A stretch of DNA of 64,000 bases from an uncultured virus (IMG/VR IMGVR_UViG_3300028394_000074) (IMGVR_UViG_3300028394_000074:1-64000); one strand, 5' to 3'. Shown: positions 1 through 64,000, counted from the stretch's first letter. Notes: a model not told the origin generated them from the sequence alone. A program made the numbers and translations.

Positions 1-753
1 ACTGTAGCCAGAGATACCAGAGAATCCACTATAGCCAGAGATACCAGAGTAACCACTATAGCCAGAGATACCAGAGTAACCACTATAGCCAGAGATACCA
101 GAGTAACCACTATAGCCAGAGATACCAGAGTAACCACTATAGCCAGAGATACCAGAACCTGAGTATCCGGAACGCCCACTATAGCCGGAGATACCACTAT
201 AGCCAGAGATACCAGAGTAACCACTATAGCCAGAGATACCAGAGTAACCACTATAGCCAGAGATACCAGAGATGCCACTGTAGCCAGAGATGCCAGAACC
301 ACTATAGCCAGAGATACCAGAACCACTATAGCCAGATATACCAGAACCACTGTAGCCAGAGATACCAGAACCACTGTAGCCAGAACGGCCACTGTAACCA
401 GAGATACCAGAGTATCCACTAAGTCCTTGTGGGCCGACAATTTGCCCTGCGTCGTACCATGCTGTACCACCCCAGACCCATAAGTTGCCGTCTGCGGTTA
501 CGATGTACGCGTCGTTAACTTGGTTGCCTGTAGGTGGTAATGCTGCAACGGTTGGCACTTCACCTTTTAACGTGATTGATGTACCCTGTGGACCAGAGTA
601 ACCAGAGAATCCAGAATAGCCAGAGACGCCAGAGTAGCCAGACGCTGGTCCGTTAAATGCAAGCCAAGACACACCGTCCCATGTCCATGTAGAACCGTTG
701 GCAGTGTACTGCTGGTTTATTGACGGCGATGAGGGAAAATTTAAAGTTGCCAT
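1..753 (-). CDS. SGYSG-repeat tail fibre/virion protein (3' end runs off window; not in ORF track)
   Basis: ATG at 753 reads MATLNFPSSPSINQQYTANGSTWTWDGVSW...DAYIVTADGNLWVWGGTAWYDAGQIVGPQGLSGYSGISGYSG..., apparently open to position 1. Confidence 0.8.
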   Translation of the reverse strand, partial: MATLNFPSSPSINQQYTANGSTWTWDGVSWLAFNGPASGYSGVSGYSGFSGYSGPQGTSITLKGEVPTVAALPPTGNQVNDAYIVTADGNLWVWGGTAWYDAGQIVGPQGLSGYSGISGYSGRSGYSGSGISGYSGSGISGYSGSGISGYSGSGISGYSGISGISGYSGYSGISGYSGYSGISGYSGISGYSGRSGYSGSGISGYSGYSGISGYSGYSGISGYSGYSGISGYSGYSGISGYSGFSGISGYS

Positions 754-761
754 AATTATCT

Positions 762-3602
762 TTATGCAGTCTGGTCAAGTAATACTAATGAACAAGCACG
801 AACTGTTAGTGTGCCAGAAGTTACTTTTAAACCTTGAATGTTTAAAGTTCCAGAAGCAGTTACAACAATTTCACCAATTAATCTGGCAGATGCTTCAGCG
901 GCGGCAGTAGTCCAACAAGTAGTACCAGCCGTTCCAAGTGTAGTTTGTCGGCTTGTTGCAACAAAAGTTGTTCCAGAAGCCTGTGCAACTTGTATCCATT
1001 CAACAGTAGATGTTCCACTAAAAGTAACAGTAAATTGTGCGCCAGCGGCTGAAGATGATTGACCAACTAATTCAACAATAAAACTATATGAGCCAGCAGT
1101 TAAAGTCCTTGTTAAATTAGTAATGTTAGTGAATGCAGTTGTGGCATTGGTATAAGCATTAGCCACTATCATTTCTGCGCCAGCACCGCTATAGCCAGAG
1201 ATACCAGAGTAGCCAGAGATACCAGAGTAGCCAGAGTAGCCAGAGTAGCCAGAGATACCAGAACCACTATAGCCAGAGATACCAGAACCACTGTAGCCAG
1301 AGATACCAGATCCACTGTAGCCAGAGATACCAGATCCACTGTAGCCGGAGATACCAGAGTAGCCAGAGTAGCCAGAGATACCAGAACCACTATAGCCAGA
1401 GATACCAGAACCACTGTAGCCAGAGATACCAGATCCACTGTAGCCGGAGATACCAGATCCAGAATAGCCAGAGATACCAGATCCACTGTAGCCAGAGATA
1501 CCAGATCCACTGTAGCCGGAGATACCAGATCCAGAATAGCCAGATATACCAGATCCAGAGTAGCCAGAGATTCCAGATCCAGAGTAGCCAGAGATTCCAG
1601 AGTAACCACTATAGCCAGATATACCAGAACCTGAGTAGCCAGATATACCAGATCCAGAGTAGCCAGAGATTCCAGAGTAACCACTATAGCCAGATATACC
1701 AGATCCAGAATAGCCAGATATACCAGATCCAGAGTAGCCAGAGATTCCAGAGTAACCACTATAGCCAGATATACCAGATCCAGAATAGCCAGATATACCA
1801 GAGCCACTATATCCAGAAATGCCGCTGTAACCAGAAACTCCTGAAAATCCAGAATACCCAGAAATACCAGAACCGCTGTAGCCTGAAATGCCAGAACCGC
1901 TATACCCTGAAATACCGCTGTAACCAGATATGCCTGATGTGCCACTATACCCACTTATACCACTACCGCTGTAACCTGAAATTCCTGAATATCCACTAAT
2001 ACCAGCAGTAATAGCTAAAAATAAATTATGATTATTAGAAAAGTTTGTAGTTCCTGAACCACTAGAAGAAGTTAAAGTAACAGGATAAGTCCAATAACTT
2101 GTAGAAGTTCCAGCGTTTGTATTTGTTGGTGCGCTATTAACAAGCCATATTTGATAGTTTGAACTTACATTTCTATCTTGAATAGTAAATGTCTGCCCTT
2201 GTTTTATTAAAGCTAAAAATATATCTGCATCAATTACATTGGGATTATCTGTTAAATGACTTACATTAATAGATGTTGCACTTGCCTGTGTCGCATTATT
2301 CCAAAGCACATGACCATCAGTAGGATAGCCAGATGTTAATGAAGTATTTGCTTGATATAAAAATACAGTTGAAGAAGTGCCTTGTGCGCCAGAATATCCT
2401 GAAATACCAGAGCCACTATATCCTGAAATACCAGAGTAACCACTGTAGCCAGATATACCAGAACCACTGTAGCCAGAGATACCAGAGCCTGAGTAACCAG
2501 AGATACCAGATCCACTGTAGCCAGATAGACCAGATCCACTGTAGCCAGATAGACCAGATGCACCACTGTAGCCAGAAATACCAGAACCACTGTAGCCAGA
2601 GATACCACTATAACCAGAGATACCAGATCCACTATAGCCTGAGATACCAGAACCACTGTAGCCAGAAATACCAGAACCACTGTAGCCAGAGATACCAAAG
2701 CCACTGTAGCCAGATATACCAGAACCACTATAACCAGATATACCGGAGTATCCAGATATACCAGCGCCGCTGTAGCCAGATATACCAGAGCCACTGTAAC
2801 CAGATATACCAGAGCCACTATATCCAGAGATACCGGAAGTGCCGGTATTACCACTATAGCCAGAAAAACCGGAAGCGCCTGTAGCACCACTGTAGCCAGA
2901 AAAACCGGAAGCGCCACTATAACCTGATGCACCTTGTGCTCCAGAGTAACCAGAAATACCAGAACCAGAGTAACCAGATAGGCCGGCACCACCAGCAGAA
3001 CCACTGTAACCCGACATACCAGAGTAACCAGAGAAACCAGCCGTACCCATGATGGAGTCCACCCACTGACAACCATCAACGTCACAGTAATAAATCTTTA
3101 ACTTACCAGCAACGTCGTCCCACCACATTGCTCCTGCACCGGGGGACGGAGGAGGTGATGCTCCAATGTATACAGAGCCAGAATATCCAGACGCGCCAGA
3201 GTAACCTGAGATACCAACAAATCCAGAGAATCCAGAAGTGCCACTGTAGCCAGAGATACCAGAATATCCTGATGCACCAAATCCACCAGATGTGCCAGAT
3301 TGGCCTGACCAACCAGAAATACCTGAGTAACCGGATTTACCAGAGTAACCAGATAATCCAGAATATCCAGACGAGCCAGAGACAGGGCCAACAACTTCTG
3401 TTGATCCGTCGCTGTAGTAAATTGTTAGATAACCAGTTGTTGGGTTATAGATAATATTGGTAATGAGTTTGCCGGGCGTGGCAGCGTTAGCGATCTGGGA
3501 GACAGACGCTTGTTTTGTTACACCACCTTGTACAACTACCGTTTGCTCGTTACCTGTTAGGGTTGTAGCAACCGGTAGTCTGGTTATGGGCTGATCTGAC
3601 AT
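762..3602 (-). CDS. SGYSG/SGISG-repeat collagen-like tail fibre/virion protein, 946 aa
   Basis: N-terminal virion-attachment-like segment (ITRLPVATTLTGNE), long Ser-Gly-X repeat blocks separated by globular inserts, beta-rich C-terminus. Confidence 0.75.
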   Translation of the reverse strand: MSDQPITRLPVATTLTGNEQTVVVQGGVTKQASVSQIANAATPGKLITNIIYNPTTGYLTIYYSDGSTEVVGPVSGSSGYSGLSGYSGKSGYSGISGWSGQSGTSGGFGASGYSGISGYSGTSGFSGFVGISGYSGASGYSGSVYIGASPPPSPGAGAMWWDDVAGKLKIYYCDVDGCQWVDSIMGTAGFSGYSGMSGYSGSAGGAGLSGYSGSGISGYSGAQGASGYSGASGFSGYSGATGASGFSGYSGNTGTSGISGYSGSGISGYSGSGISGYSGAGISGYSGISGYSGSGISGYSGFGISGYSGSGISGYSGSGISGYSGSGISGYSGISGYSGSGISGYSGASGLSGYSGSGLSGYSGSGISGYSGSGISGYSGSGISGYSGYSGISGYSGSGISGYSGAQGTSSTVFLYQANTSLTSGYPTDGHVLWNNATQASATSINVSHLTDNPNVIDADIFLALIKQGQTFTIQDRNVSSNYQIWLVNSAPTNTNAGTSTSYWTYPVTLTSSSGSGTTNFSNNHNLFLAITAGISGYSGISGYSGSGISGYSGTSGISGYSGISGYSGSGISGYSGSGISGYSGFSGVSGYSGISGYSGSGISGYSGSGISGYSGYSGISGYSGSGISGYSGSGISGYSGYSGISGYSGSGISGYSGSGISGYSGYSGISGYSGSGISGYSGSGISGYSGSGISGYSGSGISGYSGSGISGYSGSGISGYSGSGISGYSGSGISGYSGSGISGYSGYSGISGYSGSGISGYSGSGISGYSGSGISGYSGSGISGYSGYSGYSGISGYSGISGYSGAGAEMIVANAYTNATTAFTNITNLTRTLTAGSYSFIVELVGQSSSAAGAQFTVTFSGTSTVEWIQVAQASGTTFVATSRQTTLGTAGTTCWTTAAAEASARLIGEIVVTASGTLNIQGLKVTSGTLTVRACSLVLLDQTA

Positions 3603-3610
3603 TTATTTTA

Positions 3611-4225
3611 TTAGGTGTAAGTAAAGCTACCATGCAGAGTTGCTGTGCCAAATGTGGACGTAGCGCTCACGTCAACAATACCAGTGATTGGGTACACTGG
3701 AGTAGTTGCGTGAATCTCTGTGGAATTGATCAATGTGAATGTTGCTAAAGCTCCGCCGACTTTTACGTTTGTCACGTCGGTAAAGTTAGCACCCATGATT
3801 ACGATTGGTGTGCCACCAGCCTGTGGGCCGGTGCTAGGCGATACTGTGTAGATAAACGGATTTAGCATCTGTGGCGATGGTGCCACGTTGCTGGCTCTGT
3901 TAAGATCGCCCTGTGCTCCGCCCGCAGGAGGAACGCCTTCAATGAAGAACGAATCTGCGCCTTGAGTAAAGCCACCGTCTGTCATAATCTGATTTGGTGT
4001 GAGCGCAACAGAGACGTCTGGGCGCGGGAAGCGCAACGCAATGTTTTCAGTCTGACGCGCAGGCAAACGCCATGGGTCGAACTGATCTAGGTCGTCCTTA
4101 CATACCCGCATCCCTGGAAAATTAGGGTCGGGCATTAATTCGGTATAGCCAAACTTTCTATTGCAGCGGTCGCAGACCGCTATAGACAGAACGCTATTAC
4201 CTCGAGTATCGAGGTAAACTGGCAT
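3611..4225 (-). CDS. Virion protein with N-terminal CxxC motif and C-terminal IPT/TIG Ig-like domain
   Basis: CDRC...RVC motif; P.I.TVSPSTGPQAGGTPIVIMGANF is a typical IPT/TIG signature. Confidence 0.65.
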   Translation of the reverse strand: MPVYLDTRGNSVLSIAVCDRCNRKFGYTELMPDPNFPGMRVCKDDLDQFDPWRLPARQTENIALRFPRPDVSVALTPNQIMTDGGFTQGADSFFIEGVPPAGGAQGDLNRASNVAPSPQMLNPFIYTVSPSTGPQAGGTPIVIMGANFTDVTNVKVGGALATFTLINSTEIHATTPVYPITGIVDVSATSTFGTATLHGSFTYT

Positions 4226-4530
4226 TACTTAATTCCGGATTGAACTACAGTAAGTGTATCACCAGCGGTTGCACCAGACAAACGAATAGCACGATATGGT
4301 TGTGCTAAAAACGTTGCAGTGTTTGGTGCAGATGTTGGTGCTGTAATCCAAGTAAAAGTTGGTGCTGTAAAAACACTATTTACTACAGGATACGGGTCGG
4401 TTTGTGAAACTTGAACCGTGCCGGAGCCAGAATTTACATAACTAACTTGGAATGGTGCAATGTACTGGTCGAGCACAACCGCATCGGTTGTTGTCCCAGC
4501 GGTTGGTACTGTTACGATTATTTCACGCAT
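4225..4530 (-). CDS. Small virion structural protein
   Basis: Thr/Ala-rich beta protein in the head gene block, GGAG SD. Confidence 0.55.
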   Translation of the reverse strand: MREIIVTVPTAGTTTDAVVLDQYIAPFQVSYVNSGSGTVQVSQTDPYPVVNSVFTAPTFTWITAPTSAPNTATFLAQPYRAIRLSGATAGDTLTVVQSGIK

Positions 4531-4547
4531 GATTTCTCCTAAAAGGT

Positions 4548-4573
4548 TAAAAGAGGCGGGACTAGCCCGCCAT
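4548..4573 (-). terminator. Intrinsic terminator-like hairpin
   Basis: GGCGGG-ctagt-CCCGCC followed by TCTTTT on the minus strand. Confidence 0.5.
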
Positions 4574-4578
4574 CTAAA

Positions 4579-5040
4579 TTAGCTATTTGTTAAGCCAGAA
4601 CCGTAAGGAGTAATTGTGCCATCAGAGTTGCGACCAGTGTACTGAATAGACAGTGTACCAGCAGAAGCTGCTTCAGAAGCTAAAGTAACTGTGCAGTCGT
4701 ATGCACCAACGTTAGCTAACAAGTTAGCCACAGCAGCAGAGGCTGTAAATACTACAGCAACTTTACCTAAGGCAGTAGTTGTCAATGTGCCGACAGCAGT
4801 AGTTGTGCCGTTAACAGTCAAACTAACTGCGCGTGAAGCTGCTCCAACTACGTTTAAGTAGCCGTCGATTGAGTGAATGATTGAACCTGCAGGGATTACA
4901 TCAGTTGCTGCCGCACCAGCCACAATAGTGGTCTGTTGTGAAATCATTGTAGCACCAGTGTTGTCAGCAGAAATTGTGCCGTCGTTGCTGGTTGTTTGAC
5001 GTGTGTTAAGACGTAGCGGGATTGTAAAAGTTGATGACAT
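4579..5040 (-). CDS. Virion structural protein (possible head decoration)
   Basis: Ala/Thr-rich, directly downstream of the capsid gene, has its own phage promoter. Confidence 0.55.
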   Translation of the reverse strand: MSSTFTIPLRLNTRQTTSNDGTISADNTGATMISQQTTIVAGAAATDVIPAGSIIHSIDGYLNVVGAASRAVSLTVNGTTTAVGTLTTTALGKVAVVFTASAAVANLLANVGAYDCTVTLASEAASAGTLSIQYTGRNSDGTITPYGSGLTNS

Positions 5041-5054
5041 GTTTAATTCCTTAT

Positions 5055-5120
5055 CTTAGTGGGTATCCCAAACTGTCTCTAAGTCGTCTCACCGGGAAGT
5101 AGCGGTGGTCAGAGTGGGAT
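5055..5120 (-). ncRNA. Candidate structured 5' leader RNA
   Basis: ATCCCA/TGGGAT closing stem, CACCG/CGGTG hairpin, possible CTTAG/CTAAG pseudoknot. Confidence 0.45.
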
Positions 5121-5133
5121 TATCTTCCTAATA

Positions 5134-5165
5134 CTACTTATGCAAAATGAAGAGAAAAAACGCCC
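5134..5165 (-). promoter_or_regulatory. Phage late promoter GGGC-N17-TGCATAAGTAG
   Basis: Same motif with the same 17-nt spacer at 6 loci. Confidence 0.8.
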
Positions 5166-5172
5166 TAAAAGC

Positions 5173-5197
5173 AAAAAACCCCGCCGAAGCGGGGTTC
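5173..5197 (-). terminator. Intrinsic terminator after the major capsid gene
   Basis: AACCCCGC-TTCG-GCGGGGTT then a T-run on the minus strand. Confidence 0.8.
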
Positions 5198-5223
5198 CAA
5201 AGTGCCTTTGTGGGGCTTTTTGA

Positions 5224-6141
5224 TTAAACGCCTTGAGTACCAAAAACGTTACGTGCATCATGCCAGCCGGTCGCATAGCGCTCGGTAGCTTTGTAACGCA
5301 TAGAGTCAGTCTCGAAGTCGCCTTCCATGGATTTCTCCATTGGACGACGGGATACGAGCATGAGTCCGTTTTCAGCATCAGTCTGAACAAACCAGGCTTT
5401 GCTTGAGGACAAACGTGTTACCACGTGTGTGCCTTTAGGCAGCATGCCTGTTGATTTGATAGGGTTCAAATCATTATCGGCTGTACCAGAACGGAGAACC
5501 GATTTCAGAATTACTTCTGACTGGAACTCGAGTGCTGGAGGAACAACTAACTGCTCAGCTTTCAGACGAATACGCTTACCGTTATTGTCGATAGCGCCAC
5601 GGATTTGAATCAAAATCTGTTCAACAGAAGTTTGGCTCAATGAAGCAGCGGTTGACAATTTATTGCTGTATGTTTGACCATTAGCAATAGGGTGAGCTGT
5701 ACTAATCAAAACTACGCCGTCGCCACCAGTGTAACCGCTTGTGAACGCAAAGTTCAACAAGTTAGCACACAAAGTTTCCTTAGTTTCAATCATAGACTGA
5801 GCTAAGTGTTTAGCGAAGGTAGAGCCGATACGGATGTGATCGCCGTCTTCCATCAAAACTTTGGTCAAGGCATAAGCCAAGCCATAGATTTGGTAGATGA
5901 AACGGGTGATGTACAATGTACCACCTTGATCATAGCTGACAGGAGTACCGTCAGGCATGGCAGGTGCAGCATTCATACCGAAGAGCATTACTTCTTCGTG
6001 ATAGTTACGTGGAATACCTTGGATCTGTTCTACAAATCCTTTCCACTCGTCGGCGCGTTGTTCGTATACGCCATCAAAGACTTCGTTGATAATCGGTTCG
6101 ACTACCGCACGAAAGTCGGTACTACGCATTGGGGTTGCCAT
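5224..6141 (-). CDS. Major capsid protein
   Basis: 305 aa, HK97-type MCP-like motifs (LVVPPALE, AWFVQTD, RYKATERYATGW); follows scaffold; strong terminator after it. Confidence 0.85.
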   Translation of the reverse strand: MATPMRSTDFRAVVEPIINEVFDGVYEQRADEWKGFVEQIQGIPRNYHEEVMLFGMNAAPAMPDGTPVSYDQGGTLYITRFIYQIYGLAYALTKVLMEDGDHIRIGSTFAKHLAQSMIETKETLCANLLNFAFTSGYTGGDGVVLISTAHPIANGQTYSNKLSTAASLSQTSVEQILIQIRGAIDNNGKRIRLKAEQLVVPPALEFQSEVILKSVLRSGTADNDLNPIKSTGMLPKGTHVVTRLSSSKAWFVQTDAENGLMLVSRRPMEKSMEGDFETDSMRYKATERYATGWHDARNVFGTQGV

Positions 6142-6166
6142 TTGCTATTCCTTTTCTTTCGTTATA

Positions 6167-6838
6167 TTAAGAGTAAGCGACCGAAACAGACGGAGCGACT
6201 AATTGACTGTTAGCGATTTGAACTTGTACGATTGTGTAAGTGTCAGCCCAGGCATTTGTTTGCCCTGTTGGCCAAGCAGTTTCACGACCTAAACCAACCA
6301 CTTTAACTTGACCTTGAGCACCGGTTGCTACTGGTGATGCAGCCAAAGCTGTTTGTGAGAAGCCAGCGCCACCGTTGCCGATAGATTGACCTACCGTTGG
6401 GTTATTTGTTGCATCAAAATCGTAAGCCTTGCCAATAGCCGTAGTTGCCACTGAACCATTACACTGAGCTTCGTAAACCAATTGAGGATCTGTGAAGAGC
6501 CAAAAAATGATTTGTGTAGAAGCATCAAGAGTTAGTTTAGAAGCCCATTTAGCTACTGAACGACGACCTTGTGAGTCTGTAAATTCAACGCCATCAAATA
6601 CGCCAAACATTTTGCCAGTTGCGGCTAATGTAGGTGCTGGGATCAATTGACCCGATGTGTTGATTCCTACTGGTTGATATTGATAGAAAGCCTGACCAGT
6701 TGTGAGACCGTAAGGTGCATTGTAAGTATTGTCAGTAGCAGCTTGAAAGCTGTTGGTACCCACAAACTGAGTTGCACGATCCAGACCACTTGGGTGGTAG
6801 GCAGGCTTCATACCAAAGGGAAGATATGTCGTAGACAT
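6167..6838 (-). CDS. Head-associated structural protein (decoration/cement-like)
   Basis: Directly upstream of MCP; PFGMKP and DPQLVYEAQ motifs recalled from genes in this position. Confidence 0.55.
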   Translation of the reverse strand: MSTTYLPFGMKPAYHPSGLDRATQFVGTNSFQAATDNTYNAPYGLTTGQAFYQYQPVGINTSGQLIPAPTLAATGKMFGVFDGVEFTDSQGRRSVAKWASKLTLDASTQIIFWLFTDPQLVYEAQCNGSVATTAIGKAYDFDATNNPTVGQSIGNGGAGFSQTALAASPVATGAQGQVKVVGLGRETAWPTGQTNAWADTYTIVQVQIANSQLVAPSVSVAYS

Positions 6839-6871
6839 GTAATTTTATTCCTTTTGTTTTTTTGAAGAATG

Positions 6872-7426
6872 TTAATCGAAGCGGATATTACTATTCGCCT
6901 TTGCGGCCTCTTTTTCCATTTCCAAAACTCCACCTTCAAGAATTGAGCGTCCGCCCTTACCTTCTTGTGCAGTATTACGCACATTTGCGGTAATGTTGCG
7001 TTGATGATCTAGCGGATCCTCTAGGTGCATCATGCGCATCACTTCTTGATAGATTTCTTCTGGTAACTTGAAGAGAACCATCTCGTTACAGCTAACACAG
7101 CCTTCAAACTTGCCCGAGCTCATTTTGCCTAGTCCTTCAAAGCCTTTTCCTAATTCGGAGGCTTTAACTGGCTCATAACCCAATGCTACGCGTTTGTCGA
7201 TACTGTCATAATTATTTGTAGTGGATAACCAGCACAAATGAAAGCCAGGGATAATCCCCGCTGGCAAGTCTGGCAATGCGCTATTTTGCCATTTATCTCT
7301 GAACGCCTCTGCACGTTCGCGCTTGGTTTTATTGCTAGGATCTTCTGTTGCAATCCGTTCTTTAGTTTCTTGTACACGATCCGCTAAGCGGTCTTCGATG
7401 TCACGTTTAATTCTTGTGTTTGCCAT
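6872..7426 (-). CDS. Head-module protein of unknown function
   Basis: Between scaffold and capsid genes; PGFHLCWLS...GYEPV motif. Confidence 0.55.
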   Translation of the reverse strand: MANTRIKRDIEDRLADRVQETKERIATEDPSNKTKRERAEAFRDKWQNSALPDLPAGIIPGFHLCWLSTTNNYDSIDKRVALGYEPVKASELGKGFEGLGKMSSGKFEGCVSCNEMVLFKLPEEIYQEVMRMMHLEDPLDHQRNITANVRNTAQEGKGGRSILEGGVLEMEKEAAKANSNIRFD

Positions 7427-7431
7427 GATAA

Positions 7432-8409
7432 TTAACCTTTATTTTCACGATCATACTGTGCATAAGCACGGATCATTTTGTTTCGTTTTTCTACATCGTC
7501 CCACGCACCAGCGTCTTTAATTGCATTAACACGATCACGAGAAAGTGTGATGGTGCCAGCTTTTTGACTGGTGGTATTTGCAACCCTACTTGATGCTGTG
7601 GGGTTTGCCCGCCTATTACTTCCGCCTTTTGATACATAGCGGTGCGGTAAACGACTTGCTAAACGACTGTCTAACTCTTCCCAATACTCGGAATCACTAG
7701 GATCCCAACCATCGGCAGCGAGTTCTTGGTCAACTACTTTGGCAATTCTACTATCTGTATCTCGAGCTTGTGGATCGTACCAAGCGTTTTTCTTTAACCA
7801 ACGAGTAGCATTTTCTTGTACTTCATTACTAATTGGGTTAGGAACATTTTGCTTTGGCGCTTTAGCAGCCTCGAGCTGTTGTTTCTTGTAATATTGAGCT
7901 TGATTGAGACGCTGTTTAGCATCTGTCAATTGCTCTAAATACTCTACTTGAGCTGATGCATCATTAGCTTGCGTTGCTTGCAACATCTTCATTTTTGCGT
8001 ATTCAACTCTTGTAGCTTCGTCTTCGATAGCTTTATCAAGTTGTGCAAATTGATACGATGATGCTGTATTTTCTACTTTAGCAAGGCGTTCTGCTAGGTC
8101 TGCATTGTGACGCTCAAGCATTTTAATCTTGTTTTGCGCCGAAAAATCACGCTGTTTCTTTAACTCTTTTTTGAGTCTGCGTTCTTCTCTACGAGCTTCA
8201 CGGATCGCTTCACGCTCATCATCTGAGACATCATCAGTTTCATCCGCATCTGCGTCAGCATCTTCTTCACGCTCTTCATCAGTGCGTTCGTCAGCATGCG
8301 TTTCTTCTTTTTCGACTTCATCAACGCTATCTGGTATTTCTACCTTGGCGAGGACAGAGCCATCTTCTTGTTCCTTAATTGGAACGTCTTTCTTTTCATT
8401 TTCTGCCAT
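7432..8409 (-). CDS. Capsid scaffolding protein
   Basis: Acidic N-terminus, long coiled coil, position between portal and MCP. Confidence 0.65.
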   Translation of the reverse strand: MAENEKKDVPIKEQEDGSVLAKVEIPDSVDEVEKEETHADERTDEEREEDADADADETDDVSDDEREAIREARREERRLKKELKKQRDFSAQNKIKMLERHNADLAERLAKVENTASSYQFAQLDKAIEDEATRVEYAKMKMLQATQANDASAQVEYLEQLTDAKQRLNQAQYYKKQQLEAAKAPKQNVPNPISNEVQENATRWLKKNAWYDPQARDTDSRIAKVVDQELAADGWDPSDSEYWEELDSRLASRLPHRYVSKGGSNRRANPTASSRVANTTSQKAGTITLSRDRVNAIKDAGAWDDVEKRNKMIRAYAQYDRENKG

Positions 8410-8427
8410 TTTGTACTTTCTACAAAG

Positions 8428-8868
8428 TTAATCTACAAACGCTTTCATTTTCTGTGCCGCTTCAAATGACTTGATCTTAGAGATCACTTCACGCGCCTGT
8501 AGTGTAATAAACACCACTGGAGCGCCATCGTCGTCTGGTTGCACAACAAAACGGTCGCCGCCGTACTTAATTGTACGAACTAAGTCACCAACGCTACACC
8601 AAGGGCCTTCTGGCCATGGGGTAAGGTCATCTGGGCTTTTATACGCCAGTGGACCAATATTGATTACTTTAGCTACTGTCTCGTTAAAACGTAAGGTTTG
8701 TTTGGTTTCATCAACTAAGATGATACCGCCTTTACTTGTCGTCTTTTCCCTGCGCAACTGCACAAGTACTCTGTCTCCAAGAATCTCAACGCCCGAGTCT
8801 ACCTCTGGAAAGCATTCCTGCTCTGAACGTAAATCTGGCTCACTTTTACTATTAAAATCAATTGGCAT
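8428..8868 (-). CDS. groES: Co-chaperonin GroES-like protein
   Basis: LGDRVLVQ...KTTSKGGIIL...AKVINIGP...VGDLV..KYGG, the Cpn10 signature. Confidence 0.8.
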   Translation of the reverse strand: MPIDFNSKSEPDLRSEQECFPEVDSGVEILGDRVLVQLRREKTTSKGGIILVDETKQTLRFNETVAKVINIGPLAYKSPDDLTPWPEGPWCSVGDLVRTIKYGGDRFVVQPDDDGAPVVFITLQAREVISKIKSFEAAQKMKAFVD

Positions 8869-8898
8869 ACGCCAACTCTCCTTACACCTTACGGCGCT

Positions 8899-9087
8899 TT
8901 AGTTTTCATCATCCTCTGTTAGGAGGTCTTCTAGAATTGCCATGGCTTGTTTTAAGCCATCACGATTACCCAATACTCTTTGATAAGAATCAAAGTTATG
9001 GATGTTGGAACCTGAAGCTAGAACTTCGGTTGTTTCTTTATCCGCTTCTTTCAAGCGGCTTATGTACTCAGAAAGTATGTCTCTCAT
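8899..9087 (-). CDS. Small head-module protein (MRDILSEY..., probably leaderless)
   Basis: ATG lies 4 nt after the promoter motif; the longer ORF-track start overlaps the promoter. Confidence 0.55.
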   Translation of the reverse strand: MRDILSEYISRLKEADKETTEVLASGSNIHNFDSYQRVLGNRDGLKQAMAILEDLLTEDDEN

Positions 9088-9091
9088 ATTA

Positions 9092-9123
9092 CTACTTATG
9101 CAAAGAGGCGAAATATTCCGCCC
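9092..9123 (-). promoter_or_regulatory. Phage late promoter GGGC-N17-TGCATAAGTAG
   Basis: Exact motif, 17-nt spacer. Confidence 0.8.
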
Positions 9124-9129
9124 CAAACA

Positions 9130-9339
9130 TTAATAAAAGTTACCGCCGTCGAGATCTTTAAGGTTCTTTCCTGGGCCAACTTTTTTGGATTTAGCCATTT
9201 TGTTTTGGTTCAAAACGGCATTATTAGCACGTTTGGAACCAGATGAACCTGCGTCCAGATTTTTGTTTTCTGGGCCACCGCCAGATGACAGTTTGCCAGT
9301 TTCTTGATATGTTTGACGAAAGCCTTTTTGATCGGCCAT
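9130..9339 (-). CDS. Small basic virion-associated protein
   Basis: Follows the portal gene with GGAG SD; Lys/Gly-rich. Confidence 0.5.
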   Translation of the reverse strand: MADQKGFRQTYQETGKLSSGGGPENKNLDAGSSGSKRANNAVLNQNKMAKSKKVGPGKNLKDLDGGNFY

Positions 9340-9340
9340 A

Positions 9341-12244
9341 TTATGCTCCTTGTGGGGGTGTTGGTTGGGGTGCTACTGCTTGTTGTTCTTGCATTTGAGC
9401 TATCTGTTGCTGATGAGCTTGATCTGCTTGCTGTAAACCTTGGACATGCTCTTGCTGAGATTGTTGTAATCCCATAGCATGCTCTTGGGCTGTTTGTTGT
9501 AATCCTTGGGCATGTTGCTCTTGGGCGCGTTGAGCTTCTAATTGATGCTGTACTTGTTGCGCTTGTTGCTCAAAAGATTGTTGTTGTACTGCCAAACCAT
9601 GTTGACGAATGTCTGCGTTAGCAGCATTAATTGCTTCCATAGCAGAGGCATTTTGCTGGGCATCTAAGGCAACTTGCTGTTGGCTCATTTGTGCTTTGGC
9701 ATTAATCATTGCAACACGCTCTTTAGCGGCATTATTGATGTTAGCCATTGCCACATTGGTTGCATTACGCTGATTGTCAATATTGGTTTGTGTAGAATAC
9801 TTAACTTGTAATTCTTGAACATCTTGTTGCAACTCAGCCACTCGAATCTTAAAGTTTTCTTGGGCTTCTTGCAATTGTGCTTGTAATTTAGCTTGTGATT
9901 CTTGTGATTTACGCTGAGTTTCAGCCATCTGAGTTTTCATCAATACATTGGCAGTTGGGTCAGCTAAAGCTTGCATTTCAATCTGTTGTTGCTGTGCTTG
10001 TTGGGCTTTTTGGGCTAATTGCTGAATAACCGGCATAAATGACGCAAATTCTTGCTGGCTTTGTTGAGAAACAAGTTGTGCAGCAATTGCAAGAGCTTGT
10101 TGGCTTTCTTTATCCAATGTACGCTCTTCATTTAACTTAAATGTGTCTTTTCCACCCGAGGCTTCTGCCACATAGTTGCGCATAGATTGCAAATAATGCA
10201 ACGAAATATGTTGCTGGATGTGTTGCAAAAGATTAGAAATAAATGCGGGTCCAATAACGGGGCTTCCACCATAATTTGGGTCAACTGCAAAGATTAAATG
10301 GGTTCTAATGTGAGCCAAATGATCTTGATCGGGAAAAGCAGCAGCCATTCTGCCCATAACCATGGAAACATTTTCCAAAGCGGGGTTAGATTCCACCACA
10401 CCGTTGGGGCTTGGCAGAATTTCTTGGATATTTGGTACTTTGAGCTGTTTAAGAATGCGTAAATGGGCTTCACGCATGTCATAAAGCTGTGGCGCACTGT
10501 TTGCAAGCTGTAAAATTGCTTGCGCTTGAGCCAAACGCTGAGTTTCTGAGAAAATATTAGGGTCAGAAACTGGTCTAATGTCATTATTGGTCGCAAAATC
10601 ACGAATTTCGATCTCTTCACCAGAGCCATTGTTCATTTCTTCCAAGTACCAATGGTTGATACGAGATAAAATGGCTAAAGACTTGGCTTGTGAACGATGT
10701 AAGCGAGCGTGAATGCTTGAAAACACCTTGGCACCTTGTTCAATCAGTGCTTGAGTAGTTCCAACGGGCGCATTGGCGTTAATGTCACCAATTTTTTCTT
10801 CAGAGGTGGTTACTACACCTTTGGCTGCGGCTGTTAACCAACCTAAAAGGCTGAATAAAACAGACGATGGTTGGTTAAATGGCAATGGCATTGCCAATTT
10901 ACGCACATCATCAACACCTGGAGCGCCTTCAATTTCTACTACTTGGGTTGGCTCAATTCGGTCACTTTGACCGCCGATGCGACCACCTTTGAGTTTAAGC
11001 ATTGTCTGGCTGTTATTAATGTGTGCTGCATCCAGCAAAGCACGTAAAGAGCCAGTAAGGGCGGCAGCAAGACCACCAATAAGATGAGGAAGGCCAATAG
11101 CATAAGCACCCCTCCAAGGAATGAACTTAAATTCAACATACCAGTCCAACTTCTCAAGTTTTTCATCGCCATATGCCCAGTTTCTGTAAAGTGCTAACAC
11201 TTTAGAAGTTGAATCATCAACTGTTAAAATGTATGGAGCACGCTTTCCTTCGGTTTCATTATCGTCATCTAAACGTAGAAAGCAAGTGATTTCATAAACT
11301 CGGCGCACACCATCCACATTCTTGGATGGTTTTGTAATACCTTCAATTTTGTCGTTGGCTTTTTTAGACTGGCTTTGTTGGTCTGTTTCTATGTCAGAAA
11401 TATAATTGGTATCAATGTCACGATAGATACCTTGATCTACTCGTTGCTTAAAGATATCTTCTGTAATATCTTGAATTTCAGTTACACGAGCAGAGGTGTA
11501 AAAATTGGTTGAGGCATAAGGCAACAAAATGTTGTCAATAGGCACCCATTCAGTAGTCGGACGCTTGAGCTCATAGTCATAACGCCATTTGAGATACTGT
11601 GATCCGCCTAGTGGCAGTTGAGTGAGCATTTGCTCCATCTCATCACGATACTCTGGGATTTGTTCGGTTAACTGCCAGTTGAGGAAGTTAACTTTTCGAT
11701 CAGCTATTTCAGTACGCTCTTTGTTGTCGCCACCAAAAATTTGTGATTTTACAATGCCATCTGATGGCAATAGTTCACGAGAGGCTGACGCAGCAAAGTC
11801 AACGCAGGACTCTGCCATAACAGGGTGAACGACTTTAGAGGCTCCATCAAAGGTTGCGCCTCCAGGCGCGTCCTTACCTAAACCGGTACGGCGTAATCCA
11901 TCTTCATACTGCTTATCTCGTTCTTTACGAGCTTCACGATCTACTTCAATTAAGTCTAAAAATTCAAAAGAAAGGTCATCTAAAGTACTTTCATCAAATT
12001 CTTCTGCCAAGTTGGCATAAAATTCTGGATCTTTAAGAGGGCCTTCTGTAGGTGTTAAGTTGACAATAACAGAACCATCTTCTTGTTCAATGATATCTTC
12101 TTGGATATTCATCTCATCATCAAGACCTAAAGCATCTGCGTAAGAATCAATCTCTTCATCACTCAACTCAATATCTTCTTTGGAATTATCCAAGGAAGAT
12201 AGGTTGGCTCCTGTTTGAATAGGAAGTTGTGGTGCTTGTGCCAT
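9341..12244 (-). CDS. Portal protein (P22-like) with Gln-rich C-terminal extension
   Basis: 967 aa near TerL; NAPVGTTQALIEQG..VFSSIHARLH motif; long coiled-coil tail. Confidence 0.85.
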   Translation of the reverse strand: MAQAPQLPIQTGANLSSLDNSKEDIELSDEEIDSYADALGLDDEMNIQEDIIEQEDGSVIVNLTPTEGPLKDPEFYANLAEEFDESTLDDLSFEFLDLIEVDREARKERDKQYEDGLRRTGLGKDAPGGATFDGASKVVHPVMAESCVDFAASASRELLPSDGIVKSQIFGGDNKERTEIADRKVNFLNWQLTEQIPEYRDEMEQMLTQLPLGGSQYLKWRYDYELKRPTTEWVPIDNILLPYASTNFYTSARVTEIQDITEDIFKQRVDQGIYRDIDTNYISDIETDQQSQSKKANDKIEGITKPSKNVDGVRRVYEITCFLRLDDDNETEGKRAPYILTVDDSTSKVLALYRNWAYGDEKLEKLDWYVEFKFIPWRGAYAIGLPHLIGGLAAALTGSLRALLDAAHINNSQTMLKLKGGRIGGQSDRIEPTQVVEIEGAPGVDDVRKLAMPLPFNQPSSVLFSLLGWLTAAAKGVVTTSEEKIGDINANAPVGTTQALIEQGAKVFSSIHARLHRSQAKSLAILSRINHWYLEEMNNGSGEEIEIRDFATNNDIRPVSDPNIFSETQRLAQAQAILQLANSAPQLYDMREAHLRILKQLKVPNIQEILPSPNGVVESNPALENVSMVMGRMAAAFPDQDHLAHIRTHLIFAVDPNYGGSPVIGPAFISNLLQHIQQHISLHYLQSMRNYVAEASGGKDTFKLNEERTLDKESQQALAIAAQLVSQQSQQEFASFMPVIQQLAQKAQQAQQQQIEMQALADPTANVLMKTQMAETQRKSQESQAKLQAQLQEAQENFKIRVAELQQDVQELQVKYSTQTNIDNQRNATNVAMANINNAAKERVAMINAKAQMSQQQVALDAQQNASAMEAINAANADIRQHGLAVQQQSFEQQAQQVQHQLEAQRAQEQHAQGLQQTAQEHAMGLQQSQQEHVQGLQQADQAHQQQIAQMQEQQAVAPQPTPPQGA

Positions 12245-12247
12245 TAA

Positions 12248-13156
12248 TTATTTTCCAGAAATGTGTTTTTGAATTAGCATTTTGCTAATATCTTTAAATG
12301 GTTTTACTTTGCCACCTTTTTTAAAACCAGCAGCGTTGCCCATTATATCAACATTTGGCATTTGTGCGGGTTCTTGTGGTGCGTCTTTATCAATCACCGG
12401 AATCGGAGGAGGTGGGACTGGATTATGATACGCATCCCGAATAGTGTTTAAAAGTTCAGTATTTTTTGGATGGCTAACATAATCCATGTTTGCTTTCATA
12501 CCAGCCAAATATTGTGGGCTGGTTTGTTTATCTTCACTAATGCCAGTGCCAAACCAATGGTTAAATGGGTCGCCACCTTTTAATTTTGCTTTTGCGTGGG
12601 CATCATAAATTGCTGGCCCAAATCCAGCGGCTGCAGGATCGTAACCTTCTTTTACTAGGTTACGATAAATCTCTAAAGACTTTGGATCTCGGTAGTTAAA
12701 CTGGTTATATCCAAGATTGGTTCTACCTTCTTTAAACACCATAGCAGCTAACTGTTCTGGTGAGAATTGTGGCACGCCATGTTTTTCACCAGCACGCATA
12801 ACACTGATCCAATTTTTTAATGCGTTAGAGTCAATTTCACTAGGAAGTGTTTCCAAACCTTCTTTTGTGGTGTGTTTTGGAATTGTCCCACGGCGGTGGT
12901 ACTTTACAGGCGCTGAATCTTGAAAATAGAAAAACTCAGGTTGTCCATGATACATTGGCATCTGAACATCTGAGGGTAGATCTTTTGGTGTTACCGATGG
13001 AGCTCTTCCCATTGCCAAACCAGCAGATGGTGCTGCCGCTGCTAATGCCGCTTGCATCTGTGCTTGAGATGGAGTTTTGCCACCAGCTTGCATATGAGGA
13101 ATGCCAGCTTGCTCAAGAATCATTTGATTGGGAGTTTTAATAAGGGAGAGCGTCAT
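12248..13156 (-). CDS. Putative internal virion protein, possible lysozyme-like domain
   Basis: Bracketed by HMQAGG and GFKKGG motifs; LAAMVFKEGR resembles a transglycosylase catalytic helix. Confidence 0.45.
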   Translation of the reverse strand: MTLSLIKTPNQMILEQAGIPHMQAGGKTPSQAQMQAALAAAAPSAGLAMGRAPSVTPKDLPSDVQMPMYHGQPEFFYFQDSAPVKYHRRGTIPKHTTKEGLETLPSEIDSNALKNWISVMRAGEKHGVPQFSPEQLAAMVFKEGRTNLGYNQFNYRDPKSLEIYRNLVKEGYDPAAAGFGPAIYDAHAKAKLKGGDPFNHWFGTGISEDKQTSPQYLAGMKANMDYVSHPKNTELLNTIRDAYHNPVPPPPIPVIDKDAPQEPAQMPNVDIMGNAAGFKKGGKVKPFKDISKMLIQKHISGK

Positions 13157-13164
13157 ATCTATAA

Positions 13165-13196
13165 CTACTTATGCAAAATAGCTTGTATGTTCGCCC
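13165..13196 (-). promoter_or_regulatory. Phage late promoter GGGC-N17-TGCATAAGTAG
   Basis: Exact motif, 17-nt spacer. Confidence 0.8.
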
Positions 13197-14638
13197 TAAA
13201 CTGCATAGGGGTTATAACGTTTCTTATTTCGGTCGTCGGCGTAGTCCATATCTCGAGTTGGAAGCAAATCAAGCTGAATCCATCCAGAATCACGCAGGAC
13301 ACGCAATGCTTGGGACAAAACGTCCACATAGTCATCGTGCCCGCCAGACTCTGGAAACGAACACACCTGCCGTATAAAGCGTTTTGCCCATGGTGCTACC
13401 TCGCCGGGTTTGTCGGGATCTTCTGGGATGTAGACTTTACCTTTAGCAATTAGCGGTGCAACAATGTTGATACGCTGGACTTTGTCAGCACGCCCTGGGT
13501 TATAACCTCGCACAGGAACGCCAGATCCTTGAAGTTCTTGAATCAGTGAGATACCAGCCGATTTGTCTTCCATGAGGATGAGGTCGGCTTTCCTACCTTT
13601 GGCAAACTCATTGTCCGAACCATACACCACTTCTTTAAAATCGTTGATCACTTTACGGCGTAGCTCTGGATAACCTAAGTGCTGATCCCATGCATCTAAA
13701 AGAATGATTGCCGTGCCAATGTCTACCGACTCAAAGATACCGAACACACCGCACGCTGTTGGGTCGTTGGCGGTTTTTTCTGAGGTAGCGGGGTCGTAGC
13801 TGGCAATCACATACTCAAGTACTGGAGACGGCTTTTTGGCTGGCCATGTTTTAAACCAGCGCCGTTTGACAATACCCGCATCTTCTGGATCCAGAATAGC
13901 GCCATAGATCTCTTGCTTACCAAGGTCGGTGCCTTCATAGGTTTCAAGCGCTTTAAAGAACGATGACGATAGGTTAGCTCGGTTTTCATAGGAGCTGGCG
14001 TTGACCACAAACACATCGCCACCAATTTTGCCTTCGTTCAAATCCACGATCAGTTCTCTGGGCTTGGGTGTCGTGGTGATGATCTGCTGAACTCGAGCAA
14101 TCCGAGGGTCACGCAGACGCATGGTGAACTGCGCTTGATCCCATGCGTCGTCCAGATAGTCGAACGCGGCTAACTCGTCATACCAGCCACCATGGAACTG
14201 CTTACCACGATAACGCTCTGGTTCGGAAGCTGGGATGCCTTGGATAATCGAGCCATTCTTAAGCGTAATCTCAAACAACGATTTGTTGTAGGTCTCAATC
14301 AATTCTGGCGGGATGATGTTTAAAAGACCAGAGTCACCTTCAAAGCAGGTTGCCCTAATGTCGTTGGAGGTTGGTGCTGTGACCAACCAACGTGTGCCAC
14401 TGAACTGGGCTGCACGTTGTCCAATCCAATTTGAGGCGGTGTAGGTCTTACCAGCGCCCCGCCCCGCCAACATGAGCATAATGTCATACTCGCCGTCCTC
14501 GGGCTCACGCTGATGCTTAAGCGCTTGTACTTCCCAACGGATCTGCCAGAGCGCAAGAGCTAGTTGATCTTTTGGCCAGTGTTGTCGTTTTGCTGCAAAG
14601 CTGGCAAGCAGCTTTTCTTGAATTGCGTTTAATGCCAT
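13196..14638 (-). CDS. terL: Terminase large subunit
   Basis: Walker A AGRGAGKT, Walker B WYDE, TTTP coupling motif, nuclease motifs YDPA and HDDYVD. Confidence 0.92.
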   Translation of the reverse strand: MALNAIQEKLLASFAAKRQHWPKDQLALALWQIRWEVQALKHQREPEDGEYDIMLMLAGRGAGKTYTASNWIGQRAAQFSGTRWLVTAPTSNDIRATCFEGDSGLLNIIPPELIETYNKSLFEITLKNGSIIQGIPASEPERYRGKQFHGGWYDELAAFDYLDDAWDQAQFTMRLRDPRIARVQQIITTTPKPRELIVDLNEGKIGGDVFVVNASSYENRANLSSSFFKALETYEGTDLGKQEIYGAILDPEDAGIVKRRWFKTWPAKKPSPVLEYVIASYDPATSEKTANDPTACGVFGIFESVDIGTAIILLDAWDQHLGYPELRRKVINDFKEVVYGSDNEFAKGRKADLILMEDKSAGISLIQELQGSGVPVRGYNPGRADKVQRINIVAPLIAKGKVYIPEDPDKPGEVAPWAKRFIRQVCSFPESGGHDDYVDVLSQALRVLRDSGWIQLDLLPTRDMDYADDRNKKRYNPYAV

Positions 14639-15606
14639 ATTGGTAGAAATCCCTGACCGACCACAAACGGCGCATCTGTTTCGATGTGTACTGTGGGCGC
14701 GGGATCTATTCTCTCCACTTTAGTTATCATGCGGCGCTTATGACCCTTGATACCCTTTTTGGTTTGTTGCTTGGGGTGCAACTGGATATCGGTCTTAAAC
14801 GTAAATTGGTGCGTGAGCGATGAGCGGTTATCAAACACATAGCTCTTCATTCCCAGCGATTCACAGATCGATTGCAGAGTGATCAGAAACCGCAGGTCAC
14901 GGGAGAAGACAAGAAACCGATCTAGTCGTGCATTGTAGCTCCCTGGTTTCATCGCAACAATTCCCTTGAGAAACTCAATCCGCTGTTCGATACTGCCGAA
15001 AGTGTATTCGATTGGCAGTGTGGTTGGAATGCTGGAATAGCGGGTTAGAAATGAGACGCCAATGGATTGCTTAAATGTAAGGGTGTTTCCTTTTCGATCG
15101 GTGTGCCACCCCAAAGCGCGGATCTTCTTTTGCACTGGGTCAACCCAGTCTGGATCAAAGGTAAAGACCACCTTGCCTTTTTGTTTGGCTGCCCACAATC
15201 CCACAATGAATGGTGGCACAGGATGATCCTCATAGGGAAAATGTATTGGATCGGTGTTTTCAATCGAGAACACATTCCAGCCTCGTTTGTCCCTCAGTCC
15301 CTTTTCAAGCAAGTCGTCTGGTGTGTAATAGCGCTGGATGTAGTGGCGTTTGTATTTACCTTGATGCCGAGATTCTCTCTGGCGGTTTCTAGTGGTGAAG
15401 GCTGGAAACCGAGTGTGTTGGTCGACTTCCAGATAAACTCCATCTTTTAACTGCACATCAAACATCTGGGTTGGGGTGTAGTGCTGAATGGTTTTAATCG
15501 GTAGTGGATAGCCATCCCACGAAAAGACATAATCTTTTGTAGTTAACTGACCCGCCAGTTTCCAGCCTCCCAATACGGGGACTGGGGTGTTACTTGCTAT
15601 GCCCAA
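14629..15606 (-). CDS. Free-standing degenerate intein-like protein (Hint + LAGLIDADG remnant)
   Basis: IASNTPVPVLGGWK..QL...DYVFSWDG resembles Hint block A; EQRIEFLKGI resembles a LAGLIDADG helix; splicing residues absent. Confidence 0.7.
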   Translation of the reverse strand: MGIASNTPVPVLGGWKLAGQLTTKDYVFSWDGYPLPIKTIQHYTPTQMFDVQLKDGVYLEVDQHTRFPAFTTRNRQRESRHQGKYKRHYIQRYYTPDDLLEKGLRDKRGWNVFSIENTDPIHFPYEDHPVPPFIVGLWAAKQKGKVVFTFDPDWVDPVQKKIRALGWHTDRKGNTLTFKQSIGVSFLTRYSSIPTTLPIEYTFGSIEQRIEFLKGIVAMKPGSYNARLDRFLVFSRDLRFLITLQSICESLGMKSYVFDNRSSLTHQFTFKTDIQLHPKQQTKKGIKGHKRRMITKVERIDPAPTVHIETDAPFVVGQGFLPIWH

Positions 15607-15880
15607 TGGTATTCTCTTTGATTACCCAATTATCTAACCACTGGTTCATAGGTGAGCGGATTCTGTTTTGAATCGTGATGGGTAGCTTTCTCACATCAAC
15701 AAATTCATTCACACTTAATCGAAACTTTAAATAATCAAGGGTGCTTTTATCAAAGATACTTGCTGGCACATCAACTGAATCAAAGAAGTCTTTAGAACAC
15801 AGTAGTACCCTCATGCCTCCAATCTCCTTGTTGGGCTTTTCAAGGATGCCCTTGATTTGGTAAACATATAACTTAGACAT
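15590..15880 (-). CDS. Hypothetical protein (MSKLYVYQ...)
   Basis: Overlaps both neighbouring genes in the packaging operon. Confidence 0.5.
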   Translation of the reverse strand: MSKLYVYQIKGILEKPNKEIGGMRVLLCSKDFFDSVDVPASIFDKSTLDYLKFRLSVNEFVDVRKLPITIQNRIRSPMNQWLDNWVIKENTIGHSK

Positions 15881-16109
15881 GAGCTGGCACCATTTTGAAC
15901 ACCCGAGGCAGCTTCCCAGCTTGCCGTCGTTTTTTACATTTCGCTGCCTTGTCTCGCTCAAGTGCTCGTTGGAACGCTTCTAGACTGAGCCAGCGTTCGC
16001 CACGAAAACCATTGGCAAGCACATCAGTGCGGTAGTTGTAAAACACCATTCCCTCGTAAACGTCGCCGAGCTTGAATGGTTGTTTTGTTTTGGGATTAAG
16101 TCTCTTCAT
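15873..16109 (-). CDS. Hypothetical basic protein (MKRLNPKT..., probably leaderless)
   Basis: ATG 4 nt downstream of the phage promoter motif. Confidence 0.55.
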   Translation of the reverse strand: MKRLNPKTKQPFKLGDVYEGMVFYNYRTDVLANGFRGERWLSLEAFQRALERDKAAKCKKRRQAGKLPRVFKMVPAHV

Positions 16110-16113
16110 ACAT

Positions 16114-16145
16114 CTACTTATGCAAACTCTATACACATGCCGCCC
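16114..16145 (-). promoter_or_regulatory. Phage late promoter GGGC-N17-TGCATAAGTAG (packaging operon)
   Basis: Exact motif, 17-nt spacer. Confidence 0.8.
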
Positions 16146-16161
16146 TACTGTTGCGTTCATC

Positions 16162-16432
16162 CTAGTTCTATACACTCCCTGTCTCCAGTAAGTCTTTGAT
16201 TCCAAAGTAGATTCCGCTTTGAAAGACAGGGTATCCATAGAAGACAGGGTCAAAACGCATATTAGGTGTACCTATTTATTTTATTTTTTTAAATTAAAAA
16301 TAAAAAATAAAGAAATACTATGGATACTATGGATACCCTGTCTTTTAAAACAAAAAAGCTATACGGATCAAAAGGTTATAGGAGACAGGGAGTGTATAGA
16401 ACTAGACAGGGAAGACAGGGAGTGTATAGAAC
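16162..16432. repeat. Origin-like element A: nested inverted repeats around an AT-rich core
   Basis: Perfect 25-bp IR 16162-16186/16381-16405; perfect 19-bp IR 16222-16240/16327-16345; A/T core about 16273-16318. Confidence 0.7.
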
Positions 16433-16617
16433 TCAATGTTGCTTTGAGCCTAGTTCTATACAAGTCTTCTAATAATTTACAAAAAAAAATAAAAAATTAC
16501 AGAGAAAATTCAACAAGCTTGCTTTTGGTTGGAGCCTCCCGCGCCCAAGCCGCAGGGAGTCGTAAAAGGTGGTGTGGCGTCAAAACAACACCGCCCAGCC
16601 ATATTGCAAGGAAACAA

Positions 16618-16895
16618 CCTGACAATCTGACAACTATGGTGCGGTGCAACATATTGCAACGCAACAATCTGCTACTAGGGTTTACCCCAGGTTGAAGTGA
16701 GTGCTTACTTACTTGCTGCAACGCAACAATCTGCCAGTCTTCTATATTGTTGCAATGCAACATATTGCAACGCAACAATTAGTCACGCTGATAATGTTAG
16801 TAGTTACTAACTTGTCAGGTTGTCATGCGTGCGTGAGAGCGTGCTAGAGAGTCGGCACAATTTACCAACAATCCGACAATGATGCAATGCAACAA
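16618..16895. promoter_or_regulatory. Dense array of repeated operator-like sites
   Basis: Six TGCRRYGCA, two GTNAGT-N4-ACTNAC and two TGACA/TGTCA tandem pairs. Confidence 0.55.
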
Positions 16896-17009
16896 TATGG
16901 CCTTAGGGTAAACACCTATTGACAAGGTAATAGTGTTGTATTCCGGCAACTAAGGGTAAACACCTATTGTTTTGCTGCCAGTTTTAATATATTTTGGGGA
17001 CCAGATCCC

Positions 17010-17079
17010 AGGGTAAACCCTAACGATCAGAACGCACGCTATGCCATTATCACAACCCTCCTAATACACTTATTCCAAG
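17010..17079 (+). repeat. 70-bp direct repeat, copy 1
   Basis: Matches 18290-18359 with 3 mismatches. Confidence 0.9.
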
Positions 17080-17260
17080 CAATATTAAAACCGCTATAAA
17101 CCCTCTTAAAACCCTTTTAAATTGATTTGCCTATTTTTTAAGCAATGCATTTATACATTCCGCTGCTAGGGTAAACACCTATATAGATATTGTTGCAAGT
17201 GTTTAAAATATATAGTATTAGGTAAGCAATATCCTAATTAACTAAACTACTGGAGGATGT

Positions 17261-17464
17261 ATGTATTTTGATAGATTTGATATAGCGGAGGCATATTACC
17301 TAGCATTTACCCATTGCCATAATGGGCAATATTCTAGGGAATATGCAAGATTATGCAAAATGCAACAATATTTTAAACCTAGCATTCTATTAGATTGTGA
17401 GTCATTAACAGAAAATGGCAAGGCAATTTATGACAATGTATGCTCTAAACTATTAGGAAAATAA
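17261..17464 (+). CDS. Early hypothetical protein
   Basis: Strong GGAGG SD; first gene after the control region. Confidence 0.7.
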   Translation: MYFDRFDIAEAYYLAFTHCHNGQYSREYARLCKMQQYFKPSILLDCESLTENGKAIYDNVCSKLLGK

Positions 17465-17467
17465 ACC

Positions 17468-18115
17468 ATGCAACAAAAACAATTAATTAAAACCATTAAG
17501 CAAGCAATGGAAATTATCGGAGGGTTATCTGCTCCTAGTAAAATGCCATGCTCTAGCTATTCTATTTCCGCTAAGCGTTGCAATACTGGATCAAAGCTTG
17601 CAAAAATAGAGGGTACAGTTTGCCATAACTGTTATGCATTAAAGGGCAATTATATCCGCTATGCAAAAACTATAGATATCGCTCATGAGCGGAGATATCA
17701 AGCTTTATCTAATCCACAATGGATTGATGCAATGTCTTTTATTATTAATAAGCAAGCAATGCAATATTTTAGATGGCATGATAGCGGAGATATTCAGTCA
17801 TTCCAGCATCTATTAAATATTGTGAGCGTTGCAGACAATTGCCCTAATACTCAATTTTGGATACCAACAAAGGAAAGTAACCTAGTAAAGCAATATTTAG
17901 ATACTTTTGGATCATTCCCTAATAATTTGATTGTGAGAGTATCCGCTACTAAACGAGATAGTAATCCGCCAAAATTTGAGCATACATCTACAGTACATCT
18001 AGCTAATAATTCAATTGGCACAGAATGCCCTAGTTATAAGCAAGCTGGAAAATGCTTAGATTGTCGCAATTGTTGGGATAAATCAATCCCTAATGTATCT
18101 TATAAATACCATTAG
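17468..18115 (+). CDS. Gene product 88 (mycobacteriophage L5 gp88-like) Cys-rich protein
   Basis: SKMPC...C..G...C..CYA, FRWHDSGD, NLIVRVS, CP...C..CR.CW motifs. Confidence 0.75.
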   Translation: MQQKQLIKTIKQAMEIIGGLSAPSKMPCSSYSISAKRCNTGSKLAKIEGTVCHNCYALKGNYIRYAKTIDIAHERRYQALSNPQWIDAMSFIINKQAMQYFRWHDSGDIQSFQHLLNIVSVADNCPNTQFWIPTKESNLVKQYLDTFGSFPNNLIVRVSATKRDSNPPKFEHTSTVHLANNSIGTECPSYKQAGKCLDCRNCWDKSIPNVSYKYH

Positions 18116-18134
18116 ATCAATTCACTATCACAAC

Positions 18135-18160
18135 AACCCGCCACTAGGCGGGTTTTTTTT
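18135..18160 (+). terminator. Intrinsic terminator
   Basis: AACCCGCC-acta-GGCGGGTT followed by a T-run. Confidence 0.85.
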
Positions 18161-18289
18161 GATTGTTGCGTAGCAGCCACAAACCAGGGTTAACCCTAAT
18201 AGACCAGATCCCAAAATTATGCTAAGTCTGGCCTAAGGGTAAACCCCTATAGACAAATCAAATTAATTGTGAAATTGACAAATCCGGTA

Positions 18290-18359
18290 AGGGTAAACCC
18301 TAACGATCAGATCGCACGCTATGCCACGATCACAACCCTCCTAATACACTTATTCCAAG
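18290..18359 (+). repeat. 70-bp direct repeat, copy 2
   Basis: Matches 17010-17079. Confidence 0.9.
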
Positions 18360-18567
18360 TGACATCAAAACCCGCCAAAACCCCATTAAATCGATTTTGG
18401 AGGGTTTGCCCATAATTGACATTTTGACCCCAGCACAAAACCAGGGTTTACCCTTAAGGGAATGTCCTAATATGAATTTTATACAGAATTGATATTATGG
18501 ATATGGGGAAATTATATTTTTTATTTTGACCCCAGCACTTTAAGGGTAAACCCTAATAGGAGAAATT

Positions 18568-18774
18568 ATGCAACATATTGAATTAAATTTGACAATTCGT
18601 CAAGCTGATTTGGTATTGGCATCATTACGCAACCAGTTAAGAGAATTAAATCATTCTCTTAATAATGAAGTATTGAGTAGTGCTGAGTCAATCGACATTC
18701 AGTCTAGTGCGAATGTAATTAGATCCACAATGCAAGTATTAAAAGACTTAATTTATAAATCAGAAAGAGAGTAA
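18568..18774 (+). CDS. Early hypothetical protein
   Basis: AGGAG SD. Confidence 0.6.
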   Translation: MQHIELNLTIRQADLVLASLRNQLRELNHSLNNEVLSSAESIDIQSSANVIRSTMQVLKDLIYKSERE

Positions 18775-18777
18775 AAA

Positions 18778-19017
18778 ATGGAAAATAGATCAATCTCAAG
18801 CATTGCGAGAGATATTAAAAGTGTATGGATTAAACCATATTTCGGAGCAAAACCATATTTAGATGCAATGACTCAATTGCATAGCATCAATGACAAGTTT
18901 TATGAAGATAGTGCAAGCTCAGTAGTAATGTATTTTTTGGCTAATGCCAGCACTTTTAGAGGCAATGATGCCAAGGTATTAAAACTTGAATTAAAAAACT
19001 TATTGAAAGGCAATTAA
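18778..19017 (+). CDS. Conserved phage early protein
   Basis: IARDI...W..PYFGAKPYLDAM...YFLANASTFRG motif recalled from diverse phages. Confidence 0.6.
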   Translation: MENRSISSIARDIKSVWIKPYFGAKPYLDAMTQLHSINDKFYEDSASSVVMYFLANASTFRGNDAKVLKLELKNLLKGN

Positions 19018-19019
19018 TT

Positions 19020-19199
19020 ATGACAATGGATAGCTATCAAGCAGTAGGATTGGCAGAGGGTTTTATTGAGGCAGAAAGTGAAGAGCAAGTACTGGAGGCA
19101 TGGCAGTACTTGCACGACACTAGATTGGGTTATGGTTTGCAAGGGTTTTTTGGTCGAACTATTCGACAATTATTAGAAGAGGGTTTAATTAACCCATAG
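19020..19199 (+). CDS. Small conserved phage protein, 59 aa (not in ORF track)
   Basis: EAWQYL.DT.LGY.LQGFFGRT...L.EG motif. Confidence 0.55.
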   Translation: MTMDSYQAVGLAEGFIEAESEEQVLEAWQYLHDTRLGYGLQGFFGRTIRQLLEEGLINP

Positions 19200-19314
19200 G
19201 CAGCCCCATAAGGGTAAACCCCTGGAATTTAGTTCTAAGGGTTTTCCCTGATTGTGTTGCAGTAAACAGTCAGTAGTATTGAATTGTAGTCAACCAAAAC
19301 AAAGGAGAATTTTT

Positions 19315-19608
19315 ATGGCAAATTGGAAATATCAAATCGATCTGTCAGATATCTTCAGCAAATTTAATGACGATGGTGAAATCACAACCGATGAACCCAT
19401 CCAAAAAATTGCAATGGATATCTATCATCGGTTTTCAAAATTTATGGATGCCCATCCCGATATGTTCGAGGATGATTATTCCACAGAAGACAATATCGAC
19501 AATTTAAAGTATTGCGATAATGTAGAAGAGATTGACACAATATTGTGTGAACTCTATGATTTTTGTGATGCAAATCGTATTTGGATAAACACTTGGGAGA
19601 TAGCATGA
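19315..19608 (+). CDS. Acidic early protein (MANWKYQ...)
   Basis: AGGAG SD; very Asp/Glu-rich. Confidence 0.6.
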   Translation: MANWKYQIDLSDIFSKFNDDGEITTDEPIQKIAMDIYHRFSKFMDAHPDMFEDDYSTEDNIDNLKYCDNVEEIDTILCELYDFCDANRIWINTWEIA

Positions 19609-20033
19609 ATTTTCAAATTAAAGCTTTTAAGCATTGGCAAACCGAAGATGGAGGTGGATATCAATTCAACCTTTATCTTGATGGCAAAAAGTTTGCATGG
19701 GTGCATAACGATGGCAATGGTGGAGGCATCGATATGACTTTTGCCGACTCAGATTTCAAAACCATATGGGATGACTATGTCAAATCATTAGGGCAATGGA
19801 AATCATCTTGGGGTGCAATTAATGGTCAAGAATTTTTTGATCATTCTGACGATACCGCAATTGGAATTTTGGTGGAAGAGTATGAGATGTCTAAGCATCG
19901 TAAAAAGGGCATTCTGTTTCGACTGACAGACGATAGTGAGAATTCATTCCGCACTATCAAAACCCAAGATATGGATTTGGCAGTTAAGCATTTAGATAAA
20001 ACCTTTGGCAAGGGCAAGTACGAACTTGTGTAA
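19605..20033 (+). CDS. Early hypothetical protein (MNFQIK...)
   Basis: ATGA coupling; NLYLDGKK.A.VHNDGNGG motif. Confidence 0.6.
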   Translation: MNFQIKAFKHWQTEDGGGYQFNLYLDGKKFAWVHNDGNGGGIDMTFADSDFKTIWDDYVKSLGQWKSSWGAINGQEFFDHSDDTAIGILVEEYEMSKHRKKGILFRLTDDSENSFRTIKTQDMDLAVKHLDKTFGKGKYELV

Positions 20034-20078
20034 TGTTGCCTAGTAAAGCATTCTGAGAGTGCTTTACTGGATCAATAT
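20033..20078 (+). promoter_or_regulatory. Long intergenic hairpin (RNase III-site-like)
   Basis: TAGTAAAGCATTC-tga-GAGTGCTTTACTG stem with extension and no T-tail. Confidence 0.45.
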
Positions 20079-20104
20079 TGATCACATAAATACAGGGAGT
20101 TGAG

Positions 20105-23100
20105 ATGACTAAAAAAATTAAAGTGCGTATCAGTACGCAATTTGATATCGAGGTATCGGAAGATTACCTTGAGAAAATGCGTAAGTATGATATCAAGTGG
20201 GAATTACTTGATAAGTGTTTTAAAAATAATCCTATGACAGTTAACCACGCAACAATGGAGGTATTGAGCGATGAAACAGTTTGAATGTTTTTGGGGTGAT
20301 GGGTATAGGGATGCCAGTAATAAATCCATCCTTGAATATCACGATGAAGGGTTTTTTAATAACTTCAGAGGGTATGAGGATGAGCATATTTACAAAATCC
20401 AAGATCTTGAAATTGGTGATGTTGCTGATTTAACTGAGATGACTGGGCAACATTGGGTGCGGAGGATGTCATGAAAAAATGGCAAATACAAGCATTGTTT
20501 TTTAATGAGGGATGGGAATGCCCCGAAGATGTTCCAACCTTGTACGATAGCAAGGAAGAGGCAGAACTTGAATTGCAAGATCACATCGAGTCGATGGCAT
20601 TGGCAGTCGAAGAGGGTTTTATGATTGATTACGATGCCCATGATTGGCGAGTTGCGGAAGTGGATGTACCGCAGCCCTAAAAGTAAATAGGGGTTTACCC
20701 TGGGGCCCGGAATCAGGGTAACTACCTATGTACTTTTGTTGTAGTACCAGTACAATTGAACTTTTACAAGGGAGGTGGTATGAAATTTAGTATTTCAATA
20801 GATATTTTAGATTGTGACATTGACGAAGTGATGGAATTGAACCATTGCACTAAGCAAGAGGCAATTGATCAAATCACCAATGTATTTTATTTAGGTTTAT
20901 CTTGCATTGATGGTATGTTACATCGTGTAACTGGCATTGATGGCACAGATTCTTATGTGGAGAAAACAGAATGATATACATTACTAAAACTGAAACATAC
21001 AATACTGGTGGTGGGTGCATGGTAGATATACTGACACTCTCAACTGGGAAAGTGCTTTGTATTTCCGATGAGTATGTGGGTTTGTACCATTCTATTGACG
21101 ATATGTTGGAAGACGATGGTACAAAATGCATCAATGGTTTTTGGATCAATGGAGAAACTGTATGATTAATGACCAATACTTAAACGCTTTGGATGATGCC
21201 ATTTTGACAATGTTGCACAATGACATCGAACCAACATCAGCATTAAAGCAATGTGCATCTGACAATGGCATTGCGTATGGTGAAGACATGGGCAAATTTA
21301 TTGAATGGGCAAGGGAGCAATTATGAAATTTCAGCAAGTATTAATTGACCAGTACATTGATTTTTTCAATAACTATTTGACGATTGCTAAGTACGCTGAA
21401 GATAATGGATTGTCCATCCAACAAGCCCAGACTGTAATCAGTTTGGGTAAACAGTTACATGGAATGCAGTTTATTGAAGATCATTTTCAATTTATTAAGG
21501 TGGGCTAATATGAAAGCAATCTTCGGAGCGTTTTATGACAGTCGCAATTTCTCATTCGAGGCATTTAGCGATGATCCAAGAAAAGCAAAGGCAACCCTCA
21601 TCAAGGGTTTGCGGGATCATGGTAAAGAGTACAAGTGCGAACCTAACTGGTGGTACAAGGACGATGTATATGTAGTCGAGTACCAATTAAACATTCCCTA
21701 TAGAGATAAGGACACAATATGAAATACTACAACATTGACGATTTGTTTTTCTCAGTCAACGATATTTATACCCAGTTTGATGAGGGAAAAATCCCTCTTG
21801 CAAACGCTCAAGAAATATTAGTAAGATGTTGCAAAGCTTTTATCCAATTTAACGACAAGGTAACCGATGAAAAAAACTAATTACGATAAAGCAGTAGAGA
21901 TTTACAACCAAGGTGGGCAGTACGCAGTCTATGATGCAGTCGAGGCTGGCATTCTCAAGGCTGACTCAATGCGTGACTGTGCTCCATGTGAGGACAGAAC
22001 CCCACACGATGGTGATTGTTGCCTTGTTTGTGGCACAGACAACCCTCCGCAGCCCGACCAAAACCAGGATCTGAACCACTCAATTTACTTTGAGAGAGCC
22101 GATACTTTGTGGGAGTGGCTTGAGGAAAACCAATTAACCGACCCAGTAACATTAACCATTCACTTAGGAGCAAAGAAATGAAAATTAAACCAATAATGAT
22201 CGAGCATTGGATTGGTAGTGATCACCAAAATATTCAAGAATATCTTCAGTTGTTGACCGAACTGGTCAATGGTGAGTATAGTGTTGAAGAGTTTAAAGCT
22301 GACATCATGGATTTATGGGAGGGAACAGTATGAACCCAAATGATTACCCGCAAGGCAATGGCATGAAGTTGGTGCTTGTCATCACAGCCGATGATCCAGT
22401 ATCATTGGATGAGGGTTTGCGTAATGCCCTTAAAGATATGCAGTTTGGTGTACAGTCAACAAAACAAGCATCAGATGATTATTTTTATGCGTTTGAAATA
22501 CTTAATCGTAAAAAGGAGACAGTATGAACTGGGAACAACAATTCGTGGAAAGCTTTATTACCAAGTTGGTAAATCCTAAACCGCAACCCATCGAGATTAA
22601 GATGCATACTACAATCTACTGGGAAGTGCCAGAGGGTCGTGATCCAGAAGAGTATATGCAAGAACTTTCAGAGATGTCTAAATTAGATGCTCTGGCAAAA
22701 GCCACCGACTTTGGTGACGATCAATTAGAAGTTAATGGGGAGTATTGATATGATGGACTATTTAACCCTTTGGCAAAAAGGTAGCGAGTATTTTGATGAG
22801 TGGATTGGCGATTCCACTATGACTTATACCGAAGAGGACAGAATGTTATTTGTAGCTGGTTTTATTAAAGGCTATTTACATTTAAACCAATTGGAGATCA
22901 ATTATGCCTAACTGGGAACAACAATTCGTGGAAAGCTTTATTGCCAAACTGGTAAACCCAAGAGAAAAGCATCGATTGGAGCAAGTATCAGAGCAAGGTT
23001 ATAAGGTGATCGATACCAGCACCAACGAGTGCTTGTGGGATATTCGCAATGGGTGTAATGTATTTACCTTGGAAGAGGCAGAACAATTTATAAAGGAACA

Positions 23101-23588
23101 AATATGAAATACTTTGTACACTTAGAAATGACCTTTTGTGCAATCATAGATGATGCACAATCGCTTGAAGAGGCAAAAGAAATTGTTGAATCAATGTATG
23201 TTAATGATGAAATGTTTGATACTAAATATGACACTCATTATGAGTGGGATATACTAGATGATAAATCTTATGAGTTTGAAGACGAAGAGGAGGTAGCATA
23301 ATGGGTAATATGTACGATGGATGGCTTGAATCCGGAATTCAAGATGGCTACGATGACCAAGATCAAAGGGCAGAGGAGATTGCTTACTGGGTCGAGCAAG
23401 ATATTAAACCCGATGGCAGATGCTACCCATTTTCAGCACCAAACTGGGCAGAGGCAATCTCTCAGTTAGGGCTGGCTGAAGAGCTCCAAGATATCGATCC
23501 AGTAACCGCAGCCCAAGAGTTGCGTGACAAAGTGGTAGCCTATTGGTATGATGTAGCTGAGTATATCAATGAGCGAGACTGTGTATGA
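20105..23588 (+). other. Cluster of about 17 tightly packed small, mostly acidic early genes
   Basis: Examples: 20105-20284, 20271-20474, 20971-21165, 21867-22181, 22524-22748, 22904-23107, 23104-23301, 23301-23588; overlapping stop/start junctions and SD sites. Confidence 0.65.
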
Positions 23589-23875
23589 TCTTAAAAACCC
23601 TTACTGTTGCGTTCATCCTAACTTCATTCCATCCAGCACAAGCTGACGAGTACTTTGCTTTTGCTCCCAACACAATTGGTGGGTGGACGATGCTGACCGA
23701 GAACCCATGTCGGTACGACAAGCACCTACCCGAGGCATACGCAACCAACCAAAAGAATGAAAAGGCTTATGGGTGTTACTGGTTTGGGAATAAGGTGATT
23801 TACTTTCGAGATTCCCAAGGCAATGTGCGTTACATGGAAAAGAAAGATTTTATACTACGCAGAAATATGCTATAA
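23585..23875 (+). CDS. Exported protein with signal peptide
   Basis: MILKTLTVAFILTSFHPAQA-D resembles an SPase I signal; two Cys. Confidence 0.55.
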   Translation: MILKTLTVAFILTSFHPAQADEYFAFAPNTIGGWTMLTENPCRYDKHLPEAYATNQKNEKAYGCYWFGNKVIYFRDSQGNVRYMEKKDFILRRNML

Positions 23876-23876
23876 T
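23868..23876 (+). promoter_or_regulatory. Host sigma70 extended -10 promoter for the sigma gene
   Basis: TGcTATAAT upstream of GGAG SD and TTG start at 23909. Confidence 0.5.
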
Positions 23877-23908
23877 GGGTGACCCCCAATCCAATTGGAG
23901 ATTCCCTA

Positions 23909-24484
23909 TTGAAAACCCGCAAAAATGCGTTGACTGATTATATGCAGTCGTTGTACAAGATCCCCACGCTGACCCTTGAGGAAGAGGCAAAGCTGGGGAT
24001 TCTGATCGCTCAAGGTGACGAGGCAGCCCTCGATAGATTAGTAACTCACAACCTACGCTTTGTAGTTTCAGTCATTAAAAAGATGCCGAACTGGGCGCAT
24101 TCCAATATGCCCATGGAAGACCTTTTATCATTCGGCAACGAGGCTTTGCTCAATGCAGCCCGATCCTGGAAACCGATGGGCAAAATCCGGTTTGCCTCCT
24201 ATGCCAAGAAATTCATACACTTCGATGTCAACCGGGGTGTTGCCAATACCAAGAACATTATTCGACTGCCAGTAAACATTACTGAAGAGATCCGAAGAAT
24301 CAAATATACCGAGCGCGTGCTGAGTCAAACCCTCCAGCGTGAGCCGACCGACACAGAACTGGCCGACAGGCTGGGAGTGTCAACCACGCGCATTGCATAC
24401 ATTAATTCCATAATCAGTAAAGAGCCAGTAAGCTTAGAGATATTTAATTCCGAACATTTAGAACAAGAAGGATACGATGACTGA
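23909..24484 (+). CDS. Sigma70-family sigma factor, regions 1.2-2-3 only (no region 4)
   Basis: YMQSL..IPTLTLEEEAKL, LVTHNLRFVVSVIKK, EDLLSFGNEALL, RFASYA, IIRLPVN, LQREPTDTELA; ends just after EPVSLE. Confidence 0.85.
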   Translation: MKTRKNALTDYMQSLYKIPTLTLEEEAKLGILIAQGDEAALDRLVTHNLRFVVSVIKKMPNWAHSNMPMEDLLSFGNEALLNAARSWKPMGKIRFASYAKKFIHFDVNRGVANTKNIIRLPVNITEEIRRIKYTERVLSQTLQREPTDTELADRLGVSTTRIAYINSIISKEPVSLEIFNSEHLEQEGYDD

Positions 24485-24812
24485 AGAACAGATTCGAGCT
24501 TATAATAGATTTATTCGTGCTCGTGATAGAGTCAAACTAGTAAAAACCAAAGAGAACTTTAAAAATGCTTATATTCCTCATCGTGATTTTATTGATAGTA
24601 TACATATCAATGGATTGAACCATCCGCTTTTTGTGGTGAACGATGAGTGGATTGAATACAAAGAGGCATCATCAGCATGGTGGGCGATTGAACCCAGATA
24701 CCGCCATGAAGAACGCTTAAGGGCAACCCGAGGCGATTATGGAGATTCAGATAACTGGGATGAACCAAATGAAGTTGAAACATTAGACACTTTCTTCAAG
24801 GAGGAGAAATGA
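24477..24812 (+). CDS. Hypothetical protein
   Basis: Overlaps both neighbouring genes. Confidence 0.6.
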   Translation: MTEEQIRAYNRFIRARDRVKLVKTKENFKNAYIPHRDFIDSIHINGLNHPLFVVNDEWIEYKEASSAWWAIEPRYRHEERLRATRGDYGDSDNWDEPNEVETLDTFFKEEK

Positions 24813-26185
24813 AATACTTATCAGTATGCTCTGGAGTTGAGGCTGCCACAGTAGCATGGCATGACTTGGGCTTTGAGCCAGTAGCATTCTCGGAGATTGA
24901 AAAATTTCCGAGTGAGGTGTTGAACTTTCGTTACCCCAATGTACCAAACATGGGTGACATGACTAAATATAAGGAGTGGAAATTAAATGAATCAATCGAC
25001 CTTCTTGTGGGAGGAACCCCATGCCAATCTTTTAGCGTCGCAGGGCTTAGAAAGGGACTCGAAGACCCTCGAGGAAACCTCATGCTCACATATGTTGGAA
25101 TTCTTGACAAGTTTAGACCCAAGTGGTGCGTTTGGGAAAACGTGCCAGGTGTCCTCAGTTCCAACGGAGGACGGGATTTTGGTTCCTTCCTCGGGGCGCT
25201 GGGCGAACTCGGGTATGGGTGGGCCTTCCGTGTCCTTGATGCTCAGCACTTTGGAGTACCACAAAGACGCCGCAGAGTCTTCGTTGTTGGATGTCTTGGA
25301 GACTGGGTCAGTCCCGCAAAGGTTCTTTTTGAGCCCGAAAGCTTGCGCCGGAATAATCCGAAGAGCAAAGGTAAGAAACAAAGTGCTCCCGCCTTTACTT
25401 CATCAAGCTTTGGAGGCTACAGTGAAGGAGTCGGGACAATCCGAGCTGCTGGAGGAGATCTCGGTGGCGGATCAGAAACTCTGATTGCTACACCCGATGG
25501 TAACCACACCACTGGCTCACTACTTGCCAGAGATTACAAAGGGATTGGAAATCAAGATTTAACCGATGGTCGTGGATTGGTTGTGTATGAAAACCATCCA
25601 TCGGATTCAAGAGTTAAAGAGATGGGTGATGTATGTCAAACTGTGACTAGTAGCTGGGGAACTGGTGGTGGCAACATACCATTTGTTCAACCGATTGCGT
25701 TAGCTGAGAACACCATTGGTCGCAAACCATTAAATGGTGGTAATGGAACTGGTTATACCGAAGGTGGACCTATGTACACATTGAACGCTACTGGGGTACA
25801 TGGTGTTGCAGTTGATATGTACAACCTTACATTGAATGACAAGACTACTCAAACCCTTAGAGGTTTTGGACACATTGACCATGTAGGTGGAACTTTTGAG
25901 CCCATTGTGTTGGAAGATCAAGGTGGTAGCGTGATGCGTGTTACCAATAGTGGCGTTGTAGGTACATTGCGCAGAGAATCACATGGGCATGAACCTAGCG
26001 TTATACACAACATGGCAGTCAGAAGGCTTACACCGATTGAATGCGAGCGTTTACAGGGTTTTCCCGATGACTACACTAACATCAAAGCAAAATGTCCCGA
26101 TGGGCCTCGTTACAAGGCTATGGGCAACAGCATGGCAGTACCGGTTATGAAGTGGATTGGACAACGAATAAAGGAAATGTCATGA
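24809..26185 (+). CDS. C5 cytosine DNA methyltransferase with a long modular variable region
   Basis: Motif I CSGVE, IV GGTPCQSFS, VI ENVPG, VIII PQRRRRVF, then RRLTPIECERLQGFPD and YKAMGNS. Confidence 0.92.
   Translation: MKYLSVCSGVEAATVAWHDLGFEPVAFSEIEKFPSEVLNFRYPNVPNMGDMTKYKEWKLNESIDLLVGGTPCQSFSVAGLRKGLEDPRGNLMLTYVGILDKFRPKWCVWENVPGVLSSNGGRDFGSFLGALGELGYGWAFRVLDAQHFGVPQRRRRVFVVGCLGDWVSPAKVLFEPESLRRNNPKSKGKKQSAPAFTSSSFGGYSEGVGTIRAAGGDLGGGSETLIATPDGNHTTGSLLARDYKGIGNQDLTDGRGLVVYENHPSDSRVKEMGDVCQTVTSSWGTGGGNIPFVQPIALAENTIGRKPLNGGNGTGYTEGGPMYTLNATGVHGVAVDMYNLTLNDKTTQTLRGFGHIDHVGGTFEPIVLEDQGGSVMRVTNSGVVGTLRRESHGHEPSVIHNMAVRRLTPIECERLQGFPDDYTNIKAKCPDGPRYKAMGNSMAVPVMKWIGQRIKEMS
24987..25484 (+). 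CDS. Overprinted methyltransferase beta-like subunit in an alternative frame
   Basis: SSLLDVLE..VPQRFFLSPKACAGIIRRA..R.K.LPPLL..AL; AAGGAG SD upstream; layout like the M.EcoHK31I beta subunit. Confidence 0.65.
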   Translation: MNQSTFLWEEPHANLLASQGLERDSKTLEETSCSHMLEFLTSLDPSGAFGKTCQVSSVPTEDGILVPSSGRWANSGMGGPSVSLMLSTLEYHKDAAESSLLDVLETGSVPQRFFLSPKACAGIIRRAKVRNKVLPPLLHQALEATVKESGQSELLEEISVADQKL

Positions 26186-26376
26186 TAGTAATACCATCGG
26201 ATGTATACGACAAGGATGGCAATCTATTGAGGATTGAATTTTACAACGAATTGGGTTCGTTTGAGATTCAGTCGTTGTGGGATCCAGCGGATGAACAAAC
26301 CAGTGAAAACCGAAATGAATTTCGAAAATGGAGTTACACCATGGTCAAAAGGCAAAATTATGAAGTGGCTAACTAA
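26182..26376 (+). CDS. Hypothetical protein (MIVIPSD...)
   Basis: ATGA coupling with the MTase stop codon. Confidence 0.5.
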   Translation: MIVIPSDVYDKDGNLLRIEFYNELGSFEIQSLWDPADEQTSENRNEFRKWSYTMVKRQNYEVAN

Positions 26377-26391
26377 ATTGTTGCAGTGCAT

Positions 26392-26593
26392 CCTGTCTAC
26401 CCTGTCTCTATTGTGGCGCATCATAATATGCCAAAAGCACTAGATGTAGTGGTTGACTAGGTGCAAACCTACTGGAAATCCATAGAAGACATAGAAGACA
26501 TAGTAATATTGAATTATTTCTTTTTAAAATTAAAATAAAATAAAAAGATATAGGGTAAAGTGAGTTAGACCGTGGATACCCTGTCTTCTATGG
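26392..26593. repeat. Origin-like element B upstream of the primase-helicase
   Basis: 9-bp repeats (CATAGAAGA x2-3), AT core, TGGATACCCTGTCTTCTATGG shared with element A. Confidence 0.65.
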
Positions 26594-26666
26594 CGAATCA
26601 TAACTAAAAGTAATAAGCTATATAACTAAAAATTATATAGGTACACCACCAAAAGTGCCTATAATT

Positions 26667-26677
26667 TGCATAAGTAG
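26667..26677 (+). promoter_or_regulatory. Phage promoter, -10 element only (TGCATAAGTAG)
   Basis: Exact -10 motif with no GGGC at 17-nt spacing. Confidence 0.7.
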
Positions 26678-26700
26678 AAGAGCACAGAAGAGGAAAACAG

Positions 26701-29007
26701 ATGAAGCCGAAGGTCTTACCAGTATTATTCCAAAATATACCTCTTGCACTACGCACAATCCCACGCTGGACACTGTGGAATTATGTAGAAGTGGGAGAGA
26801 ATGAAACAAAACGCTGGTCAAAACTGCCAGTACAACCCTCTGGCAAGGCTGCCAGTTCAACAAACGCATCAACATGGACAGACTTTCATTCTGTCGAGGC
26901 AGCATACCTAACCGCCAAGTTTGATGGCATTGGATTTGTATTTACAAAAGATGACCATATTGTTGGCGTTGATATGGACGATTGCTTTGATGAGCAAACC
27001 CTTAAGTTCACCAACCCCATGTTAGAGGCGATTGCCAGTAAGATTGATGGTTACATGGAGATCAGCCCATCGGGTACTGGGGTCAAAATATTTACACTGG
27101 GCGACATCCCTAGTGCATTTGTTGACCACAGCATTGGTCTTGAAGTGTACAAAATGGGTCGGTACTTTACTGTTACAGGGCAAAAGATTCGTGGAGAGTT
27201 ACCAACCGAGTTGCAAGACTTTACTGACATCATCCCCGAGCGCACAGTACGCTTAACTGGTGATGCCTTTGCTGACTACAACCCACCGCTTGATGGTTGG
27301 GACTTAGCTAAAGTTGAAACAGAACTACTACCAAACTTTGACCCAACTTACTACACCGATTGGTTGCAAGTGGGGATGTGTTTACATCATCAATTCCAGG
27401 GCGACATCGAGGCTTGTGAGGCATGGGATCGCTGGTCATATGGTGATGGTAGCGTGGAAAGTTATAACAATAATGCGTGCGAGAACAAGTGGAAAACCTT
27501 TAGTCAAAAGAGTGGTGGAGCAACGCTACGCACATTGACTTATAAAATATCATCGAACAAACGCAACGATGCGTTAGCCAAGGGTGATGTGATTCTGTCT
27601 GCAGCTCCATTGGAGAATGCTCAGACTTTTCTAGACTCAAAGTTCTCATCTGAAGAAGGTATCAAGCTAGTGCATTACTCGGGCGATTTTTTTAGTTACC
27701 AAGGTACGCACTATTCTGAGGTTGAAGAGTCAACCATTCGCTCTGAGTTGTATAAGTTTTTAGACAAGTGTAAGAAACAAGATCGCAAAGGTAATATTGT
27801 TGCGTTTGCCCCAAATCCAGCAAGCGTGAGTGGTGCGATGGATGGCATCAAGGCATTGACCCACCTACAGAATCAAGCCAATACACGCCCGCCAGTATGG
27901 CTCGATGGTTACAGCGCCAATCGTCCCGAGGCGAGTAAACTGGTCAGCGTTAAGAATGGTTTGTTTCACTTAGAAGATAACATCCTACTGCCACACTCAT
28001 TAGGTTTGTATACACAGAACTCATTGCCATTTGCATATGACCCGATGGCGCAATGCCCACTGTGGATGAAGTTCTTAGATGATGTTTGGGGAATGGATCA
28101 GCAGTCAATTGATTGCTTGCAAGAGATGTTTGGATACATATTATCGGGCGATACAGCACAGCAAAAGTTTTTTAACATCATTGGACCACGTCGTTCGGGT
28201 AAAGGCACAATCAACAAAATCTTAGTGGCGTTGCTTGGGCAACACAATACAGTAGCACCACAACTGGAGGAACTTTGTGATACATTTGGTTTGCAACCTT
28301 GGCTGGGTAAGCTCCTCGCTTCTTTTACTGATGCGAGAGCACCTGAACGAAACAGATCTTCTGTTGTATCTCAGCTTCTGCGGATTGTGGGCGGGGACAC
28401 TATTACCGTTAACCGTAAGAACAAGGAGAGTTGGAATGGTTATTTGCCTACTCGCATTGTTATTTACAGTAACGAGGTTCTTCAATTAACAGAGAACTCT
28501 AATGCACTTACTGGTCGTATGGTAGTGCTCAAGATGACACACAGTTTTTATAACAAGGAAGATACTAACCTATCAAACAAATTGATGGTTGAATTATCGG
28601 GCATTTTTAATTGGGCGATGGTTGGATTAAGTAGGCGGATTGAGCGTGGTGGGTATTTTGTGCAACCAGACAGTGGTAAAGAATTATTGGAAACCATGGA
28701 AGAGATGAGCAATCCAATTGGTGCGTTTATAGAGCAAGTTATGGAGTATGATCCCGAAGGTGAAGTAGATAAGGATCACGCTTTTATTTGTTATAAGCGT
28801 TGGGCAACAAAGCATGGGCTCAATCCAGGAAATGATCTATCCTTTAAGCGTAGATTCCTTGCATCAACACAAGATAAGAATGTAATATCAAGCGCCATCC
28901 GAGTCGATGGTAAACGACAACACAAATACTTGGGTATCAAGCTGACAGAAAAAGCTCTGGCCTATGTAGAAAAGCAAGTATACTTTGAGGAAGAGGAAAT
29001 ATTTTGA
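26701..29007 (+). CDS. Primase-polymerase / SF3 (D5-like) helicase
   Basis: GIGFV..VGVDMDDC, EISPSGTG, EVY..GRYFTVTG, PriCT-like YTDWLQVGM, Walker A GPRRSGKGT. Confidence 0.9.
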   Translation: MKPKVLPVLFQNIPLALRTIPRWTLWNYVEVGENETKRWSKLPVQPSGKAASSTNASTWTDFHSVEAAYLTAKFDGIGFVFTKDDHIVGVDMDDCFDEQTLKFTNPMLEAIASKIDGYMEISPSGTGVKIFTLGDIPSAFVDHSIGLEVYKMGRYFTVTGQKIRGELPTELQDFTDIIPERTVRLTGDAFADYNPPLDGWDLAKVETELLPNFDPTYYTDWLQVGMCLHHQFQGDIEACEAWDRWSYGDGSVESYNNNACENKWKTFSQKSGGATLRTLTYKISSNKRNDALAKGDVILSAAPLENAQTFLDSKFSSEEGIKLVHYSGDFFSYQGTHYSEVEESTIRSELYKFLDKCKKQDRKGNIVAFAPNPASVSGAMDGIKALTHLQNQANTRPPVWLDGYSANRPEASKLVSVKNGLFHLEDNILLPHSLGLYTQNSLPFAYDPMAQCPLWMKFLDDVWGMDQQSIDCLQEMFGYILSGDTAQQKFFNIIGPRRSGKGTINKILVALLGQHNTVAPQLEELCDTFGLQPWLGKLLASFTDARAPERNRSSVVSQLLRIVGGDTITVNRKNKESWNGYLPTRIVIYSNEVLQLTENSNALTGRMVVLKMTHSFYNKEDTNLSNKLMVELSGIFNWAMVGLSRRIERGGYFVQPDSGKELLETMEEMSNPIGAFIEQVMEYDPEGEVDKDHAFICYKRWATKHGLNPGNDLSFKRRFLASTQDKNVISSAIRVDGKRQHKYLGIKLTEKALAYVEKQVYFEEEEIF

Positions 29008-29558
29008 AGAAGAAACTTTACCATGTAATTAAAGTGCCAATTTTTCCAGCAAACATTCATGTGTGCTTGGATGAAATGTCATTTAAACAAGCACTGAAAG
29101 ACAAGAATGTAGTGCAAAAAGTGGAAATTATGGAAAATGGGGCGATGGCAGAAACCCATTCTGTACCAACAGCCGATGGTAGAACTTTCATTGGTTTATT
29201 GCTTGATCTAAATGCAATTGATGATTTAGATGCAACACTGGTTCATGAATCTGTACATTTGGTGTATCGTATTTTTGAATACATGTGCGAAGAAACACCC
29301 GGTGAAGAAACAAGGGCTTATCTTACAGAGTATGTTTATAAAGAAATAAGGAGAGTGTTAGATGAGCCTAGTGTTAGAAAAAGACATAGAGAATTACTTG
29401 AACAAAAAAATCAAGCAGTCATCGGGGCTCTCATACAAATGGCTGAGCAGCGTGACGGGAGTACCAGATCGGATAGTAATTCTCAACCAAAAGATCCTAT
29501 TCATAGAACTAAAAACACAGACAGGAAAACTGTCACCAAGGCAAGAGCTGGTATTTGA
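29004..29558 (+). CDS. HExxH-containing protein (metallopeptidase-like)
   Basis: TLVHESVHL...EETRAYL; 3' end overlaps the VRR-NUC gene. Confidence 0.5.
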   Translation: MKKKLYHVIKVPIFPANIHVCLDEMSFKQALKDKNVVQKVEIMENGAMAETHSVPTADGRTFIGLLLDLNAIDDLDATLVHESVHLVYRIFEYMCEETPGEETRAYLTEYVYKEIRRVLDEPSVRKRHRELLEQKNQAVIGALIQMAEQRDGSTRSDSNSQPKDPIHRTKNTDRKTVTKARAGI

Positions 29559-29646
29559 TGAACTGGGCGAAGCTGGATTTCCAGTTCATGTGTTGCGCTC
29601 TAAAGAAGATGTTGATGACTTTATAATAGAGGCGACCCGTGGCTAG
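29362..29646 (+). CDS. VRR-NUC nuclease
   Basis: EKDIE, GVPDRI, FIELK..GKLS..Q. Confidence 0.85.
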   Translation: MSLVLEKDIENYLNKKIKQSSGLSYKWLSSVTGVPDRIVILNQKILFIELKTQTGKLSPRQELVFDELGEAGFPVHVLRSKEDVDDFIIEATRG

Positions 29647-30448
29647 AAAAGAAGTGTATCACAATGAAAAAAAATACAGACAAACAAAACGTGGTCATAT
29701 TAGTAGAGCAATGGGTGCGGCATCAACTCGAGCAAGAAATGAATGTTTAGATTTTGATTTGGATTTAGATTATTTGGAATTGATTGCAACTGATTTTTGC
29801 CCAGTTTTTGGAACGCCATTTAACTGGGGTCAAGGAGAAAAAGTAAACGATTGGTCTCCGTCGTTAGATAAAATTATTCCAGAATTTGGGTACATCAAAC
29901 ACAATGTTATATTTATCAGTATGCTTGCTAATAAAATAAAGCAAGATGTTACTGAGAATGAAATTTATTTGGTAGGCGACTGGTTACACGAAGAAAGAAA
30001 GAAGACTTTAGATGCTCTCAAAAGATCAGCTCCACCCGTACCAATTGAACATGTTGTCATTAGCAAAGCAAATTCCGCATATCGGCTTATTTATGGAACC
30101 CGGACTTGGGAAGACCGCTACGGCGCTGACTATAATCAAGGAGAGCAAACCTGGGAAGACCTTGGTAGTTGCCCCGAAGCGAGTGGCAGAAACAGTATGG
30201 TCACAGGAATGTGGCAAATGGGAACACTTGAAATCTTTTACAGTGGCAAAGGTTATCGGTACGCCAGCGCAACGGGAATTAGCACTGAAGAGCTCCAGCG
30301 ACTTATATATTATAAACTTAGAGAACTTGGTTTGGCTATTGGATCAAAATCCAAAATTCGATTATCTGATAATAGACGAGAGCAGTCGGTTCAAGGATCC
30401 CTCGACCAAGAGATTCAAAGCCCTCAAAAAGCATTTGAAGGGTTTTAA
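29639..30448 (+). CDS. HNH-like (homing) endonuclease; 3' half overlaps the helicase gene
   Basis: CPVFG...SPSLDKIIPEFGYIKHNV.FIS..AN.IK. Confidence 0.65.
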   Translation: MARKEVYHNEKKYRQTKRGHISRAMGAASTRARNECLDFDLDLDYLELIATDFCPVFGTPFNWGQGEKVNDWSPSLDKIIPEFGYIKHNVIFISMLANKIKQDVTENEIYLVGDWLHEERKKTLDALKRSAPPVPIEHVVISKANSAYRLIYGTRTWEDRYGADYNQGEQTWEDLGSCPEASGRNSMVTGMWQMGTLEIFYSGKGYRYASATGISTEELQRLIYYKLRELGLAIGSKSKIRLSDNRREQSVQGSLDQEIQSPQKAFEGF

Positions 30449-31340
30449 AAGGCGTATAATACTCACTGGTACACCCACCCCTCAAGGGATGGCTGATCTC
30501 TGGTCACAGGTAGGTATATTGGACTTAGGTGAGCGTTTGGAAAGCAGTCTTACTCGGTTTCGTGATAAATATATGAACCCAGGGCAACGTAATCGGCACA
30601 CTGGGGTAATTTACAATTGGATATTAAAAGATGGTGCGGATAAAAGTATTACAGATAAGATTTCAGATATATGTTATTCGCTTAAGGCTGAAGATTATCT
30701 GCAGTTGCCTACGCTTACGACGCTATTTCATAATGTGGAATTAGATAAACCTATACGAGCAAAGTATAATGAACTTAGAAAAAACATGGTCGCTGAAATC
30801 GGTAAAGAACAGATCACAGCTCCAACAGCAGCGACATTGGCGGGGAAATTGCTCCAGTTTACATCGGGCGCTGTTTATGCCGAAAATGGAAAAGCGCAAG
30901 AGATACACCGCGCTAAATTGGAATATCTTGAGTCGATCATGGAAGAGTCTTCCTCCCCTACGCTGGTCTTCTACCACTTCAAACACTCGCTCCAACGGAT
31001 ACGTCTTCAATTCCCGCAAGCTGTGGTGCTGGACGATGACAACATTGCAGCGTGGCGTCGTGGCGAGATTCGTATGCTCCTTGCCCATCCCCAGAGTGGG
31101 GGAATCGGGCTCAATCTACAGTGCAACATTGGAGAGACAGCCCAAACGGTGTGGTTCGATCTACCATGGAGTTCAGAAAACTACATCCAGGCTAACGCTC
31201 GGATCTATCGCCAAGGGCAAGAAAAACCGGTTATTATACACCATTTAGTGGTGTCCAATAGCATTGATGGGCATGTAGTAAATGTATTAAATGGCAAAAT
31301 AACAATTCAAGATGCTTTAATGGATGCTTTAAATACATGA
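30012..31340 (+). CDS. SNF2-family helicase
   Basis: LHPYQ, PGLGKT, IIDES, LTGTP, GIGLNLQ, QANARIYRQGQ. Confidence 0.9.
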   Translation: MLSKDQLHPYQLNMLSLAKQIPHIGLFMEPGLGKTATALTIIKESKPGKTLVVAPKRVAETVWSQECGKWEHLKSFTVAKVIGTPAQRELALKSSSDLYIINLENLVWLLDQNPKFDYLIIDESSRFKDPSTKRFKALKKHLKGFKRRIILTGTPTPQGMADLWSQVGILDLGERLESSLTRFRDKYMNPGQRNRHTGVIYNWILKDGADKSITDKISDICYSLKAEDYLQLPTLTTLFHNVELDKPIRAKYNELRKNMVAEIGKEQITAPTAATLAGKLLQFTSGAVYAENGKAQEIHRAKLEYLESIMEESSSPTLVFYHFKHSLQRIRLQFPQAVVLDDDNIAAWRRGEIRMLLAHPQSGGIGLNLQCNIGETAQTVWFDLPWSSENYIQANARIYRQGQEKPVIIHHLVVSNSIDGHVVNVLNGKITIQDALMDALNT

Positions 31341-31636
31341 GAATAATAATAAATTGTAGTAAACCTCGTTTATCAGATGAAGAGGTAGATCCTTTAGAAT
31401 TGGATGACATTGATGCATTTGCTGGACATTTAGACAGTGGGTGGTTACCCTGGGATTTAGATGACTTAATTGATATTGAGCGTATTATAGCGGAGCGTAT
31501 GCCCAAAAAACAAAAATATGTTATTGAAGCATTTTTAACAGGTAGAACTTATTTAGATATAGGCGTTACTGAAAAACACTGGCGGTATCATTATGACAAA
31601 GCAATAGATTTTATTAAAGAGGAATTGAAATTATGA
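31337..31636 (+). CDS. Stand-alone sigma region 4-like HTH protein
   Basis: Acidic N-terminus, then MPKKQKYVIEAFLTGRTYLDIGVT..HWRYHYDKAIDFIKEEL, resembling the LP..QR.V....G.SY.EI....A...L sigma4 pattern. Confidence 0.5.
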   Translation: MRIIINCSKPRLSDEEVDPLELDDIDAFAGHLDSGWLPWDLDDLIDIERIIAERMPKKQKYVIEAFLTGRTYLDIGVTEKHWRYHYDKAIDFIKEELKL

Positions 31637-31818
31637 ACACTTTTGTAGTAGAGCATGAGTACAAGGGTCATCCTATGTTTGAAACCATCACGGGTGTCGA
31701 AGATATTGACTTATCTATGTTTGATAAGATATTGACATTGTGGGTATGTGATAACCAAGAAGAAGTAAATGCTGTTGAAAGCGAGTTAAGGAGAAAACAT
31801 GCACGACACAGTAAATAG
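31633..31818 (+). CDS. Hypothetical protein
   Basis: ATGA coupling. Confidence 0.5.
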   Translation: MNTFVVEHEYKGHPMFETITGVEDIDLSMFDKILTLWVCDNQEEVNAVESELRRKHARHSK

Positions 31819-32044
31819 TCCTAAACATTATATTAGTCATCCCAGTGGTATAGATTGTATTCAGATTACTGAACACATGAGTTTTAATTTAGGTAATGCC
31901 ATTAAATATATTTGGAGAGCCGATTTAAAACACGATGCAATTGAAGATTTGCGTAAAGCGCATTGGTATATTGAACGTGAAATTAAAAAGCGTATTAACC
32001 CAATTGAAGTTAATAACCATGTGGATAAGGAATGTGGAAAATGA
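31799..32044 (+). CDS. DUF3310 / SaV-like protein
   Basis: VNSPKHY..GIDCI...FNLGNAIKYIWRA..K...EDLRKA.WY. Confidence 0.85.
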   Translation: MHDTVNSPKHYISHPSGIDCIQITEHMSFNLGNAIKYIWRADLKHDAIEDLRKAHWYIEREIKKRINPIEVNNHVDKECGK

Positions 32045-34827
32045 TATTAGAACTTGATGATGATTTTACTGATGAAATTACAAGAGTTAATTTGGCTGAA
32101 AGTTATGTCGGCGTTTTAGGCATGATGAAAAATGGCGACGCTTGGCATGAAGATGATGTCAAAGCCTGGAAAGAATTACTTCCAGCAATTAAATTGGTTG
32201 GCAGTTGGTACAGTACAGATTTTGATGCGGATATTAAAAAGGCAAAGAAAAGAAAATGAATTCAAAAATTGATTTAGAATCAGCAATTATGTTGGCGTGG
32301 CAAACCAGTGATGATATTAATTTGTTGTACAAACATCATGGTGACCATCCAGTTCCGATGACAGAAGATGATGTGGGTAATGCTTTATGGGGCATCAAAG
32401 TTTTACATGACATGCGCATGGAAAAATTGATGGATACCTACTGTCGCAAAATGGAACTTAACGAGTATTGCACCGACCCAGAAAAACTAGCAGCAAGAGA
32501 AACCATGTTTCAAACCCCAAAAAAGAAAGGTAGTAAAAAATGACTGAAGAAATTAAAAAAGACCCATTAGACAATGAGATTATTAATTTTTCATTTACAG
32601 TAGCACAGGTAAATGGTTTGTTGCAAATCCTAGCCAATACGCCCTATGTTGTATCAGCGGGATTAATTGGTTTGATTAACATGCAAGGCGAGCCGCAGTT
32701 TAGGGCCGCAATTGACCGAGTAAATAAGGAAAAAAATGAATCTCAAACAACTTCTTAATATGGCTGGTGTTCGTAATGACATTGCCAAAGCAGTCGAAAA
32801 AAAACAGTTAACAGCCGAACAAGAACTTAAAGTTCAAGAAGAGGCTATGGCAATGACCAAAATGATTCTTAATGATGCTCTTCGATATCGTAAAGAACAT
32901 GGTAACAACACACCTCCTTCAGAGCCTAAAAAGACTATTATCATGCCTAATGAATAATAACCAATTAGAACCGCTTACTGATGAAATGATGTGTGAAATT
33001 GCAGCAGATGCTATGTTTGATGTAATGACCTATGCCATGACAACGGGCTATGTATCATTGCAAGATGTTCATTTAGCAATTGGTCGAGCAATTGAGCAAG
33101 CTCATGGAATTGGAATTAAGCAGTGAAAAGGTTTAACTTTCGCAAGACGTACGGCAGACGTAAACCAATCGGATCATTTAGGAGATAACATGGAACTTTA
33201 TAAATTAGAACGTGGTGATAACTTCAAGATCATCGACCAAGAGACCAAGGTGCCACCAGCAGCACCACAACCAGCCGACAACGTAACGTACAAGTACACC
33301 CACGTCGACGGCATGTACGCACCATGCGAAGGCACAGACGGTGAGCGCTACTACTTTGCGGCATGGACAGAGGTAGAGAAGGTATGAACGCAAATGAACT
33401 AGCTGAAATAATCCAGCACCTTGAAAACGCAAAGTATGTTGGTGCAAGTAAAGCCGCCACAATGCTACGCCAGCAACAAGCTGAAATAGAGTATTGGAAA
33501 GAGAAGTTTAACAAAGCTATGGAGTTAAATAAATGAACAATGAACCAGTAGCGTGGATGCTTGCCGACAAAGAAAAAGAACATATACGTAGCATTATGGC
33601 GGTGCAACATGATTTTGTTCCTGAAGGATGCGTTGAAATTCCACTCTACACCCATCCAGCAAAAGAATTAGGTTACAACGACATTATGGGAACATGGTGG
33701 GAAACAATGCCCAATGCAAAAAGTTGTGAAGGTGTATTTGAATTTGCTAGAGCAATACTAAGAAAGGCACAAGAGAAATGAACGGAATAACATTTAACAA
33801 GCAACCTAAAACCATTGGATATTGGCGATTATCTTATGGAGGTAGTAGTTATACACAATTTGCTATGTTTGGCAAACCAACAGACGAGCAAATTAAAAAC
33901 ACCGAAGAATTGCTTGGCTGGAAATGGGTTGATGAAAAGGCACAAGAGAAATGAACGCAAATGAACTAGCTGATTACATTACACAAAATTCCTATATTGG
34001 AACTGTAACTATGGAAGATGTAGCCACCACGCTTCGCCAACAACAAGCTGAAATTGAGGCGTTGAATCAGCGCATTGAGTACATGAGAGAAAAAGCAAGT
34101 CTTTGGGAGGCAGAGGCACACGCCGGTGGCTTTGAGGCTGGCAGGCAACAGGGCATGAAGCAAGAGCGGGCATTGTGGGAACTAGCGGCATCAACACAGG
34201 AGGCCTACATTTTAGAACTAGAAAACGGTTTGGAGTCTTCAATTAATTTAAACAAAGCACAAGCGGAGCGTAACAAATGACCACATTCACCACAGAAGAC
34301 AGGTTACATGCGGGAGAGTACCCATTAACCGATGAGCAGATTAAAGAACTGATGCCACTTAAACCATACGAAGAATATACAGAAATGGAAGCGCCGGATT
34401 TAATTGCGTTCGCCCGCGCCATCGAACGCGCCCATGGAATAGGAGAATAAGATGAGCATAACATTTACAGGTGGCCACGATACCATAGAAAAAGCTCAAG
34501 CAGAATTAAATAAACGAAAATATAAGGACAAATATACAATAGCCACTGTGTATTGCATGGAAAAAGAAAACGGAACTTTACATTTTGTAATACCAATTAA
34601 AGCCGTTGATTTGTTAATGGAATTTGACGAAAGAAACGAAAATGACTGAAATTGCAATATCATTCTTTATTGGCTTTATGGTCGGTCTTGTTATGCGCCC
34701 AAAAGACCCCGAGTTGAAACAGCAAATTGAGATATCCAACCGTAACTATCAGAAATATGAAGAAGAACTGAAATATTATAAAGATTTATGTAAATGGCAT
34801 GCTGATCAAAAAAGGGCGGATTCTTAA
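32041..34827 (+). other. Cluster of small coupled genes with shared N- and C-terminal modules
   Basis: Examples: 32256-32543, 32540-32758, 32736-32957, 32950-33126, 33190-33387, 33384-33536, 33533-33781, 33778-33954, 33951-34280, 34277-34450, 34452-34649. Confidence 0.6.
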
Positions 34828-34845
34828 AGTTTTTTGCATAAGTAG
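34814..34845 (+). promoter_or_regulatory. Phage late promoter GGGC-N17-TGCATAAGTAG (TerS operon)
   Basis: Exact motif, 17-nt spacer. Confidence 0.8.
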
Positions 34846-34849
34846 ATAT

Positions 34850-34934
34850 AGGACACGCTGTGAAGCGCTCCTGCCCTCACTTTGGCTGTAAATAAAGCCA
34901 CAGGTTCCCAGCTCACCTGCATAGAAAACTGGGA
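34850..34934 (+). ncRNA. Structured leader RNA: two hairpins plus an H-type pseudoknot
   Basis: AGGA..CGCT-GTGA-AGCG.TCCT; TGGCT/AGCCA; CAGGT/ACCTG with TCCCAG/CTGGGA. Confidence 0.5.
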
Positions 34935-34976
34935 TTTTTATACACATCATACACAACATACATAGAAAGTAACAAA

Positions 34977-35234
34977 ATGAATCCATTTGAACTACGCTTT
35001 TCCATTTTTAATACCGCTAAAGATTTAATGATCAAGCAACACGAAGCTAATTTAGCTGCTTGGGAAGTCATTAATAAGACTACCAAAGAAGCTGAAGAAT
35101 TGGCTCCACAGTTTCCAACCATGGAAGAGATCATTGACAAGGCTATTGAAATTAATACCTTTATTAGCGGCAGCACAACAAGAGAACTAACTAGCCTAGC
35201 CAAGAAAATGACTGGCGTTGGCATAGTATTTTAA
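34977..35234 (+). CDS. Hypothetical protein
   Basis: NPFELRF...AKD...FPT.EEII.KA...N.FIS motif recalled from phages. Confidence 0.6.
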   Translation: MNPFELRFSIFNTAKDLMIKQHEANLAAWEVINKTTKEAEELAPQFPTMEEIIDKAIEINTFISGSTTRELTSLAKKMTGVGIVF

Positions 35235-35237
35235 GTT

Positions 35238-35335
35238 TTGAGATTAGGCAAGGTGTGACCGGAGGCATCGGCACTTAATATCACCAGACCCGTAGGTAAC
35301 CAACTCCAAGATTGGGATTTCCTGCCTAGTATCAA
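35238..35335 (+). ncRNA. Candidate multi-branched intergenic ncRNA
   Basis: About 15-bp closing stem 35238-35252/35321-35335 enclosing 3 hairpins. Confidence 0.45.
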
Positions 35336-35365
35336 TTCTTTACAATAAAAGGTAAAAACTTTACA

Positions 35366-35515
35366 ATGGCAACTAAACCTGGATTGTACGCAAATATCCA
35401 CGCTAAACAGGAACGTATCAAGGCAGGCTCTGGCGAAAAGATGCGCAAGCCAGGTGCCAAGGGCGCACCCACAGCTAAACAATTTAAGGAGTCTGCAAAG
35501 ACTGCAAAAAAATGA
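35366..35515 (+). CDS. Small basic protein, 49 aa (MATKPGLYANIHAKQERIK...; not in ORF track)
   Basis: GLYANIHAK motif, Lys-rich. Confidence 0.65.
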   Translation: MATKPGLYANIHAKQERIKAGSGEKMRKPGAKGAPTAKQFKESAKTAKK

Positions 35516-35593
35516 ACGAACTAGACCCACCATTAGAAAACCTACAAGCCCCAGCCAATGAGGCACCTCCAGCAGAACCAACTCCAGTAGAAA

Positions 35594-35860
35594 ATGGCAA
35601 CTAAAAAGAAAGCTCCTTCCCTTGCAATTGGTCGTGGCGAAAAACTACCAGCATCTCAAGGTGCTGGACTGACAGCCAAAGGCCGTGCTAAATATAATGC
35701 GGCTACTGGATCGCATTTAAAAGCTCCTCAACCAGAAGGTGGCGCTCGTAAAGATTCATTCTGTGCTCGCATGTCTGGCGTTAAAGGCCCGATGAAAGAC
35801 GAGAATGGCAAACCAACACGCAAAGCAGCAGCACTAAAAAGGTGGAAATGTGGCAGTTAG
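35594..35860 (+). CDS. Small basic protein (DUF6321-like)
   Basis: GLTAKGRAKYN..TGS.LKAP...RKDSFCARM...ALKRWKC. Confidence 0.7.
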   Translation: MATKKKAPSLAIGRGEKLPASQGAGLTAKGRAKYNAATGSHLKAPQPEGGARKDSFCARMSGVKGPMKDENGKPTRKAAALKRWKCGS

Positions 35861-36239
35861 AAAATATACTTTTACCCAAGACATGTGCGATCGTATGATC
35901 GAACTGGGTACTCAAGGCGCATCTCAAAAAATGATTTGGGCTGATCTTGGTATTACTAAAGATGTGGCAGCCAATTGGCGTAAAAAATACCCAGAGTTTG
36001 CAGATGCTTTGGATATGGCTTTAGTACACTCACAAGCATATTGGGAGCGGGAGATGCTTGCCAATGTGGGCAATAAAGCATTTAACAGTCGCATTGCAGA
36101 AATTGCCCTTCGTGGCCAGTTTCCACAAGACTACAAAGATGTGCGTGAAATCAAAGCGGACATTAAACAAGAAGTTAAAATTGACTTTGCTGGCGAGGTA
36201 AATGACCTAATCAAGCAGTTACGAGCAAACGCTACTTAA
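35850..36239 (+). CDS. Terminase small subunit (putative)
   Basis: N-terminal HTH then W.KKYPEFADAL..A....QAYWE, like P22/Sf6-type TerS. Confidence 0.65.
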   Translation: MAVRKYTFTQDMCDRMIELGTQGASQKMIWADLGITKDVAANWRKKYPEFADALDMALVHSQAYWEREMLANVGNKAFNSRIAEIALRGQFPQDYKDVREIKADIKQEVKIDFAGEVNDLIKQLRANAT

Positions 36240-36263
36240 ACTTTAAAACTTTTTCACATTATG

Positions 36264-36306
36264 AAATGGGCTAGGTATAAAAACCTAGCCCATTTTGCAT
36301 AAGTAG
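36264..36306 (+). promoter_or_regulatory. Hairpin terminator overlapping a -10-only phage promoter
   Basis: AAATGGGCTAGGT/ACCTAGCCCATTT hairpin immediately followed by TGCATAAGTAG. Confidence 0.65.
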
Positions 36307-36347
36307 ATGTACAATTAAAGAAATTCAGACAAACAAGGAAAACAGTT

Positions 36348-37475
36348 ATGACAGCACACGCTATACTTTCGGCTTCGGGTTCCAAACGGTGGCTTTCTTG
36401 CACACCATCTGCCCGATTAGAAGCCACACTTCCAGAACAAAAGAAAGCCACTGGATCATTTGATCATTCTGCTGAAGGCACTTTGGCGCATTCATTGGCT
36501 GAAATTAAATTGCGTCTTCAATTCAATCAAATAGGACATGAAGAATATGACCGTGAAATCCAAATTATCCAAGCCAGCCCGTATTACAACGAAGAGTTTG
36601 AAAACTACGTCGATAATTATGTCGTATACACCCGAAGTCAAATCGGAGAAGGCGATAAGCCTTTATTTGAACAACGTGTGGACTTCTCTGATTGGGTTCC
36701 TGACGGCTTTGGCACAGCCGATGTGGTTATTCTTTCTAAGCACGCCATTCGGGTCATCGACCTCAAGTTTGGAAAAGGAATCCCTGTTTCCGCTGTTGAC
36801 AATACCCAACTCCGACTCTACGCCCTCGGTGCGTGGAGCAAGTTCAAAGACGAGTTCCCAGAAATTAAAGAAGTCAGTTATACGATACATCAGCCCCGAC
36901 TTGACAGTATCAGTACCGATGGTACCAGCGTCAGTAAACTGGTCGACTGGGCCAACTACTTCGTCAAACCCAAAGCCAAGAAAGCGTGGGGCGGTACAGG
37001 CGAGTTCCTCCCAGGTGACTGGTGCCAGTTCTGCCGCGCCAAAGCCACGTGCAAAGCGCGTTCGGACTTTACCAACGAAATAGCATCGCTGGATTTCAGA
37101 CCAGCACCACTCTTAACTGAAGAAGAGTTTGAACTGGTATTATCTCGTGCATCACAATTAAAGTCTTATGTAAACGACATTGAGGCTTATGCAACACAAA
37201 GGGCAATTGATGAAGACATCATCCCAGTGGGTTTTAAATTAGTAGTGCCAAAGGGTCATCGCAAGTTTTCTGATTTTGCTTTAGCTGAAGTAATTCTTTT
37301 AGAAAAACTAAATATTCAAAAAGAAGATTTGTACGAAACCAAACCCAAGTCTGTACCCCAGATTATTAAGCTTGGTAAAAAGGGACAAATTGAAAGTGCG
37401 TTAGGGGACTTAATTGTTAGACCCGATTCTGCACCAAAGTTGGTTCCAGACAACACTGTGGAAGATTTTGCATGA
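36348..37475 (+). CDS. DUF2800 Cas4-like PD-(D/E)xK exonuclease
   Basis: HAILSAS..RWL.C, EGTLAH, GFGTAD, IDLKFGKG, QLRLYALG, CQFC..K..C. Confidence 0.88.
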   Translation: MTAHAILSASGSKRWLSCTPSARLEATLPEQKKATGSFDHSAEGTLAHSLAEIKLRLQFNQIGHEEYDREIQIIQASPYYNEEFENYVDNYVVYTRSQIGEGDKPLFEQRVDFSDWVPDGFGTADVVILSKHAIRVIDLKFGKGIPVSAVDNTQLRLYALGAWSKFKDEFPEIKEVSYTIHQPRLDSISTDGTSVSKLVDWANYFVKPKAKKAWGGTGEFLPGDWCQFCRAKATCKARSDFTNEIASLDFRPAPLLTEEEFELVLSRASQLKSYVNDIEAYATQRAIDEDIIPVGFKLVVPKGHRKFSDFALAEVILLEKLNIQKEDLYETKPKSVPQIIKLGKKGQIESALGDLIVRPDSAPKLVPDNTVEDFA

Positions 37476-37615
37476 GTACACCTTTAATTATCATTTCAAC
37501 TCTGATATACTTAGGCGTAGCAATAGATCAGTACATGAAGGGTGCAGTTGGACCCGCAGTAATGTTTTTAGGGTACACCATCGGAAATTGTGGTATACTC
37601 TTGACAGTACGGTAG
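37472..37615 (+). CDS. Small membrane protein, 47 aa (not in ORF track)
   Basis: ATGA coupling; two hydrophobic segments. Confidence 0.5.
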   Translation: MSTPLIIISTLIYLGVAIDQYMKGAVGPAVMFLGYTIGNCGILLTVR

Positions 37616-37640
37616 AGATTGACACCGATAAAGTTCAATC
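37610..37640 (+). promoter_or_regulatory. H-type pseudoknot in the SSB mRNA leader
   Basis: CGGT/ACCG with GATTGA/TCAATC, then an AU-rich stretch to the SD. Confidence 0.55.
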
Positions 37641-37665
37641 AATTTAATGTAAATAAGGAAGCAAG

Positions 37666-38181
37666 ATGGCTACTAAAAATCCTCGTGTTGTAACTGGCAA
37701 AGTTCGTTTCTCATATGCCAATGTATTCTCACCAATGGACAAGGGTGATGGCAAGACACCTAAGTATTCTGTGTCTATCATTATCCCAAAATCTGACAAA
37801 GAAACAATTGCAAAAATCAATAAAGCTTTTGAAGAAGCTAAAGCAAATTCCGCTGGTTACTTTAAAGGCACTATTCCCAAGTTACTTAAAGGTGGCTTGC
37901 GTGATGGTGATTTAGAAAAAGAAGATGCAGCATACGCTGGTTCTTTTTTTATCAATGCAAACTCTGTTAAAAAACCAGGTATCGTTGATGCCGACATGAA
38001 TGCCATTATTGACTTAGAAGAGTTCTATTCTGGTTGTTATGGTCGTGCCGCTATTGAGTTCTACCCATACGAAGTGGAAGGATCAAAAGGTATTGCATGC
38101 GGTCTTGGTAATGTGCAAAAGCTTGAAGATGGCGAGCGTCTTGGCGGTGGCGGTGTATCAGCCGCTGTAGATTTCGCTTAA
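37666..38181 (+). CDS. ssDNA-binding protein (DUF2815 / T7 gp2.5-like)
   Basis: VRFSYANVF, KYSVSIIIPK, LRDGD, FYSGCYGRA, GLGNVQKL.DGE.L, C-terminal DF. Confidence 0.88.
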   Translation: MATKNPRVVTGKVRFSYANVFSPMDKGDGKTPKYSVSIIIPKSDKETIAKINKAFEEAKANSAGYFKGTIPKLLKGGLRDGDLEKEDAAYAGSFFINANSVKKPGIVDADMNAIIDLEEFYSGCYGRAAIEFYPYEVEGSKGIACGLGNVQKLEDGERLGGGGVSAAVDFA

Positions 38182-38214
38182 CAGTTTTACCGTAGTCCTC
38201 CTCCTGTAGTGCCT

Positions 38215-38245
38215 TGCCCCACCGAAGTCTGGTGGGGCATTTTTC
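38215..38245 (+). terminator. Intrinsic terminator after SSB
   Basis: TGCCCCACC-loop-GGTGGGGCA-TTTTT. Confidence 0.8.
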
Positions 38246-38271
38246 CCTCCAACCTATAACTAAAAAGAACC

Positions 38272-38697
38272 ATGGAACAATATTACGTGTATCAACACAT
38301 AGACCCAGAAACTGGTGAGATTTTATACATCGGAATGGGTAGTTATGAAAGAGCTTGGCTATGCCGAGGTTCTAATAGAAAAAAAAATCACCAAGAGCGA
38401 TTAAATGAGTTGTTTTCTTTAGGTTATACTATGCAAGATGTTGTAAGCATACTGGCAAGTTATTTAAGCAAAGAAGCAGCATTAAGTTTAGAATTAACTA
38501 AAATTGAAAAGTTTAAACCAAAATTTAACAATCACAGTAACCCCAATTGGAAATATCCATCAAAATTTGCGGATGAAGTCATAACAATGGTAAAAGCATT
38601 AAAAGAAATGGGATATGGCCCACAGAACACCGCCTTTTTAATGGGTGGTGATAAGAATAAAAACGCAATGACAATGTGGAGAATGGTAAATGAGTAA
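38272..38697 (+). CDS. GIY-YIG-like (homing) endonuclease
   Basis: YYVYQH.D...GEILYIGMG...RA...E...I....PKFN. Confidence 0.7.
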   Translation: MEQYYVYQHIDPETGEILYIGMGSYERAWLCRGSNRKKNHQERLNELFSLGYTMQDVVSILASYLSKEAALSLELTKIEKFKPKFNNHSNPNWKYPSKFADEVITMVKALKEMGYGPQNTAFLMGGDKNKNAMTMWRMVNE

Positions 38698-40588
38698 TAA
38701 AAAATATAACGAAATGGACAGCTACCAAGAATATATTGGAATGAGCAGATACGCCCGATTTGTAGATGACAAGGGTCGTCGTGAAAATTGGGGCGAAACA
38801 GTAACTCGTTTTGTAGAATATATTTTTACTAGAACACCAGCTATTACAGAAAACATTAAATTAAAAGAAGAGATTTACAAATCGATTTATAACCTAGAAT
38901 TAATGCCGTCCATGCGTGCCATGATGACGGCAGGAAAGAGTGCCGATCGTGACAATACTTGCGTATATAATTGCTCGTATCTCCCAGTGGATGATCCCAA
39001 GTCCTTTGACGAAGCTATGTTTATTTTGCTCTGTGGAACTGGGGTTGGATTTTCCGTTGAGCAAAAATACATTGCACAACTGCCCGAGGTGCCAGAGAAA
39101 CTATTTGAATCAGACCATACAATCGCAGTTCACGATTCCAAAGAAGGCTGGGCAAAGTCATTACGTCTACTCCTTGCAAACCTTTGGGCTGGAGAAATCC
39201 CAAAGTGGGATGTCAGCAATGTTAGACCTGCCGGAGCACGACTCAAAACATTTGGTGGAAGAGCTTCAGGGCCGCAACCATTAGTAGATTTATTTGAATT
39301 TACTGTAGCTACATTTAAACATGCTAAAGGTCGCCGTTTGCATTCATTGGAATGCCACGACCTAATGTGTAAAATTGGAGAAGTTGTAGTAGTGGGCGGT
39401 GTGCGTCGCTCAGCTATGATTTCACTTTCCGACCTAGATGATGAAAGGATTCGTCATGCAAAAGCTGGCCCTTGGTGGGACACTGCGCCTCACCGTGCAC
39501 TCGCCAATAATAGCGCAGTTTATAATGAAACGCCTACCGTTGGAAAGTTTATGGAGGAGTGGGTTTCTCTTTACAATTCACATTCCGGTGAACGAGGCAT
39601 TTTTAATCGGGAGGCTGCTAAAAAGACGGTTGAAAAATACGGGCATCGAGATCCAAATTTTGAGTTCGGTACAAATCCGTGCTCAGAGATCATTTTGCGA
39701 CCATACCAATTTTGCAATCTTAGTGAATGTGTAGTACGCCATGATGACACCAAAGAAACCTTACTGCGCAAAGTGCGGTTGGCCTCCGTCCTTGGTACAA
39801 TCCAAAGTACCTTCACAAAGTTCCCTTACTTGCGAAAAGTGTGGCAACGCAATACCGAAGAAGAGCGACTCCTTGGAGTCTCACTCACGGGGATCTATGA
39901 CAACCCTTTACTCACCACACAAGGAGAAGAGTTAAATGCCTTACTTACCGAACTTAGAGAGACAGCTAGAACAGCCAATGAGGAATTTGCAAGCTTGCTT
40001 GGAATACCTAAGAGTGCTGCAATTACTTGCGTTAAGCCCAGCGGAACCGTCAGCCAACTCGTTGATAGCGCTTCTGGAATCCACCCTAGACACGCTAAGT
40101 ACTACATCCGCAGAGTTAGAGGAGATAAGAAAGACCCTCTCTCCCAATTCTTAATTAACCAAGGAGTACCCAATGAAGCTTGCGTTTATAAACCAGATCA
40201 GACGGTGGTGTTTAGCTTTCCTCAAAAAGCACCCGCCGGCATCGTCCGAGCAGATGTCACTCCTTTATCACATTTGGAACTCTGGCTCACGTATCAGCGA
40301 CATTGGTGTGAGCATAAGCCTAGTGTCACCATCTCCGTTGAAGAAAAAGACTGGCCAGAAGTCGGTGCGTGGACGTGGAAAAACTTTGACGAAATCTCCG
40401 GTGTTTCCTATCTTCCCTATGACGGAGGAACGTATCGCCAAGCGCCATACGAAGAATGCACCGAAGAAGAGTACGAAACCCTCAAAGCCAGCATTCCTAA
40501 AATCAACTGGGAAGATCTCAAAGAAAATACAGACAACGTAGAGGGCGCTCAGATGCTTGCTTGCTCGGCTGGTGTTTGTGAGATTTAA
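38690..40588 (+). CDS. nrdJ: Class II (B12-dependent) ribonucleotide reductase
   Basis: PSMRAM, YNCSY, GGVRRSA, TNPCSEI, CNLSE, TCVKPSGT, C-terminal CSAGVCEI. Confidence 0.92.
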   Translation: MSNKKYNEMDSYQEYIGMSRYARFVDDKGRRENWGETVTRFVEYIFTRTPAITENIKLKEEIYKSIYNLELMPSMRAMMTAGKSADRDNTCVYNCSYLPVDDPKSFDEAMFILLCGTGVGFSVEQKYIAQLPEVPEKLFESDHTIAVHDSKEGWAKSLRLLLANLWAGEIPKWDVSNVRPAGARLKTFGGRASGPQPLVDLFEFTVATFKHAKGRRLHSLECHDLMCKIGEVVVVGGVRRSAMISLSDLDDERIRHAKAGPWWDTAPHRALANNSAVYNETPTVGKFMEEWVSLYNSHSGERGIFNREAAKKTVEKYGHRDPNFEFGTNPCSEIILRPYQFCNLSECVVRHDDTKETLLRKVRLASVLGTIQSTFTKFPYLRKVWQRNTEEERLLGVSLTGIYDNPLLTTQGEELNALLTELRETARTANEEFASLLGIPKSAAITCVKPSGTVSQLVDSASGIHPRHAKYYIRRVRGDKKDPLSQFLINQGVPNEACVYKPDQTVVFSFPQKAPAGIVRADVTPLSHLELWLTYQRHWCEHKPSVTISVEEKDWPEVGAWTWKNFDEISGVSYLPYDGGTYRQAPYEECTEEEYETLKASIPKINWEDLKENTDNVEGAQMLACSAGVCEI

Positions 40589-40707
40589 GTTAACCCGACA
40601 GGGAAAGTATCAAGAACGTGGTGATTTTTCGGGTTTCTATCCACGGTATCAACGAATTGGCAGGCGTAGCTTGTGCCTTTCCTAACTATTTCACATGGTG
40701 GTGAGTT

Positions 40708-40732
40708 TGGGCTCCTTCGGGAGCCCTTTTTT
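40708..40732 (+). terminator. Intrinsic terminator upstream of the DNA polymerase gene
   Basis: GGGCTCC-TTCG-GGAGCCC-TTTTTT. Confidence 0.85.
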
Positions 40733-40780
40733 ATGTTACAATTTTTATTCCGCCAATTCGTTGGTTTGCCATAGGAGCAT

Positions 40781-42703
40781 ATGATGATTTATTCAATTGA
40801 CTTTGAAACCCGCAGTTTTGCTGATCTGCCCGAGATAGGGCTAGACAAATACGCTAATTGCTTATCTACACAAGTGTTGTGTATTGCATTTGGCACCACA
40901 CCAGAGACCATCAAGGTCAAAGCACCACAAAACCCCAGCACAAATGAGTTGTGGCCACTGATGCAACATGTATCAAAAGGTGGCAAGATTGCAGCATGGA
41001 ACGCCATGTTCGAGTACGCTATTTGGAACTGTGTCTGCGTGCCTAAGTATGGCTGGCCACCGCTCAAATTGGAGCAATGCATTGACACCATGGCAATTGC
41101 TGCCAGTAATAACATACCCCAGAATTTGGATGATGCTGGTCAGTTTATGGATGCCAAATACCAAAAAGACCCCATGGGCAAAAAGTTGATTCAAAAGCTA
41201 TGTAAACCCAACAAAAAGGGTCAGTTTAATAACGACCCAGAACTTATGGCTCAGTTATTTGAATATTGTGCCCAAGACGTTCGTACAGAAATGGCTATAG
41301 GAAGCGTTTTAAGGGGTCTTACAGACACCGAACAGGAAGTTTGGTACCTGACCCAACGAATCAACCTCAGAGGCGTTCCTGTGGACTATAATGAGCTCCA
41401 TAACGCTGTCCTTGCTGTGGTAAGGGCGCAAGATGCCTTAGACAATGAATTGGTGGCTCTGACGGGCTGTAAACCTTCTGAGAGGGCTAAATTGTTGGGT
41501 TGGCTTAATGCCCAAGGTGCCGATATGGCAAACATGACCGCTGAGATGGTTAGTGCTAAGTTAGTGGACACTAACTTATCTAAAAAAGTTCGTAGGGCGT
41601 TAGAATTACGCCAAGAAGGAAGCCAAACTAGCGTGGCTAAGTACGCTAAGATGATGGAGATACAACGTGAAGGACGGATTAGGAATACATTGGTATATCA
41701 TGGCGCTAGTACTGGCCGCTGGGCGAGCCGTGGTGGGCTCAATTTACAGAACATTGCTCGTCCCACACTATCGGATGAAGAAATTGAATCAGCTATACCG
41801 AGTGTCTTCAATGAAGGAGTGGGCACGATGCAACAACTATCATCATTGGTTAGAAGCGGCATTAGAGCTCCGAGAGGAAAAACCTTCGTTGACGTGGATT
41901 TTAGCTCAATTGAAAACCGAGTTGGGGTTTGGCTCGCAGGACAAAACGACAAAGTCGAATTGTTCCGGAAAGGATTAGATGAGTATAAAGCATTTGCATC
42001 TAGTTCTTTGTACGATGTTCCTTATGAGGAAGTCACTAAGGAGCAAAGACAAATAGCCAAGTCGGCTGTGCTTGGCTGTATGTTTGGTCAGGGCTCAAAG
42101 GGATTGGTGGCGTATGCCGAGGGGATGGGAGTTAAGTTGACTGAAGAACAAAGTCAAAAGGCAGTTAATGCGTATCGAACAGATTACCAAAAAGTCAAAA
42201 ACTTTTGGTACCAATGTCAATCAGCCGCGATTGTTGCGATCAAGCAACCAAGCGACATGCAAGATGCTGGGTTGTTGCGTTTCATGTACGCCAAAGATGT
42301 GTTGTGGATGAAGTTGCCCAGTGGGCGATTCATTTGTTGGCGGGATCCCAAGGTCGAGGATCAATTGACACCATGGGGTGAAACTCGAGAGGGTGTCACT
42401 GTGCTCAATCAAAACACCTTCACTCGTAAGTGGGGACGCAACAATTTGATCGGTAGCAGTATCTTCCAATCGGCTGTCCAAGGTACTGCTCGGGACATGC
42501 TGGCAGAGGCTTGTTTGTTGCTGGAGAAGAACGGCTTTGAAGTTCTCAACTTGATCCATGACGAAGTCCTCATGTTGGTGGACGAGAATCAGGCAGAAAG
42601 CGCCTTAGATCGTGTAGTCAAATTAATGACTACACCGCCTAAGTGGGCTTCAGATTTTCCACTAGCTGCGGAAGGTTGGGTTGGAAAGCGTTATCGGAAG
42701 TGA
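40781..42703 (+). CDS. polA: Family A DNA polymerase
   Basis: Exo motifs DFET and NAMFE; TGRW; motif A DFSSIE; motif B RQIAKSAVLGCMFG; motif C IHDE. Confidence 0.92.
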   Translation: MMIYSIDFETRSFADLPEIGLDKYANCLSTQVLCIAFGTTPETIKVKAPQNPSTNELWPLMQHVSKGGKIAAWNAMFEYAIWNCVCVPKYGWPPLKLEQCIDTMAIAASNNIPQNLDDAGQFMDAKYQKDPMGKKLIQKLCKPNKKGQFNNDPELMAQLFEYCAQDVRTEMAIGSVLRGLTDTEQEVWYLTQRINLRGVPVDYNELHNAVLAVVRAQDALDNELVALTGCKPSERAKLLGWLNAQGADMANMTAEMVSAKLVDTNLSKKVRRALELRQEGSQTSVAKYAKMMEIQREGRIRNTLVYHGASTGRWASRGGLNLQNIARPTLSDEEIESAIPSVFNEGVGTMQQLSSLVRSGIRAPRGKTFVDVDFSSIENRVGVWLAGQNDKVELFRKGLDEYKAFASSSLYDVPYEEVTKEQRQIAKSAVLGCMFGQGSKGLVAYAEGMGVKLTEEQSQKAVNAYRTDYQKVKNFWYQCQSAAIVAIKQPSDMQDAGLLRFMYAKDVLWMKLPSGRFICWRDPKVEDQLTPWGETREGVTVLNQNTFTRKWGRNNLIGSSIFQSAVQGTARDMLAEACLLLEKNGFEVLNLIHDEVLMLVDENQAESALDRVVKLMTTPPKWASDFPLAAEGWVGKRYRK

Positions 42704-45673
42704 TTATTGTTGGGGAGCTAAACCTTCTGCAATTATTCGTTCAATAACATGTCTTTGCGTTTCATCGGAATAATTGTTTAAGTTATAGCTAATTGGATCT
42801 GCTTCCATTACTTGACCAAGATTTTGTCTTGTCAAAGGGTCATTCATGACATTATCAATATATTGTGGGTGCCTAGTACGAATTGCTTGACTAGCAGTTT
42901 CATAAGCTCGTTGTCTAACTCCTTGAGCATAATTAAGTTCCTCTGGCTCCATGTTTTGAATTGCATCAGCTATTTGATTTAATTCATTAACTCTTCCAGC
43001 TTCGTTACGCAATTTTTGAATTACCTGCCTACGAACGTCTGTAGAATACATACCCAATCCATAAGCTTGCGGACGTTCTTCAATTTCTCTAATGATTCCA
43101 TCTAAGGCAGCATTGTTGCGATTAGAAAAAGCATCTCTGACATAAGTATCAGTAAAAGTGTCGACAATTTGTTGACTTACTGCTTCATAAGCTTCTCGAA
43201 CCGCTGTTGATTCTACAGAAGGTCTATTGGTGTGAATTGGGTCTTCAGTTAAATCAATTTGCTTATTACTGGCTAGAGCTTCAAAATCTTTATCATCAAA
43301 GAAACGGGGCAATAGGTTGTTATCACGAGCATTTATTAAAAGGTTTTCAATGGCAACAGAACTCCAATCTTGGTGTTTGCTTTCTAATAAATTATTAGCA
43401 CTATGAGCATTACGAAGATCAAAAATCTCACCTTTTAATCGATCCATATCCACACGATCAAAATCAGCATGTTGGTTTAACCATTCTTTAACATGTGAAA
43501 TGTATTCTGGTTTAATTTCACCATTGTCGTAACCTTTCATTTCGGTTATGTATTTTTCTGGAGCCGGTTTAAAATAGTCGTTAAAATCATTTCGCAAATT
43601 TGGAGTATTTTCTATCATGGCAAACAAATCACCAGATGAACGGTTTTCAAAGTTATCTAAAATAGGTTGCCATTCCATTGCATTTTCGTTTCCAATTTGA
43701 ATTTGTTGTTGTATCCAGTTTTTAACAAATTGTCTATGATCTTTTGGAGTACCCAATGGATTACCAGCACTACGAACCATAATATTAGCAGTAAATTGGG
43801 AAACACCATTAGGATCTTTTAAGGAAGCAATTTCCCTACTACCTTTTTCTAAACCTTCAAAATAAGAAGGATATCTAAAAATACTATTACTACCTTTTGG
43901 TGGTTTGCCAGTATGCGGTTCTAACACGGGACCATGGTTTGGGTATTCTTCAGTACCATGGCAACCAGAACCAATACATTGATGTAAGTCTTTAGTAATT
44001 TGTGATAAATCCCGAGTTAGCATCAATGGGTCTTTATCGTAATCTGCTTTAGTAAAGACCACCATTTTAGAACCATCTGAATATGTTAAGTCTGTTGGTA
44101 ATTCTTTGTTACGGGCAACACGATAAGATTCAGCCAAATCTTTATTTGACTGCAATGCTTTTTGTCTTGCCATTTCATCTTTAATTAACTGACGAGCCAC
44201 AACCGCTGGAGTTAAATTAGAAAGCTTGCTAACATCTAAATTACCAGCAATTAAATCGTTTAATACTCTTTTTTGAATGCTTGGTAATCCTGTTGTTTCG
44301 TTAACAGAACTATTTATAAAATCATTAATTACCGTATCGTGTGATACTTTATTTGCATAAGGGTATCCTTCTTTAGGAGAAAAAGCATATATGCCTTTCG
44401 GGTATAAAGAAGCATCTAAAGCATTTTCAATAGCTATTCCAGCGGGGCTTGTAGCAGTTTGTTTTCCAATATTTACATTTTCTGGAGCAGTTAAATCAAA
44501 ACTATTATGGCCATAATTAGTTAAACTTTTAATATAATCTTTGCGGCGAGATTCTGCTCGTGCAATATCGCTTTCTGGCTGGTAATCTGGAGCATTAATA
44601 AGTTTTGTAAGATCGTTAACAGGTATATTGGTTTCGTTAAATGCTTGCACCAACGGATCTGAAGATAATCCAGTACCCATTTGATTGGTAATGTACTTTT
44701 GATACGGACCCATTACCCAAGAGTTATATTGAGGTGCTACTCGTTCAAACTCACTTGGTGGTGTAATTAAAGGTTGACCTTGTGCTTCTCGTTTAGCATT
44801 TTGTTCTTTAGTAAATTCTTCTGCATATGCTTGCTTTTGTGGCGGTGTTAAATTACCATGTTCTGACATCAATTTATCAACATAGCGTTCCCAATCCCAA
44901 CGCACTTGACGTGGTAAATACGCAAACCATTTTGCAGCAGGATCACTAATTTGAGTATCTGCAAGGTGCATACCAAACTCACCTTGTTCCGATAATCTAT
45001 TAGTTGCGCCCAAGTTAGTAGGCCAGTTGCCACCCTTTGGTTTGACAGCATAGTTGGCAATAGGAATATCTGGCATACCCATAGGCATTCTAATACCACC
45101 AGTTTCCATGACTTGGTTATTGATGGTTTCGGCTAAAGGTTTAATTGCTTGACCGAATGTTTCGGTAGCACCAGCGGCGCGAGATCCCAAAGTGGAGTAG
45201 TCACGAGTAATGCCAGCTTGGGCATTTGTGTAATCTGATGGGAAGTTGCGGATGTCTTCGATGGCTGTTTTACCAGCAACACGAAGATCGTCTGGTGAAA
45301 AACGCATGCGAGTATTCCACAACTCTGGTAGTGGGCCAGTAGCCTCGCCTACTTTGTTGTAGGCATTGTAGATATCTTGACCAGCTTGTGTGGGAGGATT
45401 GTAATGCAGTGCTTGAGCGACTTGTTGAGCGTCAGCATAGGCTTGATTACCAGCTTGGCGGTTACCTAATTGACCACTAAGGGCTTGTTTACCAACACCA
45501 TAAAGGTTGCCAGCTAAACCACCTAATAAATCAGAGCCCGCAGCTAAGCCAGCTTGAGCCACGCCAGCTCCCGGCATATTTTGATATGCCGCTTGGATGG
45601 CTTTTATGAAATTGGGTGTGTCAATAGCACCGATGTTTAATTCGGCGCGTAACTTTGCTAAATCATCAACCAT
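42704..45673 (-). CDS. Large internal virion (ejection) protein with PcfJ-like segment
   Basis: 989 aa, last gene of the virion operon; HQCIG...IASLKD..G...EMKG.DN resembles PcfJ-like domains. Confidence 0.5.
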   Translation of the reverse strand: MVDDLAKLRAELNIGAIDTPNFIKAIQAAYQNMPGAGVAQAGLAAGSDLLGGLAGNLYGVGKQALSGQLGNRQAGNQAYADAQQVAQALHYNPPTQAGQDIYNAYNKVGEATGPLPELWNTRMRFSPDDLRVAGKTAIEDIRNFPSDYTNAQAGITRDYSTLGSRAAGATETFGQAIKPLAETINNQVMETGGIRMPMGMPDIPIANYAVKPKGGNWPTNLGATNRLSEQGEFGMHLADTQISDPAAKWFAYLPRQVRWDWERYVDKLMSEHGNLTPPQKQAYAEEFTKEQNAKREAQGQPLITPPSEFERVAPQYNSWVMGPYQKYITNQMGTGLSSDPLVQAFNETNIPVNDLTKLINAPDYQPESDIARAESRRKDYIKSLTNYGHNSFDLTAPENVNIGKQTATSPAGIAIENALDASLYPKGIYAFSPKEGYPYANKVSHDTVINDFINSSVNETTGLPSIQKRVLNDLIAGNLDVSKLSNLTPAVVARQLIKDEMARQKALQSNKDLAESYRVARNKELPTDLTYSDGSKMVVFTKADYDKDPLMLTRDLSQITKDLHQCIGSGCHGTEEYPNHGPVLEPHTGKPPKGSNSIFRYPSYFEGLEKGSREIASLKDPNGVSQFTANIMVRSAGNPLGTPKDHRQFVKNWIQQQIQIGNENAMEWQPILDNFENRSSGDLFAMIENTPNLRNDFNDYFKPAPEKYITEMKGYDNGEIKPEYISHVKEWLNQHADFDRVDMDRLKGEIFDLRNAHSANNLLESKHQDWSSVAIENLLINARDNNLLPRFFDDKDFEALASNKQIDLTEDPIHTNRPSVESTAVREAYEAVSQQIVDTFTDTYVRDAFSNRNNAALDGIIREIEERPQAYGLGMYSTDVRRQVIQKLRNEAGRVNELNQIADAIQNMEPEELNYAQGVRQRAYETASQAIRTRHPQYIDNVMNDPLTRQNLGQVMEADPISYNLNNYSDETQRHVIERIIAEGLAPQQ

Positions 45674-45676
45674 GGA

Positions 45677-46564
45677 TTATCTCAAGTAAACTAAACCGCC
45701 GGTTGCTTTCTTTTGCAACTTATCTTGCTCTTCTAAATGGCGTTGAGCATAGCCTGTTAAACCAGAACCCACAGCACCAGCAATGTTTGACCATGGGCTG
45801 GCTGGAGTTGGTGCAATCGTAGCAACATTACTGACAACGCCAGCAACGTCTAGTAACTCACGAGCGGGATTGCCTTCTTTAAAGTGATTCCATAGACGCA
45901 CTAAGTTTTCGCCACCTTCCCACAAACCACCTACAGCGCCAGCGCCTCTTGCAATAGGGGAATTTGCTGCACCTTTAACTACTTGCATAGCTCTTTGGGT
46001 TGCAGTCAATGGTGGAGGTGCTGGTGGTGCTCCAGCGGGCATTGCGCCACCCATAGGAGGCATAGCACCACCTTGAGGTGGAGGAGCTGTAGGAGCACCA
46101 TAGGTGCCCTCTGGGGTTAGTATCCTACTGTTACCTTTTAATTCAAATCCACGCTCTGGGTTTGCAGCAACATTGGCATAAACTGGATTGGCAGTGGCTT
46201 GGTCAACATTATGCAAAGCATTCTTAACAGCTCCTGGGCCAAACCCATGTTCAGTAACCATTTGAGGTGCGTGAAACTCACCCACAGTCGTGGGTATAGG
46301 TGGTTTAGGAGGAGCTTCTATTGCCGCCGCTGCTGGAGCCCCCACTTTTTCAAAAAGATTTTTTGCGACTTTAAGTGCGTTTGACTTCATAACGCCCTCA
46401 ATTGTTTTGGCACCAGCAATTGCGGGAATACCCAAGGCTTCAGCAGCAATACCGCCAGTAACAGGATCTACTTGTTCAGTTTTGGCTTTATTGACATGAA
46501 AACGCTGGTACTCGTGAAGATCACTTTCTGGTACTGGTTCGTATTCTACTTTTTGATCGCTCAT
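45677..46564 (-). CDS. Internal virion protein
   Basis: Ala/Gly/Pro-rich; C-terminal KKATGGLV. Confidence 0.5.
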   Translation of the reverse strand: MSDQKVEYEPVPESDLHEYQRFHVNKAKTEQVDPVTGGIAAEALGIPAIAGAKTIEGVMKSNALKVAKNLFEKVGAPAAAAIEAPPKPPIPTTVGEFHAPQMVTEHGFGPGAVKNALHNVDQATANPVYANVAANPERGFELKGNSRILTPEGTYGAPTAPPPQGGAMPPMGGAMPAGAPPAPPPLTATQRAMQVVKGAANSPIARGAGAVGGLWEGGENLVRLWNHFKEGNPARELLDVAGVVSNVATIAPTPASPWSNIAGAVGSGLTGYAQRHLEEQDKLQKKATGGLVYLR

Positions 46565-48294
46565 TGTTTCACTCTCATAGGTTGACCATTTTGATAGATA
46601 ATTGGGTTGCCATTTTTATCGGTATCTTTAGTACCATCTTTTGGCTTATTCATTACTTTGCCAATTTTATTAGACAGCTCTAAATCGTATTTAGTAATAA
46701 TGCCTTGTACTTTAGGAGTATTCATAAAGGCATATGGGTCAGGATTTTTTATAGTTGTTTTGTATTTGTCCCACTCTTTTGCTAATTCTTTATTTCTATC
46801 GTGAACAATTTGCACAGTCAATGCTTGGGCAATATTTTGCTCTGGAGGGTACTTAGAACTTAAACCTTTAGCAGCTTGAGAAATGGTTGTTAACTGAGCA
46901 CCCATTTTGGAGCCTGTACCACCAAATTGTTCTTTCTCATACGCAATACCAAGCTGTTTAGCCAAGTTGTCTAAACGAGAGCGTTTTGTCATAGCATCTT
47001 CACCAGAGAAAAACTCTTTCATGCCAGTTAAAATACCACTTTCTCGTTGACCAGTTTCACCTTGAGTATCTTCAGTGCGACCAGTGAGTTTCATTAAGAA
47101 ACCAACAGGATCTTTCTTGTAGCCATAACCAAAGTATTCTGGATGATCGGTAGCCATATCAATAATTTCTTGAGCTTGTTGGTTAGTAGTCGGACCGAAA
47201 GATTGATTTGTTATATCTGCAATAAACTTACCAGCAGCAATACGCTCTTCTTCCATTGATTTTAATTCTGCTGAGTTTTTTGATTGCTCTTGTTGCAAAC
47301 CACTTTGTTGCCCACGACCAGCAAACTCTGGGTTAAAAGAATAGTCTATTGCTGGTGCTGGCGACACAGTTACTTTGCCTTGAATTGGAGGCGCTGCTTG
47401 AGCATTGCCGCTACCAGTTAATGCACTAATAATGTTTTCTGCCATACTGCCTTGTGGGGCGGCTTGCGCAATTGGGGCTTGATTCATCGGCATTGGGGTT
47501 GGCATTGGAGCCATTGGAGCGTTTTCTGGTTGAGCACCATCAGCCATATAGCGAATTGAGCCACCCATGGCTTTTTTCTGAACGGGTTGGATTTTAGGAT
47601 CTTGCAAAACACCTCTAAATTGCGGAGGAACAATCTGTCTGTCTTGCCAATTTTGAAGATCCGCTTTAGTAATTTTGGCTGAAAAGTTACGATACTGACC
47701 AGTAGTGTCATATCCGCTAACAGTAGCATCAACAACATCCATACCTTTGTATTCTGCTCCAGCTCGAGCATAAATATCTGAAAGAGATTTAAATGCGGAT
47801 TTAAATCCTGCAACATCGTTTGTATCGGCGTAGTTTTTTAAATTTTGGTAATCATAAATAGACAAAGGCACACCATTAAATGTGTAGCCACTGTCTTGTC
47901 CTCTTGCGGCTTTTACATCACCGCCTTGAGGTTGTGTGCCAGCTTGTGGCATTGCTCCTGTCTGACCAAAACCAGATTTAATAGAGCCAAGTTGTTGTCT
48001 CATTAAGTCAGCTTGCGCTGTGAGCATGCCAATGTTTTGTAATTCTTGAGCTTCTTTAGCCCGCTTTTCACCAAGCATAGTAACACCAGCTTCTGGATGA
48101 TACGCTGTACGAGCAACCATTTCATCTAGATTGCCTTGAAGTGCTTTCCAAGGGCTACTTAATTCAGCAGCACGACGCTGTAAGTTTTGTAAAATTTCAG
48201 ACGAATTAGGAGACGCAGCAATAGTCTCAGCATTGTATTCTGCTGTTGATTTTGGTCTTGGTTGTAATGCGTCTAGTGGTTGTGTATCTGCCAT
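46561..48294 (-). CDS. Internal virion (ejection) protein
   Basis: Helical, Gln-rich; internal KKAMGG. Confidence 0.5.
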   Translation of the reverse strand: MADTQPLDALQPRPKSTAEYNAETIAASPNSSEILQNLQRRAAELSSPWKALQGNLDEMVARTAYHPEAGVTMLGEKRAKEAQELQNIGMLTAQADLMRQQLGSIKSGFGQTGAMPQAGTQPQGGDVKAARGQDSGYTFNGVPLSIYDYQNLKNYADTNDVAGFKSAFKSLSDIYARAGAEYKGMDVVDATVSGYDTTGQYRNFSAKITKADLQNWQDRQIVPPQFRGVLQDPKIQPVQKKAMGGSIRYMADGAQPENAPMAPMPTPMPMNQAPIAQAAPQGSMAENIISALTGSGNAQAAPPIQGKVTVSPAPAIDYSFNPEFAGRGQQSGLQQEQSKNSAELKSMEEERIAAGKFIADITNQSFGPTTNQQAQEIIDMATDHPEYFGYGYKKDPVGFLMKLTGRTEDTQGETGQRESGILTGMKEFFSGEDAMTKRSRLDNLAKQLGIAYEKEQFGGTGSKMGAQLTTISQAAKGLSSKYPPEQNIAQALTVQIVHDRNKELAKEWDKYKTTIKNPDPYAFMNTPKVQGIITKYDLELSNKIGKVMNKPKDGTKDTDKNGNPIIYQNGQPMRVKQ

Positions 48295-48295
48295 A

Positions 48296-49264
48296 TTAAC
48301 CTACCTCTCCTTGACTTAAACTAGTATCAGTACCTGGCAATGGATTGTATGTAGTATTACCACCCGTTGGATCTAATATTCCCATATTTACATTAGCTGC
48401 TGTTTGATTTGCAGCTGCTTGAGATGCCGCATCTGAACCACCAAAAATGCTATTCCAAGATGGTAATAAACCAGGTGGTATATAACCAGAAGTTCCTGGT
48501 GTCCCAGCTCCTTTACCAAATATACTATTTAATAAATTAGTACCCACTGATGGCAAACCAGCCAGTGTGCTAACCATTTGTAATGGGGATTGTTGATTTT
48601 GTTGCGATACAGTTGCGGGAACATTGACTGAATTAATCAAGTTAGAATAGTTAGTAGCACCTTGGAATGGAGCATTCATTTGTGCTGCGCCTGTTGTCAA
48701 GCCAGCGGTAATACCTTGTGCGCCTACATTGCCTAATGCACCACCAGCGGTAGCACCAGTTTGTTGGTTTTGTAATGCGGCTTGCATTTGTTGGGCTTGT
48801 AATGTAGACAGTGCATTTGTCTTAGCAGTGTCAACCGCTGTTTGGGCACGCAAACCACCAAAACCACCAGAACCAATTCCAGAAGCTTGTGTTGGCGCAA
48901 TAGCTGTTGGCATAAGTTGATTTAATTGCTGGTTTTGTGCTTGAAATAAACCACCCAAAGCTGTTTGAGTATTAGGACTAACTTGACCAGTTACTGGATC
49001 AGTAATCCAAGGATTGGCTGCACCTTGAGCAATGGTATTTAAACTACCTTGTGCTTGGGTAAAAGGATTAGCTTGACCTTGAAGGGTATTAACAGCGCCT
49101 TGAGCTGTTGTATTCCCAAATGTGGGTGCTTGTCCTAACGCACTACCAGCTTGGTTAACAACATTTTGTTGCGCTGTATCGTACCAAGATGGTAGTGTCG
49201 TTTGTACCTGATTAGTACTTGACAGTATATTGTTTAATCCGGAGGAGTTTGTTGTCCCAGCCAT
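48296..49264 (-). CDS. Internal virion / DNA-transfer protein
   Basis: TTLPSWY, GGFGGLRA, Gln/Gly-rich like P22-type pilot proteins. Confidence 0.55.
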   Translation of the reverse strand: MAGTTNSSGLNNILSSTNQVQTTLPSWYDTAQQNVVNQAGSALGQAPTFGNTTAQGAVNTLQGQANPFTQAQGSLNTIAQGAANPWITDPVTGQVSPNTQTALGGLFQAQNQQLNQLMPTAIAPTQASGIGSGGFGGLRAQTAVDTAKTNALSTLQAQQMQAALQNQQTGATAGGALGNVGAQGITAGLTTGAAQMNAPFQGATNYSNLINSVNVPATVSQQNQQSPLQMVSTLAGLPSVGTNLLNSIFGKGAGTPGTSGYIPPGLLPSWNSIFGGSDAASQAAANQTAANVNMGILDPTGGNTTYNPLPGTDTSLSQGEVG

Positions 49265-52200
49265 TATTTTTTCACCTTACGTTTTGCTTCTAATAAATAA
49301 CCCAATGCACCTTTGCTATCTAAAGACCGATGCTTGGTGTCATGTTTTTGTTTTTGTGATTTGATTGCTTTTAAAAATGAATCTAATACTTTAGCGCCTT
49401 GATCATTACTACCATTTCCCAATGCTGAAACTACATTGGCTGGAATTACAAATTCACCATTTGATAACATCGCTGGAATACTATCGCTTGTTCCAGTACC
49501 GGGGCCTTGCACATACTTGTTTTGCATAGATCCAAGACCACCCTCGCTGTAAAACTGAGGATTAAAACCTTGAGGAATAGATCCTCCATCAGCTTTACTA
49601 GGTATTGGATATAATGGTATACCACCCAAACCAAATAGATTGGCGTGTTGAGTTTGTTTACCACGCATTAATACGGGTTTTAAAGATAAATCATCGTCAG
49701 CTTTACCGCCAGTAGCAAGATGCATTATACCACCATCGGCTGCGTTTTCAATTTCTTCCAAAGAGTTTGGATTAGGAGCTGGAGTAGCATAACTAACTGT
49801 TGGTACATTAAAGCTACCTAAAGGAGAAGCAATTTGCGATCCTTTTACAAAAGTACCTTTTGGTGCCGTTGGTGCTGTGGTTGCTAAAGAAGATAATCCT
49901 GCTGATGTGCCTGTTCCTAATTTTAAACCAGCTAAAGCAGCAGCTAACCCAGCGGCAGTTAAACCCGCTGTTGCACCACTACTACCAGTTGTTGATGTTG
50001 TGCCACCACTGGTTGTACCACCAGCTACTGTACCGCCACCATCAGTGGTACCACCAGCTACTGTACCGCCACCATCAGCTACTGTACCGCCACCACCAGC
50101 TACTGTGCCGCCACCATCAGTTGTGCCACCAGCTACTGTGCCACTACCATCAGTTGTGCCACCAGCTACTGTGCCACTACCAGTTGTTGTACCAGCTACT
50201 GTACCGCCACCATCAGTTGTGCCACCAGCTACTGTGCCACTACCAGTTGTTGTACCACTAGTACCAGTTTCAGTAGGTAGGTTACTAATAATATCCGTAG
50301 GAGTAAGGGCTGTTGGCGTTTCTGTAGGTAGATTATTTACTGGAGCATTAACAGTTTCTACTGGAGTAGGTGTTACTGGAGCATTAACAGTTTCTACTGG
50401 AGTAGGTGTTACTGGAGCATTAACAGTTTCTACTGGAGTAGGTGTTACTGGAGCATTAACAGTTTCTACTGGAGTAGGTGTTGGTGTTACAGGCAGAGCA
50501 CCAGTTTCTACTGGAGTAGGTGTTGGTGTTACAGGCAGAGCACCAGTTTCTACTGGAGTAGGTGTTGGTGTTACAGGCAGAGCACCAGTTTCTACTGGAG
50601 TAGGGGCATTATCCGTTGGTAAATTGCTAAGAATATCAATTGGTGAAACACCAGCATCCGTAGGTTGTGAAGTCGAATTTAAAATCTCTCCGGTATTTGG
50701 ATCTGAAACAACTATACTACCATCACCCATTGTTTCCGTAACAGTACCATCGGAGTTTTTAGTAGTATCAACCACAGTTTGTGATGGATCTTCTGCCACT
50801 GGCGTTTGAATGGGCACATATGGAATAGGCGAACCACCACCAACATCAGTCATTGTGGGTGGAGCTCCTTCAACTGTTACATTTGCAGCAGTTTGACTCC
50901 CTGTAGTTGGTGGTTGATCTGGGTTAGCAAACGCATCAGCTAATTGATTGTAATATGAATCCGCTGTAGCGCTATTGGTTGGGGCTTGCATTGTGGCTAC
51001 ACCAGGAGACCAATTACTTGCTAATTGACCCTGTGAAATTTGATCTAAACCATGAAGATCATTAGCAATCACATTAGAAGTTTTAGCTAAATCTGCGTTG
51101 GTGTTAGAGTAATCAGTTAACGCTGTTTTTAAACCATCCGAACTTGTTGTAAACGCTGTATATAAAGGTTCAATACTGGTTTTATATACATTAGCTAAAT
51201 TTTGATTTGCTGTATCATAAGCAGCATATGCAGTATTAAATTGTGGTATTAAACTATTTAGTTGTGGTGCAAGACTGTTTGCTAAATCGTACGATGTTTT
51301 ATCAGTTCTACCAGAAGCATCATATTTTGCAACAGCACTATCATATTGTTTTTGTATTGGAACAACTTGATCGTACAAAGTTTTTGCGGTAGTTGCTAAT
51401 TGTGTTGTATTGTCACGAAGATCATTATATCCAGTTTTACTAATAGCATCAGATAACGCCATTTTATCTGTTTGATTTTGAGAATAAATACCATTTGCTT
51501 TATTTGCTGCATCGGCTAAACTAGCTTGTTGTTCAGCCAATGTTGGATAATATTTAGCTAAATCGTCAGAAATTTTATCCGATTGGTTTTTTAAATACTG
51601 CGATGCTATATCCATAGTCATCGGACCTTCAATACCAGCCAATGAAACAGTGCCATTGGGGGTTGGGGTACTGTAGTCGTGGATAGTAGCGGGTTCCGCA
51701 CTAGCCGATGGAGCTGTTAATAAACCTTTTCCTGCGTTTATACCAGCGCCTAAACCCATTCCTAAAGTAGAACCAATTGCTGCGTTTTCAGCACCAGTTA
51801 ATACATCACCGCCAGTAGCTCCCGCTTTTGCTGCACCGACTCCCGTGCTTGCTAATATTTTAGATATGTTAGGATCAATACCAGCTTGTGTTAAACCAGT
51901 TGATGCCTGATTACCTAAATACGAAAGTCCTGTATTTAATGCAGTGTTGGCTAACATTGTCGAAGGATTTGCACCAGAAGCTAAACTTTTACTAGCAGAT
52001 AATATTGCACTGCTTAACGCTGGACTATTAATACCATATTGCGCTAAAGTTTGACCAATACCACTTAATGATGCACCAGTAAGACCACCCATTAATGCAC
52101 CAGTTAATGCGCCTTTTAAAGGATCTGTTCCTCTTATTAAGCTATTAACAGTGCCCATACCGCCACCATATAATGAACCACTACCTGCACTACTTAAAAG

Positions 52201-52698
52201 TTGTGATGCTACGGATGGTGTAAGTGAATTTATTCCTGTGTAGCCTAATTCACCATATGTTGGTCCCATGGCACCGGGCCCCAAACCTGTATAGCCTAAT
52301 TCAGCATATGTTGGCCCCATGGCACCAGCACCAACACCAGTAAGGGCAGCGGCACCAGAACCACCAGCGGATCCCACAGTAGCACCTGCAGATCCAGCGG
52401 CAGAACCACTGGCAGAATATCCTGCAGCATAGTCAGCTGCTTCTAAAGCTGGTGCGGCTTCTGCCAAAAAAGCAGCCATATATGGTGCTGCTATAGCTAA
52501 TGCGGCAACACCTAAAGTTGCCCAACCACCAGGGATGTTGTCGCCAACCGCTTTGTCTAACTGAGCACCGGCTTTACCAATAGCAGGACCAGGATCAATT
52601 TTAGCTAAAGCGCCCAATACTCCACCACCACTGCCGTCTGTTCCTAGGGCTTTTGATACCGTATCAGTTATTGCACTAAATGGATTTACGCCGCTCAT
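49264..52698 (-). CDS. Large internal virion protein with tandem repeats and a C-terminal GPGTGTSDSIPAMLSNGEFV domain
   Basis: Gly-zipper N-terminus, coiled coil, Thr/Pro and Gly/Thr repeats, four AxGG-type motifs. Confidence 0.6.
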   Translation of the reverse strand: MSGVNPFSAITDTVSKALGTDGSGGGVLGALAKIDPGPAIGKAGAQLDKAVGDNIPGGWATLGVAALAIAAPYMAAFLAEAAPALEAADYAAGYSASGSAAGSAGATVGSAGGSGAAALTGVGAGAMGPTYAELGYTGLGPGAMGPTYGELGYTGINSLTPSVASQLLSSAGSGSLYGGGMGTVNSLIRGTDPLKGALTGALMGGLTGASLSGIGQTLAQYGINSPALSSAILSASKSLASGANPSTMLANTALNTGLSYLGNQASTGLTQAGIDPNISKILASTGVGAAKAGATGGDVLTGAENAAIGSTLGMGLGAGINAGKGLLTAPSASAEPATIHDYSTPTPNGTVSLAGIEGPMTMDIASQYLKNQSDKISDDLAKYYPTLAEQQASLADAANKANGIYSQNQTDKMALSDAISKTGYNDLRDNTTQLATTAKTLYDQVVPIQKQYDSAVAKYDASGRTDKTSYDLANSLAPQLNSLIPQFNTAYAAYDTANQNLANVYKTSIEPLYTAFTTSSDGLKTALTDYSNTNADLAKTSNVIANDLHGLDQISQGQLASNWSPGVATMQAPTNSATADSYYNQLADAFANPDQPPTTGSQTAANVTVEGAPPTMTDVGGGSPIPYVPIQTPVAEDPSQTVVDTTKNSDGTVTETMGDGSIVVSDPNTGEILNSTSQPTDAGVSPIDILSNLPTDNAPTPVETGALPVTPTPTPVETGALPVTPTPTPVETGALPVTPTPTPVETVNAPVTPTPVETVNAPVTPTPVETVNAPVTPTPVETVNAPVNNLPTETPTALTPTDIISNLPTETGTSGTTTGSGTVAGGTTDGGGTVAGTTTGSGTVAGGTTDGSGTVAGGTTDGGGTVAGGGGTVADGGGTVAGGTTDGGGTVAGGTTSGGTTSTTGSSGATAGLTAAGLAAALAGLKLGTGTSAGLSSLATTAPTAPKGTFVKGSQIASPLGSFNVPTVSYATPAPNPNSLEEIENAADGGIMHLATGGKADDDLSLKPVLMRGKQTQHANLFGLGGIPLYPIPSKADGGSIPQGFNPQFYSEGGLGSMQNKYVQGPGTGTSDSIPAMLSNGEFVIPANVVSALGNGSNDQGAKVLDSFLKAIKSQKQKHDTKHRSLDSKGALGYLLEAKRKVKK
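50010..50605 (-). repeat. Coding tandem repeats (TPTPVETGALPV, TPTPVETVNAPV, GTVAGGTTDG)
   Basis: 42-nt, 36-nt and about 33-nt near-identical units. Confidence 0.85.
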
Positions 52699-53075
52699 AA
52701 GTCAGCCATCCATTTATAACGCTCAATGTTTGAATTTTGTATTTTTAAACCAAGGCTAGTTAATAGCTGTAATGTTTTTTGTAAAATAGGACCGCCGTCT
52801 TCACCATACACGCGTTTAAATCCACCTTTTTTGGTTTCTTTAATAAAGTGTTGCATGGCGCTTTTTACTTTTTGTGGGGTATCGCAAGTGAAAAAATTAA
52901 TTTCTCCACAGCCTTTTCCCAAGTTTATTAAAAACAAAACAGAGTCATTAAATTGTATAACTATTGCCTGATGTTTATTTTTCATTGCCACCATCGTTTC
53001 CAATAGACGAGCAGTGTCTTCTTGGCTATGGCCAAAACGTTTCTGGTCTTCGGTAATAATCTCAGATGGTGTCAT
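52695..53075 (-). CDS. Hypothetical virion-operon protein
   Basis: First gene after the variant phage promoter. Confidence 0.55.
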   Translation of the reverse strand: MTPSEIITEDQKRFGHSQEDTARLLETMVAMKNKHQAIVIQFNDSVLFLINLGKGCGEINFFTCDTPQKVKSAMQHFIKETKKGGFKRVYGEDGGPILQKTLQLLTSLGLKIQNSNIERYKWMADL

Positions 53076-53085
53076 AGTCTATTTA

Positions 53086-53116
53086 TACTAATACGCAGTT
53101 TTGGAGTTTTGTGCCC
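53086..53116 (-). promoter_or_regulatory. Variant phage late promoter GGGC-N17-CGTATTAGTA
   Basis: Same -35 and spacing; -10 shares G.AT.AGTA. Confidence 0.6.
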
Positions 53117-53120
53117 TAAA

Positions 53121-53381
53121 TCAACGACTTGGGCCGTTGATTGATAATGCTAAGTCTCTAGCCCAATCCTGCCAGTTTTCATAATTTGCTGGGTCAGATA
53201 CTGGGTACGCCGAAAAGGTTTGTAGCTGTGCTATCTGTGAGGCGATGGTTTTCCAGTCGTCCTCTATACTTGTGCCAATTGGCTCTTGTCCATAGTAAAT
53301 GATAAAATTACCATTCCAATCTTCCCAGCTCATGTAATCTGGAGAAAACGGAAAAAATGCTTCAGTTTTACGGACGCTCAT
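53121..53381 (-). CDS. Small tail-associated protein
   Basis: Trp-rich (W.DW...W..A...P....WQDWA); overlaps the nozzle gene. Confidence 0.55.
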   Translation of the reverse strand: MSVRKTEAFFPFSPDYMSWEDWNGNFIIYYGQEPIGTSIEDDWKTIASQIAQLQTFSAYPVSDPANYENWQDWARDLALSINGPSR

Positions 53382-55494
53382 CACCAAACTCAGCAGTAAT
53401 TAGGTTACGCCCCATCTCGTAGTTACCATCAATGTCGTTAGAAACAAATTGTAAACGAACTAAGCGGTGCTCTACTCGTAGGTCAATCTTACCAGTTTCT
53501 TGGGTAAAGTAGTACGGGCCAGAGTTTTCTTCGTACTGACCAGATGCAAACTTACGTCCTAAAATAGTCATCGCCATGGTGCCAGATTGTAAAAAGTTAG
53601 GCTCAACGCGGCGTAAGTGCATACGACGATTGATTCCCATAAAGCTCTCTTGGCTTGGTGTACCAGTTAACCAACTAATATCGTTAGTAGTAATGCTGGA
53701 GTACACAGCTAGTTCGTTTTGCGGAGTTACTTGGTTTAGTCCATGCTCATGTTGCCAAATTGTGTAGCCACCAGAAATAGGGAACACTAACGTGCCAGCG
53801 GGTACGGAGACAGTAATTGCTGTTGCCAATGTGACTAACGTGGAGTTGTATGTAAAGTCAAAAACACTGGCAGTTACATCATAAACTTTTCTTGGGTCGT
53901 TTAAGTCAGTAGAAAACACAACGTGACTACCTGGAGGTAGTGTTCCAGAAATGTTTCCTTCTAAGTAAAATTGACTTGATGTCGGTGCTGGTGCACCTAC
54001 TGGTGTTGTAATAATTGTGTCTGGGTTACTAACTGTTGTATCGTACTCCCAACCAGCCCAAATAGGCGTTGGAAATAACTCAGTAGTGTAGCCACAAGAA
54101 CGACGAGCACCAATAGCAGAACCTGCGTCATACCACAACTTATCTTTTACATTGTAAATAATAGCATCGGTACACTCAGTTGCCGTGCCTCTAGGATAGA
54201 AAAACCAAATCTCGTTGTACCTTGGAACCTTGGTAGCCCAAACTTTTTGACGTTGTGTATAGTTAATGTTATCAAATAACCAGTTTACGTTCTTGTCGTT
54301 TGGCAATACTTGCACAGTACCACCGTACAAGTAAAATCTATCAACACCCATCCAGAAGAATATGCCATCCATTTCAACGACAGCGTTGGACGACATGATA
54401 GAGATTTGGCTAGAAACAATGTCATAAGACCAATATACTTGTGTAGCTTGTGAGTTAAACGACACACGAATTAAGCTGTCAGTAGACCAAAACAAGCCAG
54501 ACGGTGCGTTAGTACCACCACGCATTGGCATACCTTTAACAATCTTTGATGAAGATACGTTTACTTGGTTAGCTAGTGGACCGTTCCAGTCGTATAAGGT
54601 TTGCTCGTTGTAAACATTGCTTACATTATTGTTGGCAATATATCCATGCGATCCATACACAAAGATAAATGGGTATAGTACACAAACACCACCATCTACA
54701 GAAATAGTTTGGTATGTTGGGTTTTGACCAGCACTGTCAGATAGTCCAGTAAAATTAAATTGATTATTCGGATCTGGAGATACATTACCCACTAATATTT
54801 GAGACTCAACACCGCTGTCAATGTTTTGTAAGTTTAAGCCAGGGTGAGCAATTAAATTTAATGTTCCACCCGATGGGCTAAACTGCGCATCAAATTGCCA
54901 GTTATTTCTATCATCCGCTGTAAATAAAGTGCCTTTTAACCAGGTCTGCGTAATGGTTCCTGCAGGAGCCGCTGGACTAAATATAATAGTCGTGCTATTT
55001 GTGACCCCACCAGTGTACGTTGCTGAACTAACAGTATAGGCTGTTGCAACACTAGAATTGGTAAAAATAATTTCTTCGCCAGCAGCAAATACTGCAGTGC
55101 CGTCACCAGCAATAGTAATTTGTGTAGTAGTATTTGCAGTTACCGTAGCCTGAACAATTCCGGGTAACATGTTGGCAATGTACGGGCCACTACCAGAGCC
55201 ATAAGTTGTTCCAGTGGTAAATACATCTAAAGTATCAGCAGTTCCAGCAAAAACATAGTTAACACCATTGTACGGAATGTTAATCATGCCGCGGTAGATG
55301 CCATTAAAACTAGTGAACAATGTGGCAAAGCCACCTATTTTCTTAGGGTCGCCACGTTGAAAACGGCACCATACGCCGTCGGTGTACTGATCAGCTTGGA
55401 ACACGGTACCGTCGCGTTTAATTCCAGGCTGTACTACTAGGCTGTAAATCCTTGTGTACTGCGACATGTCCTGTTGCTGATTATCAGCCGCCAT
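53368..55494 (-). CDS. Tail nozzle / tail tubular protein B-like
   Basis: PGIKRDGT, beta-propeller-like repeats, YNEIWFFYP. Confidence 0.7.
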   Translation of the reverse strand: MAADNQQQDMSQYTRIYSLVVQPGIKRDGTVFQADQYTDGVWCRFQRGDPKKIGGFATLFTSFNGIYRGMINIPYNGVNYVFAGTADTLDVFTTGTTYGSGSGPYIANMLPGIVQATVTANTTTQITIAGDGTAVFAAGEEIIFTNSSVATAYTVSSATYTGGVTNSTTIIFSPAAPAGTITQTWLKGTLFTADDRNNWQFDAQFSPSGGTLNLIAHPGLNLQNIDSGVESQILVGNVSPDPNNQFNFTGLSDSAGQNPTYQTISVDGGVCVLYPFIFVYGSHGYIANNNVSNVYNEQTLYDWNGPLANQVNVSSSKIVKGMPMRGGTNAPSGLFWSTDSLIRVSFNSQATQVYWSYDIVSSQISIMSSNAVVEMDGIFFWMGVDRFYLYGGTVQVLPNDKNVNWLFDNINYTQRQKVWATKVPRYNEIWFFYPRGTATECTDAIIYNVKDKLWYDAGSAIGARRSCGYTTELFPTPIWAGWEYDTTVSNPDTIITTPVGAPAPTSSQFYLEGNISGTLPPGSHVVFSTDLNDPRKVYDVTASVFDFTYNSTLVTLATAITVSVPAGTLVFPISGGYTIWQHEHGLNQVTPQNELAVYSSITTNDISWLTGTPSQESFMGINRRMHLRRVEPNFLQSGTMAMTILGRKFASGQYEENSGPYYFTQETGKIDLRVEHRLVRLQFVSNDIDGNYEMGRNLITAEFGDERP

Positions 55495-56754
55495 TTAGAA
55501 CGTTCCACCACTAATTAAGTCTGCTGTTAGTGTTGCATTAACTTTCATTTTTGGCAACAATGTGTTGGTGTTGTCCATGTATGCCATTTGAACACCATTG
55601 GCAGAAAAGCCAAGAATATTAGCGCCTACTAAGTACATGCCCGTGGTTGCGTCTGATATAAATGAATAGGACGGTGCTGCAGCAATGCCGTCAACGGCGT
55701 AGAAGAGGTTACTAGCCGTTGAAGTTAACAAGTACAAATTCTGGCTGTCACTTAAAACAGTGGCAATGTTGCCGGTAGTAACAACCAATGGTGGCTGTGC
55801 GCTACCTTGAATTTCAAACTCAATATTATAGTCTGCGTGACCTGTGTCATTTAAAAATATGTAAAGTTGTGTAGTAGCGGGCAACGTAACAGTTAGTGTT
55901 GTTGAGCGACTACCAGTCTGTGCAATGTAAGTTTGAATAATTGGCGCAAACGTTACTAAGCTAAACGTAGATCCAACAATAGAGTCAACGTCATAGGTTG
56001 CTGAAGTAAATGTTATGTTTGCTGGAGCGGCCAAGCCAACGGTTATAAAATTACCAGTGTTAACATCAAAAACAATAAACCCAGAATCGCCAGGGTTTGC
56101 TGTAACGCTACTAACGCCGTTGATTGTGTTTGGTGAAGGTGCATTGATAGCCAACGCACCAGTTCCATTGTTTCTAAATCCAATGTACCAACCAGTTGAA
56201 AGAGACGCAATTGTTGGTAATGTAAATGTGCCAGCGCCACTGTTCCAAGAAAAAGTAGAGGCACGACTTGCGTCGTTAATTGTTGGGCTTGTGGTTACAT
56301 TTACAATGTTTTGTGTGGTCGCTAATTGACCAGCTATGGTAGCTAAACCGGCGCCTTGAAGAGTTGCTGCGTCAGCGTACGATGTGCCCGCACCGAACTC
56401 AATGCTATCCCAAACACCACCCACAGAGCTATTATCAGTAAGGTATACATAACGAGCCATGCCGACTGTGATTGTAATTGTCTGACCACCAGCCGCGTCT
56501 TCTAAAACAAAACTGTTTGCACCCAGGTTACGAATAAGAATGTCTTCACCTACAGAACCCTGAGTGGCATCTGGTAAACTAATGGTTAGGCCGCTAGTAG
56601 AGGCAACGCAGTCCATAATACGGGCAGAAGGTACTTGTGTAGGATTAACTACTGCAGGCCAATAAAGCTGAGTATCTTCACTAAACGACAGAGCGTAATA
56701 CGATACGTCCGTTGGCTGGATAACATTGCCGGTAAATGGGGAAGTAAAAGTCAT
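55495..56754 (-). CDS. Tail structural protein
   Basis: Thr/Ser-rich TLP repeats, C-terminal PSYSF..D.TTGMY motif. Confidence 0.6.
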   Translation of the reverse strand: MTFTSPFTGNVIQPTDVSYYALSFSEDTQLYWPAVVNPTQVPSARIMDCVASTSGLTISLPDATQGSVGEDILIRNLGANSFVLEDAAGGQTITITVGMARYVYLTDNSSVGGVWDSIEFGAGTSYADAATLQGAGLATIAGQLATTQNIVNVTTSPTINDASRASTFSWNSGAGTFTLPTIASLSTGWYIGFRNNGTGALAINAPSPNTINGVSSVTANPGDSGFIVFDVNTGNFITVGLAAPANITFTSATYDVDSIVGSTFSLVTFAPIIQTYIAQTGSRSTTLTVTLPATTQLYIFLNDTGHADYNIEFEIQGSAQPPLVVTTGNIATVLSDSQNLYLLTSTASNLFYAVDGIAAAPSYSFISDATTGMYLVGANILGFSANGVQMAYMDNTNTLLPKMKVNATLTADLISGGTF

Positions 56755-56757
56755 ATA

Positions 56758-57378
56758 TTAAGGTTCCTGTACCGAAGTATTTCTGTCCACTCGGCGTGTA
56801 TTGTCTTCTTTTTTCAAGGCGGCCAATGCGTCTGTATAGTAGCCCTTCCAAATAGGCAACTTATCTAATGCTTTTAAGTATCCTTGAGCTTGTAACAATG
56901 TGCCAAATAGCATTGCTTGAGGAGCTTCTCTAGTAAACAGATTTTGTTGATTGGATGTATCTAATGGTTGAATTTCACTGTAGTAAATAATTTCTACAGG
57001 ATAGTCTGCGTCTGGTTCTGGAGCAAAAGCCCAATTATTGTAATCATACTCTCCATAATACAAGGGTACATTTGGGGTTGACTCAGACTGGTATTGTGCT
57101 ATGTAGTCTTGTGAACGCATTAGCATTGGCTTACCATTAGTCTTTAGTGAGACTGTTTTTCTCCAGCGGGCTGGCTTAGCAAGAACTACTTGGTTTTCAA
57201 GTAGTGTTGTTTCAACAACTGTCAACTGCAACAAAGTCTTTAACTCGGCAGCAATAGCAGACTCAGCCAATCCAATTAGGTTAGGAATCTGAGCAACAAA
57301 TTGAGCGTCGTTGCGCTCCATGTAGTTAATTACATCTTGTATGAGGTTATCATACGTCATCTGATATGCGCTGGTCAT
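56758..57378 (-). CDS. Head-tail adaptor / tail tubular protein A-like
   Basis: TYDNL...I...E, PEPD.DY..EI.YY, LFGTL.QA..YLK. Confidence 0.7.
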   Translation of the reverse strand: MTSAYQMTYDNLIQDVINYMERNDAQFVAQIPNLIGLAESAIAAELKTLLQLTVVETTLLENQVVLAKPARWRKTVSLKTNGKPMLMRSQDYIAQYQSESTPNVPLYYGEYDYNNWAFAPEPDADYPVEIIYYSEIQPLDTSNQQNLFTREAPQAMLFGTLLQAQGYLKALDKLPIWKGYYTDALAALKKEDNTRRVDRNTSVQEP

Positions 57379-58442
57379 CTTGTGTAATAACTTATGTTAG
57401 GCTGAAAGTAAATAGGCGACTTATCACGTTCTTCATCACTAGCTTGCAAAAATAATTTATCCGCTTGTTGTTCTAAATACGCAACACGCGCAAGATCGGT
57501 GTTCGGTAATTGCATAGACAATTTATGCGATAACGAGGCTTGAACAGAAGCAATCCAGCGATTAGGAATGTACAGCTCATTTGTTAATGAGCCAACATCT
57601 TGCATTTGCTTTTCAATCAACAATTGAAACATTTGAAAGTCGTTGTTTGGCACGGGCCATAGATACATCTTAGGCTCGATCTGACGATCGTACCAATACT
57701 GCAGTGAGCGTTGGCTTGGGAATTGTTTGTTTGGGAGATTCCAGTAATCGTCTTTGTTTAAGCGAGCCAAAGGAATAACTTGCTGGCTGGTTGAAAAAAC
57801 GATTTGACGTACTGAAAAGGTTGTTGCTACTGTCTCTCTAAGACGGTAGAATGTGTTGACTGGAGTAATAGATAGAGGAAAATAAGCCCATTCTCTGTCT
57901 GATAAGGTGGTCTCTGGAAGCTGCAGTACTGTAGTCCAAGTAATTCCATCGGTACTGGTTTCGTATGCAAAGTTGTAGGTCTGCGTACCACCGCCAGTAG
58001 CGTAGCCATTAAAGCCGATGTAGTATACGCTTTGACCGCCTTGATAGTATAAACCAAACCAGTTCTCAAGTGCAGTAGAAGTAGAAACAATGTCTAAGTT
58101 CTGAGCAAATACTGCAGGGGAGTCTGGATTAGCAACTGGCAGATATTCGTCAGCTTCTGAGTTGATGATATAGACCCAATTGGCTTCACGCACATCAATT
58201 GTAGTAGCTGGAAGGTTAAGATATTGTTGTGCTGTTACAGCACCAACCAATTTGTTTTCCAACAGCCAAAGGTTTACGCCTAAATTAGATAAATTTTGAA
58301 GATTGTAAAAAAGAGCTTGTTTACCCGCATTGATATATTCAGGCGTGATTTCTTCTGCTATTCTACCAGCATCACGATATGCATAAGAAATAAGTTGGTC
58401 AACATTGATTTTTGTGTCGCCAGTGGTGCCTGAATAAGCCAT
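57375..58442 (-). CDS. Head-tail connector/adaptor protein
   Basis: NLGVNLW, Y.NLPNK, LWPVP, EERDK motifs. Confidence 0.65.
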   Translation of the reverse strand: MAYSGTTGDTKINVDQLISYAYRDAGRIAEEITPEYINAGKQALFYNLQNLSNLGVNLWLLENKLVGAVTAQQYLNLPATTIDVREANWVYIINSEADEYLPVANPDSPAVFAQNLDIVSTSTALENWFGLYYQGGQSVYYIGFNGYATGGGTQTYNFAYETSTDGITWTTVLQLPETTLSDREWAYFPLSITPVNTFYRLRETVATTFSVRQIVFSTSQQVIPLARLNKDDYWNLPNKQFPSQRSLQYWYDRQIEPKMYLWPVPNNDFQMFQLLIEKQMQDVGSLTNELYIPNRWIASVQASLSHKLSMQLPNTDLARVAYLEQQADKLFLQASDEERDKSPIYFQPNISYYTR

Positions 58443-58444
58443 TG

Positions 58445-58612
58445 TTAACGTCCTCTACCAGCGGTGCGTTTGGGCACTTTATTAGGTAATTTGTTTGATG
58501 ATGGACCCGCTTTTACAAACTCTTTGCCAACCTTTTTAGGAATGCCAAGAGTTGATTTACCAGCGGCGGCTGCGTACATAGCGCCCTTTTGAGCTTTAGA
58601 TTCGTATGGCAT
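58445..58612 (-). CDS. Small basic protein ([16 protein letters not shown]...)
   Basis: P..SKAQ..M.AAA...GIP.KV.KEF motif. Confidence 0.6.
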
Positions 58613-58806
58613 TAGCAGGCCTTTCCGCCTTTTCTCATGGCACGACCACCGCCACAAAGTTTTGAAAGATTAGTTTTTTTGCCTTCATGTGACTGTTTGT
58701 CGTGCATAGCAAAAGCTTTTTTAATGATCTTTTTGTCCTGTTTGATATCATCCATATCAACAGAACCGCCAGCTTTCATTTTAGGAAGACACTTAAAATC
58801 GTCCAT
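58612..58806 (-). CDS. Small basic virion protein with three xxGG motifs
   Basis: KMKAGG, LCGGG, MRKGG. Confidence 0.55.
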
Positions 58807-58831
58807 GGTATACCCTTTCAATTATCTATAT

Positions 58832-58863
58832 CTACTTATGCAAAAAAGGAGCAATTTATGCCC
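58832..58863 (-). promoter_or_regulatory. Phage late promoter GGGC-N17-TGCATAAGTAG (tail operon)
   Basis: Exact motif, 17-nt spacer; overlaps the endolysin stop codon. Confidence 0.8.
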
Positions 58864-59374
58864 CTAAAAACAACGCTCTTTCCCTTTGGCGGCGTTTAAC
58901 CAGTACTTCGGGTTTGTTCCACATGAGAATGGCATCTGCCGCACCTTTGTAGTCATTTTCGTTTAATTTACGAACCACAGTAGACTTCCTAAAGGCAGTC
59001 TCTCCAATATTGAAACAGAGGCTGTATAAGGCGTCAAATTGGTTCTGGGCTAGGGGTACCTTCACCGAAGTCTCTACGGCTTCGCTACACCACTTTAAAT
59101 CGCTTTTAAGTAGATCTTTAACTTCTTGATCTGATAGGGTTGCAGTAAGTAAATGCGGTTCAGAAGTTTTGATAAGATGGCCGACCCCGATTGTGAGTAA
59201 GCCTTTGGAGTCTTTATATGCTTTATTTTTAAACCCTTCTTCCTTAGTAATGAAAGATAGCGTGGATTCTGCGATTGCCATAATGTTCTCTTCAATATGG
59301 GTATATCGGTTTGTTAGGTGGATTGCCGCAAAGATACCAAGGCACCACAGCACTACAGCAATTAACTTTTTCAT
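58856..59374 (-). CDS. GH24 lysozyme endolysin with N-terminal hydrophobic (SAR-like) anchor
   Basis: EEG....AYKD..G..TIGVGH catalytic E-D-T; QNQFDAL.SL.FNIG; RR..E..LF. Confidence 0.88.
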   Translation of the reverse strand: MKKLIAVVLWCLGIFAAIHLTNRYTHIEENIMAIAESTLSFITKEEGFKNKAYKDSKGLLTIGVGHLIKTSEPHLLTATLSDQEVKDLLKSDLKWCSEAVETSVKVPLAQNQFDALYSLCFNIGETAFRKSTVVRKLNENDYKGAADAILMWNKPEVLVKRRQRERALFLGA

Positions 59375-59413
59375 TCGGGCTCCTTTTTGTGTAATATGTT
59401 ACACAATTTGGGG

Positions 59414-59824
59414 TCATTTACTTAATGTGTCGTATTGTTTGTAGCAAGCCTCTAGGCCGGCTCTTACTTCGTCTGCTCGGGCAGCTTCCCGTCTAAGAAA
59501 GATTGCATCCTCGGCGAAAAGGGTTGACCCAGTTCCACACGATCCAGAGCTGGCGCTTTCGGTACGACCGGGACGCTTACGCAGCTCGTTAACAGCATCA
59601 ACGAGCTTAGAGTTAATATCACGGATTTGAGCATTTTTGTAACTTTCTATTTGGGCGGCCTTGGCTTGGTAGTCTTTTTCAATTTGCGCTGTTTTGGTAG
59701 CCTGGTCTGCCTTATATTCCAAAAATCTATTATTGGCAAAACTAAAGCCAAGATACCAAGAAAAAGCCAGCACAGCCACACATAATCCCAGTTTGACATA
59801 TTGTACCAAGGTTAACGGAAACAT
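59414..59824 (-). CDS. Rz-like spanin
   Basis: N-terminal TM helix, coiled coil, EAARADE...L.AC..Y; next to the endolysin. Confidence 0.6.
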   Translation of the reverse strand: MFPLTLVQYVKLGLCVAVLAFSWYLGFSFANNRFLEYKADQATKTAQIEKDYQAKAAQIESYKNAQIRDINSKLVDAVNELRKRPGRTESASSGSCGTGSTLFAEDAIFLRREAARADEVRAGLEACYKQYDTLSK

Positions 59825-60012
59825 TATTTATCTAGGCCTTCGGTTGTGACAAATCGCAGCGTTGCCACGATAACGCCAACAAAAATCATTAGGCCGCCGT
59901 AGTACTTAGGATCAATAGTGGACTGCAGGTACTGTAGGTTGTCCATTAAGGCACCGAACACCACTAACGCCAAGGAGAACCAAAGTGTCTTGGATCTGCT
60001 CATGCGTTTCAT
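59824..60012 (-). CDS. Putative holin
   Basis: Two TM segments, SKTLWF...LRFVTT motif. Confidence 0.6.
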   Translation of the reverse strand: MKRMSRSKTLWFSLALVVFGALMDNLQYLQSTIDPKYYGGLMIFVGVIVATLRFVTTEGLDK

Positions 60013-60242
60013 CTGTCTGCCTTGTTGTCCAGTTTGTCCTCAATACGGTGAAGGGCTTTAAGCACCTCGTTCCAGCGGTCGTTGAAGTCGTCCTTAGAGA
60101 CGTATTTAGTTGGTAGTTCTTCCCGCAGCTTGGCGAGGTCGTCTTTGAGGTCTTGAACGGCTGTCCAGAGCTCCCTACAAAACCAGCCTAGAATAGCGCA
60201 AGCGGTTGGCAGGATAAAGTTAATGAGTGATTGAAAGTCCAT
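60009..60242 (-). CDS. Membrane-anchored coiled-coil lysis-module protein
   Basis: N-terminal TM, YVSKDDF...RIEDKLD.KAD. Confidence 0.55.
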   Translation of the reverse strand: MDFQSLINFILPTACAILGWFCRELWTAVQDLKDDLAKLREELPTKYVSKDDFNDRWNEVLKALHRIEDKLDNKADR

Positions 60243-60526
60243 TATGTTGTAGGTATTGCTGGTTTAGGTTGATTGGTTATAACTGCTGTGCCATTCCAAG
60301 TAAATCCAATACTGCCAGATCCTAGGGACTCTACTAAAATGTAGTCAGTAATTACACCATCAACAATTACAGCTTGCCAAATCATCGCTGGAGTTGTTGA
60401 CTGCACTAAAGCAATAGAATTTGCTGGTGGTGTCCATATACTTGTATCGCCATTCCAAACTACAACGTTTGTAACAATGTTACTTTCAATAATTAAATAA
60501 TTTTGATTTATAAATTCTTGTACCAT
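60242..60526 (-). CDS. Fibre-associated small protein
   Basis: VTNVVVW.G...W.P, IGFTWNG; follows the Gly-rich fibre tip gene. Confidence 0.5.
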   Translation of the reverse strand: MVQEFINQNYLIIESNIVTNVVVWNGDTSIWTPPANSIALVQSTTPAMIWQAVIVDGVITDYILVESLGSGSIGFTWNGTAVITNQPKPAIPTT

Positions 60527-60538
60527 ATTTTTTCTCCA

Positions 60539-61162
60539 TTACCATTCAATTAAAACGACACCATTTGTTCCAGCCGCACCGGCGGGAGAAAACCCACCAG
60601 CACCACCAGCACCAAAAGCAGGATGAATAGCATTAGCTCCAGACGTGCCGTTTGGACCATAATTATAATTAGAACCACCACCACCAGCCAAACCTTTATA
60701 TGGAAATCCGTTTTGTCCATTGCCACCAGAGCCACCAGCAGGTCCGTTATAGCCACCATAGCCACCACCTGCGCTAATAGTGGTAATGGATTGAGTTCCG
60801 GAAGAAACAGATGAAGTTCCTCCATCTCCCGCAGTTCCTCCAGTATCAAAAGGGCCACCCGCACCTCCAGATCCAATAGTTACAGATAATGTATTACCAG
60901 GAGTCAAACCTGTAAGATAAGAAATAGCCCCACAACCACCGCCACCACCGCCACCGAAATACGAATTACCGCTGCCGCCACCACCACCGCCGCCGCCAGC
61001 ACCACAAACTGTAATTTTAAGCGCTGTAATACCAGTGGGGATGGTAAATGTTCCACCAGAACCAAATCCTTGCCCACGACCACCAACATACGGTCCACCT
61101 GCAGTAGATTGTGTTGTTGAATCTGGAAAAGTGATATTTGAACCGCCGACTGTAATTGTCAT
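60539..61162 (-). CDS. Glycine-rich fibre tip/adhesin
   Basis: FT.PTG.T.LK.T..GAGGGGG...G.GG.GG...GVVLIEW glycine-rich domain. Confidence 0.65.
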   Translation of the reverse strand: MTITVGGSNITFPDSTTQSTAGGPYVGGRGQGFGSGGTFTIPTGITALKITVCGAGGGGGGGGSGNSYFGGGGGGGCGAISYLTGLTPGNTLSVTIGSGGAGGPFDTGGTAGDGGTSSVSSGTQSITTISAGGGYGGYNGPAGGSGGNGQNGFPYKGLAGGGGSNYNYGPNGTSGANAIHPAFGAGGAGGFSPAGAAGTNGVVLIEW

Positions 61163-61179
61163 AAATTAACTCCTAAAAA

Positions 61180-62814
61180 TTAAGGTGTTCCACCAGCAGT
61201 TTCACTGCCAAGTGTAATAAAGTTGCCAGAAGAATCTAATGATGCAATGTTAGTAGCTCCATATTTAAATATTAGCTTACCACCAGATTCAGTAATAGAA
61301 AAGTTGGTTGTGTTGTAATTTGTTGCAATGACTGTAGTTGCGCTAACAGAACCATTAACCAACAAATTACCAGCGCCTGCGCTAGATGCTGTTCCAATTG
61401 AAACACCGCCGCCACTAGTCAAGCGCATTCCCTCGGTGCCATTTGCTTTGAAAATCAACGGAGCGGCTACGTCGGTACCAAACACGAATATAATGTTGGA
61501 TGCGTCGTAGTAGCCCTGCGCTCTTACCGTGCCGTTGTTGTACCAGCTCATTGTGGTGTACTGTGAGCCGTCGTTGTCAATAATTGCGTTATTGGAGTTG
61601 CCACCACGGACGTGCAATGTTGCTACTGGGGTGGCAATGCCGACACCTAGACGAACGTTGGTTGTGCTCCAGTTAAATAACGAGCTTGTGCTTAGCGCCG
61701 TAGACGAACCACCAAACGGTATAAAGTTTGCAGAAATGGTATTTATGCCAGTGCCACCATGGCCAACTTGCAGTGGATCTGGTAGTGATGTAAACGAAGA
61801 GCCGTCTGTTGTGACAATTCCTGCAATAGGATAAGTTATAACGCCAGAATATCCACTAAAACCAGAACGACCACTATATCCAGAAACACCAGAGCCGGAA
61901 TAGCCAGAGATACCGGAATAGCCAGAGATACCTGATATTCCATTAAATCCACTAAAACCAGAAGTTCCAACTGCGCCGCTATAACCAGAGATACCAGACG
62001 CACCACTATAGCCAGAGATACCAGAGCCACTGTAGCCAGATAAACCAGCGCCGCTGTAACCAGAGATACCACTGTAGCCAGAGATACCAGATGCACCATT
62101 AGTTCCGGAGTAGCCACTAAATCCTGATACCCCGTTAGTTCCGGAGTATCCACTTATCCCCGAGTATCCACTGGCAGCCGCTGCGCCAGCGGCACCGCTA
62201 TATCCACTAAATCCTGAAATGCCAGATCCTGAATAACCCGAAATACCAGAGCCAGAGTATCCGCTGTATCCTGACGCGCCGTTGCTACCAATTGTTCCAT
62301 TGGTTCCGCTAAATCCGCTATATCCTGATGCGCCATTAGTGCCACTGTATCCGGATGTTCCGTTTATGCCACTATAGCCGGAAATACCACTGTAGCCGGA
62401 CGTACCGTTAACACCAATCGTTCCGTTAGTTCCGCTAAAACCAGAGATACCACTGTAGCCAGAGATACCACTGTAGCCAGATATACCACTAAAGCCACTG
62501 TAGCCACTAATGCCACTAAAACCACTGTAGCCAGAGAATCCGCTGTAGCCAGAGATACCACTAAATCCACTGTAGCCACTAATGCCAGATCCGCTGTATC
62601 CTGAAATACCAGAGAAGCCACTAAATCCACTAATGCCGCTGTAGCCAGAAATACCAGCTAATAAGGTAACTACACCAGAGCTATTTTTATAATACAGCTT
62701 TCCATCGGCTGTATTAATTGCCAACTCACCTGCGACCAAATTTGCCGCCAAGGGCACATTAGTTGCAGTGCTGCTGTAGTAAAGCTGTATTGGTGTAAAA
62801 CCGGATGCGGCCAT
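61180..62814 (-). CDS. SGYSG-repeat tail fibre
   Basis: GELAINTADGKLYYK N-terminus, SG-X repeats, RLGVG..TP.ATLHV and E.MRL...G.V.IGT fibre repeats. Confidence 0.75.
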   Translation of the reverse strand: MAASGFTPIQLYYSSTATNVPLAANLVAGELAINTADGKLYYKNSSGVVTLLAGISGYSGISGFSGFSGISGYSGSGISGYSGFSGISGYSGFSGYSGFSGISGYSGFSGISGYSGISGYSGISGFSGTNGTIGVNGTSGYSGISGYSGINGTSGYSGTNGASGYSGFSGTNGTIGSNGASGYSGYSGSGISGYSGSGISGFSGYSGAAGAAAASGYSGISGYSGTNGVSGFSGYSGTNGASGISGYSGISGYSGAGLSGYSGSGISGYSGASGISGYSGAVGTSGFSGFNGISGISGYSGISGYSGSGVSGYSGRSGFSGYSGVITYPIAGIVTTDGSSFTSLPDPLQVGHGGTGINTISANFIPFGGSSTALSTSSLFNWSTTNVRLGVGIATPVATLHVRGGNSNNAIIDNDGSQYTTMSWYNNGTVRAQGYYDASNIIFVFGTDVAAPLIFKANGTEGMRLTSGGGVSIGTASSAGAGNLLVNGSVSATTVIATNYNTTNFSITESGGKLIFKYGATNIASLDSSGNFITLGSETAGGTP

Positions 62815-62817
62815 TTT

Positions 62818-63252
62818 TTATTCCTTAAGATGTTCTAAAACGATCTTGGGTTTGACAAATCGTTCGTTCTGGTGGTCAACAAATTCCCACCAGAGAAATT
62901 GGTTTTCTGCTAAATGTTTTCTATCGGCTAGTAGGTTAATGTTTTCTGGGTGTCCGTATATTAATGGATCAGATACTCCCCACAACACAATTCCTTTTTT
63001 GCCTTCGTCCCATCCCAGGTGTTGAAAAAAGCTGTCACAAGAGATCCAGGTACGGCATTCTTGAATTAGCTTACGCAATTCTGTAATGGGTAAATTCTTT
63101 CTAAAGTCGGAAACTAACTGCTCTTCTCCCTCAATTCCAACCTGGACAATTGGCTCGTCAATCATTGCGATCAACTCTTTCCAGTACGGATAATTCTTTG
63201 GGTTTTGCTTACCGCTAAGTAATGCTTTGGAGTATGGTGAAATAATAATCAT
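62818..63252 (-). CDS. GT9 (heptosyltransferase-like) C-terminal domain
   Basis: KNYPYWKELI, IVQVG, ISCDSFFQHL, GIVLWG. Confidence 0.65.
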   Translation of the reverse strand: MIIISPYSKALLSGKQNPKNYPYWKELIAMIDEPIVQVGIEGEEQLVSDFRKNLPITELRKLIQECRTWISCDSFFQHLGWDEGKKGIVLWGVSDPLIYGHPENINLLADRKHLAENQFLWWEFVDHQNERFVKPKIVLEHLKE

Positions 63253-64000
63253 AGGTACAGCTTTCTGTACGCATTCTCTAAACTATCTTTCCACTTCCAC
63301 TGGTCCATCTTTTTATAGACGTTCCAGTGATCTATGTCACCAAATAGGTGTTGTGCCTCTGCTATCGACTTCCCGGGAACCACTTCAGGGTAACAAGTAA
63401 ACACTTCAGCATTAGGTATTGAAGGAAGTACATGGCTGAATACAAGATGGTCACCAAGACCACAATTAAGCACCACAATGGTACGATCACGATATTGTAA
63501 AATATTTCTAAAAATCTGTTCATCATGTTCATACATTTCCTTCTTTGTTTCGCTGCGAATTCCACCCTCGGGATTCTTCATGTGCCACGTTACTGCGTTG
63601 GGTACCGCTAAAATTTGGTAGCCTTTTTGTTTAAGGCCATAAGTAAACAACGTCTCTTCCCGATGTGCTACCCGTGAAAGACCCAAATTAAAATCGCACA
63701 CGCCAGCACGATATAAGAAAGTGCAGTGTAAATGTTCAACTTGCTTTTCCTCTTTTATAACACCCCATTGGATGTTTGGTTCGGAGTCGATGTTATTAAT
63801 TAGTCCAGTAACTTTTGAGGTGTCTGGCATATACGGTGGGGTTAATACTGAACCACCCACTGCACCAACACAGTCTTCAGTGTAATAGTAAAGCATTTCT
63901 AATACATTAGGCTCTGGTATAGCATCGTCGTCAACGCGCCACACCCAATCATAACCCATCATATTGGCACGTTGGTGAATGTGGTGCTGACCTTTTTTGT
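63249..64000 (-). CDS. GT2-like glycosyltransferase fused to a GT9 N-terminal lobe (5' end off window)
   Basis: WVWRVDDDA DxD motif, HREET, then VVLNCGLGDHL; frame open to the window end. Confidence 0.7.
   Translation of the reverse strand, partial: KKGQHHIHQRANMMGYDWVWRVDDDAIPEPNVLEMLYYYTEDCVGAVGGSVLTPPYMPDTSKVTGLINNIDSEPNIQWGVIKEEKQVEHLHCTFLYRAGVCDFNLGLSRVAHREETLFTYGLKQKGYQILAVPNAVTWHMKNPEGGIRSETKKEMYEHDEQIFRNILQYRDRTIVVLNCGLGDHLVFSHVLPSIPNAEVFTCYPEVVPGKSIAEAQHLFGDIDHWNVYKKMDQWKWKDSLENAYRKLYL

Follow-up and report, generated by a model that had tools for sequence, protein, structure and literature searches.

A two-protein sigma factor appears to be encoded by an uncultured phage of 68 kb and by hundreds of relatives, the cut through a host-like sigma falling cleanly between its domains 3 and 4 throughout a widespread uncultured lineage. 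Sigma factors are normally single chains, and to our knowledge few natural two-protein sigmas have been described. We consider it probable that this sigma-70-family factor is made by the phage as two polypeptides. The two-step promoter cascade that such a factor could drive fits the data and is proposed here as a model whose chances we put slightly below even. The sequence analyzed (the window, 64,000 nt) is part of a complete IMG/VR phage genome of 67,824 bp (67.8 kb). The results obtained by computation are the domains present in each protein, the conserved truncation of the larger one, the co-occurrence of the two, the promoter geometry and the conservation of promoter classes; core binding, the assignment of each piece to a promoter box and the timing we infer from them. 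The initial annotation of this DNA, which had read it as a split sigma factor driving a promoter cascade, is thus supported in part.

A sigma70 homologue ending in region 3.2

The gene for the large piece, hereafter sigma2-3, lies on the plus strand at 23909..24484 and encodes 191 aa from a TTG codon at 23909, or 201 aa from a GTG codon at 23879. Its product contains regions 1.2, 2 and 3 and breaks off as region 3.2 begins. Pfam scores are 22.7 bits for Sigma70_r1_2 (cut-off 22), 24.1 bits for Sigma70_r2 (cut-off 24) and 37.5 bits for Sigma70_r3 (cut-off 25.3); regions 2 and 3 are therefore recognizable by sequence, as in the sigma-70 family, whereas region 4 is not found on the same polypeptide, Pfam giving no match to it in this protein. 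The protein also matches PHROG 351 ('RNA polymerase sigma factor') at 1.3e-26, T. thermophilus SigA at 3.4e-23 (phmmer) and residues 60–224 of the 330 of RpoS with a probability of 99.9% (hhalign). Its alignment to the PDB sequences of solved primary sigmas, spanning residues 165–319 of 423 in T. thermophilus SigA and 353–509 of 613 in E. coli sigma70, ends at EPVSLE, after which 13 acidic residues precede the stop codon. Pfam, PDB alignment and hhalign thus agree with the annotation of a sigma70 homologue that stops just after EPVSLE and lacks region 4.

The truncation is conserved. The same stop point and acidic tail are present in 26/26 and 79/79 related sigma2-3 ORFs (105 relatives checked), at identities ranging from 100% to 46%. 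Relatives of the large piece occur on 204 IMG/VR contigs; among the 120 matches listed, most homologues are 191 aa long and none is annotated with a region 4 domain.

Just 5′ of the gene, on the plus strand, TGCTATAAT (23868..23876) is by motif match a candidate host-type extended −10 element, with TTTATA 16 nt upstream of it. The host-type promoter noted earlier at this place is thus present as a motif, but it is not conserved: among 16 relatives examined, TGCTATAAT is kept only in the close relatives L009, L013 and L046, TGgTATAAT precedes the sigma gene in one distant relative (L064), and conservation across the family was not found. Sigma-70-like promoter matches between 16 and 36 kb number 58 for 56.6 expected, which is not above chance.

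A small protein with a sigma4-like fold

The second gene (31337..31636, plus strand), whose ATG overlaps the stop codon of the SNF2 gene, encodes a protein of 99 aa that we call the sigma4 piece. Its first 40 residues, with 10 D/E for 3 K/R, are disordered in the AF2 model and carry the conserved motif RLSDEExDPxE, while residues 41–99 form a block of pLDDT 89–95 with four helices (41–54, 57–67, 72–75 and 79–97, pLDDT about 90), including a nearly invariant putative recognition helix, TEK(Y/H)WRYH. The acidic start and sigma4-like helix-turn-helix (HTH) seen at first inspection were thus recovered, the best structural matches being to sigma region 4. In VIA-align against 48,161 chains, sigma factors fill rows 1–24 (Z 8.4–6.5; row 20 is not identifiable from its title), led by region 4 of E. 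coli SigmaE on −35 DNA (Z 8.4, rmsd 2.8 over 61 residues), with the reservation that, for a small helical domain, a Z near 8 can reflect merely a common arrangement. The top Foldseek rows are all sigma4, with probabilities of at least 0.9 and a best E-value of 0.2.

The sequence signal is weaker. Sub-threshold Pfam matches to Sigma70_r4_2 occur in 11 of 32 family members (best E 0.0046), the next Pfam family reaching 2 of 32. For the window's own protein, Pfam returned 0 families, so that neither Sigma70_r4 nor Sigma70_r4_2 is matched at its curated cut-off, profile searches of the PDB gave no relevant match, and sequence searches gave no significant match to sigma4. With hhalign, residues 53–99 fall on residues 264–329 of RpoS (region 4) with P 0.0065 and a probability of 5.8%, RpoS having ~7 residues more around the first HTH helix. 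IMG/VR has 472 contigs that encode a relative of the small piece, and 2 among the 120 relatives listed bear the JGI name 'sigma24 family'. The modeled protein is a compact helical domain whose C-terminal HTH superposes on solved sigma4. The two pieces are also complementary in size, since RpoS extends 106 residues beyond the end point of sigma2-3. Fold, size complementarity and a sequence signal that is weak but consistent therefore uphold the sigma4-like nature of the 99-aa protein, on which the earlier reading had been made to depend.

The fold is also common to LuxR/FixJ-type activators (VIA-align rows 25, 33–35 and 40–43), and FixJ is the best sequence match of the 99-aa protein in the PDB profile search (E 0.77). 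Together with the missing significant match to region 4, and with the reported precedent of a sigma that functions at extended −10 promoters without region 4, this is what would be expected if the truncated sigma2-3 were the whole sigma for all phage promoters of the TGCATAAGTAG type (see below) and the 99-aa protein a separate late activator, i.e. a GGGCG-binding HTH that recruits or stabilizes the holoenzyme in the manner of a class II activator or T4 MotA, off the sigma4 site on the beta-flap. We regard this as unlikely: LuxR-type HTHs appear in the VIA-align list only from row 25 down, below the sigma region 4 chains, the sole repeated Pfam signal is Sigma70_r4_2, the acidic disordered N-terminus resembles the half of region 3.2 absent from sigma2-3 rather than a receiver or dimerization domain, and the piece matches in size what sigma2-3 lacks.

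The two genes are kept together. Sigma2-3 lies 6.2–9.5 kb upstream of the sigma4 piece in 25 of the 26 loci with at least 9.4 kb of upstream sequence and 11 kb upstream in the 26th, giving a co-occurrence of 26/26. In the other direction, the sigma4 piece is found downstream of sigma2-3 in 27 of the 32 loci with at least 9.4 kb of downstream sequence, and just past the flank in 4 of the remaining 5 (31/32). Relatives that keep the promoter motif thus keep both genes, as the initial annotation had required, and sigma2 and sigma4 functions reside, as in two-subunit sigmas, on separate and jointly kept genes. Note that such joint presence argues only weakly for partnership, since in a single syntenic lineage of phages all core genes occur together. 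A profile search covering 1.84 billion representatives did not reveal a fused sigma2-3/sigma4 form, and none was seen among longer proteins, the latter result being weak evidence. The window's genome has a single sigma4-family gene; in some relatives, the early region contains a second sigma4-family paralogue, ~1 kb 5′ of sigma2-3.

The evidence for partnership being indirect, and small sigma-directed proteins being numerous in phages, the 99-aa protein could in principle be unrelated to the phage sigma, for example an anti-sigma or appropriator acting on region 4 of host sigma70, or an unrelated small HTH regulator, with GGGC read by something else. We consider this very improbable in view of the sigma4-like fold, the fit to the truncation, the conserved pairing and a −35 box confined to late promoters; furthermore, no match to known anti-sigma families was found in Pfam or PHROGs.

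Two classes of phage promoters

The motif TGCATAAGTAG is present in 8 exact copies in the window and 9 in the whole genome. For up to one mismatch, 1.69 sites are expected in the window, and 8 copies were reached in 0/100 shuffles; the whole genome contains 0 one-mismatch and 20 two-mismatch sites. Every copy faces into a downstream operon, in agreement with the 8 operon-directed loci first reported. At 5134, 9092, 13165, 16114, 34835 and 58832, GGGC stands exactly 17 nt upstream of TGCATAAGTAG; by chance, it would occupy a given offset with a probability of 0.0021 per site. These are the six sites of the initial annotation, except that the position listed there as 34814 is the start of GGGC and the core is at 34835. 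The variant at 53086 also carries GGGC in the same register when aligned on AGTA, but 16 nt, not 17, upstream of its core, GCGTATTAGTA, which is the standard core in relative G003. As had been noted, GGGC is absent from the expected position at 26667 and 36296. The ninth copy (65532, minus strand), located beyond the window, has GGCA at the GGGC position.

With CATAAG as the −10 hexamer, GGGC occupies −35 to −32 with a 17-bp spacer, and the consensus reads GGGCG-N15-16-TGCATAAGTAG. The GGGCG box is not palindromic and falls exactly at −35, which again argues against a separate activator. The promoters without GGGC retain TG(C) immediately 5′ of the −10-like hexamer.

Promoters with GGGC form class A. 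On the minus strand, they are located at 5134..5165, before a 153-aa gene and the tail fibre gene; at 9092..9123, before a GroES-like gene and the head module; at 13165..13196, before a 302-aa gene and the portal gene; at 16114..16145, before small genes and the large terminase gene; at 53086..53116 (the variant core), before a 126-aa gene and the tape measure gene; and at 58832..58863, with GGGCAT, before virion structural genes. At 9092 and 16114, the ATG follows the 11-mer by 4 nt. The only one on the plus strand of the window, 34814..34845 (GGGCGG-N15-TGCATAAGTAG), precedes an 85-aa gene, a DUF6321 gene and a small-terminase-like gene. Class B consists of two plus-strand promoters: 26646..26677, with CCAC in place of GGGC followed by 17 nt and TGCATAAGTAG, heads the primase–VRR-NUC–SNF2–sigma4 operon, and 36275..36306, with no GGGC at −35, precedes the operon for a DUF2800 nuclease, SSB, RNR and DNA polymerase A. 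In the window, GGGC(G) at the canonical −35 is thus found only before packaging and virion operons and is absent before both replication operons, including the one in which the sigma4 gene lies. Upstream of this gene, on its own strand, the first phage promoter encountered is the GGGC-less 26667, at a distance of 4.7 kb, as the gene's earlier placement downstream of a promoter lacking GGGC implied.

The division into classes proposed at the outset is real: it is preserved at the level of individual operons in three other genomes with a drifted −10 core. In the four genomes G000, G002, G003 and G004, all 21 GGGC sites precede packaging or virion operons; GGGC is present before the TerS-like (4/4), portal (4/4), head (3/3) and tail fibre (3/3) genes and absent before the primase (4/4) and nuclease/polymerase (4/4) operons. 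It stays fixed across relatives while the core varies between TGCATAAGTAG, TGCATTAGTA and GCGTATTAGTA, and GGGC-N17-TGCAT(A/T)AGT is still present in relatives whose sigma2-3 is at ~50% identity. In every case, the phage promoter preceding the sigma4 gene lacks GGGC, being either the primase promoter (G000, G002, G004) or a separate one directly 5′ of its ATG (G003, L261, L263). The class rule is not absolute, since in G003 copies without GGGC precede an endolysin gene and also occur upstream of terminase. A palindromic box, TTTCACAnnGTGAAA, ends exactly at the GGGC position in G003 (23397, 36073), L261 (10340) and L263 (12396); the window has the box 28 nt before the core at 36296, and none is found at 26667. 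Some GGGC-less promoters of relatives, carrying this box at −35, may therefore depend on another factor and not be '−10-only'.

Known two-protein sigmas and a possible order of expression

The phage pair is of the same general kind as SigO-RsoA, Tn916 Sig7-Sig8 and T4 gp55/gp33, and is here a variant of these. SigO-RsoA (YvrI-YvrHa) of Bacillus subtilis carries sigma2 and sigma4 functions on separate proteins that jointly start transcription (PMC8103513; 10.64898/2026.10.01.756105), and yvrI-yvrHa is named as one operon (PMC8103513). The separation of the two functions is the same in the phage; however, SigO-RsoA is ECF-like, without region 3, whereas the large phage piece is group-1/2-like, with regions 1.2, 2 and 3 and a cut in region 3.2, and its gene stands 7 kb from that of the small piece, behind a different type of promoter. 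Tn916 Sig7-Sig8 is likewise a two-protein sigma encoded by a mobile element; bound to the host polymerase, it activates a promoter belonging to the element itself (10.64898/2026.10.01.756105). It differs from the phage pair in element type, host range and domain content (region 3 is present in the phage). The two Tn916 proteins both work at one promoter, forming a positive loop; the phage has two promoter classes, which suggests, unlike in Tn916, a stepwise use of the two pieces.

The same source (10.64898/2026.10.01.756105) lists T4 gp55/gp33 as a split sigma and records that SPO1 gp34/gp33 were historically described as a two-protein late sigma; a 2026 account makes SPO1 Gp33 an inhibitor bridging beta, beta′ and region 4 of sigmaA (PMC13401047). 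On that account, Gp33 is not a sigma4 homologue. The T4 system, with its gp45 clamp, resembles the phage pair in having a sigma2-like protein and a small protein in the sigma4 place on the polymerase. T4 late promoters have a −10-type box only, their activation depends on the sliding clamp, and gp33 is not known to read DNA. By comparison, the phage has a −35 box at canonical spacing (GGGC at a fixed 17-nt spacing at 21 promoters in 4 genomes), a sigma4-like HTH in the small protein and a large piece recognizable as a sigma70 homologue with region 3. The T4 analogy drawn in the initial annotation is thus a loose one.

We propose that the 191-aa protein (regions 1.2, 2, 3 and the start of 3.2) would bind the host core RNA polymerase and read the −10-type element inside TGCATAAGTAG, the upstream TG(C) possibly serving as an extended −10. 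The 99-aa protein would complete the 3.2 linker, supply a region-4-like HTH, take the sigma4 position and, at about −35, read GGGCG. The packaging, head, tail and lysis-side operons would be served by promoters with both boxes, and the two replication operons, one of them carrying the sigma4 gene, by those with the −10 box only. Given this assignment, the likeliest order is that the host polymerase would transcribe sigma2-3 from the early region, that sigma2-3 would activate the GGGC-less promoters and that the sigma4 piece made from these would enable the GGGC promoters. The promoter classes differ only in the box that the detached domain would read, and the restriction of a −35-type box for the small protein to late (virion) promoters suggests a built-in expression timer.

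In this model, the phage would set middle and late timing with one sigma made in two installments, as a natural counterpart of engineered split-sigma logic gates. Its strongest form, in which sigma2-3 alone is a 'middle' sigma at promoters with TGCATAAGTAG-type elements only, and the later sigma4 module docks on RNA polymerase and adds the reading of GGGCG for late genes, is a possibility that we hold tentatively; if true, cutting a sigma at the region 3.2 linker would create a feed-forward timer. A sigma70 truncated in the laboratory so as to lack region 4 reportedly works at extended −10 promoters (Kumar et al. in 1993), a precedent for initiation by sigma2-3 without a −35 box, with the difference that the phage truncation is natural and conserved.

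The palindromic box bears on a further possibility, namely that both pieces are always required and form one sigma for every phage promoter, with no step for sigma2-3 alone, the GGGC-less promoters being just weaker or aided by another factor, e.g. a protein bound to TTTCACAnnGTGAAA. The presence of this box at the GGGC position in three relatives, and upstream of the 36296 core in the window, would fit such a scheme, as would the early-region paralogue, which could serve early or middle promoters in the relatives that have it. We find it improbable, and somewhat more so than a separate activator: in the window's genome, the one sigma4-family gene is itself behind a GGGC-less promoter, so that if the 26667 promoter needed the sigma4 piece, the loop could start only by read-through from early transcription; moreover, site 26667 has no palindromic box, and G003 has the box but no paralogue was found in its record, which is 81% complete. 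Under stepwise use of the two pieces, the second sigma4-family module near sigma2-3 suggests that the lineage may exchange −35 readers on one −10 reader.

Two candidate sigma pieces and their pairing

The sigma70 homologue of this phage (23909-24484; hereafter sigma2-3) is 191 aa long from a TTG codon, or 201 aa from a GTG at 23879, and matches the Pfam families Sigma70_r1_2, r2 and r3, each above cut-off, as well as PHROG 351; the Pfam search found no region 4. Its alignment with solved primary sigmas ends at the residues EPVSLE, equivalent to position 319 of 423 in T. thermophilus SigA, and with E. coli sigma70 it ends at 509 of 613; by hhalign, the protein covers RpoS 60-224 of 330 with a probability of 99.9%. 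Past EPVSLE come 13 mostly acidic residues and then a stop codon overlapping the next gene's start. At this point, the consensus of four aligned full-length sigmas reads IS.DTPL.G.DE.S.LGDFLEDEN, so that sigma2-3 seems, from this comparison, to retain the acidic first half of region 3.2. A length of 191 aa is also given for most of the 120 listed homologues, none of the 120 is assigned a region 4 domain, and an identical tail end is present in 26/26 and 79/79 related ORFs, at identities from 100% to 46%. The Pfam hits, the end of the alignment and the conserved stop thus confirm the initial annotation of a sigma70 homologue with regions 1.2, 2 and 3 that terminates at region 3.2. A pseudogene or a frameshifted sigma is ruled out because the stop point is kept down to 46% identity.

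The second piece is a 99-aa ORF (31337-31636) whose ATG overlaps the stop codon of an SNF2 gene; RpoS has 106 residues past the point at which sigma2-3 stops. Searches of Pfam and PHROG gave no hit for it, and its relatives comprise 211 metagenomic proteins, with the family encoded on 472 IMG/VR stretches. The N-terminal part of the family carries an invariant RLSDE(E/D)xDPxE motif followed by a variable acidic stretch and GW.PW, and the C-terminal half is conserved and contains TEK(Y/H)WRYH. In an AlphaFold2 model built from 30 sequences, residues 1-40 are disordered and helices span 41-54, 57-67, 72-75 and 79-97, with a pLDDT of about 90. When this model was compared with 48,161 chains, rows 1-24 were sigma factors (row 20 being unclear by its title), and LuxR/FixJ-type domains started only at row 25. 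The best match was region 4 of SigmaE on -35 DNA (Z 8.4, rmsd 2.8, 61 residues); note that the tool warns that a Z of about 8 may reflect a mere common arrangement, so the high ranking of sigma factors says more here than the Z value does. Foldseek likewise placed sigma4 domains at the top, with probabilities of at least 0.9 and a best E-value of 0.2.

The sequence signal agrees with the fold and is weak. Sub-threshold matches to Sigma70_r4_2 were obtained for 11/32 family members, any other family reaching at most 2/32; hhalign placed residues 53-99 on RpoS 264-329 (P 0.0065, probability 5.8%), with ~7 residues absent around the first HTH helix, and two relatives bear the JGI name 'sigma24 family'. 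Profile searches of the PDB with the small family (alignments A1 and A3) returned chance-level rows, such as ISWI (E 0.2) and FixJ (E 0.77). The earlier reading of the 99-aa protein as sigma4-like is thus upheld by the fold ranking, with a sequence signal that is weak, in the same direction and without a Pfam or PHROG hit. That the protein is unrelated to the phage sigma is, given the run of sigma factors heading the structural comparison, very improbable. It could also be a free-standing late activator and not a sigma domain, a reading we consider unlikely; the structural ranking and the length of the small protein point to a sigma domain. Joint modelling of the two pieces (alignments A2 and A1), made without controls, scored 0.00 against a mark of 0.32, a score that counts neither for nor against a complex.

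Some relatives have a second member of the small family ~1 kb upstream of the sigma2-3 gene (L081:1037-1351; L261:7601-7945; L262:9809-10357; L265:8829-9275), with the N-terminal motif KLWEExxDPxE, the TEK(H/K)WRYH helix kept and a C-terminal extension. These relatives also hold the usual copy 7-9 kb downstream. No second copy was found in the window's own genome or in the five related records G001-G005.

We then compared the positions of the two genes in relatives. Using the small protein, we retrieved 80 loci, of which 26 extend 9.4 kb or more upstream, and the truncated sigma lies on the same strand 6.2-9.5 kb upstream in 25 of these and 11 kb upstream in the last one. Conversely, the large protein gave 79 loci, 32 of them reaching 9.4 kb or more downstream; the small gene is within reach in 27 of them and at 10.2-11.3 kb in four of the other five, leaving a single 24-kb fragment without it. 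The expected co-occurrence of both genes in relatives is thereby borne out, in 26/26 small-protein and 31/32 large-protein loci. This pairing occurs within one syntenic lineage and, taken alone, is only modest evidence that the two proteins belong together.

A profile search of 1.84 billion representatives with the small family gave 35 hits, none of which is a sigma2-3/sigma4 fusion: 32 are proteins of at most 129 aa, and the other three (229, 739 and 1251 aa) match the profile partially, the first over its N-terminal two thirds and the other two through repeated 36-residue stretches within positions 12-71. No fused form was found either among proteins of 215-2000 aa, which the tool itself rates as weak evidence. 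In the sigK/skin system, two gene halves are joined by DNA rearrangement. Such a joining is rejected here, as in all relatives both genes have a start and a stop codon of their own, and primase, nuclease and helicase genes fill the intervening 7 kb.

Two promoter classes in the window and its relatives

The 11-mer TGCATAAGTAG, the putative core of the phage promoters, occurs eight times in the window, compared to 1.69 occurrences expected at up to one mismatch, and 0/100 shuffles reached eight; the whole genome has nine copies, no one-mismatch site and 20 two-mismatch sites. GGGC stands exactly 17 nt upstream of six of the window copies, with a chance of 0.0021 per site, and in the same register at 53086, where the core is GCGTATTAGTA. 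The arrangement originally described, six sites plus the 53086 variant, is confirmed. With CATAAG as the -10 hexamer, a 17-bp spacer places GGGC at -35 to -32, as is canonical for sigma-70 promoters; with ATAAGT as the hexamer, the spacer is 18 and the TG forms an extended -10. An ATG lies 4 nt past the 11-mer at 9092 and 16114, as at several orthologous sites in relatives, which suggests leaderless mRNAs starting ~5 nt past it; these predicted starts support a -10 located inside the 11-mer.

At 13165, the first-gene ATG is 8 nt past the 11-mer, and at all three sites (9077-9092, 16099-16114 and 13148-13165, minus strand) there is no space for a ribosome-binding site; the orthologous sites of G002, G003 and G004 likewise have an ATG close to the 11-mer. 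The late mRNAs at 9092, 16114 and 13165 are probably leaderless. In addition, G+C-rich hairpins with T runs directly precede promoters 5134 (5166-5190) and 36296 (36268-36291), and the operons seem insulated by a terminator placed against the next promoter.

To the comparison with relatives, four records (G001-G004) contributed their full sequence, and G005 served to place its sigma2-3 gene. Three of the records have a clear core, and none was found in G001: G004 (sigma2-3 identity of 67%) has seven exact copies of TGCATAAGTAG, G002 (48%) has the core TGCATTAGTA, and G003 (47%) has GCGTATTAGT, which is the variant core of the window at 53086. Over these three and the window's own genome, GGGC is present at the fixed offset in 21 sites and absent from 16. 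The sites with GGGC precede the 85-aa/DUF6321/TerS-like operon (4/4 genomes), the portal gene (4/4), the GroES-like/head genes (3/3), the 153-aa/tail fibre genes (3/3), the terminase (3/4, the fourth having CGGC), and the tape measure and the virion genes, each in 2/2 of the genomes in which they were found. The sites without it precede the primase operon (4/4) and the nuclease/SSB/RNR/polymerase operon (4/4). GGGC is also missing from the ninth copy of the window genome, which has GGCA instead and glycosyltransferase genes downstream, and from extra copies in G003, which precede SSB, DNA polymerase, an endolysin and the sigma4 gene itself, with one upstream of the terminase.

The -10 core drifts between genomes and the -35 box is constant at GGGC(G). 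Relatives whose sigma2-3 is at ~50% identity retain GGGC-N17-TGCAT(A/T)AGT, and there too the small protein shows hardly any variation in its putative recognition helix. The window genome, G002 and G004 have a common gene order: sigma2-3, the GGGC-less primase promoter, the sigma4 gene, a GGGC promoter and the GGGC-less nuclease promoter. In G003 and in the relatives' loci L261 and L263, a GGGC-less promoter is placed directly 5' of the sigma4 ATG, and in none of these six sequences does the sigma4 gene lie behind a GGGC promoter.

A palindromic TTTCACAnnGTGAAA-like box is found upstream of GGGC-less promoters. In several relatives (G003 23397 and 36073; L261 10340; L263 12396) it ends exactly at the GGGC position, and in the window the corresponding CACATTATGAAAT (36255-36267) is 28 nt upstream of the core with a hairpin between. 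A dimeric regulator may use the box as its operator; a tie to the second sigma4 paralogue is rejected, as G003 has the box and no paralogue was found there. A box ending exactly at -35 leaves some room for a scheme in which both sigma pieces are needed everywhere and another factor acts at GGGC-less promoters. We regard this scheme as quite improbable.

Upstream of sigma2-3, the element that had been proposed as a host-type TGnTATAAT promoter is present as TGCTATAAT (23868-23876), with a conservation limited to close relatives. In the early region, of which sigma2-3 is the last gene, there is no copy of the phage core. Of the 15 best sigma-70-like hits in a scan of 16-36 kb, 9 fall in this region, though the scan as a whole gave no more hits than chance would.

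A candidate two-step cascade and known split sigmas

The proposed mechanism would start with transcription of the early region, including sigma2-3, by the host polymerase. Sigma2-3 would then bind the core enzyme and open TGCATAAGTAG-type promoters that have no -35 box; a laboratory sigma70 without region 4, described by Kumar and colleagues in 1993, is said to be active at extended -10 promoters. The 99-aa protein, encoded in a GGGC-less operon, would be made at this stage. Finally, it would take the place of sigma4, with region 3.2 completed by its acidic N-terminus, and read GGGCG to switch on the packaging and virion operons, a step we infer from the fold, the promoter geometry and the conservation of the two classes. 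The case is a computational one: the observations behind the initial annotation are confirmed, and its interpretation as a split-sigma cascade is supported in part. That the phage sigma is made of two polypeptides appears reasonably likely, and to the full two-step cascade we give slightly less than an even chance.

Split sigmas have already been described. SigO-RsoA has sigma4 and sigma2 on separate proteins (PMC8103513), Tn916 Sig7-Sig8, T4 gp55/gp33 and SPO1 gp33/gp34 are listed as split sigmas (10.64898/2026.10.01.756105), and SPO1 Gp33 was recast in 2026 as an inhibitor contacting sigmaA region 4 (PMC13401047). The arrangement in the window differs from these in four ways: the sigma is host-like with region 3 intact, the cut falls within the 3.2 linker, the genes for the two pieces are unlinked and under different control, and a -35 box is present in one class of the phage promoters and absent from the other. 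A full-text literature search, with subscription journals largely outside its scope, found no published description of this arrangement. The two-piece sigma model is readily testable.

Genome layout and additional features

The full record, of which the window makes up bases 1-64000, is 67,824 bp long, with 42.6% G+C and a CheckV completeness of 100%. Terminase, portal, GroES-like, head and tail fibre genes occupy 0.7-16.2 kb on the minus strand, followed on the plus strand by many small ORFs (16.2-24.5 kb) of which the sigma gene is the last. The 3' side of the sigma gene holds a C5 methyltransferase gene, then primase/D5, VRR-NUC, SNF2 and the 99-aa gene, and 3' of the latter come small ORFs, a small-terminase-like gene and, after it, the genes for DUF2800 nuclease, SSB, RNR and DNA polymerase A. 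The minus strand at 42.7-64 kb encodes the tape measure, virion proteins, endolysin and tail fibres, and no tRNA was found within the window. Judged by sequence comparison, the genome is without a close cultured relative: among 50,697 phage records, its primase reaches at most 29% identity and the small protein has no match by tblastn, and one tail-fibre gene sought among cultured phages gave no match. Megablast of 23879-31636 matched solely the methyltransferase gene of two Roseobacter phages (77% over 5% of the query); part of this gene (24993-25345) has 77% DNA identity to CRP-821 and CRP-822.

A GroES/Cpn10-like gene (8428-8868; Pfam Cpn10 3.9e-07, PHROG co-chaperonin) heads the head operon. 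A 269-aa ORF (29639-30448) overlaps the SNF2 helicase ORF (30012-31340) by 437 nt in a different frame, and its endonuclease (HNH/endonuclease VII-like) family matches are confined to the first 123 residues; probably one of these two ORFs has been called too long. In distant relatives, the sigma2-3 gene is flanked by paired, near-identical arrays of 9-mer repeats (TGTCAAGGG or TTGTCAGGG) beside AT-rich DNA (L146 3235-3446 and 10946-11157, ~7.7 kb apart; L158 2906-3115 and 11042-11153, 8 kb; L180 1060-1398 and 11210-11398, 10 kb), which could represent a mobile cassette or else origins of the iteron-like kind. Four relatives' loci (L168, L175, L178 and L180) contain 25-37 copies of TGTTTAAACA per 20 kb. 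Finally, collagen-like repeats of the SGYSGISGY type crowd several tail-fibre-like genes (window 1-3602 and 61180-62814; genome 65551-67428), one 11-mer of the repeat being present in 89 copies; both ends of the record fall inside such repeats, and the assembly may have broken there.
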